From the NCBI GenBank assembly GCA_964016885.1, contig CAXHJY010000489.1, positions 128,298 to 192,297 of the forward strand: a stretch of DNA of 64,000 nucleotides, in the 5' to 3' direction. This DNA is from Eledone cirrhosa (Eukaryota). Positions 1-64,000 of the stretch are shown in pieces. The position numbers and the translations under genes are program-made. Numbering within the stretch: position 1 is the stretch's first letter; each line of letters starts with the position of its first letter. The notes under the pieces are model-generated. The model was not told the origin of the DNA, searched no databases, and saw nothing but the letters and a program-made list of their open reading frames with translations.

Positions 1-253
1 CTAGCTCACACTGTAAAGTCGTCATGTAGGAGTCACAGTAAAAAGTACCTAGCCCATACAGTAAAGTGATTGTGTAGGAGTCACAACAAAAGCACCCAGC
101 CAACACTGTAAAGTGGTCATGTAGGAGTCATGGCAAAAAGCACCCAGCACACACTGTAAATGTGATTGGCATTAGGAAGGGCATCCAGCTGTAGAAATTT
201 AGCCAGAAACAGTTTTGTATGAGCATAGAAAGTGGACGTTAAACGACGATGAT
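1..253 (+). mobile_element. RTE-related SINE-like element / LINE 3' module with ~48-bp internal tandem units
   Basis: Repeated cacactgtaaagtggtcatgtaggagtca...aaaaagcacccag units, then ttaggaagggcatccagctgtagaaa and the tail gtggacgttaaacgacgatgat. The same module ends the RTE-B copies. Confidence 0.75.
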
Positions 254-601
254 ATTAATATATACTGATATACTAAAATAGTTTGGTTATAAATATTGGC
301 TAAATCTGTGTCTAAGAGTACAGCCCGTTACATGGTCAGATTGTTGGAAACTAAACCGGCAACCTCACCAAGCTCACTTAGTGTAGTGAGAATTACCTGA
401 GTGAATGGGTCTACTCTGAGTATGCACCTGGAGGCTGGATACTTCAGAGAGGAGAGGGGCACCTTTCTAGGGTGCTCTTGGTGATTTGGGATCTGTAGGT
501 TTCCTAAATTACCCTAGGTGATATATATAAATCCCCTCTGCCCTTGTTCATTTCAATTGATTTTGCTCCTAGTGGCCAATAAAGAAAGAATTATATTATG
601 T

Positions 602-752
602 CCTGAGTTCAAATCCTCTTGAGGTTAGCTTTACCTTTCATTCTTATGGGGTTACTAAAATAAAGCACCAGTAATGCACTGGGATCCATTTAATTGTCTT
701 TCCCATTCTTCCAAAATTGTTGGCCTTGTGTCTAAATCAGAAACCATTATCA
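602..752 (+). mobile_element. tRNA-derived SINE (Meta-domain-like), 5' truncated
   Basis: B-box gagttcaaatcc, then ctttacctttcattcttatggggttactaaaataaagcaccag and ggccttgtg. Homologous to 9521-9712. Confidence 0.7.
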
Positions 753-957
753 TGTCCTCCCTCAAAATGGATCTTAATTCCTGGTTTAGACAAAATTGTG
801 GACCCCTTCCAGTGGTCTACTATTGTTCCCTTCTTTTCAGTTTATAAACCTTTAGTATTATCCAAGCCATTCCAAGCAAACAGGGTTTCTGTAACATTTC
901 CACTTTGAGATTCAGGATTAGTTTTTTATATCAATCTATCAATGTTCTTTGTGAAGG

Positions 958-2418
958 GACACCCACTGGTATCACACCCACTGGTATCACACCCACTGGT
1001 ATCACATCCACTGGTATCACATCCACTGGTATCACACCCATTGGTATCACATCCACACCCACTGGTATCACATCCACACCCACTGGTATCACACCCATTG
1101 GTATCACACCCACTGGTATCACACCCACTGGTATCACACCCACTGGTATCACATCCACTGGTATCACATCCACTGGTATCACACCCATTGGTATCACATC
1201 CACACCCACTGGTATCACATCCACACCCACTGGTATCACACCAATTGGTATCACACCCACTGGTATCACATCCACTGGTATCACACCCACTGGTATCACA
1301 TCCACTGGTGTCACACCCATTTGTATCACATCCACTGGTATCACACCCACTGGTACCACATCCACTGGTATCATACCTACTGGTATCACATCCACACCCA
1401 CTGGTATCACACCCACTGGTATCACATCCACACCCACTGGTATCACAGCCACTGGTATCACACCCACTGGTATCACATCCACTGGTATCACATCCACTGA
1501 TATCACACCCACTGGTATACTGGTATCACACCCACTGGTATCACACTCTCTGGTATCACACCCATACCCACTGGTATCACATCCACTGGTATCAGACCCA
1601 CTGGTATCACACCCACTGGTGTCACATCCACACCCACTGGTATCACATCCACTGGTATCACACCTCTGGTATCACATCCACTGGTATCACACCCACTGGT
1701 GTCACATCCACACCCACTGGTATCACATCCACTGGTATCACACCCACTGGTGTCACATCCACACCCACTGGTATCACATCCACACCCACTGGTATCACAT
1801 CCACTGGTATCACACCCACTGGTGTCACATCCACACCCACTGGTATCACACCCACTGGTATCACATCCACTGGTATCACACCCACTGGTATCACATCCAC
1901 ACCCACTGGTATCACATCCACTGGTATCACACCCACTGGTATCACATCCACTGGTATCACACCCACTGGTATCACATCCACACCCACTGGTATCACATCC
2001 ACTGGTATCACACCCACTGGTGTCACATCCACACCCACTGGTATCACATCCACTGGTATCACACCCACTGGTATCACATCCACTGGTATCACACCCACTG
2101 GTATCACATCCACACCCACTGGTATCACATCCACTGGTATCACACCCACTGGTGTCACATCCACACCCACTGGTATCACATCCACTGGTATCACACCCAC
2201 TGATATCACATCCACACCCACTGGTATAACATCCACTGGTATCACACCCATTGGTATCACACCCACTGGTATCACATCCACCCACTGGTATCACATCTGC
2301 ACCCACTGGTGTCACATCCACACCCACTGGTATCACATCCACACCCACTGGATCACACCCACTGGTATCACATCCACTGGTATCACACCCATTGGTATCA
2401 CACCCACTGGTATCACAA
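958..2418. repeat. Minisatellite of mixed 15-bp (atcacacccactggt) and 21-bp (atcacatccacacccactggt) units
   Basis: Directly visible tandem array. Both units are multiples of 3, which explains the long overlapping ORFs on both strands. Confidence 0.97.
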
Positions 2419-2451
2419 CCAGATTCTTGAATTATTATTATTAAGATGGTA

Positions 2452-2806
2452 GATTGGCAGTACTGGTAGAGCATCAGACAATATGCTATGCTGCATAGAG
2501 TTATGACCCTTTACGTTTTGAGTTCAAATAGAGTACCAGTAACACACTGGGAGCAATTTAATCAACTTTCTCCTCCTCCCAAAATTGTTGGCCTTGTGCC
2601 TAAATCAGAAGCCATTATTATCACTGTTATGGCAGCAGAGGGTCAGACGCCATACTTTGACGCATAGAGTTACAGCCCTTGCCATTCTGAGTTCAAATCC
2701 TGCCGAGGTTAACTTTACCTTTCATCCTTACGTGGTCGATAAAATAAAGTAGCAGTAATGTACTGGGTAATTGCTGGCCTTGTGCCAAATGTAAAAACAA
2801 TTATTA
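2452..2806 (+). mobile_element. Two tandem tRNA-derived SINE copies (Meta-domain-like)
   Basis: Head gattggcagtactggtagag, B-box gagttcaaat, core ctttcatccttacgtggtcgataaaataaagtagcag and an aacaattatt tail. Confidence 0.75.
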
Positions 2807-3496
2807 TCACTATTATGAGATCAACATAATTGTTTCTAGCAAATGTGTTCCAATCCAAAAGAAGGAATAATGGTCTAAAGACCTTGTTTACTTTATGTCT
2901 ACAATTGTGTAGACATCTGATAATACTTGCATATTTCTCAACTTCCTTTAGTTCTTATCTTTTCCCTGGAACTCCTTTTTCAATTCTATCCAACATCTTA
3001 AACATTTCCTTTTCTTAATTTTCTTTAGTTCTGCAGTAATAATAATTACTTTTTTAATAATGTTTTCATAAATACATCAGAAGTTTCTTTTCTTAACATA
3101 AAAAAACGAATTTGGTACTTCCTAGAAAAAAACATGCTAAAAAATATATTTATGTCTCACAAAATATGTGGGAAAATATCCTAACAATATTTACAGTTCT
3201 TACTATTCTTATCTGGGAATGGACTTATCACTTATTGGGAACCTTTTAAAAATAGGGCTCATGTATCATTCCACAAAAACGGATTCCACAAAAAAGAGTT
3301 CCTTTCGTTATGACTGACCATAGGTTTGCACCGAGAGACTGTCTCTCTAATGTATAAGCCTGGACACAGTGTTTTGTGGAAGACCAATAGTCACCAACAC
3401 TATATATAAGGTTTTCCTAGAGAGAAGCAAAAGCTGATAATACAGTTTGGCACCACTGTAATTGCAATTCATATATTCATATATATATAGTATGTA

Positions 3497-5316
3497 TGGA
3501 GGCTGAGAGTAGGAGGTTTGCCAATGTTCTGCGACGGTAAGATCAGAGGCGTGCAGTGTTCCACATTGCAAGGCAGTGTATCAATGCAAATAAGGATGTT
3601 GTTGGAGATAAATGTCCGGAATGATGCGGTACACTTAGTGTCACAAATGATCAGAAAAAGGAGGTCGGGAAATGTCATTATGAGAGACTGATGAATGTGG
3701 AGAACGAATGGGAGAGAGAGAAATTACCCTCAGTAGATCCGACAGAGGGACCAGCTATTGAGATTGACGAATATAGGGTCCAAGAGGCGATTAAGGAAAT
3801 GAAAAATGGTAAGGCTGCTGGACTAGCGGGAATAGTTGCTGAGATGCTGAAGACATCAGGAAACGTAGGCACTAAACTGGTTGCACGCATCATCAATCAA
3901 GCTATATATGGTGGTGTCATACCCAAAGACTGGTGCAGCAGTATTCTCATAAATTGCTACAAAGGTAAAGGGATGCTCTGGAGAGGAGCAATTATAGGGG
4001 TATAAAAGTGATGGATCAGGTTATGAAAGTGGCAGAAAGGATATTAGCACAACTAATTAGAGAAAGGGTCAAACTAGATGAGATGCAGTTTGGTTTTGTG
4101 CCTGGGAAAAGTACAACAGATGCCCTCTTCTTGGTGAGACAGTTACAAGAGAGGTTCTTAGAGAAGAATAAGCCACTATACTTAGCTTTTGTTGACCTAG
4201 AGAAAGCCTTTGATAGGGTACCCCGATCTGTCATCTGGTGGTCCCTAAGGAAACTAGGTGTTGAGGAATGGCTTGTGAGGACAATGCAAACTTTGGTCAG
4301 AGGTGCTATCAGTAAAGTCAGGGTAAGAATGGACTTTTGTGAGGAATTCCAGATACAAGTAGGAGTACATCAAGGTTCGGTCCTCAGCCCGCTCTTGTTC
4401 ATTATAGTCCTCCAAGCCATAACAGAGGAGTTTAAGACTGGCTGTCAATGGGAACTTCTCTATGCTGACGATCTGGTTCTTATAGCAGAATCAGTAGAGG
4501 AGCTAGAGCATAAATTCTGGCTATGGAAACAGCAGTTGGAAGCAAGAGGACTGAGAGTGAACCTAGCTAAGACAAAAGTGTTGAGTAGAAAAGAGGACAA
4601 AACTCTGATTCCGTCAGGGAAATGGCCATGTTCGATATGCAGAAAAGGAACTGGCATAAATTCTATAAAATGCACACAATGCAGATCCTGGGTACACAAG
4701 AGATGTAGTGGGATAGCAGGCAAACTAACAGGTAGGGAGAAATACGTATGCAGTAGATGTACAGGGAAATTAGACAGTAGAAGTCGCATTGATAGACACA
4801 TTTTTCAAATGCAGGAGGGTGCTATAGAAGTGGTGGATAGCTTCCAGTACCTAGGAGATCAGATTAGCATGGGAGAGAGGTGTTCCGAAGCCATAGTATC
4901 TAGAATAAGGATGAGTTGGAAGAAGTTTAGGGAGCTGCTTCCTCTGCATGGTAGTGAGACATGGGCAGCAACTGCAGAGGATATGCGACGGATGGAGAGA
5001 AATGAGGCAAGCATGCTCCGTTGGATGTGCAATGTCAATGTGCATGAACGACCCAGCATGGATGTGTCGACAGAGAAACTGTGTCTGAGAGGGATAGAAC
5101 GTAGTGTGCGAGAGAGGAGACTGCGGTGGTATGAACATGTGATGCGCATGGAGGTTGACCGATGGGTGAAGAAGTGTCAGGAAATGCCAGTTCAAGGAAG
5201 ACGTGGTAGAGGTAGACCACGAAAAACATGGGCGGAGGTGGTGAGAACAGACCTCAGATCGCTGAAGCTCACGGTGGAGATGACGAAGGACCATGACAAG
5301 TGAAGAGATGCTGTGC
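3497..5316 (+). mobile_element. RTE-clade LINE family A, 5'-truncated and frameshifted RT
   Basis: ORFs 3691-4005 and 4008-5303 contain QFGF, AFVDLEKAFDRV, GVHQGSVLSPLLF, LLYADD, HGSETW and RGRPRKTW. Closely matches 38920-40820. Confidence 0.95.
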
Positions 5317-5381
5317 GAATTTCAACCGTTGAGGTTGTCTTTTGTCCGGGTATGTGAATATTTATTTATAAAACAAATCTG

Positions 5382-5447
5382 TATTTTATCTGATGAAAGC
5401 GCACCATAATTTTGCTTGGTCGCCCTTGAAATATATATAATAAAATA
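5382..5447 (+). ncRNA. Minimal type-I hammerhead ribozyme motif (putative PLE pseudo-LTR)
   Basis: tattttat-CTGATGA-(aagcgcacc...ggtcgccctt)-GAAA-tatata-TA-ataaaata. Stem I is a perfect 8 bp, stem II is eroded, and loop III is palindromic. Confidence 0.7.
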
Positions 5448-5621
5448 ATTATGGTTTTATAAATATAGTTTCCATTTATTAATATATTGTATATTTACTC
5501 CACTAAACTGTTGAGTGCATTATATCAGTTATAAAAATGTTTAAGCTTGTTGAATCCCAACAAATTAAATATAACCTCTGCATATATATATATATATATA
5601 AGATGAAATTTTTATATATAT

Positions 5622-7407
5622 CATTAAGTTAGTTGACCAGGTCATGAAGGTCACAAAAAGAGTTATAGCACAACTAATAAGATAATAAGAGAGCGAATTG
5701 ATCTAGATGAAATGCCGTTTGGGTTTGTGTCAGGTAAAAGTACCACAGACGCTCTTTTCCTTGTACGACAACTACAAGAGAAGTACCTAGCTAAAAGTAA
5801 ACCCCTCTACTTAGCTTTTGTAGACATGGAGAAAGCTTTTGACAGAGTCTCCCGCTCCATTATCTGGTGGGCTCTTAGAAAACTAGGTGTAGGTGAATGG
5901 CTTGTGAGAGCTATACAAGCTATGTATAATGAAACAGTCAGTAAGGTTAGAATTAACAATGAATATTGTGAAGAATTTAGTGTAAAAGTTGGCGTTCATC
6001 AAGGCTCTGTCCTTAGCCCCCTCTTATTTATTATTGCCCTTCAGGCTATAACAGAGAAGTTCAAGACCGGCTACCCATGGGAACTCCTATACGCAAATGA
6101 TCTAACGCTCATAGCTGAATCAATGGCTGAACTAGAGAAGAAATTACAAACATGGAAGCATGGCCTAGAATCAAAAGGCCTTAAAGTTAACTTGTCTAAG
6201 ACTAAAGTTCTAGTTTGTAGAAAGGAAAATAGGGCGCAGGTGCTCTTAGGGAAATGGCCATGCTCAGTGTGTAGGAAAGGAGTAGGCATAAATTCCATTT
6301 TATGTCCCAAATGCAAAGTATGGGTACATAAAAGATGTAGTGGGATCACAGGTAAACTATCTAAGAACGTAGACTTTATATGTGGCCAATGCTCAGGTGC
6401 AATAAGTAGCAAGTGTCCCAAGGATACTAGCTCCTTCTATTGCCCAGATGGTTCTATAGAAATAGTAGACACTTCCGTTACCTGGGTGACGAAATCAGCA
6501 GTGGTGGAGGGTGTTCTGAAAGTACAGTAGCCAGAGTCAGAACGGGATGGAAAAAGTTCAGAGAGCTTATACCGCTGTTGGCCACAAAAGGTTTCTCTCT
6601 AAAAATGAAAGGCAGTTTGTATGATGCCTGTATACGAACAGCAATGCTACATGGCAGTGAGACATGGGCATTACGTGCAGAGGACCTGCGTAGACTGGAA
6701 AGGAACGAAGCATGCATGCTCCGTTGGATGTGTAATAGTAATATACGTGAACAGCAAAGCATAAATGAACTAAGTGAGACATTATGAATAAGAGGGATCA
6801 GTTGCTGTTTACTTGAGAGAAGACTACGTTGGTATGGTCACGTGATGCGCATGAAAGACGACAGCTGCATAAAAAAGTGCAGGGCGATCAAAATTGATGG
6901 TAGTTACGGAGTAGGTAGACCCAGAAAAACCTGGGATGATCTCACACACTTACATCTCTCTAAGACAATGTCTCTGGACCGAGATCTTTGGCGCTACGCA
7001 GTAATACAGAAGACCCGCCTTGCCTATGTACAAAGCGAAACCTACAGTCAGTAGGCACCTCTTAACCAAATATACACTCCAATCCACTACCCCTACCATA
7101 TCCACCCACTCCCACCAACAGCACGAGAAAATGAGATCGAGATCGTGTAGGTGTCACGACAAAAAAACACTCACAGTCCACGCTGTAATGTGGTCGTGTA
7201 GGTAACACGGTAAAAAGTTCCCAGTTCCACACTGTAAATGTGGTTGGTGTTAGAAAGGGCATCCAGCCGTAGAAAACCTGCCAGATAGTCCTATATGAGC
7301 GAGACACGGTCACCCGACCAGCCTTGCCTCAAGTGGGACAACTCCCGTCTAACCCATGCTAACGTGGAAAATGGACGTTAAACGAAGATTATGATGATGA
7401 TGATGAT
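5622..7407 (+). mobile_element. RTE-clade LINE family B, 5'-truncated, with 3' UTR and (gat)n tail
   Basis: ORFs 5712-6530, 6440-6787 and 6842-7054 carry RT motifs (YANDL here for YADD). The 3' UTR matches 17630-18145 and 30439-30840. Confidence 0.95.
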
Positions 7408-8079
7408 ACATATATATATATATATCGACCTTCAGCCTGACACTGCTATGACTGATACACTCCCTTCCCTGTATATATCGCATGCATGTATGTTGTTGCG
7501 TGTGTGTGTGTGTGTTTATACGCGTGCTTTCATACTTGTATGTGTATATATTTCAATCCTTAGTACCTGAGTCTGGATGTGCGTTAACTCTATTATCTTA
7601 CAATTTCTTTTTCAACATATATGATATACGTATTTGTGGTCACACATACACTGATATGCTTGCCCTCATATATGTACTTACGCACACATTTTTTCACTAT
7701 ACATATGCATTTGTATATACACACATATGTACATTTGTGATATATATCTCTTGCATTACTTTTATATATATCTCTTGCATATATATATCTCATGCATTAC
7801 TTTTATTTATATATTTTTTTGCCCGTTAAACTTTTGTCTTTCTTGAGGAGATGTTTCAAATATTTCACTATGATTTAAAATGCCTTGTTCGACGAATGAA
7901 TTAGGACGTTTCTTGTATTCGTCTTATTCGGGAAACCTCTGGTAATGAGGTAATTATATTGTATTGTTTATTATACATTAAATTTAGCTCTGGTACTTAC
8001 ATAGAGCACTCTTCACTCCTATGACTTTTTCAATTTTCAACGGAAACTTCAATACTTATATATATATATATATATATAC

Positions 8080-9485
8080 GTGGGAAAGTAAAAAATCGGA
8101 GAATAGACCGTTAAAACATGTTTATTTAAAACAGCACCTACGTACGTTTCGCCCAGTTGGGCTTCTCAAGGGCATAAATAATAACAAGTGTTCCTTATAT
8201 TGCTCGGAAAGAGTTTTGGGGGTTAAATCCACATCAAGGTTCATTGCTCGCAAAAATATCTTGTTTTGATTTTGCAGCAGGTCAAGGGAGGTAACTCTGG
8301 CCGGTGTTAGGGCAGTCTTTCCGGGACAATTTTTTTTTTTTTGCCGCATCTGTTTGTCTGAGGCTGAGTCTGGTACGCAAGGATTGTTTCCTGGGTGTTA
8401 TTTTGCAGCGCCTGCCCGCCGGGGTGTTAAGACTTGTTGCAGGGAGATCCGGTGTACGGTTTCACTCTTCATCCTTAACCCATCTGAAGAAGGATATTTT
8501 TAAGCGATGTGTACAACGTATCGCTGTTTCAGCTCTGCTGTTGATGAGCTCGTGGGGTGCAGTTATGATGTGGTAGAGCTCCATGAGGCAAAGATCGCAT
8601 TTCCTCTTGAAGTTGTATGGTGCAGCCCTGCCGACAATCTCCCAGTGCGTGGAGAAGCTGATGTTTAAGTCCTTTAGTGATGTGATGTAGTCCGCGAGCG
8701 AAGTGGAGTGCCTTAGTTTTCTATTTGTGAAAGAGTAGAGATGTGTTCGAAACCTAATTTTGAACGGGCCGGAGGTAGACCCTATTTAATGTTTAACGCT
8801 ATTGTGGCTGGTAATAGTGCATCTATATATAACCCTATCAGTCAAGCAGTATCCTCTAAGGGGGCAGCGTCCTCTGTCGCGGCAGTTGCAATTTCTGTCG
8901 CGGTTCCGTCTATTTCCCACGGTAAGGCTATCATTGTTGCTGCCTACGTTGTTACCTACGCTACCGCAGCTGTCGTTAGCACCATTACAACCCCCAGCAC
9001 GCGGGGTGGTGCGATTGTTATTACGCACGTCATGTCCTGCATGTTCCCCAGTCATTTCGCGGTTATGCTGGTTGCGTCTGCGGATGCCGTTGCCAACACT
9101 ATTGGATGCTGCCAGGGAGTAGTTAAGGCCGATATAGTTATTGTCAGGTGTAGATGCGTCTGTGTCGAGGTGCTGTGTCTTGGTGATCTTACTGTGGTTC
9201 GTTGTTCCTATGATGTCTGCTAGGTTAGGAGTAGTAGAGAAGGATATTTTTATATTGTTCCTATTAAGAATTTTTCTATACCTCTGGTTGGGCGGGAAGT
9301 TCTTCTCTAAGGCTTCGAAGAACATCCGGGGTATGTTGGAGACCACACTCCGAGAGTAGGGGGGGGGGGCGTGGAACCACAGGACGTTACGGTGGCGATT
9401 ACGTGTCCTTGTACTTTTGCTACTGGTGGTTCCATCTAGGTGACCGCTCTTATGTGTGTTAATGCGCAGTTCAAGAGTAACCAAT
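8080..9485 (-). mobile_element. Penelope-like element remnant (GIY-YIG endonuclease; resembles the Hydra clade) with 3' pseudo-LTR
   Basis: Frame 9484->8462 reads RNVLWF..PPYS..LEKNFP..ILNRNNIKISFS..CNCRDRGRCPLRGYCL..VIY..H*IGSTSGPFKIRFRTH..STSLADYI..CDLCLME. A single TAA replaces the YIG tyrosine. An HHR lies downstream. The clade call is from recalled motifs. Confidence 0.88.
8134..8173 (-). ncRNA. Minimal hammerhead ribozyme, U3-A8 core variant
   Basis: Minus strand reads gccc-TTGAGAA-gccc aact gggc-GAAA-c gtac g-TA-ggtgc. It lies in the 3' region of the PLE. Confidence 0.7.
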
Positions 9486-9520
9486 CTTAAAGAGAGAGAT
9501 GTAAACGGACATTATTATTG

Positions 9521-9712
9521 TGGATTGGCAGTATCGGTAGAGGGTCGGACGCCATGCTTTCCAGCATAGTTACGTCCCTTTACGATCTGAGTTCAAATCC
9601 TGCCGAGGTTGACTTTGCCTTTCATCCTTACGAGGTCGATAAAAATAAAAGTACCAGTAATGCACTGGGTTATTGCTGGCCTTGTGCCTAAAGTAGAAAC
9701 AATTATTATTAA
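9521..9712 (+). mobile_element. Full-length tRNA-derived SINE (Meta-domain-like)
   Basis: A-box-like tggcagtatcggtagag, B-box gagttcaaatcc, core gcctttcatccttacgaggtcgataaaa..agtaccag and an (att)n tail. About 10 copies occur in the window. The Meta-domain label is from memory. Confidence 0.8.
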
Positions 9713-9810
9713 TATTATTATTATTATTCTCTACATTCCTTACATCAAACTAAAATATGTTGACAATCTTTTAATAATGTCTTCCTTGTGGTCTTGTTTT
9801 GCTTAACTAA

Positions 9811-9892
<82 letters not shown>

Positions 9893-10058
9893 TATTATTT
9901 TTGACCGTCAGTCAGTCAATGGCAACATTGAGGACCGAGTAAGTTAGATTACCGATATAAAAGACAGCGAGAAGCGAAAACCAACCAAACAGTGAGTGTG
10001 TTCTGTTATTAATTCTGGCAATATTACACAAATATGACCCTCCCCAAGTATAACAATG

Positions 10059-10170
<112 letters not shown>

Positions 10171-10213
10171 TAGGTAAATATACACGGGTGTGTATGATTG
10201 TGTATAGAAGATT

Positions 10214-10406
10214 ATATTAATAAGAGGAATTCCAACTTTGTCTGATTTACTCGTTTTATTTACAATCCTTTAAAATATATATAATATGGTATTATAATGA
10301 AATAGTATGATAGAATATTAAATTCTAAGTGTTAATTGAACAAGTACTTTCATGCTTTCGCAATCTTCAGGTTCATGATATGTGGTGACAGTCGAGTTTG
10401 CAATTT

Positions 10407-10409
<3 letters not shown>
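10214..10409 (-). mobile_element. Solo PLE pseudo-LTR containing an HHR (10337-10375)
   Basis: Near-identical reverse complement of 35106-35300, which follows a GIY-YIG C-terminus. Confidence 0.85.
10337..10375 (-). ncRNA. Minimal hammerhead ribozyme motif
   Basis: tgaac-CTGAAGA-ttgc gaaa gcat-GAAA-gtac-TT-gttca, identical to 35140-35178. Confidence 0.72.
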
Positions 10410-10661
<252 letters not shown>

Positions 10662-10664
10662 CTA

Positions 10665-10722
10665 ACTGCCTGATGAGATCATAGCCATTCAATGGCTATC
10701 ATCGAAATATATATATAGCAGT
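10665..10722 (+). ncRNA. Type-I hammerhead ribozyme motif
   Basis: actgc-CTGATGA-gat c atagccatt c aatggctat c atc-GAAA-tatatata-TA-gcagt, with a canonical core and a long stem II. Confidence 0.85.
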
Positions 10723-10744
10723 AAATAAAGGATTATGTATGAGT

Positions 10745-13700
10745 TCATGCAATTGACTTATGTTTCGTCAAGAAATAGCGGAAATAAAATCAAGCGTTCG
10801 TGTAGAACCCAACAATGAGGGATCTTACTGGAGTGCCTTGTTAAAAAATCTCCGCGTACCTCATGTTGAACCTAGACGCATTGAGAATGCCACTGAATCT
10901 GCAAACCACGAAGTGATTGCCATTGGTGTACCAGAAGACATAGTTGATCTTCAGGCATTTGCTGCCAGTTAATCCAAAGACCTGGGCTGTGCTCCCGCAA
11001 AGGGTGCTCTACGCCTTGGCCGACCAGGCCCGAAACCCAGGTTAATTAGACTGTCGTTTTCAAACTCAACTGAGGCACCTTCATACCTTGTAGCCTCTGA
11101 TAAAGCTAGGCGTGAAAGTCGGATTGCTTTCCGAACACGCCCTGGTCCTCCACCTGATGTCCGCCCAAAGTTGCGTGCTGCAGCTTCCTTAAACCGCAGC
11201 TCGGCAGAACATGAAAGCTTCAGCCTACGAGATGATGGGCAGATATGGAAGTTTGTTAACGCTGGCGAATAATGGAAAAGAGACACCAGCTGGTCTGAAA
11301 ACACTGTACCCACAACAACTGACAATAAAGAAACTGAAAAAACTCTGGGAAACTAATTCAGAACAACCTGCCATCCCCTGCACATAATCATAGACTGGAA
11401 TCAAGGTACAAATTGTTGTCCTTGAATGCACGTAGTCTATGCAATAAGATTCATCTTTTTGACTCCTACGTCAAAAGTATCAACCCTGACTTCATTACAG
11501 TCACGGAAACATGGGCACATCCCTTACTCTGTGATGGGGTTTTCAGCATGACTGGCTACAACCTGTTTCGTAAAGACCGCATTAATCGTCGTGGTGGTGG
11601 TGTAATGGTCTACGTTCGGTCAAATCTGTCGGCAATTCCTTGTGCTGATTTGAACCAATCACAGCAGAAAGTTTTTTTCTGCGATATACGTATGACCATG
11701 TCAACACTGCTACTTGGAGTCGTTTACCGTCCCCCAAATTACCATCAGGACACTCAACTTTGTGATATCCTCAGAGCTGCTGCCAGGAAGACAGCCACTT
11801 ATGTTTTCATTGTAGGTGACTTCAATCACCCTGAGATTGACTGGGATACCTTTCGTTGGCCGCCAAGTGCAAATGACTTCCTTGAGCTAGTGCTGGACTC
11901 GAGTTGGTCCCAGGTGGTCACCTCCCCAACGAGAGGTGACAACACTTTGGACCTACTCTTCACCACTACTCCTGAAACGGTCATTAGTGTTACTGCTGAG
12001 GAACCTTTAGGTGACTCTGATCATGCTATGATCATTGCCAATCTATCCCTCATGGGCAGTAACAAGAACCACAACCATCTCCAAACTGCTCACTTTGACT
12101 GGAATAAAGCAGACTGGAACTGTTACTGCACCGAATTGCAACGGCCAAACTGGCTTGAGTTCTACGACTCTGGAGATGTCAACATTGTACTCCAGAACAT
12201 CCTGAGCTCAATATGGACAGCATGTGCAGCATCGGTGCCACGTAAGCGGAAAAAACATCCCAAAAGCGCAATTTGGGAGACTGCAGCAGTCCGTCTTGCC
12301 AGAAAAGAACGGCGCAATGCTGAACAAATCAGACATTAGTAGGAAGAGGCGAAATAGATCGTCCAACCACCTCAAACAGGTGACAAAAAAGGCAGTGCTT
12401 CAATTTGAGCAGCGCATAGCAACCAGCCCTGACAGTAAGGTGTTCTGGAAGTATGTTCACTCAAAGCAGAGGCCTCACTCTCCAGTTGGTCCTCTTCGCA
12501 ATCCCCACACAAGCCAGGTTACTGACGACCCCAAGGAATGCGCAGAGCTCATTGCTGAATGCTATGCAGGCATTTTCACTATTGAAGACCAGAGTGTACC
12601 ATCTCCACCACCTATGACACCGGACTCTATTACAACCATGGAATTTACACCTGCAATGCTGCGACGTCACCTAAAAAATAAACGCAACCATGCCTCTCCT
12701 GGTGTTACGTACCTGCTTCTTAAACGTGGTGGGTACTTCCTTCTACACCAGTTATCACTCTTCTTCCAATTCTGTCTGAACAACAGTGCTACTCCAGAAC
12801 AGTGGAAAACTGCCAGTGTCATTCCTCTGTTCAAAAAGGGTGAATTATCGTCCAGTCAGTCTTACTAGTTGCATCGCCAAACTGATGGAATCCTGTGTCA
12901 GAGAAACACTTTGGAACTTCTGGAGCTCTCACAGTCTTATCCGGCCCTCGCAATTTGGATTTATCCCCAACTCCAGCTGCTGTGATCAACTGATAGAGTT
13001 TCTTGAGGACATCACCCGGATCACTGATGGCGGCTCATGGGTGGATGTTGTTTACCTTGACTTTGCGAAGGCCTTCAATTCTGTGCCACACAAAAGGCTT
13101 ATGGCAAAACTCTCTGCAATGGGTGTGAAGGATGATCTTTTTAACTGGTTGAAGTCCTTCATTCTCAGTCGAAGAGAGGTAGTCACGGTTCTGGGACAGC
13201 ATTCCTCACCATATGAGATGTCATCTGGTGTACCACAGGGATCTGTTCTTGGCCCCCTTTTGTTTGGGGCATATATTAATGACATAGATGCCAACTTAAA
13301 GAATGCCACAGTACTAAAGTACGCAGACGACATCAAGCTGTACCTTGAGATAAAAAGGACAGATCCTGAACACTATAGATCTTGCTTGCAGTCTGACCTG
13401 GACACAATGCAACAATGGATCTCAGACTGGCAACTCAAGCTAGCTGTGGACAAGTGCACCACCATGCATTTTGGGAGTAAAAACCCAGCGTCCACATACT
13501 CCCTCCACAGCACTAATATCAAGAAGTCTTCCTGTGAACGTGACCTGGGCATTACGGTCAGCAGCGATTTGCGTTGGACGAGGCACGTCTCTAAAATTGT
13601 CAAGAGGGCCGAGGGTGTCTTAGCATCACTCAGCAAGACCTTTGTCAGCCGCTCTCCAGATATCTATTTAAGGCTGTATACAGCTATGATGCGACCACAC

Positions 13701-14235
13701 TTAGAATTTGCATCACCAGTCTGGAACCCCTATCTTTCTCAGAACATTGACCGCCTAGAAACTGTTCAGAGACGTGCAACCAAGCGAATACCCTCCATCA
13801 GGCATCTACCATACTCTGAGCGCCTTGCTTCCCTGGGCATGGATTCATTGAAGCTCCGACGCCTGGCAACTGACTGGTAAACACCCACAAAATTGTTAAC
13901 CATGTTGCCAACAACAATCCTGAGTACCTTTTTGATTTCCATGTGCCTAACACACGTGGACATGCCCACAAAGTAAGAAAACAGCACAGTTCCCATGACT
14001 TTCGGAAACATTTTTTCACGCTCAGAGTTGCTGAAGCATGGAACAAACTACCTGCATCAGTGGTTAGCTGTCGAGACACTGCATCCTTTAAGGCCTCCAT
14101 GCTTCCCGAGATCCGCCAACACTACAGCTAACACATACACACATGTACTTCCCTGACATTTGTGTATTATTCTATGTACTATACATACACCTTTGACGAG
14201 TTGTAGTGCACCTAAGCACTTTACATAATAATTTC

Positions 14236-14250
<15 letters not shown>
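10745..14250 (+). mobile_element. CR1-clade LINE, near full length and decayed (ORF1 remnant + APE-RT ORF2, (att)n tail)
   Basis: ORF1-like RLGRPGPKPRLIRLSF. APE motifs LNARS, TETW, VYRPP, GDFN, SDH. RT motifs YRPVSLTS, YLDFAKAF, GVPQGSVLGPLLF, YADD. CR1-type C-terminus TRGH..FFTLRV..WNKLP. Confidence 0.92.
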
Positions 14251-14302
<52 letters not shown>

Positions 14303-14481
14303 TATAGGATTATCCGTGGAAACATTTGTAAGCACACAGAATAAATTACCTTTTTATGATGTCTACCTGTTATTATTCATTCTTTATATATATATATATA
14401 TAAAACGAAGGAAATGTGGTACGGAACCAGATGGACCATAACGCACCAAAGTACTCAATACTTAGGGTAGTAGAGTGGGTA

Positions 14482-14587
14482 ATAGGAACGAGTAGGACCC
14501 CGACAGCTGAGCTCAAGCTGTTTCGACGTCTAATTCTGGATTAGCCGTCGAAACCGCTTGAGCTCAGCCGTCGGGGTCCTACTCGTT

Positions 14588-14591
<4 letters not shown>
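14482..14591. repeat. ~110-bp fold-back hairpin centred on an HHR stem II
   Basis: ataggaacgagtaggaccccgac...gtttcgacgtctaat tctgg attagccgtcgaaac...gtcggggtcctactcgttcctat. Confidence 0.9.
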
Positions 14592-14645
<54 letters not shown>

Positions 14646-14650
<5 letters not shown>

Positions 14651-15426
14651 ATGCTTTGGGAGGGTCATGTTGCCAATAAGAAACACACGCACCAGTGCTT
14701 TCACTCCAATTTATTTTAAATTAAATTTATAAATTTAAGAATTTATAAATTTCCGGTTGGCTGGGTGGTTCCACAACCGGACGGTTGTTCATATATTGTC
14801 AAAGTTCTTTCGTCACACATTCTGTGACCTCTTCAAGATAGAAAAGAATCATCTGTACTCCACCAACATGCTAAAATAGAACATAAGGGTAAATTAGAGA
14901 ACATAGAAATAAAAATAGAATCTACACACAGAAAAGACGCAATGTTTAGACAAATCACAGAGGCAATAAACATAAATGAACTCCAACCAAAACATGAATG
15001 GAATAGCAACATCACAACTTACAATTAAGGACAAAATGAAAACACACACACACATAGAACAAACAACCAACCAGTAACATGTAAATAAACAAATAAATAA
15101 ACAAATATAAACACACACAAACACCCAGATGTAACACATGCGCAAACTAAGCACACAACACACACAAAAACAAGATGGCGTAGGACAGAACAAAGGAGAG
15201 GCACAAAAACAAAGAAAAGAATCTCCAGTCACTGAAGAGGTCACAGAATGTGTGACGAAAGAACTTTGACAATATATGAACAACCGTCGGGTTGTGGAAC
15301 CAACCAACCAACCGGAAATTTATAAATTCTTAAATTTATAAATTTAATTTATAATAAATTGGAGTGAAAGCAACTGGTGTGTGTGTTTCTTATTGGCAAC
15401 ATGGCCCTCCCAAAGCATAACAATAT
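14646..15426 (+). mobile_element. 5'-truncated Penelope-like element with an inverted pseudo-LTR at its 5' end
   Basis: From 14834 it translates as SSVLHQHAKIEH..DAMFRQITEAININE..EWN* (GIY-YIG C-terminus). 14646-14835 is the reverse complement of ~15233-15423. It is flanked by (TA)n. Confidence 0.85.
15228..15270 (+). ncRNA. Minimal hammerhead ribozyme motif in PLE pseudo-LTR
   Basis: gtca-CTGAAGA-g-gtcaca gaatg tgtgac-GAAA-gaac-TT-tgac. Confidence 0.72.
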
Positions 15427-15465
15427 CGGTTTCAACGCACGCTTTCATATATATATATGTATATA

Positions 15466-16810
15466 TGTTCCACCACCAAGTTACTCTCCTCCTGCCTATA
15501 GGTCTGCTCCAGCCACAGATTTGATCTGTCGCCTTCAGCAGGTTAACTTTCAGGAATTCCCACTGTTCCTCTATATTGTACGACTCTAATTGCTCTTCCT
15601 TACTGTCAAAAGCATCAAGTAATATGCTTTTAAATTTGTTACTGGCTGTGGGGTCCTTTAACTTCCATATTCTTCTCCTTGGGGTAGTCCTCCTCTGTTG
15701 TCGAGTACGTCTCGTCCTGACTATGAGGTCGCTAACTATGAGGCTATGTTGGGAGGTGTATTCTTCACGGGGGAGGGATTTAGTGTTTACAACAGACACT
15801 CTGTCACGTCTTCTAGTAAGGATATAATCTATCTGACTGGCGTGTTCCCCTGATCTATAGGTGATCAAGTGATTGTCTCGTTTTTTTGAAGTTTGTGTTA
15901 CAGATAGTTAGGTTATTAGCGTCACAGAATTCCAGGATTCTGAACCTTCCTCATTTCTAGTACCAAACCCATGGCCTCCATGGATTCCGTCATAGCCGTC
16001 ACAATGTTGTCCAACGTGACCATTTAGGTCGCCAGCAATAATTATGTAGTTACTGTCAGTTATTTGGGAGGTAGTGAGCATTAGCGACTCATAGAATCTG
16101 TCTTTTATAACGTCAGGTAGACCAGATTGGGGTGCATAAGCGGATATTATTGTCACAGTAGTTCTATTTAGGACAAGTCTTATTTTAATTATTCTGTCGT
16201 TCACTCTAGTTACGTCTATTACCTTATCTACCCATTTTCCTACTCCACCCAGCCCATTGTCATTTCCCACCCAGAAAAGTTTATAGCATCGTTTTTACCT
16301 ACAATGAATCTAGCAGACCCACCTCTCCACCTTGTCTCTTGAACACAGCAAACATCGACCTCCTTATGTTCAAGCATCTCTGCAACCTCGTTAGAGCGAC
16401 CTTTTAAGGTGCCTACATTCATGGTACCAACTCGGAAGTTTTGGATTGCGTTGGGTGGGTGAGAAGGATAGGTTGGAGGCGCAGGGAGGGGTGATGGAGA
16501 TGGGTTATGTTAGCCATCCACGGCCAAAATAAAGAGGAGTCCTTGCATTCTCTTCCGGCAACATGAGGTGAATTTGTCTTTATCTTTGACATTGTCATTG
16601 AGTGTCCAGATTCTTCAGACTCACCAGAATTCTATAGTCCATCTAGCATATCGAGAAGCAACCACGACTAAACTTAAGAAGTGATAGCCGAGGCGGTGGT
16701 TTTGTGAAAAAGATTGGTAAGAGAAACATATTATAAGCCGCTAAATTATGATTGGGCCAAATAATAATGCTGGCGAGTGGGGGCGGGGGCGGGTACGGGG
16801 AAGTTAACTT
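15466..16810 (-). mobile_element. RTE family B, 5' part only (5' UTR + APE endonuclease)
   Basis: MNVGTL..CVQETRW, SAYAPQ, AGDLNGHVG, SQIDYIL and WWWN. Breaks at a (TA)n tract. Confidence 0.93.
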
Positions 16811-17234
16811 ATTTTTATAATATACTCCTGTCAGGTCACTCTCGAGTGACCTGACAGTACAACCTATCTCATAGCTGGGTCGTCGGCGACTAAACCGGCA
16901 ACCCCACCAAGTTTACTTGGTGAGGAGGGTGACATTTGGACACCCTGCAGGATGAAATACAAGACCCGGCAAAGGGCAGAGGAACTCAACAGAGTCAATG
17001 GCCATCCAAATAGTACTTTTTTTTCCACCTGGGCGTGAAAGGCCCCCAGTTTACATGCCACCCACCCCACCTTTTTTTAATCCCAATAACTTATTTTAAT
17101 TATTGTTCACCCTAGGCTGAGGTATCTTGTCTCTAACGCGAAGAAATACCTATGATTCCTAGCAGACAACTGACGATGGATATTCCCCTCTTTCTCCCGT
17201 AACTTTTATTTTTCATTATATATATATATATATA

Positions 17235-17567
17235 TTTATATATGGTGGCTGCAAACTCTGCTAAGAGTATTGCAATCCTAGAAAGCACAACACCTTTCTA
17301 GGAGAGGGAAACTCTGAAAAAAAACCTGTGGCTTCGGAATCATCCAATGATGTTGACAAGTTCTCCTTTTTGGGTAATGTTTTCGATGCTCAGATAGTGG
17401 GATTGGTCGAGTGCAAGGTCTTTCCACACTTAAAAAACCTTCAAAGCACAGGCATTGGTTGTTCAGGATCTGTTACAGGTTAGTGTGGCTGGCTGTAGCC
17501 TAAAGGTGCACCATTTTCTGTAATCTGACAAGTGATTGCAATACTCTTAGCAGAGTTTGCAGCCACC

Positions 17568-17577
<10 letters not shown>
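17235..17577. repeat. ~250-bp segment bracketed by 35-45 bp inverted repeats within (TA)n (MITE-like or fold-back)
   Basis: tggtggctgcaaactctgctaagagtattgcaatc ... gattgcaatactcttagcagagtttgcagccacca. Confidence 0.85.
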
Positions 17578-17629
<52 letters not shown>

Positions 17630-17633
<4 letters not shown>

Positions 17634-20600
17634 TCATCATCATCATCATCAGGTTTAGCGTCCGTGTTCCACGCTTGCATGGGTTTGGACGGGGGTTTTC
17701 CCACTTGAGGCAAGAGTGGTTGTCTTGCTCGCATAGGACTGTCTGGCGGGTTTTCTACAGTTGGATGCCCTTCCTAACACCAACCACATTTACAGTGTGG
17801 GGCTGGGAGGTTTTTACCGTGTTGCCTACACGGCCACATTACAGCGTGGACTGTCTGGCGGGTTTTCTACGGCTGGATGCCCTTCCTAACACCAACCACA
17901 TTTACAGTGTGGGGCTGGGAGGTTTTTACCGTGTTGCCTACACGGCCACATTTACAGCGTGGACTGTGTGTTTTTTTGTCGTGACACCTACACGATCACA
18001 TTTGTTTCGGCCTGGATGTTGTGGGACCAACATAACTTTACATTGAAAGGGGCGGTGTGGATGGGGTGGAGCTGGTGGGACGGGGGGGGGTGGGACGGGG
18101 GTTGATAGAGATGCCTACTGACTGTAGTAGGTTTTTACTTTGTATTTAGGTAAGGCGGGTCTTCTCTATTACTGAGTACCGCCAAAGGTCTCGGTCCAGT
18201 GACATTGTCTTGGAGAGGTGTAAGCGTGTGAGGTCGGAATTTATCAGCTCATCCCATGTTTTTCTGGGTCTGCCTACTCCGTGGCTACCGTCTATCTTTA
18301 TTGCCCTGCACTTTGTTATACAGCTGTCGTCTTTCATGCGCATCACGTGACCGTACCAACGTAGCCTTCTCTCGAGTAAACAACATCTGATCCCTCTTAT
18401 TTCTAATTTTTTCCTTAGTTCGTTTATGCTTTGCCGTTCACGTATATTACTATTGCACATCCAGCGGAGCATGCAAGCTTCGTTCCTCTCTAGTCTGCGT
18501 ATATCCTCTGCACACAATGCCCAGGTCTCACTGCCATGCAGCATTGCTGTTCGTATGCAGGCATCGTATAACCTGCCTTTCATTTTTAGGGAGAACCCTC
18601 TAGCGGCTAATAGTGGTATAAGCTCTCTGAACTTTTTCCATCCAGTTCTGACTCTAGCTACTGTACTTTCAGAGCACCCTCCCCCACTGCTGATTTTGTC
18701 ACCCAGGTAACGGAAGCTGTCCACTATTTCTATAGAACCCTCTACGCAGTTGAAGGAGCTAGTATTTTGTGGGCACTTGCTGCTACTTATTGCACCAGAG
18801 CACCGGCCACATGTAAAATCTATGTTCTTAGTTAGCTTACCTGTGATCCCACTACATCTTTTATGCACCCATACTTTGCATTTGGGACATAAAATGGAGT
18901 TTCTACCTACGCCTTTCCTACACACTGAGCATGGCCATTTCCCAGATGGGACTGCCGCCTTATTTTCTTTCCTACAAACTAGAACTTTAGTCTTAGCCAG
19001 GTTAATTTTAAGGCCTTTTGATTCTAGGCCGTGCTTCCATGTTTGGAATTTCTTCTCTAGTTCGGTCATTGATTCAGCTATGAGCGTTAGATCATCTGCG
19101 TATAGGAGTTCCCATGGGCAGCCGGTCTTGAACTCCTCTGTTATAGCCTGAAGGGCAATAATAAATAGTAGGGGGCTAAGAACAGAGCCCTGATGGACAC
19201 CAACTTTTACGCTAAACTCTTCACTATATTCGTTGTTAATTCTAACCTTACTGACTGTTTCTTTATACATGGCTTGTATAGCTCTCACAAGCCATTCGTC
19301 AACACCTAGTTTTCTAAGAGACCACCAGATAATGGAACGGGGGACTCTGTCGAAGGCTTTCTCCAAGTCGACGAAAGCTAAGTATAGGGGTTTACTTTTA
19401 GCTAGGTACTTCTCCTGTAGTTGTCGTACAATGAAAAGAGCGTCTGTGGTACTTTTGCCTGACACAAATCCGAACTGCATTTCATCTAGATCAATTCTCT
19501 CTCTGATTAGTTGCGCTATTACTTTTTCCGTGACCTTCATGACCTGGTCGATTAATTTAATGCCTCTATAGTTACTCCTATCAAGGGCATCTCCTTTTCC
19601 CTTATAGCAGTTAACGATGATGCTGCTACGCCAGTCCTTCGGAACAACCCCATTCTGTACGACTTGGTTAACTATCCGGGTGACCATGGTGTGTCCCACC
19701 GAACCAGATGCCTTCAGCATCTCAGCAACTATTTCCGAAGGACCAGCCGCCTTACCCGTCTTCATATCTTTGATTGCCTTGCTTATTGTACTACCCTGGA
19801 CTAACACTGCTGGCCCCTCTATTGGGTCGATGTGGGGGAGACTGTCTTTCTCCCATTTGTTCTCCTCATTTAGAAGCCTTTCGTAGTGACACTTCCAAGC
19901 TACGTTGTAGAACATGCTTGGACTTTCTTTCCTCTGCTTCCCTTCTTGCGAAGTACACTTGTCTCCTAGCTTCCCTCCTGGCCACCTGATAGTCTTCTCT
20001 ACTTCCCCCATCCCGCCATGCTTTCCAAGCCTGCTTTTTGGCCTTAATTGACTCCTCCACCTTACTGTTCCACCACCATGTTACTCTCCTCCTACCTACA
20101 GGCCTGCTCCAGCCACAGACTTCGTCTGCCGCCGTCAGCAGGTTTGCTCTCAGGAATTCCCCCTGTTCCTCTATATTATACGACTCTAATTGCTCTTCCT
20201 TACTGTCGAAAGCGTCAAGTAATATGCTTTGAAATTTATTTCTGGCTATGGGGTCCTTTAGCTGCCATATTTTTCTCCTGAGGATAGTCCTCTTCCGCTG
20301 TCTAGTACGTCTCGTCCTGACTATGAGGTCGCTAATTATCAGTCTATGTTGGGAGGTGAATTCTTCATGGGGGAGGGATTTAGTGTTAACAACAGACACT
20401 CTGTCACGTCTTCTGGTAAGGATATAATCTACCTGGCTTGTGTATTCCCCCGATCTATAGGTGATCAAGTGATTGTCTCGTTTTTTGAAGTTAGTGTTAC
20501 AGATAGTTAAGTTATTTGCGTCGCAGAATTCCAGGATTCTGGAGCCTTCCTCATTTCTAGTACCAAACCCATAGCCTCCATGGATTCCATCATAGCCGTC

Positions 20601-21365
20601 ACAATGTTGTCAAACGTGACCATTTAGGTCGCCTGCAATAACTATATAGTCACTGTCGGTTATTTGGGAGGTAGCGAGCATCAGTGTCTCGTAGAATCTG
20701 TCTTTTATAGCACCGGGCAGTCCGGATTGTGGTGCGTACGCAGATATTACTGTCACCGTAGTTTTATTGAGGACAAGTCTTATTTTAATTATTCTGTCGT
20801 TCACTCTATTTACGTCTATTATCTTATCTGCCCACTTTTCTGCTACCATGATTCCTACCCCACCCAACCCATTGTCATTTCCCACCCAGAAAAGCTTATA
20901 GCATCGTTCTTTACCCACGATGAATCTAGCCGACCCTCCCCTCCACCTGGTCTCTTGAATACAACAAACATCGACCTCCTTACGTTCAAGCATTTCTACA
21001 ACCTCGTTAGAGCGACTCTTTAAGGTGCCTACATTCATGGTACCAACTCTGAAGTTTTGGATTGCGTTTGGAGGGTGGGAGCGGTGGGGCGCGGGGGGGA
21101 TGGGGTTATGTTAGCCATCCTGGGCCGAAACAAGGCGGAGTGCTTTCATTCTCGTCCACGAGGTGAATTTGTCTTTATCTTTGGCATTGTCGCTGAGCGT
21201 CCACATTTTTCTCTCTTCAACTCTCCAGAATTCCGTAGTCCATCCATCATATCGAAAAGCAACCAGTTAAGCGATAGTATGGGCCTCTGACTTATGATTG
21301 GTTCACGTAATAATGGTGGTGCGTGGGGGCGGGTGGGAGGGATGATGGGTTGTTAGCGAGAATGT
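17630..21365 (-). mobile_element. RTE family B, near full-length (APE-RT-PHD), inactivated by stops, frameshift and deletion
   Basis: ORFs 20610-21038, 19866-20468 and 18146-20011 (YADD intact), with a 3' UTR and (gat)n tail. Confidence 0.96.
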
Positions 21366-22089
21366 AAGGTTTAAGATAAGATCGCCGTATTTTTGGCATA
21401 ATTTAACAATAAATGAAAATACAAGATTTGTTTTGTTTAAGAAAATACGATAGAGAAAATGCGGTGATAGGGAAAATATTATTTTTAGAGAAAAAATATG
21501 ATATAGAATGGTGAAAATATGATATAGTGTGAAATTAGGACATAGAATAGTGATTGAATGAATGGATTCGAATGGAGAGAAGAATCGAGAAAAATATTTG
21601 AACGTTACTTTATACCGCAAGAACAGCCATCATCCCATTTTAATTCCACTAAACACTATACATATTTCAATGGCCCAGTTTCATCATCCGATCATGATGT
21701 AAAATTTAGACAATTTCATCAGGTGTTAATTGCAGAATTAATTTCATAAGATAACAGGATTACAGAGAATAGAAAACAGAGGACTGATTTGATTTGGAGA
21801 TGGCCCACCAGTGGTATTGTAAGAGCTAACCATCCCTGAATGTCGCACAAGCATCAATGCTAAGTATGATAGATATATTAAGAAAAAAAAATGAAGTTTT
21901 GTTCACTTGTTAGTTTTTAGGTTGGGGTGATTATTCAACACTTGAGATCTCTGTTCAATATTTTGTATATATTTTATATTTCGATATCAATATCATCTTA
22001 GTTATGTCAATAGTGTTTTTGGAAAATGTACAAAATGTACAATTACGATCTTTGAGGAATTTTAGACTATATTTTATTATATCTATCTA

Positions 22090-22560
22090 GGGCGGGTAAA
22101 ATTCCCGAGGTCCATGGACGAATTCTCTCCAGCGGACTCTGTCCCTCATCATCGCTGCCATGTCCTGCATCTCCAACAGACCAGTGTCTCTCCTTAGGGC
22201 ATCAACATATGTTAACCTCGGTCTTCCTCTTCCAGTGTGTCCATGCACAGGAGCACTGAGTGCAGTGTCAACTCTGGATGTCTGTGAGCATGTCCAGTTA
22301 ACCTCAGTCTCCTCTGTGTCACTTTCGAGCTGACTTTTGGGAAGCTCCCATACAGCTCTGAGTTCTTCACCCTCAGTGTATACTGATTAATGTTCAGAGC
22401 CATCCTCAGCATTCTCGTGTAGCACCCATCCACCATCTGAGTGAGTTTCTTGGTCAGTGTCCAAGTCTCAGACCCGTACAGCAGCACAGACCCCAATACA
22501 GCAACGAAGAGATGGATCTTCAGGTCTTTACGAAGGTCCGACTTCTACACCAATCTCAGA
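22090..22560 (-). mobile_element. 3' fragment of a third RTE-like LINE family
   Basis: SVLLYGSETWTLTK..DGCYTRMLRMALNI..RRLRLTGH.. Confidence 0.8.
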
Positions 22561-22704
22561 AGTCAATATTGTATATTTGTTGAAAGTCTGTTTTACCTGA
22601 GATATCAGTATGAAATATCAGGGTTTAAAATATCTCACTATTTCAATACCGAAACAATAAACACTTGTGTTATCTTATGATAACTCATATATGATGTGAT
22701 ATCT

Positions 22705-23805
22705 TATATCTGATAGTTATATATGAGATATCTGATAGTTATATATGAGATATCTAATGGTTACACATGAAATATCTGATGGTTACATATGAGATATGTG
22801 ATGGTTATATATGAGATATCGGATGGTTACATATGAGATATGTGATGGTTACACATGAGATATCTGATGGTTATATATGAGATATCTGATGGCTACACAT
22901 GAGATATCTGATGGTTACACATGAGATATCTAATGGTTACATATGAGATATGTGATGGTTATATATGAGATATCGGATGGTTACATATGAGATATCAGAT
23001 GGTTACACATGAGATATCTGATGGTTATATATGAGATATCTGATGGTTACACATGAGATATCTGATGGTTATATATGAGATATCTGATGGTTACACATGA
23101 GATATCTGATGGTTACACATGAGATATCAGATGGTTACACATGTGATGTCTGATGGTTACACATGAGATATCTGATGGTTACACATGAGATATCTGATGG
23201 TTATATATGAGATATCTAATGGTTACATATTAGATATGTGATGGTTACACAGGAGATATGTGATGGTTATACAGGAGATATCTGATGGTTACACAAGAGA
23301 TATCTGATGGTTACACATGAGATATCAGATGGTTACACGAGAGATATCTGATGGTTACACAGGAGATATCTGATGGTTGTACAAGAGATATCTGATGGTT
23401 ACACAGGATATATCTGATGGTTACACAAGAGATAATTGATGGTTACACATGAGATATCTGATGGTTATATATGAGATATCTAATGGTAACATATGAGATA
23501 TCTGATGGTTGCAGAGGAGATATCTGATGGTTACACAGGAGATATCCGATGGTTACACAGGATATATCTGATGGTTACACAAGAGATATCTGATGGTTAC
23601 ACATGAGATATCTGATGGTTACACAGGAGATATCTGATGGTTATATATGAGATATCTGATGCTTACACAAGAGATATCTGATGGTTACACAGGAGATATC
23701 TCATGGTTACAAAGGAGATATCTGTTGGTTACAGAGGAGATATCTGATGGTTACGCAGGAGATATTTGATGGTTACACAGGAGATATCTGATGGTTATAT
23801 ACAAG
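22705..23805. repeat. 22-bp minisatellite (atgagatatctgatggttacac), ~50 copies
   Basis: Directly visible tandem array with a variant gradient (catga to cagga). Confidence 0.96.
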
Positions 23806-23938
23806 ATTGATAGCAGACACTTAGAACATTTTCTAAAAATAGAAATTGTCCCATAACTTGTGAGATATTGATGCAGTAGTTAAACTGGGGTGTAAACCTG
23901 CAGTACATAAAGTGGAGGTAAACCCATGCAGTACATAA

Positions 23939-23970
<32 letters not shown>

Positions 23971-24547
23971 GGTAAACCCATGCAGTACATATGTGAATAT
24001 AATATAGATTAGGTTACTAGAAGAGGCATATCAGTAATACAGACATTGAATAGTGCCTGTGTGTAGCTATTAAAGTTAACTCAGAGATATATAGATTACA
24101 TGTTATGAGACTTATATGTGGGTATATATAAACATTATTAATACATATAAACATTGTATGTATACATGGTCTCGTAACACCTGACTGACATAGTACTTCT
24201 AGGGTAGTTTCATTGTATGTATACTTGGTCTCGTAACACCTGACTTAGTACTTCTAGGGTAGTTTTAAACCTGCCGGAGCCCATGTCTCCCTCCAGGTCT
24301 TTATACAGCAGATTTCTTCCAGAGAAGAATAGAGAGTGAGTGAATGGAAGTGAGAAAGAGATATAGAGGAAGAATCGACCCCAGTATTAGACTGGTACTT
24401 TTTTTTATCAACCTGGAATGGGTGAAAGGCAAACTTGTTCTCGGCGGGATTTTAACTTAGAGTCGAAACAAATACCACAAGGCATTCTATCTGACGTTCT
24501 AATGACTCCGCCAATTCACTGCCATAAACATTATGGGGGTATGTATA

Positions 24548-25247
24548 TATCATCATCACCATTTTATATCCATTCTTCCACGCTAGCATGGGTTAGATGA
24601 GTTGCCATGTTATGGGTAATGCTAGGTCAGGTGGCCATGCATTGCTAATACAGGACTGATTTCGGCTTGGTTTCTACAGCTGGATGCCCTTCCTAGCACC
24701 AACATCATTTACAATGTGTATTGGGTACTTTTTGTCGTGACACCTACACGACCACTTTACAGTGTGGACTGGGGGCTTTTTGTTGTGACACCTACATGAC
24801 CACTTTACAGTGTAGACTGGGTACTTTTTGTCATGACACGACCACTTTATAGTGTGTACAGGGTACTTTTTGTCATGACACCTACATGACCACTTTACAG
24901 TGTAGACTGGGTACTTTTTGTCATGACACGACCACTTTATAGTGTGTACAGGGTACTTTTTGTCATGACACCTACATGACCACTTTACAGTGTAGACTGG
25001 GTACTTTTTGTCATGACACGACCACTTTATAGTGTGTACAGGGTACTTTTTGTCATGACACGACCACTTTATAGTGTGTACAGGGTACTTTTTGTCATGA
25101 CACGACCACTTTATAGTGTGTACAGGGTACTTTTTGTCATGACACGACCACTTTATAGTGTGTACAGGGTACTTTTTGTCATAACACGACCACTTTATAG
25201 TATGTACAGGGTACTTTTCCTCATGACACCTACACAAACACTTTACA

Positions 25248-25248
<1 letters not shown>
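24548..25248 (-). mobile_element. RTE-related SINE-like element with expanded 42/48-bp internal tandem units
   Basis: Tail ccatgctagcgtggaag, motif ggaagggcatccagctgtag and about 11 tandem units. Confidence 0.85.
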
Positions 25249-25281
<33 letters not shown>

Positions 25282-25377
25282 CAGGATGGATTCAGTTTGA
25301 TACTGGTTAGACTATTACTCAACAGAAATAGCTGTTGAAAGGGTAAGAGCTCAGCTGTTTGGTCCCAACACTTTATA

Positions 25378-25427
<50 letters not shown>

Positions 25428-25429
25428 AC

Positions 25430-25499
<70 letters not shown>

Positions 25500-26646
25500 A
25501 GACACAAAGCAGGCTTTGTTTAGAAACAGCTTGTGAATTTGAAAATTAGATAGTAACATGTGTATTGACATACATGGGACACAAACTCATATCTTTGGTT
25601 TGCCGGACCAATGTGTTACCATTACACCAACGCGGCACCACAGTTTAAGCACAAGTTACTACCTAATTTTCAAATTCACTAGCTGTTTCAAAACAAAGCC
25701 TGCTTTGTGTCTCCCTATTTATATACATATATATATATATATATACCTGCTATGATTATATAGCTTCTAATTGAATGGAAAGAAATATGGGTGGCATATT
25801 GGTGTAATGGTAACACATTGGTCCGTCAAACCAAAGATGTGGCGTCATATCCTATGTACGTCTATACACATCCTTTTTTCCATCCAGAGGGTTTTTTAAA
25901 ATCCCAACTAACAGACTAATTTTATTTAGTCAAATACGGCGTAAGCACATGCTACTACCTAATTTTTATATATCTAATACATAGATCGCAAGCTATTGTC
26001 TGACGCTCTACCGATACTGCCAATCCAACACCCTACACCATCTTAATAATTTTAGTAAATCTTTCATAAATTCTTCATTAATTAACTAAAATACAGTATA
26101 TTTCATTGGTTAAGGCTCAGTAATGTCTCTCATTGAAAGCAGAGTTTAGGCTTCTACTTCTAAATGGCAACACTAGCCACAGAGACAGCTTCCTCCACCC
26201 CAGCCATGTTTTAGCATCCCCTTGTAAATTAAACTGCGGAATAAACACATCTTTCTTCAAGTCACAAATATCATTAAACTATCTGTCTGTCTTTATTTTT
26301 TCTTCTCTCCTTCGTTTTCTTCAGACATTTAAATAAATAAGAGTAGAACCGCCGCCGTCAATGGGATATTTTTCTAAAGACATTTTTAACTTCTCTGAAT
26401 TACTTGCACATGTTTGAAATTTTAGATGTCAAATCCGTTCCTTCTTTTTTCACTTATTTTGCTTTGTTGTTGTCTAGCAAAGGAAAACACAGTATTACAT
26501 GAGATTGAAACACAAAGATATAGCAATGCAGCTATATAGCTGTATAGCTGTATAGTTGTATAGCTGTATAGCTGTATTGCTGTATAGTTGTATAGTTATA
26601 TAACTATACAGCTATATAACTATACAGCTGTATAGTTATATAGCTA

Positions 26647-27667
26647 TCTGTATATATATAAAATTAAGTATGTGTGTGTGTGTGTCTCTGTGTTTCTGTG
26701 TATTACCTATAGGGGCCTACATCTTACGACCGATTTTCATGAAATTTACAGGCTCATAGATTAGTCATTGGGGAGTGTTTTCTATATATCAGCGTATCGT
26801 TTTTTTTATTCCGGGGTCATTCTGCAGATAAAAATCGATAGGGGTGTCACCTTTTTTTAGGTATCGAAAAATAAGATTTTTGGCTCTAGCTCCCACATTT
26901 TGCCACCGATTTCGTTCAAATTTTAAAGCAAAATAGAATTTATCATGGCACATCCTGTAATGGCGTTATATTTTGCATTTGTTGTCCAGGGACGGCGTGG
27001 CAGCCGCTTAAATATTCAAAAATACGACTTTTAGACTCAAATTTCCACTTTTTCGGCTCTAGTTCCCACATTAATCAACCTACTTTATTCAAATTTTACC
27101 CTACGCTAGATCTGATTATTTCACGTCTTAAAGTCGCTTTACATTTTGGATTTTTTCATCAGGAACGGCGTGACAGCCGCTTAAATATTCGAAAATACCA
27201 CCTTTTCGCTCTAATTTCCGCCCTTTCGGCTCTAGCTCCCACATTTTTCAACCGATTTCGTTCAAATTCGAAACTTTGGCTCCACCTCACACACAAATCA
27301 ATTTATTTGGTTCAACTTTTGTACTACGATAGAACCTATCATTGCACATCTTATAGATGGTCAAAGGCAAAACGATGGCCACTAACGTCATCTGAGCTTT
27401 TAGTTGTGTATTTGAGAATTCATCGGTTTCCAATCAAGTAGCGTGAGGAAATTTGGCTTAGTGTTAGAGGTCATTACCTCCCTCCTTCAGCATACCTCTT
27501 CGTCAGTCACCCGCGTTTCTCAGGGATATAGGTCATCACCACCCTTCCCCGCATGGCCTGTGTGTGGCCATAGATGAGTCATCGAGAAGCAGTCGCTAAG
27601 ATCAACACCTTTTCATCAAAGCAGATATTATTTTACCTACCCAGGCAACGCTGGGTACTGCTGCTAG
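26647..27667 (+). mobile_element. Non-autonomous Helitron
   Basis: 5' TC(tgtatatatataaa), 3' hairpin taccc-aggcaacgct-gggta then CTAG. Inserted between A and T with no TSD. Contains internal ~175-bp repeats. Confidence 0.82.
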
Positions 27668-28153
27668 TATAACTATCTAACTATGCAGCTATCTAACTAT
27701 ACAGCTATATAACTATATAGTTATATAGCTATATAACTATACAACTATATAGTTATATAGCTATATAACTATACAGCTGTATAGTTATATATAACTATAT
27801 AACTATACAGCTGTATAGTTATATAGCTATATAACTATATAGCCATTTAACTATACAGCTGTATCGTTATACAGCTGTATAGTTATATAGCTGTATAATT
27901 ATATAACTATATAGCTGTATAGTTGTATAGTTATATAACTATACAGCTATATAACTATATAGCTATATAGTTATATAACTATATAGCTAATTAACTATAC
28001 AGCTATATAGTTATATAGCTGTATAGTTATATAGCTATATAGTTATATAACTATATAGCTATAAAGATATATATCTATAGATATATAACTATAGATATAT
28101 ATCTATATAGATATATAACTATATAGATATATATCTATAGTTATATATCTATA

Positions 28154-28714
28154 CTAGACCTCCCGTAACCCGTTGGGTCACGTTCACTTAAAAAATAATT
28201 TTAAAATAATTAAAATATACACAGACATCTAAACTATAATAAAGTAAGGAGTGCGGGACTGCGTACGGTTTATAATTTTTTATCCCCTCAGTAAAATAAG
28301 TTGGATTACTTTGAATAAATAATGAATGAATATTACATAATTTATCTACTAAATTTCGTGGCTGTTCATTAAATATATTTTATTGTTTATTTAAAGATTC
28401 ACTACTTTAAAATTTTCAAATGTCAACACTTCCGGTTAGCGATCGCTTAAATAAACATTTATATATTTCTGTCACTAATTTTCTCCTAATACAGTTAATA
28501 TATAATATCGTCTTTTTTTAATGTATCATGGATTACGTTACTGATTACATAAGACAGTGTAACACAGTCTTCGTTCAATTTCTATGTATATTGTCAATTA
28601 CGATTTTATTTGATGTATCATATCTACATGTACATATACTTGCGTATAATATCAATATACACTACACATGCTAGCAGGAAACCACCCGAAGGGTGGTTTT
28701 TCTGCTATACACAC

Positions 28715-28809
<95 letters not shown>

Positions 28810-29024
28810 AATATATACACACACACACACTCACACTTAGAAACCCTTTCTATTTAGTAGGATACAGTAATGCTGTATTCGTTTCTTTGAAGTCACCGGT
28901 CGTAATTTCATTCAACAACACCACCAGCTCTCTTTTCCATTTTTGTTCTCTGTCTCCTCCTCTCTCCCTCTCTATGTTTCTCTTTCAATCTACTCTCTCA
29001 CAACCACTATCTCTTTCTCTCAAT

Positions 29025-29097
<73 letters not shown>

Positions 29098-29104
29098 TCT
29101 CTCC

Positions 29105-29136
<32 letters not shown>

Positions 29137-29329
29137 TTATGAAGATACCCAGAAAACCCCATATCTCGAGAACCTGTGGACCGATTAACGCAAAATTTGT
29201 TTTATTCCATTTGTATTCCCATTTCAGGGGCAACTTCCTTGCAAAGTATTTTCCCATTATGTGCCCTTTTGGCTGTATTACATTACAGACAAGCAAGCAA
29301 GCAGTCACAGAGTTTTAGTAGTATATAGT
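28154..29329 (-). mobile_element. Non-autonomous Helitron with a second internal 3' end
   Basis: Minus strand 5' (a)ctatatactactaaaa and 3' cgtgaccc aac gggttacg ggaggt CTAG|t. Internal accaccc ttc gggtggt ttcctg CTAG at 28671-28697. Confidence 0.75.
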
Positions 29330-29422
29330 TATACAGTTATATAGTTATATAGCTATATAACTATACAGCTATATAACTGTATAGCTGTATAGTTGTATAG
29401 CTGTATAGCTATATAACTATAT

Positions 29423-29900
29423 GAACTTAAACCTACAGTCAGAAGGCACCTCTTAACCCAATATACATCCCACCCCACACTCCATCCTTCCCCCTCTATC
29501 CACACCACCCTTTCTCTGTAAATTTATGTTGGTACCACACAAAACTGGTCATGTAGATATCACGACAAAAAAGTAGCCAGTCCACACTGTAAAGTGGTCG
29601 TGTAGGAGACACGGTAAAAAGGCTCCCAGTCCACACTGTACAGTGGTCATGTAGGGGACACGATAAAAAGGCTCCCAGTTCACACTGTAAAATGTTCGTG
29701 TAGGAGACACGGTAAAAAGGCTCCCAGTCCACACTGTAAATGTGGTTTGTGTTAGGAAGGGCATCCAGAGGTAGAAAACCTGCTAGAAACAATTCTATAC
29801 GAGTGAGACACAGTCACCCGACCAATCTTGCCTCAAGTGGGACAAACCCGTCCAACCCATGCTAGCGCGGAAGATGGACGTTAAACGATGATGTTGATGA
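29423..29900 (+). mobile_element. RTE family B 3' UTR only (severely 5'-truncated copy)
   Basis: Begins aaacctacagtcagaaggcacctcttaacc, as found after the RTE-B stop codon, and ends ggacgttaaacgatgatg. Confidence 0.85.
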
Positions 29901-30184
29901 TACACAGGCATATACACACATACATACATAAAACATTCCAAAAAATCAGAATGTAATAACTGCATATAAACTTGTACAGATACAGAACATGTGCACATGT
30001 ACATATATAACTCAAAACATAAACCACTACACATACAATAACATCCATACCTGCACGCACACACACAGACACACACACACGTACACATGCAGACATATCT
30101 ACCTAGTTGATGTCTAAATTCCAATGAGAGAGTCTTGTGTGTTAGAAACCGACTCTCTCTCTCTCTATTGGTAAACATTTATAA

Positions 30185-30368
30185 AATAATTGTTTCTACT
30201 TTAGGCACAAGGCCAGCAATTACCTAGTGCATTACTGGTACTTTATTTTATCGACCCCGTAAGGATGAAAGGCAAAGTCAACCTCGGCGGGATTTGAACT
30301 CAGATCGTAAAGGGACGTAACTATGTTGGACAGCATGGCGTCCGACCCTCTACCGATACTGCCAATCC
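30185..30368 (-). mobile_element. tRNA-derived SINE (Meta-domain-like)
   Basis: Reverse complement of the 9521-9712 family. Confidence 0.85.
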
Positions 30369-30438
30369 ACCGCCTTTATAAAATAATGAAACCAGACCAA
30401 CATACATACATACAAACATACATATATATATATATATA

Positions 30439-33400
30439 TCATCATCATCATCATCATCGTCATCGTTTAACGTCTATCTTCCACGCTAGCATGGGTTTAG
30501 ACGGGAATGTCTCACTTGAGACAAGATTGGTTGTCTTGCTCGTATAGGACGGTCTGGCAGGTTTTCTACGGCTGGATGCCCTTCCTAACACCAATCACGT
30601 TTACAGTGTGGGCTGGGAGGTTTTTACCGTGTTACCTACACGGCCACATTACAGCGTGGACTGTGTGTTTTTTTGTCGTGACACCTACACGACCTCATTT
30701 ATTTAGGACTGGATGTTGTGGTACCAACATAACTTTACAGCGATAGGTATGGTGTAGATGGGGGTTGGGGTAGTGGGATGGGTGTGTATTTTTGGTTAAG
30801 AGGTGCCTACTGACTGTAGGTTTCGCTTTGAACTTAGGCAAGGCGGTCTTCTGTATTACTGCGTAGCGCCAAAGATCACGGTCCAGTGACATTGTCTTGG
30901 AGTGGTGTAAGTGTGTAAGGTCGGAATTTATCAAATCGTCCAAGGTTTTTCTGAGTCTGCCTACTCCGTAGTTACCTTCTATTTTGATCGTCCTGCACTT
31001 TTTTATACAGCTGTCGTCTTTCATGCGCATCACGTGACCATACCAACGTAGTCTTCTCTCGAGTAAACAGCATCTGATCCCTCTTATTCCTAATTTCTCA
31101 CTTAGTTCATTTATGCTTTGCGGTTCACATATTACACATCCAACGGAGCATGCATGCTTCGTTCCTCTTCAGTCTGCGCAGATCCTCTGCACACAATGCC
31201 CATGTCTCACTGCCATGTAACATTGCTGTTCGTATGCAGGCATCATACAATCTGCCTTTCATTTTTAGAGAGAAACCTTCAGCGGCCAATAGTGGTATAA
31301 GCTCTCTGAACTTTTTCCATCCCGTTCTGACTCTAGCTACAGTACTTTCAGATCACCCACCACCACTCTGATTTTGTCACCCAGGTAACGGAAGGTGTTC
31401 ACTATTTCTATAGAACCATCTGGGCAATGGAAGGAGCTAGTATCCTGTGGGAACTTGCTACTACTTATTGCACCTGAGCACCGGCCACATATAAAATCTA
31501 TGTTCTTAGTTAGCTTACCTGTGATCCCACTACATCTTTTATGCACCCATACTTTGCATTTGGGACATAAAATGGAGTTTCTGCCTACTCCTTTCCTACA
31601 CACTGAGCATGGCCATTTCCCAGAGGGGACCAGTGCCCTATGTTCCTTCCTACATACTAGAACTTTAGTCTCAGACAAGTTAACTTTAAGGCCTTTTGAT
31701 TCTAGGCCATGCTTCCATGTTTGGAATTTCTTCTCTAGTTCAGCCATTGATTCAGCTATGAGCGTTAGATCATCTGCGTATAGAAGTTCTCATGGGCAGC
31801 CGGTCTTGAACTCCTCTGTTATAGCCTGAAGGGCAATAATAAATTAGAGGGGGCTAAGGACAGAGCCCTGATGAACACCAACTTTTACGCTAAACTCTTC
31901 ACTATATTCATTGTTAATTCTAACCTTGCTGACCGTTTTTTTATACATGGCTTGTATAGTTCTCACAAGCTATTCATCAATACCTAGTTTTCTGAGGGCC
32001 CACCAGATAATGGAGCGGGGGACTTTTTCCAAGTCGACAAGAGCTAAGTATAGGTGTTTACTTTTAGATAGGTACTTCTCCTGTAGTTGTCATACAAGGA
32101 AAAGAGCGTCTGTGGTACTTTTACCTGACACAAACCCAAACTGCATTTCGTCTAGATCAATTCGTTCTCTGATTAGTTGTGCTATTACTCTTTCTGTGAC
32201 CTTCATGACCTGGTCAATTAATTTAATGCCTCTATAGTTTCCCCTATCTAGGGCATCTCCTTTACCGTTGTAGCAGGTAATGATGCTGCTGCTACGCCAG
32301 TTTTTTGGTATGACTCCATTCTATTACTTGGTTTACTATCTGGTTGACCATAGTATGTCCCACCATTCCAGATGCTTTCAACATCACAGCAACTATCTCC
32401 GAAGGCCCACCTGCCTTGCCTGTCTTCATATCTTTGATTCCCTTACTTATTACACTACCTTCAACTTGCACTGCTGGTCCCTCTATTGGATCGATGTGGG
32501 GCAGATTATCTTTTTCCTATTTATTCTCTTCATTTAGAAGCCTCTCGTAGTGACACTTCCAAGCTACCTTCTTATCAGCGTCAATGATGGCAAGTACACC
32601 ATCGTCATTACGGACACACTTCTCCCCAACAATATCACGATTTTCCTTGACACATTTCATAGCAATCCTGAATACCTCACGTTTTTGGTCCTCGCGTTGT
32701 AGAACATGCTTGAACTTTCTTTCCTCTGCTTCCCTTCTTGCGAAGTACACTTGTCTCCTAGCTTCCCTCTTGGCCACTTGATAGTGTTCTCTACTTCCCT
32801 CATCCCGCCATACTTTCCAAGCCTGCTTTTTGGCCTTGATTGACTCCTCCACCTTACTGTTCCACCACCAAGTTACTCTCCTCCTGCCTATAGGTCTGCT
32901 CCAGCTACAGATTTCATCTGTCGCCTTCAGCAGGTTAACTTTCAGGAATTTCCACTGTTCCTCTATATTGTACGACCATAATTGCTCTTCCTTACTGTCA
33001 AAAGCATCAAGTAATTTGCTTTTAAATTTATTTCTGGCTGTGGGGTCCTTTGACTTCCATATTCTTCTCCTTAGGGTAGTCCTCCTTTGTTGTCGAGTAC
33101 GTCTCGTCCTGACTATGAGGTTGCTAACTATGAGGCTATGTTGGGAGGGGCATTCTTCACGGGGGAGGGATTTAGTTATTACAACAGACACTCTGTCACG
33201 TCTTCTAGTAAGGATATAATCTATCTGACTGGCGTGTTCCCCTGATCTATAGGTGATCAAGTGATTGTCTCGTTTTTTTAAGTTTGTATTACAGATAACT
33301 TCTTGTTACAGATAGTTAGGTTATTCGTGTCACAGAATTCCAGGATTCCTCATTTCTAGTACCAAACCCATGGCCTCCATGGATTCGGTCATAGCCGTCA

Positions 33401-34180
33401 CAATGTTGTCCAACGTGACCATTTAGGTCGCCAGCAATAATTATGTAGTCACTGTCGGTTATTTGGGAGGTAGTGAGCATTAGCGACTCATAGAATCTGT
33501 CTTTTATAACGCCAGGCAGTCCGGATTGGGGTGCATACGTGGATATTATTGTCACAGTAGTTCTATTTAGGACAAGTCTTATTTTAATTATTCTGTCGTT
33601 CACTCTAGTTACGCCTATTATCTTATCTACCCATTTTTCTGCTAGCATGATTCCTACTCCACCCAGCCCATTGTCATTTCCCACCCAGAAAAGTTTATAG
33701 CATCGTTTTTTACCCACAATGAATCTAGCAGACCCTCCCCTCCACCTGGTCTCTTGAATACAGCAAACATCAACTTCCTTACGTTCAAGCATCTCTACAA
33801 CCTCGTTAGAGCGACCTTTTAAGGTGCCTACATTCATGGTACCAACTCTGAAGTTTTGGATTGCGTTTGGTGGGTGAGAAGGATGGGTTGGAGGGGTGAG
33901 GGAGATGTGGTTATGTTAGCCATCCGCGGCCGAAATAAAGAGGAGTCCTTGCATTCTCGTCCGGCAACATGAGGTGAATTTGTCTTTATCTTTGGCATTA
34001 TCATTGAGTGTCCAGATCTTTCAGACACTCCAGAATTCCATAGTCCATCTAGCATATCGAAAAGCAACCAGGTTTAAACTTAAGAAGTGATATTATAAGC
34101 CGCTGAATTATGATTAGACAAATAATAATGGTGGCGAGTGGGGGCGGGAGGGGTCTGGGGGAGTTAGCGAGAAGGTTATT
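30439..34180 (-). mobile_element. RTE family B, near full-length, multiple frameshifts
   Basis: ORFs 33316-33837 (APE), 32517-33260, 31337-31747 (PHD) and 30695-31033. Colinear with 17630-21365. Confidence 0.96.
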
Positions 34181-34513
34181 TTATAATAATATAATCCTAG
34201 AATTTCGGCCATAATTAAATGAGCATATAACAGTAATAAGAGTAAGTGTTAAAATCCAAGTAGAAGATCGTTTTCGGGGGTCTAACAGAATTATGGGATT
34301 TTAAAATACAAGAAGATTGTTTTGAACAATCAGACAGAAATATCGAATAGCATTGAAAATAAAAGATTGGATTCTGGACGAAATAATACAGACAGATGAA
34401 TGGACTAGGGAACATGGAGAGACGAGAAAAAAATAGGATGAGTACATGACATTCCACAAAAGAGCGAGCGAGAGATGTAGCCAAGAATAAGGGATATATA
34501 CATGCATACATAC

Positions 34514-34568
<55 letters not shown>

Positions 34569-34603
34569 TATATACATACATGCATACATACATACGTATA
34601 TAT

Positions 34604-35294
34604 ATACCCCTAAGCGGCCACCTGGCAACATGTGGTCAGGGAATATTTATAATATTCCCATTCTACAAATTACACAGCCCAAGTGAAATCAAGAGAAAAA
34701 TCAAAGAAAAGAATTTTATTGATAAATTCAAACCCAAGCTAAATGAACAATAATAACGCCTAGGGGTATTACTTCTACTACCACTATGACCACGACCACT
34801 AACAACAACAACAACAACAACAACAATAATAATAATAATAATAATAAAAGTGATGTTGATGGTGATGATTAATAGAAAATGCTATTTTCATCATTTCAAA
34901 AAGCAAAACAATTGATACGTTGGGTATGACCATTGGTCGTTAGCATGCTCAACCAGCCGTGACGCTTAAACCAATCAGCTGTAGTAATTCAGTGAAACTA
35001 CACACTGATTGGTCGAAATACAGTTTACAGGGCTTTGCATTCTGGAGCCACTTTTCTCTGTATAAAATGTATAAAAGGTAGTAAATTTACACATCTCATT
35101 ACAGTTGAAAATTGCAAACTCGACTGTCACCACATATCATGAACCTGAAGATTGCGAAAGCATGAAAGTACTTGTTCAATCAACACTTAGAATTTAATAT
35201 TCTATCATACTATTTCATTATAATACCATATTATATATATTTTAAAGGATTGTAAATAAAACGAGTAAATCAGACAAAGTTGGAATTCCTCTTA

Positions 35295-35300
<6 letters not shown>
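34604..35300 (+). mobile_element. 5'-truncated Penelope-like element (GIY-YIG C-terminus + pseudo-LTR with HHR) inserted in a TA/TACA microsatellite
   Basis: 34604-34753 translates as [52 protein letters not shown] at 35140-35178. The same compound microsatellite lies on both sides. Confidence 0.8.
35140..35178 (+). ncRNA. Minimal hammerhead ribozyme motif
   Basis: tgaac-CTGAAGA-ttgc gaaa gcat-GAAA-gtac-TT-gttca, with palindromic loop III GTAC. Confidence 0.75.
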
Positions 35301-35342
<42 letters not shown>

Positions 35343-35359
35343 CATGCATACATACATAC

Positions 35360-35412
<53 letters not shown>

Positions 35413-36051
35413 ATATACATACATGCATACATACATACGTGTATATATATATATATATATATACATACATGCATACATACATACGTATATATATACATAC
35501 ATGCATACATATATGTATACATATGTGTACACAAACATGCATATATACATATATACATACAAACATGCATACAAACATACATACATGGTAACATAGATAT
35601 ATACATACATACATACATACATTCAGATAAGTATTAAAACGTGTATATACATGTAAGGGATGGATGAGGCAGTCTGTGACTAACTGTAGTTCTGGTAGTA
35701 ATTCCATGTAGCTTCTTTGTCATATAATGAATGGAAAAAAAAACAAATTTGTTAAAAATTTATTAAAAAAATAAAACAAAATACCCCCCTTCCCCATGCT
35801 GCTGTTACCATAACGATCTTCATTTGTAAAAATAAAGATTCCGTATTTTATGTAAAATAATGGAAAATAAATAGACAAAGGGATTTTTTTATATTATTAT
35901 TATACTTGTATATAATTAATTTTAGGAAGAAACACCCGGAAATTTAAGTTTAGGTGTGAACTAAGATAATTAAATCAATATGTTGTCTGAAACATTCTCA
36001 TTAGGACTCCATAGGGTTAGGTGAGAGAATTCTTAACTCTTTTATTACCAT

Positions 36052-36323
36052 TATCGTCGTTTAACATCCATTTTTCTTCCACGCTAGCATGGATTGGACG
36101 AGTTGTCTTGTTGTGAGACAAGCCAAGTCAGATAACCATGTCTTGCTCATACAGAACTTTCTGGCTTGGTTTTTACAGCTGGATACCCTTCCTAATGCCA
36201 ACAACATTTACAGTGTGTACTGGGTGCCTTTTGTCATGACATCTACACAACCACTTCACAGTGTGGACTGGGTAACTTTTATCATGACATCTACATGACT
36301 GTGTTACAGTGTGTGCTTTTTGT

Positions 36324-36325
<2 letters not shown>
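36052..36325 (-). mobile_element. RTE-related SINE-like element
   Basis: Same 48-bp units, ttaggaagggtatccagctgt motif and ccatgctagcgtggaag tail. Confidence 0.75.
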
Positions 36326-36370
<45 letters not shown>

Positions 36371-36698
36371 CTGACTGAATACACTCATTTTTTTCTCAAA
36401 ATATTATTTTTTTACCCTTTCTTCCTCTTCTCACTCTCTCTTTCTATTTTATCTTTTATTTCTCATTCTATATTCTGATGAAAGACTTGTGCCCAAAACG
36501 TAAAGACTCTTTTTCTACAATATCAAGCATTAATCTAATATAATTCTTCATTGTACTGTGTTGTTTGTTTTATTGCTTCCATTTACTTTTTACACACACA
36601 CACATATATAGTGATAAACATAAAGATGAAAATCCATAGAGGACTCGATAAGTATTGTATATATATAAATATATATAAACACAGAGCAAATATTTATT

Positions 36699-36831
36699 AT
36701 TAGTACAGATTAAAAGTTTAAGCAATGAATTTCTGCTTTCACCCAAAGCAGGATCACCTGAAACTGTTTTAGATGATTCTAGTTAGGGTGAAAGCAGAAA
36801 TTATTTGCTTAAACTTTTAATCTGTATTAAT
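36699..36831. repeat. ~130-bp imperfect fold-back hairpin next to (TA)n
   Basis: attagtacagattaaaagtttaagca...ctgctttcaccc / gggtgaaagcag...tgcttaaacttttaatctgtattaat. Confidence 0.85.
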
Positions 36832-36889
36832 TATATATATATATATTGGCTGTGTTGAATGTGTGTGTATGTATGTATTTATATATATA

Positions 36890-37315
36890 CGACTACAATA
36901 ACAACATCAACACCATTGTCTGCAGCAACAGCAGCAGTGAAATGAAGAAGAAGAAGAACAACAACAACAGCGACAACAACAACAACGACAACAACAGCAA
37001 CAACACCATTGTCTGTGTTTAATGTGTGTGTATGTATGTATTTATATATATGCGACTACAATAACAGCATCAACACCATTGTCTGCAGCATCAGTGAAAT
37101 GAAGAACAACAACAACGGCAGCAGCAGCAACAACAACAACAACAACAGCAACAACAACAACAACAACAGCAACAACAACAACAGCAACAGCAGCAGCAAC
37201 TACAATAACAACTACAGCAACAACAACTGCCACCACCATCACTGACCATCCACCACCACCATCACCATACTGACACCATCCACCACCATTCACCACCACC
37301 ACCACCACCATTACC
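36890..37315. repeat. (CAA/CAG)n and (CAC)n trinucleotide low-complexity tract with a ~160-bp local duplication
   Basis: Directly visible. Confidence 0.85.
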
Positions 37316-37604
37316 AGCGTAAAGCAAACAATTATTATTATTATTATATAAAAACTGAACTGGACTCGGAAAAGTCAACAGTTGACATGATTTTGATTTT
37401 GTATCAGTACTGCCGGTAATATATATATATATATATGTGTGTTTGTGAGTGGTGTGTGTGTTGTATGCATGAATGAGTGTTGGTATGTGAGTGGCGTGTG
37501 TGTTTGTGGTTTCTATGCATGAGTGTTGGTGTGTGAGTGTGTGTGTGTGTGTGTGTGTCGTGTCAATAAGTGGGGGGTTTTTTGGAGGGGGGGGGGGGGG
37601 GGGT

Positions 37605-40600
37605 TAATGACCATGCTGAAAAATGGAGGGATAGAGAGGGCCCTTGAGTCTAGTAAGACATCCTCTCTAGTGCTGGTGGCACAAATAAAAGCACCCAGTC
37701 CATGCTGTGAAGTGGCGCTGGTGTTAGGAAGGGCATCCAACCAGTGTATCAATGCCAAAACGCTTATCAGCACAGCAACAAATAGGAACAACAACAAAAT
37801 ATGAAGACGTCGCATCTCAGAATTGCAACACTTAATGTTGGTACTCTCACACGTAGATCTGCTGAAATAGCGGAGATGCTGGAGAGAAGGCATGTGGATG
37901 TGTGCTTCGTGCAAGAGGTGAGATGGAGAGGTGCCTCTGCGAGACTAGTCGTAGGCAAACGTCTTAGCTATAAGCTATTCTGGGTAGGTAAGGATGATGG
38001 GTTAGAGGGAGTAGGCATTTTCCTGGCTGAGAAATGGATCAATAAGACAATAGAGGTAGTTCGAGTTAGTAATCGAATAATTAAGCTTAGATTAGTTGTA
38101 GGCAGGAGACTACTGACAATCATCTCGGCCTATGCTCCTCAAGCAGGCCTAGGCAAAGATGAGAAAGACTGCTTTTACGAGCAACTTTTACAAACAACCG
38201 CAATGACAGAGGACGGAGACATCGTTATGCTAGCAGGAGACTTCAATGGTCATGTTGGACAGCTCCAGGATGGTTACACTGGGGTACATGGTGGACACGG
38301 TTACGGCTCAAGAAATGAAGAAGGAGTGAGACTTCTTGAATTTTGTGATGCAGGTACATTGACTATTTGCAACACAAACTTCCAGAAACCTGCCAATCAC
38401 CTAATAACCTACAAATCTGGTGAGCACATAAGCCAGATTGACTTCTTACTAGTTAGGCAGCGGGACAGGAAGATAGTGTCTAATACCAAGGCATACCCTG
38501 GGGAAGAATGTACCCCACAGTAGGTTAGTCGTTAGTGATATCTCAGTAAGCAAGAGATGGAATGAGACATACAGGAAGGTGTGGAGAAGAAAGGTCTGGA
38601 AGCTAAAAAACCTTTCACTAAAATACAAATTTAGGAAAGCCCTTCAAGATGTATATGACGAAAAAGAAGACGATTTAGAGACGTATGACATAGATAATAA
38701 CTGGAATTTCTTACGTGACAACTTGCTGCAGGCTACTGATGAAACTTGTGGCTGGAGCAGGGCTCCAACCAGACAGAGAGTGACCTGGTGGTGGAACAAC
38801 ACAGTAGATAAGGCCATTAGAGACAAAAGACTAGCATGGAAGGCTTGGAAAAAGGGTGGGAGTAGGGAAGAATATACAGCCACTAAGAGAGAAGCTAGAC
38901 GTCAGGTGTACTTAGCACGCAGGGAGGCGGAGAGTAGGAGGTTTGCCAATGTTCTGCGACGGGAAGATCAGAGGCGTGTGGTGTTCCACATTGCAAGGCA
39001 GTGTGTCAATGCAAATCAGGATGTTGTTGGAGATAAATGTGTCCGGGATGATGCCGGTGTACTTAGTGTAACGAATGATCAGAAAAAGGAGGCCTGTAAA
39101 TGTCATTATGAGAGACTGATGAATGTGGAGAACGAATGGGAGAGAGAGAAATTACCCTCAGTAGATCCGACAGAGGGACCAGCTATTGAGATTGACGAAT
39201 ATAGGGTCCAAGAGGCGATTAAGGAAGTGAAAAATGGTAAGGCTGCTGGACAATAGGGAATAGTTGCTGAGATGCTGAAGGCATCAGGAAACGTAGGCAC
39301 TAAACTGGTTGCACGCATCATCAATCAGGCTATATATGGTGGTGTCATACCCAAAGACTGGTGCAGCAGTATTCTCATAAATTGCTACAAAGGTAAAGGG
39401 GATGCTCTGGAGAGGAGCAATTATAGGGGTATGAAATTGATGGATCAGGTTATGAAAGTGGCAGAAAGGATATTAGCACAACTAATTAGAGAAAGGGTCA
39501 AACTAGATGAGATGCAGTTTGGTTTTGTGCCTGGGAAGAGTACAACAGATGCCTTCTTCTTGGTGAGACAATTGCAAGAGAGGTTCTTAGAGAAAAATAA
39601 GCCACTATACTTAGCCTTTGTTGACCTAGAGAAGACCTTTGATAGGGTACCCCGATCTGTCATCTGGTGGTCCCTAAGGAAACTAGGTGTAGAGGAATGT
39701 CTTGTGAGGACAGTGCAACCTTTGTACAGCGGTACTCTCAATAAATTCTGGGTAGGAATGGAGTTTAGTGAGGAATTCCAGATACAAGTAGGAGTACATC
39801 AAGGTTCGGTCCTCAGCCCGCTCTTGTTCATTATAGTCCTCCAAGCCATAACAGAGGAGTTGAAGACTGGCTGTCCATGGGAACTTCTCTATGCTGACGA
39901 TCTGGTTCTTATAGCAAAATCAGTAGAGGAGCTAGAGAATAAATTCTGGCTATGGAAACAGCAGTTGGAAGCAAGAGGACTGAGAGTGAACCTAGCTAAG
40001 ACAAAAGTGTTGATGAGTAGAAAAGAGGACAAAACTCTGATTCCGTCAGAGAAAAGGCCATGTTCGATATGCAGAAAAGGAACTGGCATAAATTCTATAA
40101 AATGCACCCAATGCTGATCCTGGGTACACAAGAGATGTAGCGGGATAGCAGGCAAACTAACAGGTAGGGAGAAATATGTATGCAGTAGATGTACAGGAAA
40201 ATTAGACAGTAGAAGTCGCATTGATAAACACATTTTTCAAATGCAGGAGGGTGCTATAGAAGTGGTGGATAGCTTCCGGTACCTTGGAGATCAGATTAGC
40301 ATGGGAGGAGGGTGTTCCGAGGCCATAGTATGTAGAATAAGGATGGGTTGGAAGAAGTTTAGGGAGCTGTTTCCTCTGCTGACGAAGAAGAGTTTTGTCC
40401 CTGCGTACGAAAGGCCGGTTATATGATGCCTGTGTGAGGAGCGCGATGCTGCATGGTAGTGAGAGATGGGCAGCAACTGCAGAGGATATGCGACGGCTGG
40501 AGAGAAATGAGGCAAGCATGCTCCGTTGGATGTGCAGTGTCAATGTACGTGAACGACCCAGCATAAATGTGTTGAGAGAGAAACTGTGTCTGAGAGGGAT

Positions 40601-40869
40601 AGAATGTAGTGTACGGGAGAGGAGACTGAGGTGGTATGGACATGTGATGCGCATGGAGGATGACCGATGGGTGAAGAAGTGCCAGGAAATGCCAGTTGAA
40701 GGAAGTCGTGGTAGAGGTAGACCACGAAAAACATGGGCGGAGGTGGTGAGAACAGACCTCAGATCATTGAAGATCACTGTGGAAATGACGAAGGATCGTA
40801 ATGAGTGGAGAGATACTGTGCTGAATAAGACCCGTCCCACCCTTGCAAGCAGGGAAAAACGGACGTAAA

Positions 40870-40900
<31 letters not shown>
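37605..40900 (+). mobile_element. RTE family A, full-length but with in-frame stops and frameshifts; (gat)n tail
   Basis: ORFs 37801-38523 (APE), 38579-39256, 39272-40117 (RT, YADD) and 40241-40868. The 5' UTR contains ttaggaagggcatcc. Confidence 0.96.
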
Positions 40901-40957
<57 letters not shown>

Positions 40958-41124
40958 TTGGGTTTGCAAGCATGTAGAAAAGGTGCTCAATATCTCATAG
41001 GCCTCCTTCAGTCACTAATGACCTTGTTTTACACCTGGAAAGTTTCTCTCCAAGGCACAAGCCTGGGTAAGGTGTGTTTTTGGAAGACCTGGAGTTGTCC
41101 ATGCACACCTCCTCCTCTCCCCAT

Positions 41125-41292
41125 GACCGATATAGCTTGGCACCAGTGATGTCGCAACTCATTTCTACAGCTGAGTGAATTGAAGCAACATGAAATAAAG
41201 TGTTTTGCTCAAGAATACAATGCATCACCTGGGAATTGAACTCACAATCAGGAGTTTGTGAGTTCAATGCTCTAGCTGCTAAGCCATGCTAT
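41125..41292 (-). mobile_element. tRNA-derived SINE, second family
   Basis: Head catggcttagcagctagagc..gagttcaattcc and core cttgagcaaaacactttatttca..ctcagctgtagaaatgag. Homologous to 55185-55618 and 59090-59210. Confidence 0.7.
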
Positions 41293-41784
41293 GCTCAATA
41301 CCAAAGTAGAGAATATTATACATTTTGGTTCTCAGTGCAAATCACGTCGAGAGTGGCTTTGTCTCTCATCCTTATGGAGTCGATAAAATAAAGTACCAGT
41401 AATGCAATGGGGTTGATTTACTCCCCCACATCGCTAGCCTTGTGCCTATAGTATTATTATATTGCTAAGATTACTCTCTGTTTGATAGGTTCCTGCTGAT
41501 CACAGGAGAGTAGCAACAGTAAACAATGTAATCTAATATATATTGAGGGAGAGAAGGAGTTAACTCTTATTCACATGTAGACCTATATGTATATTTATGC
41601 TCAAGAATCAAGTGCAATGCTTTCACACATAAATGCATATTTAAGTATACACACCAGTAAGTACATGCATAATTACACATGCATGCATTCACATACATAC
41701 ACACGTGTGTATATACTTGCACAGACAGACACACACACAGTAAACAAATATTTAGATATAAACACATTACACATGCTTGTTTGC

Positions 41785-41842
<58 letters not shown>

Positions 41843-41851
41843 ATACATACA

Positions 41852-41902
<51 letters not shown>

Positions 41903-41906
41903 ATAT

Positions 41907-41946
<40 letters not shown>

Positions 41947-41980
41947 ATACACATATATATATATATATATGTGTGTGTAT

Positions 41981-42024
<44 letters not shown>

Positions 42025-42065
42025 ATATACATATATATATATACACGTATATATATATATATGTG

Positions 42066-42144
<79 letters not shown>

Positions 42145-42250
42145 ATATACATATATATATATATATATACATGTGTGTTCACATATGTATGTGTGTCTGC
42201 ATGTGTGTGTGTGTGTGTGCACGCGTGTGTGTATACATGCATACATAAAC
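41785..42250. repeat. Compound (TA)n/(TG)n microsatellite
   Basis: Directly visible. Similar tracts occur at 9815-10170, 14250-14645, 35300-35620 and 61680-62000. Confidence 0.97.
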
Positions 42251-42827
42251 ACACTTATCTTCGCAACAAAATTAATACAGCCTGGCGTGCCGAAAAATTC
42301 ACAGAGATAAGATAGGTTTAAGCCTCATGCAAACCCTCTCCCCACACCCCACACTCACACACACACATATATATATATACATATATACATGCGTATAAAC
42401 AAGCAAGCAGAGATGTGTACACATTAAAACATTTGCACAAATATCAGGTTATTTTGACATGGCGCACTTTCATGTTCACCCCTGAGTTCAAGATACTCAA
42501 TGATGATTGGTGAGAATTTAGAAAGTTTTCTTCCCCTTACTTATCTCAGACATAGAATAAATAAATGAATAAATAAATAAATGCATTATATTTGCTTATA
42601 ATGTCGACACAGGCATTGCTTGACTGTTTAATACTTGCGATGATGGCAATAAAGGTGTGCCCATGGTCAGAAACAGACTGGTCATGCAAACATTTGGTCA
42701 ATGGTGGACTGCTTGGCTGGGTTTTAAAAATATGAAAATAAAATAAAAAGCATCTAAAATAATGTTATGAAGAACTGAAGTTATAGCTGATACCTAAAGA
42801 TTGAAATATAGATTGAAACACCCCTCA

Positions 42828-45800
42828 ACAGTCAGTAAGTTAGTGTGACCTTAGTTGAGCGATGAAATCACACCTCTGGTCCTCAGAAGTCTGTTAGTCA
42901 GTGTCACCTTAGCTGAGAAGTGAAAACACACCTCTGGTCCTCAGTACTCTGTTAGTTAGTGTTACCTTACCTGAGAAGTGAAAACACACCTCTGGTCTTC
43001 AGTATTCTGTTAGTTAGTGTTACCTTAGTTGAGAAGTGAAAACACACCTCTGGTCCTCAGAAGTCTGTTAGTTAGTGTTAAGTTAGCTGAGAAGTGAAAA
43101 CACACCTCTGGTCTACAGTAGTCTGTTAGTTAGTGTTAACTTAGCTGAGAAGTGAAAACACACCTCTGGTCCTCAGTAGTCTGTTAGTTAGTGTCACCTT
43201 AGCTGAGAAGTGAAAACACACCTCTGGTTCTCAGTAGTCTGTAAGTTAGTGTTACCTTAGCTGAGCAGGAAAACACACCTCTGGTCCTCAGTAGTCTGTT
43301 AGTTAGTGTCACCTTAGCTGAGAAGTGAAAACACACCTCTGGTCCTCAGTAGTCTGTTAGTTAGTGTTACCTTAGCAGATAGTGAAAACACACCTCTGGT
43401 CCTCAGTAGTCTGTTAGTTAGTGTTACCTTATCTGAGAAGTGAAAACACACCTCTGGTCCTCAGTAGTCTGTTAGTTAGTGTCACCTTAGCTGAGAAGTG
43501 AAAACACACCTCTGGTCCTCAGTAGTCTGTTAGTTAGTGTTACCTTAGCTGAGAAGTGAAAACACACCTCTGGTCCTCAGTAGTCTGTTAGTTAGTGTTA
43601 CCTTAGCTGAGCAGTGAAAACACACCTCTGGTCCTCAGTAGTCTCTTAGTTAGTGTTACCTTAGCTGAGAAGTGAAAACACACCTCTGGTCCTCAGTAGT
43701 CTGTTAAGCAGTGTCACCTTAGCTGAGAAGGGAAAACACACCTCTGGTCCTCAGTAGTCTGTTAGTTAGTGTTACCTTAGCTGGGAAGTGAAAACACACG
43801 TCTGGTCCTCAGTAGTCTGTTAGGCAGTGTTACCTTAGCTGAGAAGTGAAAACACACCTCTGGTCGTCAGTAGTCTGTTAGGCAGTGTCACCTTAGCTGA
43901 GAAGTGAAAACACACCTCTGGTCCTCAGTAGTCTGTTAGGCAGTGTCACCTTAGCTGAGAAGTGAAAACACACCTCTGGTCCTCAGTAGTCTGTTAGTTA
44001 GTGTTACCTTAGCTGAGAAGTGAAAACACACCTCTCGTCCTCAATAGTCTGTTAGGCAGTGTCACCTTAGCTGAGAAGTGAAAACACACCTCTGGTCCTC
44101 AGAAGTCTGTTAGGCAGTGTCACCTTAGCTGAGAAGTGAAAACACACCTCTGGTCCTCAGTAGTCTGTTAGTTAGTGTTACCTTAGTTGAGAAGTGAAAA
44201 CACACCTCTGGTCCTCAGTAGTCTGTTAGTTAGTGTTACCTTAGCTGAGCAGTGAAAACACACCTCTGGTCCTCAGTAGTCTGTTAGGCAGTGTTACCTT
44301 AGCTGAGCAGTGAAAACACACCTCTGGTCCTCAGTAGTCTGTTAGGCAGTGTTACCTTAGCTGAGAAGTGAAAACACACCTCTGGTCCTCAGTAGTCTGT
44401 TAGGCAGTGTCACCTTAGCTGAGAAGTGAAAACACACCTCTGGTCTTCAGTAGTCTGTTAGTTAGTGTTACCTTAGCTGAGCAGTGAAAACACACCTCTG
44501 GTCCTCAGTAGTCTGTTAGGCAGTGTTACCTTAGCTGAGCAGTGAAAACACACCTCTGGTCCTCAGTAGTCTGTTAGGCAGTGTTACATTAGCTGAGAAG
44601 TGAAAACACACCTCTGGTCCTCAGTAGTCTGTTAAGCAGTGTCACCTTAGCTGAGAAGTGAAAACACACCTCTGGTCCTCAGTAAGTCTGTTAGTTAGTT
44701 TTACCTTAGCTGAGAAGTGAAAACACACCTCTGGTCCTCAGTAGTCTGTTAGTTAGTGTTACCTTAGCTGAGCAGTGAAAACACACCTCTGGTCCTCAGT
44801 AGTCTGTTAGGCAGTGTCACCTTAGCTGAGCAGTGAAAACACACCTCTGGTCCTCAGTAGTCTGTTAGGCAGTGTTACCTTAGCTGAGAAGTGAAAACAC
44901 ACCTCTGGTCCTCAGTAGTCTGTTAGGCAGTGTTACCTTAGTTGAGAAGTGAAAACACACCTCTGGTCCTCAGTAGTCTGTTAGTTAGTGTTACCTTAGT
45001 TGAGAAGTGAAAACACACCTCTGGTCCTGAGTAGTCTGTTAGTTAGTGTTACCTTAGCTGAGCAGTGAAAACACACCTCTGGTTCTCAGTAGTCTGTTAG
45101 GCAGTGTTACCTTAGCTGAGCAGTGAAAACACACCTCTGGTCCTCAGTAGTCTGTTAGGCAGTGTTACCTTAGCTGAGAAGTGAAAACACACCTCTGGTC
45201 GTCAGTAGTCTGTTAAGCAGTGTCACCTTAGCTGAGAAGTGAAAACACACCTCTGGTCCTCAGTAGTCTGTTAGTTAGTGTTACCTTAGCTGAGAAGTGA
45301 AAACACACCTCTGGTCCTCAGTAGTCTGTTAGTTAGTGTTACCTTAGCTGAGCAGTGAAAACACACCTCTGGTCCTCAGTAGTCTGTTAGGCAGTGTCAC
45401 CTTAGCTGAGCAGTAAAAACACACCTCTGGTCCTCAGTAGTCTGTTAGGCAGTGTTACCTTAGCTGAGAAGTGAAAACACACCTCTGGTCCTCAGTAGTC
45501 TGTTAGTTAGTGTTACCTTAGCTGAGAAGTGAAAACACACCTCTGGTCGTCAGTAGTCTGTTAGGCAGTGTCACCTTAGCTGAGAAGTGAAAACACACCT
45601 CTGGTCCTCAGTAGTCTGTTAGGCAGTGTCACCTTAGCTGAGAAGTGAAAACACACCTCTGGTCCTCAGTAGTCTGTTAGTTAGTGTTACCTTAGCTGAG
45701 AAGTGAAAACACACCTCTCGTCCTCAATAGTCTGTTAGGCAGTGTCACCTTAGCTGAGAAGTGAAAACACACCTCTGGTCCTCAGAAGTCTGTTAGGCAG

Positions 45801-48800
45801 TGTCACCTTAGCTGAGAAGTGAAAACACACCTCTGGTCCTCAGTAGTCTGTTAGTTAGTGTTACCTTAGTTGAGAAGTGAAAACACACCTCTGGTCCTCA
45901 GTAGTCTGTTAGTTAGTGTTACCTTAGCTGAGCAGTGAAAACACACCTCTGGTCCTCAGTAGTCTGTTAGGCAGTGTTACCTTAGCTGAGCAGTGAAAAC
46001 ACACCTCTGGTCCTCAGTAGTCTGTTAGGCAGTGTTACCTTAGCTGAGAAGTGAAAACACACCTCTGGTCCTCAGTAGTCTGTTAGGCAGTGTCACCTTA
46101 GCTGAGAAGTGAAAACACACCTCTGGTCTTCAGTAGTCTGTTAGTTAGTGTTACCTTAGCTGAGCAGTGAAAACACACCTCTGGTCCTCAGTAGTCTGTT
46201 AGGCAGTGTTACCTTAGCTGAGCAGTGAAAACACACCTCTGGTCCTCAGTAGTCTGTTAGGCAGTGTTACATTAGCTGAGAAGTGAAAACACACCTCTGG
46301 TCCTCAGTAGTCTGTTAAGCAGTGTCACCTTAGCTGAGAAGTGAAAACACACCTCTGGTCCTCAGTAAGTCTGTTAGTTAGTTTTACCTTAGCTGAGAAG
46401 TGAAAACACACCTCTGGTCCTCAGTAGTCTGTTAGTTAGTGTTACCTTAGCTGAGCAGTGAAAACACACCTCTGGTCCTCAGTAGTCTGTTAGGCAGTGT
46501 CACCTTAGCTGAGCAGTGAAAACACACCTCTGGTCCTCAGTAGTCTGTTAGGCAGTGTTACCTTAGCTGAGAAGTGAAAACACACCTCTGGTCCTCAGTA
46601 GTCTGTTAGGCAGTGTTACCTTAGTTGAGAAGTGAAAACACACCTCTGGTCCTCAGTAGTCTGTTAGTTAGTGTTACCTTAGTTGAGAAGTGAAAACACA
46701 CCTCTGGTCCTGAGTAGTCTGTTAGTTAGTGTTACCTTAGCTGAGCAGTGAAAACACACCTCTGGTTCTCAGTAGTCTGTTAGGCAGTGTTACCTTAGCT
46801 GAGCAGTGAAAACACACCTCTGGTCCTCAGTAGTCTGTTAGGCAGTGTTACCTTAGCTGAGAAGTGAAAACACACCTCTGGTCGTCAGTAGTCTGTTAAG
46901 CAGTGTCACCTTAGCTGAGAAGTGAAAACACACCTCTGGTCCTCAGTAGTCTGTTAGTTAGTGTTACCTTAGCTGAGAAGTGAAAACACACCTCTGGTCC
47001 TCAGTAGTCTGTTAGTTAGTGTTACCTTAGCTGAGCAGTGAAAACACACCTCTGGTCCTCAGTAGTCTGTTAGGCAGTGTCACCTTAGCTGAGCAGTAAA
47101 AACACACCTCTGGTCCTCAGTAGTCTGTTAGGCAGTGTTACCTTAGCTGAGAAGTGAAAACACACCTCTGGTCCTCAGTAGTCTGTTAGTTAGTGTTACC
47201 TTAGCTGAGAAGTGAAAACACACCTCTGGTCCTCAGTAGTCTGTTAGGCAGTGTTACCTTAGCTGAGCAGTGAAAACACACCTCTGGTCCTCAGTAGTCT
47301 GTTAGGCAGTGTCACCTTAGCTGAGAAGTGAAAACACACCTCTGGTCCTCAGTAGTCTGTTAGGCAGTGTTACCTTAGCTGAGAAGTGAAAACACACCTC
47401 TGGTCCTCAGTAGTCTGTTAGTTAGTGTTACCTTAGCTAAGAAGTGAAAACACACCTCTGGTCCTCAGAAGTCTGTTAGGCAGTGTTACCTTAGCTGAGA
47501 AGTGAAAACACACCTCTGGTCCTCAGTAGTCTGTTAGGCAGTGTCACCTTAGCTGAGAAGTGAAAACACACCTCTGGTCTTCAGTAGTCTGTTAGTTAGT
47601 GTCACCTTAGCTGAGAAGTGAAAACACACCTCTGGTCCTCAGTAGTCTGTTAGTTAGTGTTACCTTAGCTGAGAAGTGAAAACACACCGCTGGTCCTCAG
47701 TAGTCTGTTAGTTAGTGTTACCTTAGCTGCGATGTGAAAACACACCTCTGGTCTTCAGTAGTCTGTTAGTTAGTGTCACCTTAGCTGAGAAGTGAAAACA
47801 CACCTCTGGTCCTCAGTAGTCTGTTAGGCAGTGTTACCTTAGCTGCGATGTGAAAACACACCTCTGGTCTTCAGTAGTCTGTTAGTTAGTGTCACCTTAG
47901 CTGAGAAGTGAAAACACACCTCTGGTCTTCAGTAGTCTGTTAGTTAGTGTTACCTTAGCTGAGAAGCGAAAACACACCTCTGGTCCTCAGTAGTCTGTTA
48001 GTTAGTGTTACCTTAGCTGAGAAGTGAAAACACACCTCTCGTCCTCAGTAGTCTGTTAGGCAGTGTTACCTTAGCTGAGAAGTGAAAACACACCTCTGGT
48101 CCTCAGTAGTCTGTTAGGCAGTGTTACCTTAGCTGAGAAGCGAAAACACACCTCTGGTCTTCAGTAGTCTGTTAGTTAGTGTTACCTTAGTTGAGAAGTG
48201 AAAACACACCTCTGGTCCTCAGTAGTCTGTTAGTTAGTGTTACCTTAGTTGAGAAGTGAAAACACACCTCTGGTCCTCAGTAGTCTGTTAGTTAGTGTTA
48301 CCTTAGCTGAGCAGTGAAAACACACCTCTGGTCCTCAGTAGTCTGTTAGGCAGTGTTACCTTAGCTGAGCAGTGAAAACACACCTCTGGTCCTCAGTAGT
48401 CTGTTAGGCAGTGTTACCTTAGCTGAGAAGTGAAAACACACCTCTGGTCCTCAGTAGTCTGTTAGGCAGTGTCACCTTAGCTGAGAAGTGAAAACACACC
48501 TCTGGTCTTCAGTAGTCTGTTAGTTAGTGTTACCTTAGCTGAGCAGTGAAAACACACCTCTGGTCCTCAGTAGTCTGTTAGGCAGTGTTACCTTAGCTGA
48601 GCAGTGAAAACACACCTCTGGTCCTCAGTAGTCTGTTAGGCAGTGTTACCTTAGCTGAGAAGTGAAAACACACCTCTGGTCCTCAGTAGTCTGTTAAGCA
48701 GTGTCACCTTAGCTGAGAAGTGAAAACACACCTCTGGTCCTCAGTAAGTCTGTTAGTTAGTTTTACCTTAGCTGAGAAGTGAAAACACACCTCTGGTCCT

Positions 48801-51800
48801 CAGTAGTCTGTTAGGCAGTGTTACCTTAGCTGAGAAGTGAAAACACACCTCTTGTCTTCAGTAGTCTGTTAGGCAGTGTCACCTTAGCTGAGAAGTGAAA
48901 ACACACCTCTGGTCCTCAGTAGTCTGTTAGGCAGTGTTACCTTAGCTGAGAAGTGAAAACACACCTCTTGTCTTCAGTAGTCTGTTAGGCAGTGTTACCT
49001 TAGCTGAGAAGTGAAAACACACCTCTTGTCTTCAGTAGTCTGTTAGGCAGTGTCACCTTAGCTGAGAAGTGAAAACACACCTCTGGTCCTCAGTAGTCTG
49101 TTAGGCAGTGTTACCTTAGCTGAGAAGTGAAAACACACCTCTTGTCTTCAGTAGTCTGTTAGGCAGTGTTACCTTAGCTGAGAAGTGAAAACACACCTCT
49201 TGTCTTCAGTAGTCTGTTAGGCAGTGTCACCTTAGCTGAGAAGTGAAAACACACCTCTGGTCCTCAGTAGTCTGTTAGTTATTATTACCTTAGCTGAGAA
49301 GTGAAAAGACACCTCTGGTCGTCAGTAGTCTGTTAGGCAGTGTCACCTTAGCTGAGCAGTGAAACTACACTGAAGTGGGTTGATTTTAACTATATCCCGC
49401 CTACAAGTTAGTCTGTTAGGCAGTGTTACCTTAGCTGAGAAGTGAAAACACACCTCTTGTCTTCAGTAGTCTGTTAGGCAGTGTTACCTTAGCTGAGAAG
49501 TGAAAACACACCTCTTGTCTTCAGTAGTCTGTTAGGCAGTGTTACCTTAGCTGAGAAGTGAAAACACACCTCTGGTCCTCAGTAGTCTGTTAGGCAGTGT
49601 CACCTTAGCTGAGAAGTGAAAACACACCTCTGGTCCTCAGTAGTCTGTTAGGCAGTGTTACCTTAGCTGAGAAGTGAAAACACACCTCTTGTCTTCAGTA
49701 GTCTGTTAGGCAGTGTTACCTTAGCTGAGAAGTGAAAACACACCTCTTGTCTTCAGTAGTCTGTTAGGCAGTGTCACCTTAGCTGAGAAGTGAAAACACA
49801 CCTCTGGTCCTCAGTAGTCTGTTAGGCAGTGTTACCTTAGCTGAGAAGTGAAAACACACCTCTTGTCTTCAGTAGTCTGTTAGGCAGTGTTACCTTAGCT
49901 GAGAAGTGAAAACACACCTCTTGTCTTCAGTAGTCTGTTAGGCAGTGTCACCTTAGCTGAGACGTGAAAACACACCTCTGGTCCTCAGTAGTCTGTTAGG
50001 CAGTGTTACCTTAGCTGAGAAGTGAAAACACACCTCTTGTCTTCAGTAGTCTGTTAGGCAGTGTTACCTTAGCTGAGAAGTGAAAACACACCTCTTGTCT
50101 TCAGTAGTCTGTTAGGCAGTGTCACCTTAGCTGAGAAGTGAAAACACACCTCTGGTCCTCAGTAGTCTGTTAGTTATTATTACCTTAGCTGAGAAGTGAA
50201 AACACACCTCTGGTCGTCAGTAGTCTGTTAGGCAGTGTCACCTTAGCTGAGCAGTGAAACTACACTGAAGTGGGTTGATTTTAACTATATCCCGCCTACA
50301 AGTTAGTCTGTTAGGCAGTGTTACCTTAGCTGAGAAGTGAAAACACACCTCTTGTCTTCAGTAGTCTGTTAGGCAGTGTTACCTTAGCTGAGAAGTGAAA
50401 ACACACCTCTTGTCTTCAGTAGTCTGTTAGGCAGTGTCACCTTAGCTGAGAAGTGAAAACACACCTCTGGTCCTCAGTAGTCTGTTAGGCAGTGTTACCT
50501 TAGCTGAGAAGTGAAAACACACCTCTTGTCTTCAGTAGTCTGTTAGGCAGTGTTACCTTAGCTGAGAAGTGAAAACACACCTCTGGTCCTCAGTAGTCTG
50601 TTAGGCAGTGTCACCTTACCTGAGAAGTGAAAACACACCTCTGGTCCTCAGTAGTCTGTTAGTTAGTGTTACCTTAGCTGAGAAGTGAAAACACACCTCT
50701 GGTCGTCAGTAGTCTGTTAGGCAGTGTCACCTTAGCTGAGAAGTGAAAACACACCTCTGATCCTCAGTTGTCTGTTAGTTAGTGTTACCTTAGCTGAGAA
50801 GTGAAAACACACCTCTTGTCTTCAGTAGTCTGTTAGGCAGTGTTACCTTAGCTGAGAAGTGAAAACACACCTCTGGTCCTCAGTAGTCTGCTAGGCAGTG
50901 TTACCTTAGCTGAGAAGTGAAAACACACCTCTGGTCTTCAGTAGTCTGTTAGGCAGTGTTACCTTAGCTGAGAAGTTAAAACACACCTCTGGTCTTCAGT
51001 AGTCTGTTAGGCAGTGTTACCTTAGCTGAGAAGTGAAAACACACCTCTGGTCTTCAGTAGTCTGTTAGGCAGTGTTACCTTAGCTGAGAAGTGAAAACAC
51101 ACCTCTGGTCCTCAGTAGTCTGTTAGTTAGTGTTACCTTAGCTGAGAAGTGAAAACACACCTCTGGTCCTCAGTAGTCTGTTAGTTAATGTTACCTTGCT
51201 GAGAAGTGAAAACACACCTCTGGTCCTCAGTAGTCTGTTAGGCAGTGTCACCTTAGCTGAGAAGTGAAAACACACCTCTGGTCCTCAGTAGTCTGTTAGT
51301 TAGTGTTACCTTAGCTGAGAAGTGAAAACACACCTCTGGTCCTCAGTAGTCTGTTAGGCAGTGTTACCTTAGCTGAGAAGTGAAAACACACCTCTGGTCC
51401 TCAGTTGTCTGTTAGGCAGTGTTACCTTAGCTGAGAAGTGAAAACACACCTCTGGTCCTCAGTAGTCTGTTAGGCAGTGTTACCTTAGCTGAGAAGTGAA
51501 AACACACCTCTGGTCCTCAGTAGTCTGTTAGTTAGTGTTACCTTAGCTGAGAAGTGAAAACACACCTCTGGTCCTCAGTTGTCTGTTAGTTAGTGTTACC
51601 TTAGTTGAGAAGTGAAAACACACCTCTGGTCTTCAGTAGTCTGTTAGGCAGTGTCACCTTAGCTGAGAAGTGAAAACACACCTCTTGTCTTCAGTAGTCT
51701 GTTAGTTAGTGTTACCTTAGCTGAGAAGTGAAAACACACCTCTGGTCTTCAGTAGTCTGTTAGGCAGTGTCACCTTAGCTGAGAAGTGAAAACACACCTC

Positions 51801-53900
51801 TGGTCCTCAGTAGTCTGTTAGGCAGTGTCACCTTAGCTGAGAAGTGAAAATACACCTCTGGTCCTCAGTAGTCTGTTAGTTAGTGTTACCTTGGCTGAGA
51901 AGTGAAAACACACCTCTTGTCTTCAGTAGTCTGTTAGGCAGTGTCACCTTAGCTGAGAAGTGAAAACACACCTCTTGTCTTCAGTAGTCTGTTAGGCAGT
52001 GTCACCTTAGCTGAGAAGTGAAAACACACCTCTTGTCTTCAGTAGTCTGTTAGGCAGTGTCACCTTAGCTGAGAAGTGAAAACACACCTCTTGTCTTCAG
52101 TAGTCTGTTAGGCAGTGTTACCTTAGCTGAGAAGTGAAAACACACCTCTTGTCTTCAGTAGTCTGTTAGGCAGTGTCACCTTAGCTGAGAAGTGAAAACA
52201 CACCTCTGGTCCTCAGTAGTCTGTTAGGCAGTGTTACCTTAGCTGAGAAGTGAAAACACACCTCTTGTCTTCAGTAGTCTGTTAGGCAGTGTCACCTTAG
52301 CTGAGAAGTGAAAACACACCTCTGATCCTCAGTAGTCTGTTAGGCAGTGTTACCTTAGCTGAGAAGTGAAAACACACCTCTTGTCTTCAGTAGTCTGTTA
52401 GGCAGTGTTACCTTAGCTGAGAAGTGAAAACACACCTCTTGTCTTCAGTAGTCTGTTAGGCAGTGTCACCTTAGCTGAGAAGTGAAAACACACCTCTGGT
52501 CCTCAGTAGTCTGTTAGGCAGTGTCACCTTAGCTGAGAAGTGAAAACACACCTCTGGTCCTCAGTAGTCTGTTAGGCAGTGTCACCTTAGCTGAGAAGTG
52601 AAAACACACCTCTGGTCCTCAGTAGTCTGTTAGGCTGTGTTACCTTAGCTGAGAAGTGAAAACACACCTCTTGTCTTCAGTAGTCTGTTAGGCAGTGTTA
52701 CCTTAGCTGAGAAGTGAAAACACACCTCTTGTCTTCAGTAGTCTGTTAGGCAGTGTCACCTTAGCTGAGAAGTGAAAACACACCTCTGGTCCTCAGTAGT
52801 CTGTTAGGCAGTGTTACCTTAGCTGAGAAGTGAAAACACACCTCTTGTCTTCAGTAGTCTGTTAGGCAGTGTTACCTTAGCTGAGAAGTGAAAACACACC
52901 TCTTGTCTTCAGTAGTCTGTTAGGCAGTGTCACCTTAGCTGAGAAGTGAAAACACACCTCTGGTCCTCAGTAGTCTGTTAGGCAGTGTTACCTTAGCTGA
53001 GAAGTGAAAACACACCTCTTGTCTTCAGTAGTCTGTTAGGCAGTGTTACCTTAGCTGAGAAGTGAAAACACACCTCTTGTCTTCAGTAGTCTGTTAGGCA
53101 GTGTCACCTTAGCTGAGAAGTGAAAACACACCTCTGGTCCTCAGTAGTCTGTTAGTTATTATTACCTTAGCTGAGAAGTGAAAACACACCTCTGGTCGTC
53201 AGTAGTCTGTTAGGCAGTGTCACCTTAGCTGAGCAGTGAAACTACACTGAAGTGGGTTGATTTTAACTATATCCCGCCTACAAGTTAGTCTGTTAGGCAG
53301 TGTTACCTTAGCTGAGAAGTGAAAACACACCTCTTGTCTTCAGTAGTCTGTTAGGCAGTGTTACCTTAGCTGAGAAGTGAAAACACACCTCTTGTCTTCA
53401 GTAGTCTGTTAGGCAGTGTTACCTTAGCTGAGAAGTGAAAACACACCTCTTGTCTTCAGTAGTCTGTTAGGCAGTGTCACCTTAGCTGAGAAGTGAAAAC
53501 ACACCTCTGGTCCTCAGTAGTCTGTTAGGCAGTGTTACCTTAGCTGAGAAGTGAAAACACACCTCTTGTCTTCAGTAGTCTGTTAGGCAGTGTTACCTTA
53601 GCTGAGAAGTGAAAACACACCTCTGGTCCTCAGTAGTCTGTTAGGCAGTGTCACCTTAGCTGAGAAGTGAAAACACACCTCTGGTCCTCAGTAGTCTGTT
53701 AGTTAGTGTTACCTTAGCTGAGAAGTGAAAACACACCTCTGGTCGTCAGTAGTCTGTTAGGCAGTGTCACCTTAGCTGAGAAGTGAAAACACACCTCTGA
53801 TCCTCAGTAGTCTGTTAGGCAGTGTTACCTTAGCTAAGAAGTGAAAACACACCTCTGGTCGTCAGTAGTCTGTTAGGCAGTGTCACCTTAGCTGAGCAGT
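42828..53900. repeat. 58-bp satellite array, ~11 kb, ~190 units (tagtctgttaggcagtgttaccttagctgagaagtgaaaacacacctctggtcctcag)
   Basis: The register shifts 2 nt per 60-nt line. Homogeneous, with higher-order structure and three internal 49-bp interruptions. Confidence 0.98.
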
Positions 53901-54209
53901 GAAACTACACTGAAGTGGGTTCATTTTAACTATATCCCACCTACAAGTTTATTTTATTTAAACCTTTATTCTGCTACAATAGTAAGATCTGGAATATTTT
54001 ATGTATACACTAAAACACTGTGTTCTTGCGCAAGATGCTTAAGTCCCCATTTCTATTCATGATAGAACTGAGGCTCCTATCATTAAAACACATCAGAAAA
54101 GTCTTATTAGATACAACTTCAATGGCAGCCAGTCATATCATATTGTTGCTGTTACAACAATATGAATTGACTGGGGCCCCTATTATTAAAATACCCAAGA
54201 AGGGTGCTG

Positions 54210-54570
54210 TATTGGCAGCATCAGTAGAGTGTCCAACACCATGCTTTGCATCATATAATTACGTCCCTTTACACTCTGAGTTCAAATCCTGCCAATGTTA
54301 GCTTTCTCCTTCGATAAAATAAAGTACCAGTAATGCACTGGGGTCAATTTAATCGACTTTCCTCTCCCCCAAATTTGTTGGCCTTGTGCCTAAATCATGT
54401 AACTGATTGGCAGTATCGATAGAGGGTCGGACACCATGCTGTGACGCATAGAGTTACGGCCCAAGTTCAAATCCCACCGAGGTTAACTTTGCCTTTCATC
54501 CTTACGGGGTCAATAAAATAAAGTACCAGTAATGTACTGCTAGCCTTGAGCCAAAAGCAGAAACAATTAT
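54210..54570 (+). mobile_element. Two tandem tRNA-derived SINE copies within a degenerate ~110-bp tandem repeat
   Basis: Same family as 9521-9712. attattaaaatacccaagaa occurs on both sides. Confidence 0.75.
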
Positions 54571-54985
54571 TAAAATACCCAAGAAATCTATAAGATACAA
54601 ACTTATAGGAGACCAGCTAAATTTGCATGTATGAGCTGTAACAGTAACATGATAGGATTGAGACCCCTATTATTAAAATGCCCCACAAAAGACCCTATCA
54701 AATACTGCCTTGAATGAGGCCTGTTAAATCTATATAGTTGTGATCTGTAACAACAACATGATAGATATGGCCTCCTATCATTAAAATACATGAGAAATCT
54801 CTTATGAGAAACAGATTCATAGGAAGTTGACTAAACCTGAATAGGTGTGAGCTGTAACAGCAACATGATAGGGAGTGGGGCCTCTATCATTAAAACACTT
54901 GAGAAACTTCCAATGAGATATAGGAGGCCAACTAAATCTATAAAGATGTGAGATGTAAATTTCATTTCATTTTTGTACATTTATA

Positions 54986-55620
54986 TCATCATCATCATCA
55001 TCATTTTACGTCCGCTTTTCCCTGTTTGCAAGAGTGGGATGGGAACTGATTCTGGCTTGATTTCTACAGCTGGATGCCCTTCCTAACACCAACCTCATTT
55101 ACAGTGAGTGCTGGGTGCTTTTTTGCCGTGGCCTTTCCATGACCACTTTACAGTGGAATGATAGGGACCCTAGTCCCTATTATCTCATTTCTACAGCTGA
55201 GTAAACTGGAGCAATGTGAAATAAAGTGTCTTGCTCAAGGAAACAACACATCACCCGGTCTGAGAATTGAACTCACAACCTTTCGATTGCAAAGCCAATG
55301 CTCTGACCACTAAGCCATGTGCCTCCATATACGCCCTTCCTAATACCAACCTCATTTACAGTGAGTGCTGGGTGCTTTTTTTCCGTGGCACCTACACATC
55401 CACTTTACAGTGTGGGCTGGGTGCTTTTTTGCCGTGGCCCCTCCACGACCACTTTACAGTGGAATGATAATGATCCCAGTCCCTATCATCTCATTTCTAC
55501 AGCTGAGTAAACTGGAGCAATGTGAAATAAAGTGTAAGGAAGCAACACATCACCCGGTCTGAGAATTGAACTCACAACCTTTCGATTGCAAGGCCAATGC
55601 TCTAACCACTAAGCCATGGG
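54986..55620 (-). mobile_element. Dimeric tRNA-derived SINE with 48-bp modules and an RTE family-A 3' tail
   Basis: Two heads catggcttagtggt(t/c)agagc..gagttcaattctc. The tail cttgcaaacagggaaaagcggacgtaaaatgatgat matches the RTE-A end at 40840-40900. Confidence 0.82.
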
Positions 55621-56474
55621 ATAACAAGTTATCATTTTAGGTAATCCAGTTAGAGGTTGTGAGTACTCTGTACTAAGGATAGTTTTAACATACGGTGTTG
55701 TTTGACTCAACAAGAAGTTTCCTTAGTTGGGTAGCGAATTTGCGAGAATTCCCAGGTTTTTCCGATGATTTGATCAGAGATGCACACTGTATTTAAGGTC
55801 GAGTGACGCAACTTCAAGTGATTAGCGGGTTTTAGACTCACCTGATTAATGAAACAATTGTTAATACTGTAAATAAAACCCTTTTTGTACAGCCGACCAT
55901 GTTATTCTTCACTCTTTCACTATATATATATATATATATAGTTATGTTCATACCTTCAGTGTAGAGTGCAGGCAGATTTTTGACATGAATGGGTGGCAGG
56001 ATAGGTATGGTGTATGTGGGTGGGGTGTGGGGTGTGTGTGTGTGTGTGGGGGGGGATAAGTGTGTCTTATAGAGCAAAAAATATGGTATGTATATATATA
56101 TTTTAGCTTCTTGTCCAAATTTGGTGTCTGTTTTAGTGTATGTGTTTTAACTGCAAATAAACGAAACAAAATCTAAAGAAACTACATAAAACTACATAGA
56201 GCTTTATAAGAGAGCCTGGAGTACTTATAAGCTATCCTTAATAAGATAACATCATTCCATTGCTGTTCCTAATAAATATTTGTAGAACTTTACAAGCGTG
56301 CAAGAATATAGTTTTAAGTAAGATAATATGCACTTGCTCTTCATTATCTGTAAAATTACACCCGTCAAATGCATACGTGCGAAATAAAGGTTCTCTGATT
56401 AGCTTTGCTTCATTATACGATTCAGTGTCTTCCTCTAACACTTTCTATTTCTTTACTTTATTATTTTATATCGT

Positions 56475-56503
56475 ACATGTGTACATGTGTATGTGTCTAC
56501 ATG

Positions 56504-56554
<51 letters not shown>

Positions 56555-57110
56555 ATATAAGTGTAGTGTGGGTGCATGTGTGTATAAGTACCTGTGTGTG
56601 TGTGTGCATATAAGCCTTGTGTGGGTGTGTGTGTGTATAAGTGTGTGTGTGCATATAAGTGTTGTGTGGGTGTGTGGGTGTATAAGTGTGTGTGTGTGTA
56701 TATAAGTGTTGTGTGGGTGTGTGAGTGTATAAGTGTGTGTGTGTGCATATAAGTGTTGTGTGGGTGTGTGTGTGTGCATGCATGTGTGTGTGCATATAAG
56801 AGTTGTGTGTATGTGTGTGCATGTGCATATAAGAGTTGTGTGTATGTGTGTGCATGTGCATATAAGTGTTGCTTGTGTGTGTGTATGCAGGTGTGTGTGC
56901 ATATAAATGTTGTGTGTGTGTGTGTGTATGCACGTGTGTGTGCATATAAGTGTTGTGTGTATGTGATTATATATTTGCTTGTATATGTATGTTTAAGTAT
57001 ACCAGAATTCATATTTTCATGTCTGTGAGTAGAATTGCTTATTTCATTATTGTTCACTGTGTATGTATATAAGTATATATATAAATATATACACACACAC
57101 ATATATATAT

Positions 57111-57160
<50 letters not shown>
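56475..57160. repeat. TG-rich minisatellite (gcatataagtgttgtgtgggtgtgtgtgt-like) and microsatellites
   Basis: Directly visible. Confidence 0.9.
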
Positions 57161-57164
<4 letters not shown>

Positions 57165-57290
57165 AGTATATGTTGGTTGTTTACCGACACCTCAGTATGC
57201 AGATTGGAGCACTCAACGTAGTACGCAGGTTGGTTTGTTTACTCCAGAGTAATGTAAAATAATTAAGTCAAATATGTAAAATTTTGATTC

Positions 57291-57619
57291 GTTTATTATA
57301 AATTATAGATATACTGCTATATATATTTCGGTGACAGCCATCATTGGCTGTGACCTTTTCAGGCAATCCGAATTGGTGTGGGAAAGACAGGTACACATGT
57401 TATTCTTCTAAGGAACTGGAATCATATGATTCCAGTTCCTCAGAAGAATAACAACACAACCAGGAGCTGGACATATAGATGTATTGACTGAGTAAAACAC
57501 ACTTCAACAATATGTGTACCTGTCTTTCCCACACCAATTCGGACTGCCTGAAGAGGTCACAGCCAATGATGGCTGTCACCGAAATATATATAGCAGTATA
57601 TCTATAATTTATAATAAAC
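57291..57619. mobile_element. Inverted pair of PLE-type pseudo-LTRs (~110-bp arms, ~105-bp spacer), each containing an HHR
   Basis: 57291-57402 is the reverse complement of 57509-57619. Confidence 0.85.
57543..57597 (+). ncRNA. Type-I hammerhead ribozyme motif
   Basis: actgc-CTGAAGA-ggt c acagcca atga tggctgt c acc-GAAA-tatata-TA-gcagt. The inverted copy at 57313-57367 has a broken CTGAAAA core. Confidence 0.85.
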
Positions 57620-57669
57620 AAGGCCAAATTATTTCATATATATATATATATATATATATCATATATATC

Positions 57670-58980
57670 ATTGTTTTTACGTCCACTTTTCCACATGTGC
57701 ATGGGTTGGACAGCACCTTCTCAGCATGGCATCTCTTTACTTGCTGCGTTCCTTTGTAAGTCTCAGTGATTTGAGGTCAATTCTCACTACCTCTGCCCAG
57801 GTCTGTCTTAATTGTCCTCTACTGAGGCTTCCTTCCACTGGCATTTCCTGGCACTTCTTCACTGGTCACATGTCTGTACCAATGCAGTTTTCTCTCCTAC
57901 ATATTACCTCAGATTCCTCTTAAACTCAGCTTCTCCTTCAACTCATCCAAGCTCTGCCTCTCTCTCACACATTGTACATACAATTGAACTTAGTTGTTTC
58001 GTTTCTCTCCAGTCTACGCATATCCTCCACAGTCACAGCCCAACTTTTACTACCATGCAGCATTGCCCTTTGCACACAGGCGTCCTTTTATATGTAGGGA
58101 GAAAACTTTTGTAGTCAACAGTGGAAGTAGCTCCCTGAATTTTTCCATCTTATCCTTATTCTAGCTATTATATTCTCCGAGCACCCTCATTCATTGCTAA
58201 TTACATTGCATAGATAGCAGAAGCTATCAACTACTTCTATGGGTCCTTCCTATTACTGCAATAGGGTAACACCACTGGTTATCTTCACCTCAGTTACCCT
58301 TGTGCATCTACATACAAAGTCTTTCCTTCCTGTTAGTCTACCCATTATCCTACTACATTCCTCGTGTACCCAAGATTTACATTGTGCCTATTGTATGGAG
58401 TTTGTGCCTACTCCCTTTCTATATAGTGAACAGGGCCACTTCCCAGAAGAAATCTTCTCTCCTACTCACTAACACTTTAGTTTTGGCTAAGTTTACTCTC
58501 AGGCCTTTTGATTCTAAATTTGATTTCCAATCTTGACACTTATGTTCTAGGTGTTTAATGGATTCAGCTATAAGGACCAGATCATCTGCATAGAGAAGTT
58601 ACCATGGGTAGCAGGTCTTAAACTCCTCTGTTATAGCCTGGAGGACTTTAATGAATAGTAGTGGGCTAAGAACCAAACCGTGATGAATTTCTACCTGTAC
58701 CTTGAAATCCTCACTAAACTCACTTCCTACTCTCACTTTACTGACAGCTCCGCTGTAGATAGCTTGCACTGCTCTTACAAGCCATTCTTCTACACCTAAT
58801 TTCCTTAAGGACCACCAGATAGTAGATTGGGGTACTCTGTCAAACACTTTTTCTATGTCAACAAAAGCTAGGTATAGTGGCTTATTTTTGGCTAAGAACT
58901 TCTCTTGTAGTTGCCTCACTAAAACGAGGGTGTCTGTAGTATTTCCCCAGGCATGAAATCAAACTGCATCTCGGCTAAAT
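57670..58980 (-). mobile_element. Old, decayed RTE LINE 3' half
   Basis: RQLQEKFLAKNKPLYLAFVDIEKVFDRV..LSPLLF, a PHD remnant and the tail gtggacgtaaaa. Confidence 0.88.
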
Positions 58981-59490
58981 AGTTTTTATTAGTAAAAGCT
59001 GATTCTGCTTAAAAAATAAATTGTATTATTAGAAAATTTATCTGAGATGAAACTTTTATGTAAGTTATATATGTACTACAATAGTATGTGATTTAGTGGC
59101 TAAGGTGTTGTAGCTCATGGGTTCCTGTACAGGTTCATGTCATGTCTTGGAGAAAGACACTTTATTTCACTTGACTTCAATCCATTCTGCTAAAATGAGT
59201 TGTATCTGTAATTTAAAGGGCCACCATGGAATCTCCCTGAGAACTACTATAAAGGGTACTCTTTGTGTCTGTAGAATGCTCAGCCACTTGCACATTAATT
59301 TTACAAGCAGGCAGTTCTACTGTTTGAAAAATTGGATCACTTGTCAGTTTTGATGAAAGTTCAAACTAATCACCACCATCACCACCATCACCACCATCAC
59401 CACCACCACCACCATCACCACCATCACCACTACCACTATCACCACTATCACCACTATCACCACCACCACCACCACCACCATCATCATCAT

Positions 59491-61412
59491 CACCATGTTG
59501 CACCACATGTCTTCTGCACTTACTACCCATGTTTCACTACCATGTAGCACCACATGTCTTCTGCAGTCGCTGCCCATGTTTCTCTACCATGTAGCACCAC
59601 ATGTCTTCTGCAGTCACTACTATTGTTTCACTACCATGTAGCACCACACATCTTCTGCAGTCAATACCCATGTTTCACTACCATGTAGCACCACATGTCT
59701 TCTGCAGTCACTGCCCATGTTTCTCTACCATGTAGCACCACACATCTGTTGCAGTCACTACCCATGTTTCTCTACCATGTAGCACCACACATCTTTTGCA
59801 GTCACTACCCATGTTTCACTACCATGTAGCACCACATGTCTTCTGCACTTACTACCCATGTTTCACTACCATGTAGCCCCACATGTCTTCTGCAGTCACT
59901 ACCCATGTTTCACTACCATCTAGCACCACATGTCTTCTGCAGTCACTACCCATGTTTCACTACCATCTAGCACCACATGTCTTCTGCAGTCACTACCCAT
60001 GTTTCACTACCATCTAGCACCACATGTCTTCTGCACTTACTACCCATGTTTCACTACCATCTAGCACCACATGTCTTCTGCACTTACTACCCATGTTTCA
60101 CTACCATCTAGCACCACATGTCTTCTGCACTTACTACCCATGTTTCACTACCATCTAGCACCACATGTCTTCTGCAGTCACTACCCATGTTTCACTACCA
60201 TCTAGCACCACATGTCTTCTGCACTTACTACCCATGTTTCACTACCATCTAGCACCACATGTCTTCTGCAGTCACTACCCATGTTTCACTACCATCTAGC
60301 ACCACATGTCTTCTGCACTTACTACCCATGTTTCACTACCATCTAGCACCACATGTCTTCTGCACTTACTACCCATGTTTCACTACCATCTAGCACCACA
60401 TGTCTTCTGCACTTACTACCCATGTTTCACTACCATCTAGCACCACATGTCTTCTGCACTTACTACCCATGTTTCACTACCATCTAGCACCACATGTCTT
60501 CTGCACTTACTACCCATGTTTCACTACCATCTAGCACCACATGTCTTCTGCACTTACTACCCATGTTTCACTACCATCTAGCACCACATGTCTTCTGCAG
60601 TCACTACCCATGTTTCACTACCATCTAGCACCACATGTCTTCTGCAGTCACTACCCATGTTTCACTACCATCTAGCACCACATGTCTTCTGCACTTACTA
60701 CCCATGTTTCACTACCATCTAGCACCACATGTCTTCTGCACTTACTACCCATGTTTCACTACCATCTAGCACCACATGTCTTCTGCACTTACTACCCATG
60801 TTTCACTACCATCTAGCACCACATGTCTTCTGCAGTCACTACCCATGTTTCACTACCATCTAGCACCACATGTCTTCTGCACTTACTACCCATGTTTCAC
60901 TACCATCTAGCACCACATGTCTTCTGCACTTACTACCCATGTTTCACTACCATCTAGCACCACATGTCTTCTGCAGTCACTACCCATGTTTCACTACCAT
61001 CTAGCACCATATGTCTTCTGCACTTACTACCCATGTTTCACTACCATCTAGCACCACATGTCTTCTGCACTTACTACCCATGTTTCACTACCATCTAGCA
61101 CCACATGTCTTCTGCACTTACTACCTATGTTTCACTACCATCTAGCACCACATGTCTTCTGCACTTACTACCCATGTTTCACTACCATCTAGCACCACAT
61201 GTCTTCTGCACTTACTACCCATGTTTCACTACCATCTAGCACCACATGTCTTCTGCACTTACTACCCATGTTTCACTACCATCTAGCACCACATGTCTTC
61301 TGCACTTACTACCCATGTTTCACTACCATCTAGCACCACATGTCTTCTGCACTTACTACCCATGTTTCACTACCATGTAGCACCACATGTCTTCTGCAGT
61401 CACTACCCATGC
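59491..61412. repeat. 47-bp satellite (~41 units) derived from the RTE LHGSETW..AEDM coding segment
   Basis: Unit accatctagcaccacatgtcttctgcacttactacccatgtttcact. The minus strand translates VLHGSETWVVSAEDM. Confidence 0.93.
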
Positions 61413-61497
61413 TGTACTTTTACCTTTGTTACACGTACATTGACACAACTATGTGTTAATTTATCCTGGGACTTACGTGAATATACTTCAGGCATGT

Positions 61498-61615
61498 CTG
61501 AGTTCAAATCCCGCCGAGGTTAACTTTGCCTTTCATCCTTACAGGGTCGATAAAATAAAGTACCAGTAATACACTGGGATAATTGCGGGCCTTGTGCCAA
61601 AAGTAGAAACAATTA
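61498..61615 (+). mobile_element. tRNA-derived SINE 3' half
   Basis: ctgagttcaaatcccgccgaggttaactttgcctttcatcc... Confidence 0.8.
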
Positions 61616-61760
61616 TGTATTATGTACATAAGTATGTACATTATGTACATTATGTATTATGTACATAAGTACATTAGTACATGTATATACATATATATCA
61701 GTATATATTAGTATATGCATATGTGTGTGTGTGTATATGTATGTATATATTCATATATAT

Positions 61761-61852
<92 letters not shown>

Positions 61853-61876
61853 TATATATTAGTATATGCATGTGTG

Positions 61877-61946
<70 letters not shown>

Positions 61947-61950
61947 CGTC

Positions 61951-61984
<34 letters not shown>

Positions 61985-62529
61985 TATATCAGTATATATT
62001 AGTGTCTACATACCAGTATATATTACTATATGCATGTATATATTGGTTGTTTTGTTTGTTTTACATAACTGTTCAGAGTACTATTTAATTTTTTTTTATT
62101 TTTATACATCTTTATTTATATATTTATGTGTTTATATTTGTTGTTTTGATGTAATATTTTCACGCATGTCAAACTCTGGTGCAAGATGGTGGTTGAGTGG
62201 GGAGGTGAAATAGTTATACTACAAGAGATATTTGTAAAATATACCGCTGCACTTTGTATCAAGTATCTAGTTCTTTTTTTTGTGTCTCCTGATTGTAAAG
62301 ATGTTAGTAAAACAAATATGTATAGAAGTATTCTATTGCAAAAATACAAAATAGCAAAATAAGAAATGATAAAATGAAGATAAATTGTTTCTGACAAAAT
62401 GTGTAAAACTTAATTGTAAATGTGCCAACGTGGGAACATCTACATGATCGATTGACCTACTAGAAATAACAGCTAAATCTCTCTCTCATATCACACCCTG
62501 CATCATCATCATCATTGTCATCATCCATC

Positions 62530-63158
62530 ATCAACCTCATCATCATCATTTAACGTCTATTTTCCATGCTAGCATGGGTTAGACGGGTTGTCCCATTTGA
62601 GGCTAGTCAGTTCAGGTGGCTGTGTCTGTGTCTTGCTCATATAAAACTGGTTCTGGTTTGGTTTCTACATCTGGATGCCCTTCCTAACACCAACCACATT
62701 TACAGTGTGTGTAGGGTGCTTTTTATCATGTCACCTAATGATCACTTTACAATGTGTACTGGACAATTTTTATTGTGACACCTAGACGACCACTTTACAA
62801 TGTGTACTGGGCAATTTTTATTGTGACACCTAGACGACCACTTTATAGTGTGAACTGGGCACTTATTATTGTGACACCTAGACGACCACTTTATTGTGTG
62901 AACTGGGCACTTTTTATTGTGACACCTAGACGTCCACTTTATAGTGTGGACTGGGCATTTTTTATCGAGGCACCTAGATGACCACTTTATAGTGTGGACT
63001 GGGTGCTTTTTATTGTGACACCTAGACATCCACTTTATAATGTGGACTGGGCATTTTTTATCGAGGCACCTAGACGACCACTTTATAGTGTGGACTGGGT
63101 GCTTTTTATCGAGGCACCTAGATGACCACTTTATAGTGTGGACTGGGTGCTTTTTATC
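62530..63158 (-). mobile_element. RTE-related SINE-like element with ~9 tandem 48-bp units
   Basis: Same module as 24548-25248. Confidence 0.85.
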
Positions 63159-63359
63159 TTTACTATCTTAAAAATATAAAGGCACATTGAATAATAATGT
63201 TTTGGGTATAAAATGCTTGAACAAATATGATAGGATGGTCAGGTTTGCTAAATAATTTCAACAGGTTGATATTTTTCATCATTTAGTCAAGGATGGTGTA
63301 GTATCCTTAAGCCTTTTCAGGGACCCTGAGACTCAAGTGAAAGAGGAAATTATCTTCAA

Positions 63360-63835
63360 AACTGATACCTGGCCTGAATGTTGGCAACAGAGTGGACTCT
63401 GTATTAAACCAGATGAGGTCTAGACCCCAAGTAAGCCACAGCAATATTTGACTGAGAATACCAAGAGGCCAAAATGGGATTCCTTCGAAGGGTCTTTGGA
63501 GTAACGTTAGTCGATAAAGTGCGTAGCTCGAAGATCAGAGAGTTACTCCAGGTAGAGCTGCCACTTCTCTGAATTGAGAGATTACAGCTCTGATACTTTG
63601 GGCATGTATTTAGAATGTCAGGAAAGAATTGTTGGACAGATTTTATGGGCAGCAGACCCAGGGGTAGACCCAAACAAGATGGTTGGATAACATCCATAAG
63701 CTTGGCTGGTTTCTCTTGCGAATCCAGCCAGAACAGTTAGAAACAGTTGCTTCTGACAGGACCTGCTGGAGGGAGTGTTTGAGGACTGTGCCCCAATGAT
63801 ACTCTCAGGAATAAGTGGGCAAAGAAGAAGAAGGA
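63360..63835 (+). mobile_element. Decayed RTE-like LINE 3' fragment (further family)
   Basis: Translates in pieces as GFLRRVFGVTLVDKVRSSKIRELL..IERLQL.YFGHVFRM..RPRGRPK. Confidence 0.7.
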
Positions 63836-63846
63836 GAGCTGGAACA

Positions 63847-63956
63847 AATAATTGTTTCTACATTAGGCACAAGGCCAGCAAATCCCCAGTGTATTACTGG
63901 TACTTTATTTTATCGACCCCATAAGGATGAAAGGCAAAGTTAACCTCGGGGGATTT
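63847..63956 (-). mobile_element. tRNA-derived SINE 3' half
   Basis: Reverse complement of the 9521-9712 family core and tail. Confidence 0.8.
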
Positions 63957-64000
63957 AATGCCTGACATCCTGTCTGACAGTTGTCAGATTCTCTTACTCC

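What the first reader, a model, noticed from the sequence alone, without database searches (positions are those of the whole stretch)
10665..10722. Covarying HHR pair 47 kb apart with a conserved C-C mismatch in stem II
Seen at 10665: actgc CTGATGA gat-c-atagcca..tggctat-c-atc GAAA (ta)n gcagt. Seen at 57543: actgc CTGAAGA ggt-c-acagcca..tggctgt-c-acc GAAA (ta)n gcagt. There are two compensatory pair changes (A-T to G-C, T-A to C-G). The core differs only at the free position 7, stem I is identical, and the C-C mismatch is kept while the flanks diverge. Stem III is itself a (TA)n run, so the dimerising palindrome mimics the apparent target microsatellite. This is the strongest in-window evidence of structural selection.
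Basis: partly seen in the sequence, partly recalled or inferred. Interest (0 to 1): 0.75.

Follow-up and report, generated by a model that had tools for sequence, protein, structure and literature searches.

The report
Penelope hammerheads with fixed unpaired cytosine
The two motifs are hammerhead RNA folds, predicted to cut themselves in pairs, at the ends of broken copies of a known kind of jumping gene; over 100,000 related motifs in this genome keep one unpaired cytosine that the relatives checked elsewhere lack, which likely marks an undescribed structural contact.

Summary
Both motifs are real type I hammerheads. Each lies in a 5'-truncated end of a Hydra-clade Penelope-like retrotransposon (families A and B, 11,904 pattern matches together; long copies carry the RT plus GIY-YIG ORF 1.1-1.2 kb upstream).

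The two-copy covariation is overstated. Only one change (U-A/C-G) is fixed between the families; the A-U pair is a rare copy variant, since family A has G-U (44 of 46 copies).

The wider superfamily carries the argument. Of 119,766 genome-wide matches, 108,122 keep C opposite C/U at the fourth stem II position and only 520 have C-G. In 18 aligned variants that position never pairs while its neighbours covary fully. None of 25 published and 45 outside Hydra hammerheads has this layout.

Stem III is a fixed 8-nt palindrome whose central pair covaries, which points to dimers. Target mimicry is not supported: a sister family with AUGCGCAU also ends in (TA)n, and 0 of 31 copies end at the cleavage site.

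Cleavage is untested. This scan already reported the same superfamily on other DNA of this genome (e1-8670794).

The parts
10665..10722 (+). Type I hammerhead, family A. Stem I 10665-10669/10718-10722; core 10670-10676; stem II 10677-10703 with C10680xC10700; GAAA 10704-10707; palindromic stem III 10707-10716 (one extra TA); predicted cleavage after A10717
   Evidence: cleavage site inferred from hammerhead consensus
10598..10770 (+). 5'-truncated 3' end (pLTR remnant) of a family A Hydra-clade PLE, positions -72 to +94 relative to the core
   Evidence: 94% identity to the long copy L242
10407..10469 (-). Inverted arm of the same family A end (-72 to -9), stopping before the hammerhead
10466..10601 (.). 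(TA)68 run between the two arms, at the element's internal CATATG site
10771..14250 (+). APE-type LINE (endonuclease and RT pieces at 11338-13880) sitting between the PLE 3' end and the (TA)n run at 14250-14306; unrelated to the hammerhead
   Evidence: Pfam hits, junctions; boundaries approximate, later insertion inferred
57543..57597 (+). Type I hammerhead, family B. Core 57548-57554; stem II 57555-57580 with C57558xC57577; GAAA 57581-57584; stem III 57584-57591; predicted cleavage after A57592
57422..57636 (+). 5'-truncated 3' end of a family B Hydra-clade PLE (from -124), ending at (TA)n 57636-57668
   Evidence: 83% identity to L237
57155..57404 (-). Inverted arm of the family B insertion, with a hammerhead copy at 57313-57367 (G8A core change) and a roughly 100-nt extension into the element's 5' UTR, ending in (TA)n
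57398..57453 (.). Fold-back junction between the arms, centred on the internal CATATG
   Evidence: 28-nt arms, 96% complementary
5382..5447 (+). Third, diverged member of the same hammerhead superfamily (family E): different stem I and stem II sequence, same C-C at the fourth position, same stem III
   Evidence: family E linked to a Hydra-clade ORF in L148

Best explanation
The two motifs are type I hammerheads at the 3' ends of truncated Hydra-clade Penelope-like retrotransposons, predicted to cleave as dimers through their palindromic stem III, and the unpaired C in stem II is likely a selected docking site rather than a mimic or an accident. Shown: the link to RT plus GIY-YIG ORFs; tandem pLTR-ORF-pLTR and inverted-arm layouts; 3' ends about 50 nt past the cleavage site at (TA)n; covariation of stems I-III; a never-paired fourth stem II position. 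Inferred: in a tandem transcript the upstream and downstream hammerheads swap strands and pair their 8-nt palindromes; cleavage after AUA releases a unit-length RNA whose 5' end lies about 200 nt before the start codon; a tandem or religated circular RNA with an intact hammerhead is then copied by target-primed reverse transcription into (TA)n, mostly giving short 5'-truncated copies like these two. Inferred with less support (about 0.45 alone): the lineage lost the G partner of an ancestral C-G pair and now uses the open C as a position-specific tertiary contact with stem I or its A-rich 3' flank, possibly offsetting a weaker U-A pair at 15.2-16.2.
For: ORF linkage: an intact 894-aa frame with RWK, DKT, YRDD, CxCX5C, CxxC and CxH lies 1.2 kb upstream of a family B hammerhead (L237); family A ORF pieces lie 1.09 kb upstream in L242 and L243. 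GIY-YIG weak Pfam hit, E 0.0004, below cut-off. The AlphaFold model of a sister-family ORF (pLDDT 86) has telomerase TERT as top PDB hit. These match the Hydra clade definition (PMC8557442 section 11). Tandem layout in L069, L148, L218. Mismatch: C with C/U 108,122, C with A/G 4,287 of which C-G 520, non-C 7,357 (controls 51, 115, 38, 636). In 18 aligned variants column 19:48 is unpaired 18 of 18, while 17:50, 18:49 and 21:46 pair 18 of 18 with 4, 3 and 3 pair types and 20:47 pairs 17 of 18. The layout spans three protein clades plus a singleton on the endonuclease tree. Outside Hydra hammerheads pair this position in 42 of 45 (C-G commonest, 19); the other 3 fit a shifted register; a looser scan of all 78 loci found 0 with the layout. 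Dimer: the central pair of the 8-mer, impossible in a hairpin, pairs 18 of 18 as U-A, U-G, C-G or A-U; predicted monomer A15.1-U16.1 pairing is below 0.09 in all 11 copies folded, and the dimer fold beats two monomer ensembles by 2.7-6.2 kcal/mol for the four A and B copies. Precedent: palindromic stem III and low, dimer-dependent cleavage (PMC4209133); I-II tertiary contacts depend on exact geometry (PMC3088659).
Against: No cleavage or expression data. No partner for the C was found: it is nearly invariant, so covariation cannot reveal one, and no universal flanking base stood out; AATAAA follows the cleavage site in 133 of 229 copies but in 0 of 35 AUGCGCAU copies. Families are related, so shuffle tests overstate significance; R-scape was not run. 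The dimer fold did not beat the monomer ensemble for 4 of 11 copies (D, G, G1 and a truncated K copy). A small family with canonical C15.2-G16.2 also shows C-U (about 21 of 100 rows), so the mismatch is not strictly tied to the U-A pair. A U-C subfamily exists (row O). 29 of 78 outside loci gave no hammerhead under the strict scan. Rfam hammerhead models are absent from the listed matches (41 lower-scoring rows were not shown).
Confidence: 0.7

Rival explanations
1. The mismatch is a brake: it weakens the base of stem II so that most transcripts stay uncleaved and full 3' ends remain available as reverse-transcription templates.
For: Closing the pair in silico stabilises the active fold by 5.8-6.7 kcal/mol and raises lower stem II pairing from 0.21-0.97 to 1.0 in 10 intact copies; in family A the 3' C pairs instead with G8 in a core-sequestering fold. 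All 31 A/B copies checked carry sequence past the cleavage site.
Against: The gap between active fold and ensemble changes by only 0.0-0.9 kcal/mol in those 10 copies. A brake needs neither a fixed position nor a C on the 5' side (94% of matches). The core-sequestering fold is absent in family B.
Confidence: 0.25
2. The open C is a recognition mark for the element's own RT/endonuclease protein, which binds the hammerhead near the 3' end to start reverse transcription.
For: The hammerhead lies a median 43-56 nt from insertion 3' ends in the four largest stem III classes; position and 5' base are fixed within one lineage of the protein tree.
Against: Outside Hydra elements have homologous proteins and no mismatch. 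A conserved hairpin right at the 3' end (69 of 112 extended copies) is a better candidate for that role. No binding data.
Confidence: 0.2
3. Stem III mimics the (TA)n target, so that the cleaved RNA end anneals to nicked target DNA and primes reverse transcription.
For: AUAUAUAU or AUAUGUAU is the commonest stem III and looks ancestral within the superfamily; cleavage would leave a 3' end in (UA)4.
Against: 0 of 31 A/B copies end at the cleavage site. The AUGCGCAU group (24,525 pattern matches) ends in (TA)n in 18 of 36 copies, with 16 more running on into the extension; AUGAUCAU in 7 of 14. All 25 published Hydra families with a listed hammerhead have AC...GU stems, and 24 of them are listed as (TA)n-targeting.
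Confidence: 0.07
4. The mismatch is a neutral inherited trait of one founder element, tolerated but not selected.
For: All carriers may form one clade (RT quick tree, support 85). The two-copy evidence alone is weak.
Against: Every neighbouring pair has been replaced by compensatory changes while the protein diverged to 40-50% identity, yet C stays and the partner varies among C, U and A but not G at family level.
Confidence: 0.08

Closest known systems
Hydra-clade C-terminal EN+ Penelope-like elements and their hammerheads (Craig et al. 2021, PMC8557442; e.g. Hydra-1_Obim, Hydra-2_Amil, Penelope-1_HM)
   Same: Single RT plus GIY-YIG ORF with RWK, DKT, CxCX5C, CxxC and CxH; (TA)n insertion; type I hammerhead near the 3' end; weak first pair of stem II; palindromic stem III; tandem and inverted truncated copies.
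   Different: Long stem II with an unpaired C at the fourth position (0 of 25 published families, 0 of 45 outside motifs); U15.2-A16.2 and an AUA site instead of C15.2-G16.2; elements about 4 kb with a 1.1-1.2 kb 3' UTR rather than under 3 kb; over 100,000 motifs in one genome.
PLE minimal hammerheads (Cervera and De la Pena 2014, PMC4209133)
   Same: Located in pLTRs, long helix II, short helix I, palindromic helix III, dimer-dependent model, thousands of solo and inverted copies; a bulge in mid helix II is described for Drosophila virilis Penelope.
   Different: No extra nucleotide between A9 and 10.1; an 8-nt stem III; a 1x1 C mismatch at a fixed position across many families is not described in the parts read.
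Animal non-LTR retrozymes (Cervera and de la Pena 2020, PMC7229834)
   Same: Type I hammerheads at very high copy number (126,247 in axolotl), dimer activation, circular RNA intermediates proposed.
   Different: These copies are truncated ends of autonomous ORF-bearing elements, dispersed or inverted, not 150-450 bp tandem repeats; no canonical loop 1-loop 2 contact is evident.

Membership tests
Type I hammerhead ribozyme | Core CUGANGA, GAAA and UH around three helices, stem I open | tested here: met
   invariant columns in 18 variants
Type I hammerhead ribozyme | Covariation of helices I and II | tested here: met
   14 of 17 named pairs with double changes, 0 of 500 shuffles reach the score; relatedness not corrected
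Type I hammerhead ribozyme | Match to an Rfam hammerhead model | tested here: not met
   no hammerhead family among listed matches; curated models do not cover this variant, and 41 low rows were not shown
Type I hammerhead ribozyme | Self-cleavage 3' of H17 | not testable with these tools
   needs an assay
PLE dimer-type hammerhead | Self-complementary stem III too weak for a monomer | tested here: met
   215 of 229 copies self-complementary; central pair covaries; monomer pairing below 0.09
EN+ Penelope-like element | Single ORF, telomerase-related RT followed by GIY-YIG endonuclease | tested here: met
   (fold search on sister family H; Pfam RT matched only 2 of 43 relatives)
EN+ Penelope-like element | pLTRs, partial tandems, inverted 5'-truncated copies, terminal extension | tested here: met
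   L069, L067; window sites
Hydra clade | RWK and DKT motifs | tested here: met
   family B both motifs (L237, L238); family A DKT seen, RWK region not in the open frames fetched
Hydra clade | CxCX5C linker, CxxC and CxH in the endonuclease, no cysteines between GIY and YIG boxes except as in Hydra | tested here: met
   CxCX5C, CxxC and CxH found in A and B; absence of CCHH judged by eye
Hydra clade | Insertion into (TA)n | tested here: met
   38 of 46 A copies end in TA; 22 of 46 B copies end in TA and 22 run into the extension
Hydra clade | Phylogenetic grouping with the named Hydra reference proteins | not tested
   tree used public homologues with the same motifs, not the published reference set
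Non-LTR retrozyme | Non-coding 150-450 bp tandem repeats each with a hammerhead | tested here: not met
   copies are truncated ends of ORF-bearing elements
Naiad PLE | N-terminal endonuclease, no canonical hammerhead | tested here: not met
   endonuclease is C-terminal

The most novel reading that the evidence does not exclude
A lineage of Hydra-clade Penelope elements has evolved a new hammerhead subtype in which an unpaired C at stem II position 4 forms an undescribed tertiary contact that replaces the usual loop-loop interaction and makes the dimer cleave efficiently at an AUA site. That would explain how PLE hammerheads, slow in vitro so far, can work in cells, and over 100,000 natural variants would serve as a ready-made mutational scan.
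Probability: 0.3. Interest if true: 0.65.

Novelty: new variant of a known kind. Interest (0 to 1): 0.4.

Why it matters
The role of hammerheads in Penelope-like elements is still open: tested examples cut slowly and may need dimers or helpers (PMC4209133). This superfamily offers two clean handles. Covariation of the central palindrome pair is comparative evidence for intermolecular pairing, and a single position held unpaired across deeply diverged families predicts one decisive mutation. Families A and B still have copies with long open frames, so ribozyme and retrotransposition tests are feasible. The two window copies themselves are ordinary truncated remnants, and the element class is known.

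Tried and rejected
Rfam scans listed no hammerhead match, only low-complexity miRNA hits. The ORFs next to site 1 belong to an APE-type LINE, not to the hammerhead's element. Naiad was considered first because of (TA)n targeting and rejected on domain order. Retrozyme was rejected because long copies encode RT and endonuclease. Single-sequence structure prediction failed (pLDDT 33) and was repeated with an alignment. A PDB sequence search found nothing. AATAAA as the universal 3' partner or poly(A) signal failed in the AUGCGCAU family (0 of 35). A strict link between the mismatch and U15.2-A16.2 was weakened by one small family. Core sequestration as a general switch holds for family A only; the K copy used there has a truncated stem I and was set aside. 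Literature searches for the mismatch or for these families found nothing beyond Craig 2021. Lunse et al. 2017 on PLE hammerhead variants was not available and file 1 of the PMC4209133 supplement was not searched; either could show a similar mismatch. One search fetched an irrelevant paper from a misremembered id.

Full report
1. Observation. The two motifs are present at 10665-10722 and 57543-57597 on the + strand, with identical stem I, a core differing only at position 7 and a C-C mismatch as the fourth position of stem II. They fold better than shuffles (z -2.0 and -3.1). They are members of repeats: a 20-nt pattern has 11,904 matches in the 3.0-Gb own genome, control 0. These fall into family A (site 1) and family B (site 2).

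2. The two-copy covariation is weaker than claimed. Among 46 family A and 46 family B copies in the fetched loci, pair 6 is a true fixed double change (U-A in 45 A, C-G in 46 B). Pair 2 is G-U in 44 A copies and G-C in 45 B copies; A-U occurs in site 1's own locus only, although 29 further loci had been picked as its closest matches. One more A-U copy is listed. A and B share 46 of 55 hammerhead positions, 63% of the ORF and about 45% of the 3' UTR and tail. The hammerhead as a whole is therefore conserved, but two retained Cs prove little.

3. Host element. Longer copies carry an ORF upstream. L237 has an intact 894-aa frame ending 1.2 kb before a family B hammerhead; L242 and L243 have family A frames ending 1.09 kb before theirs. 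The proteins show RWK (family B), DKT, YRDD, CxCX5C, CxxC and CxH, the marks given for the Hydra clade of Penelope-like elements, which insert into (TA)n and carry canonical hammerheads (PMC8557442, sections 3, 6 and 11 read). The endonuclease has a weak GIY-YIG hit. A model of a sister-family ORF (pLDDT 86) has telomerase TERT as its best PDB match. The only homologue with an organism name among 43 is from a cephalopod. L069 shows hammerhead-ORF-hammerhead 4.1 kb apart plus an inverted copy; the upstream cleavage site lies 208 nt before the ATG.

4. Local anatomy. Site 1 is a 173-nt family A end with a short inverted arm across (TA)68; a LINE follows directly at 10771 and the TA run resumes at 14250. 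Site 2 is an inverted pair joined at a fold-back; the left arm carries a core-mutated hammerhead and an extension into the 5' UTR. Both are non-coding remnants.

5. The superfamily. Relaxing the pattern revealed far more motifs: 67,208 with other stem I sequences (control 156) and 24,525 with a non-TA stem III (control 5). Families C, D, E, G1, H, H1, H2 and probably M sit beside Hydra-type ORFs at 40-50% protein identity to A and B; no ORF was found for K, G, N, F, I or O. With stem III fixed only as AUNNNNAU, the fourth stem II position is C with C/U in 108,122 matches, C with A/G in 4,287 and non-C in 7,357 (controls 51, 115, 636). C-G accounts for 520 (control 38); of the first 100 listed, 22 are an unrelated satellite and the rest are scattered single copies of many families. 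The purine class is dominated by families with C-A. The non-C class shows mutants, deletions, nested matches, chance hits and one small U-C subfamily. Counts are pattern matches, not annotated copies.

6. Covariation across families. I aligned 18 hand-picked variants, one per recognisable family plus the two sites. The fourth position is unpaired in 18 of 18. Its neighbours pair in 18, 18, 17 and 18 of 18 with up to four pair types; 0 of 500 shuffles reach the covariation score and slid controls are far lower. An independent clustering on flanks alone (229 copies, 14 clusters of two or more) gave the same picture; its one C-G cluster is a tie set by a deleted copy. Families are related, so these are not p-values. 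On the endonuclease tree the layout occurs in three supported or near-supported clades and a singleton (the RT tree there is only the quick version).

7. Outside comparison. In File S2 of PMC8557442, 0 of 25 Hydra families have an internal mismatch at this position and all have AC...GU in stem III (read by eye). In 78 Hydra-like loci from metagenome contigs (best 80 of 383 kept), 49 gave a hammerhead; 42 of 45 distinct motifs pair the fourth position, most often as C-G (19), and all 45 have C15.2-G16.2. A looser scan found 0 with the mismatch layout. The simplest history is loss of the G from an ancestral C-G pair (inference). In the own genome the mismatch with canonical C15.2-G16.2 has only 264 matches, below its control of 1,379, though one small family is visible.

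8. Stem III. It is an 8-nt palindrome: AUAUAUAU, AUAUGUAU, AUGCGCAU, AUGAUCAU, AUACGUAU or AUGUGCAU; 215 of 229 copies are self-complementary (many loci were fetched with patterns that fixed the outer two pairs). The central pair cannot form in a hairpin, yet it stays complementary through double changes. Folding gives monomer stem III a probability under 0.09 and favours the dimer for A and B. This agrees with the dimer model in PMC4209133 (parts 1-2 of 4 read) and PMC7229834 (passages). Mimicry is not needed: AUGCGCAU and AUGAUCAU families also end in (TA)n, insertion ends lie a median 43-56 nt past the cleavage site, and 0 of 31 A/B copies end at it.

9. Mechanism. Shown steps are the linkage, layout, junctions and covariation. 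Cleavage, dimer formation, unit-length or circular templates and the role of the C are inferred. I favour a position-specific tertiary contact (about 0.45), because both position and 5' base are fixed and because stems I and II dock side by side in hammerheads (PMC3088659, passages). A brake (0.25) fits the 6 kcal/mol cost but not the specificity; protein recognition (0.2) and neutrality (0.08) remain.

10. Novelty. The element class and its hammerheads are known. The fixed unpaired C with a U-A stem III was not found in six literature searches; Lunse et al. 2017 could not be read (known by title only from PMC6765202, passages) and one supplement file was not searched. bioRxiv 2026.07.22.740005 was read in part 1 of 5 only. 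This scan noted the same superfamily before on another piece of this genome; that note is not independent support. Verdict: new variant of a known kind, interest 0.4.

Noticed in passing
window 10337-10375 (-): A second, different type I hammerhead 30 nt from the inverted arm of site 1: U-U at the base of a 3-bp stem II, palindromic AGUACU stem III, resembling the published Penelope-HM type.
   Followed up: partly
window 57422-57428 and 10598-10603; loci L001-L073: 5' truncation and fold-back points cluster at a CATATG that aligns between families A (-72) and B (-122) in an otherwise diverged UTR: about 10 of 34 B and 2 of 13 A copies start within a few bases of it. At site 1 the junction holds (TA)68.
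   Followed up: partly
L069 3130-3145, L148, L218; window 57155-57250 (-): A TACTC...GAGT hairpin starts just past the usual 3' end in 69 of 112 copies that run on into the 5' extension, across many families; a second GCTC...GAGC hairpin follows in B and E (by eye). Candidate signal for the start of reverse transcription.
   Followed up: partly
window 15228-15270 (+) and about 14790-14835 (-): Inverted pair of another hammerhead family with an extra nucleotide before a fully paired stem II; the minus copy has a changed first core base.
   Followed up: no
window 21652-21727 (-): Decayed-looking hammerhead with AUAUGUAU stem III and a U-C mismatch at the fourth stem II position.
   Followed up: no
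L017 1882-2864 (-): Three hammerheads in tandem about 469 nt apart with a fully paired stem II and a short palindromic stem III; retrozyme-like.
   Followed up: no
L035 2026-2103 (-); L006 418-501 (-); L036 959-1041 (+): Two further hammerhead families with very long stem II (about 45-50 nt) and CCAUGG or CCGAUCGG palindromes.
   Followed up: no
window 42842-53904 and 59492-61411: An 11-kb satellite of 58/174-bp units and a 47-bp satellite of 41 copies.
   Followed up: no
window 3969-6530, 18146-21110, 31337-33915: Several LINE copies with a PHD finger directly after the RT domain.
   Followed up: no
G000:C28:119675000-119684999 (L238): A 7.4-kb tail-out inverted pair of nearly full family B elements, both with long open frames, suggesting recent activity.
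   Followed up: partly
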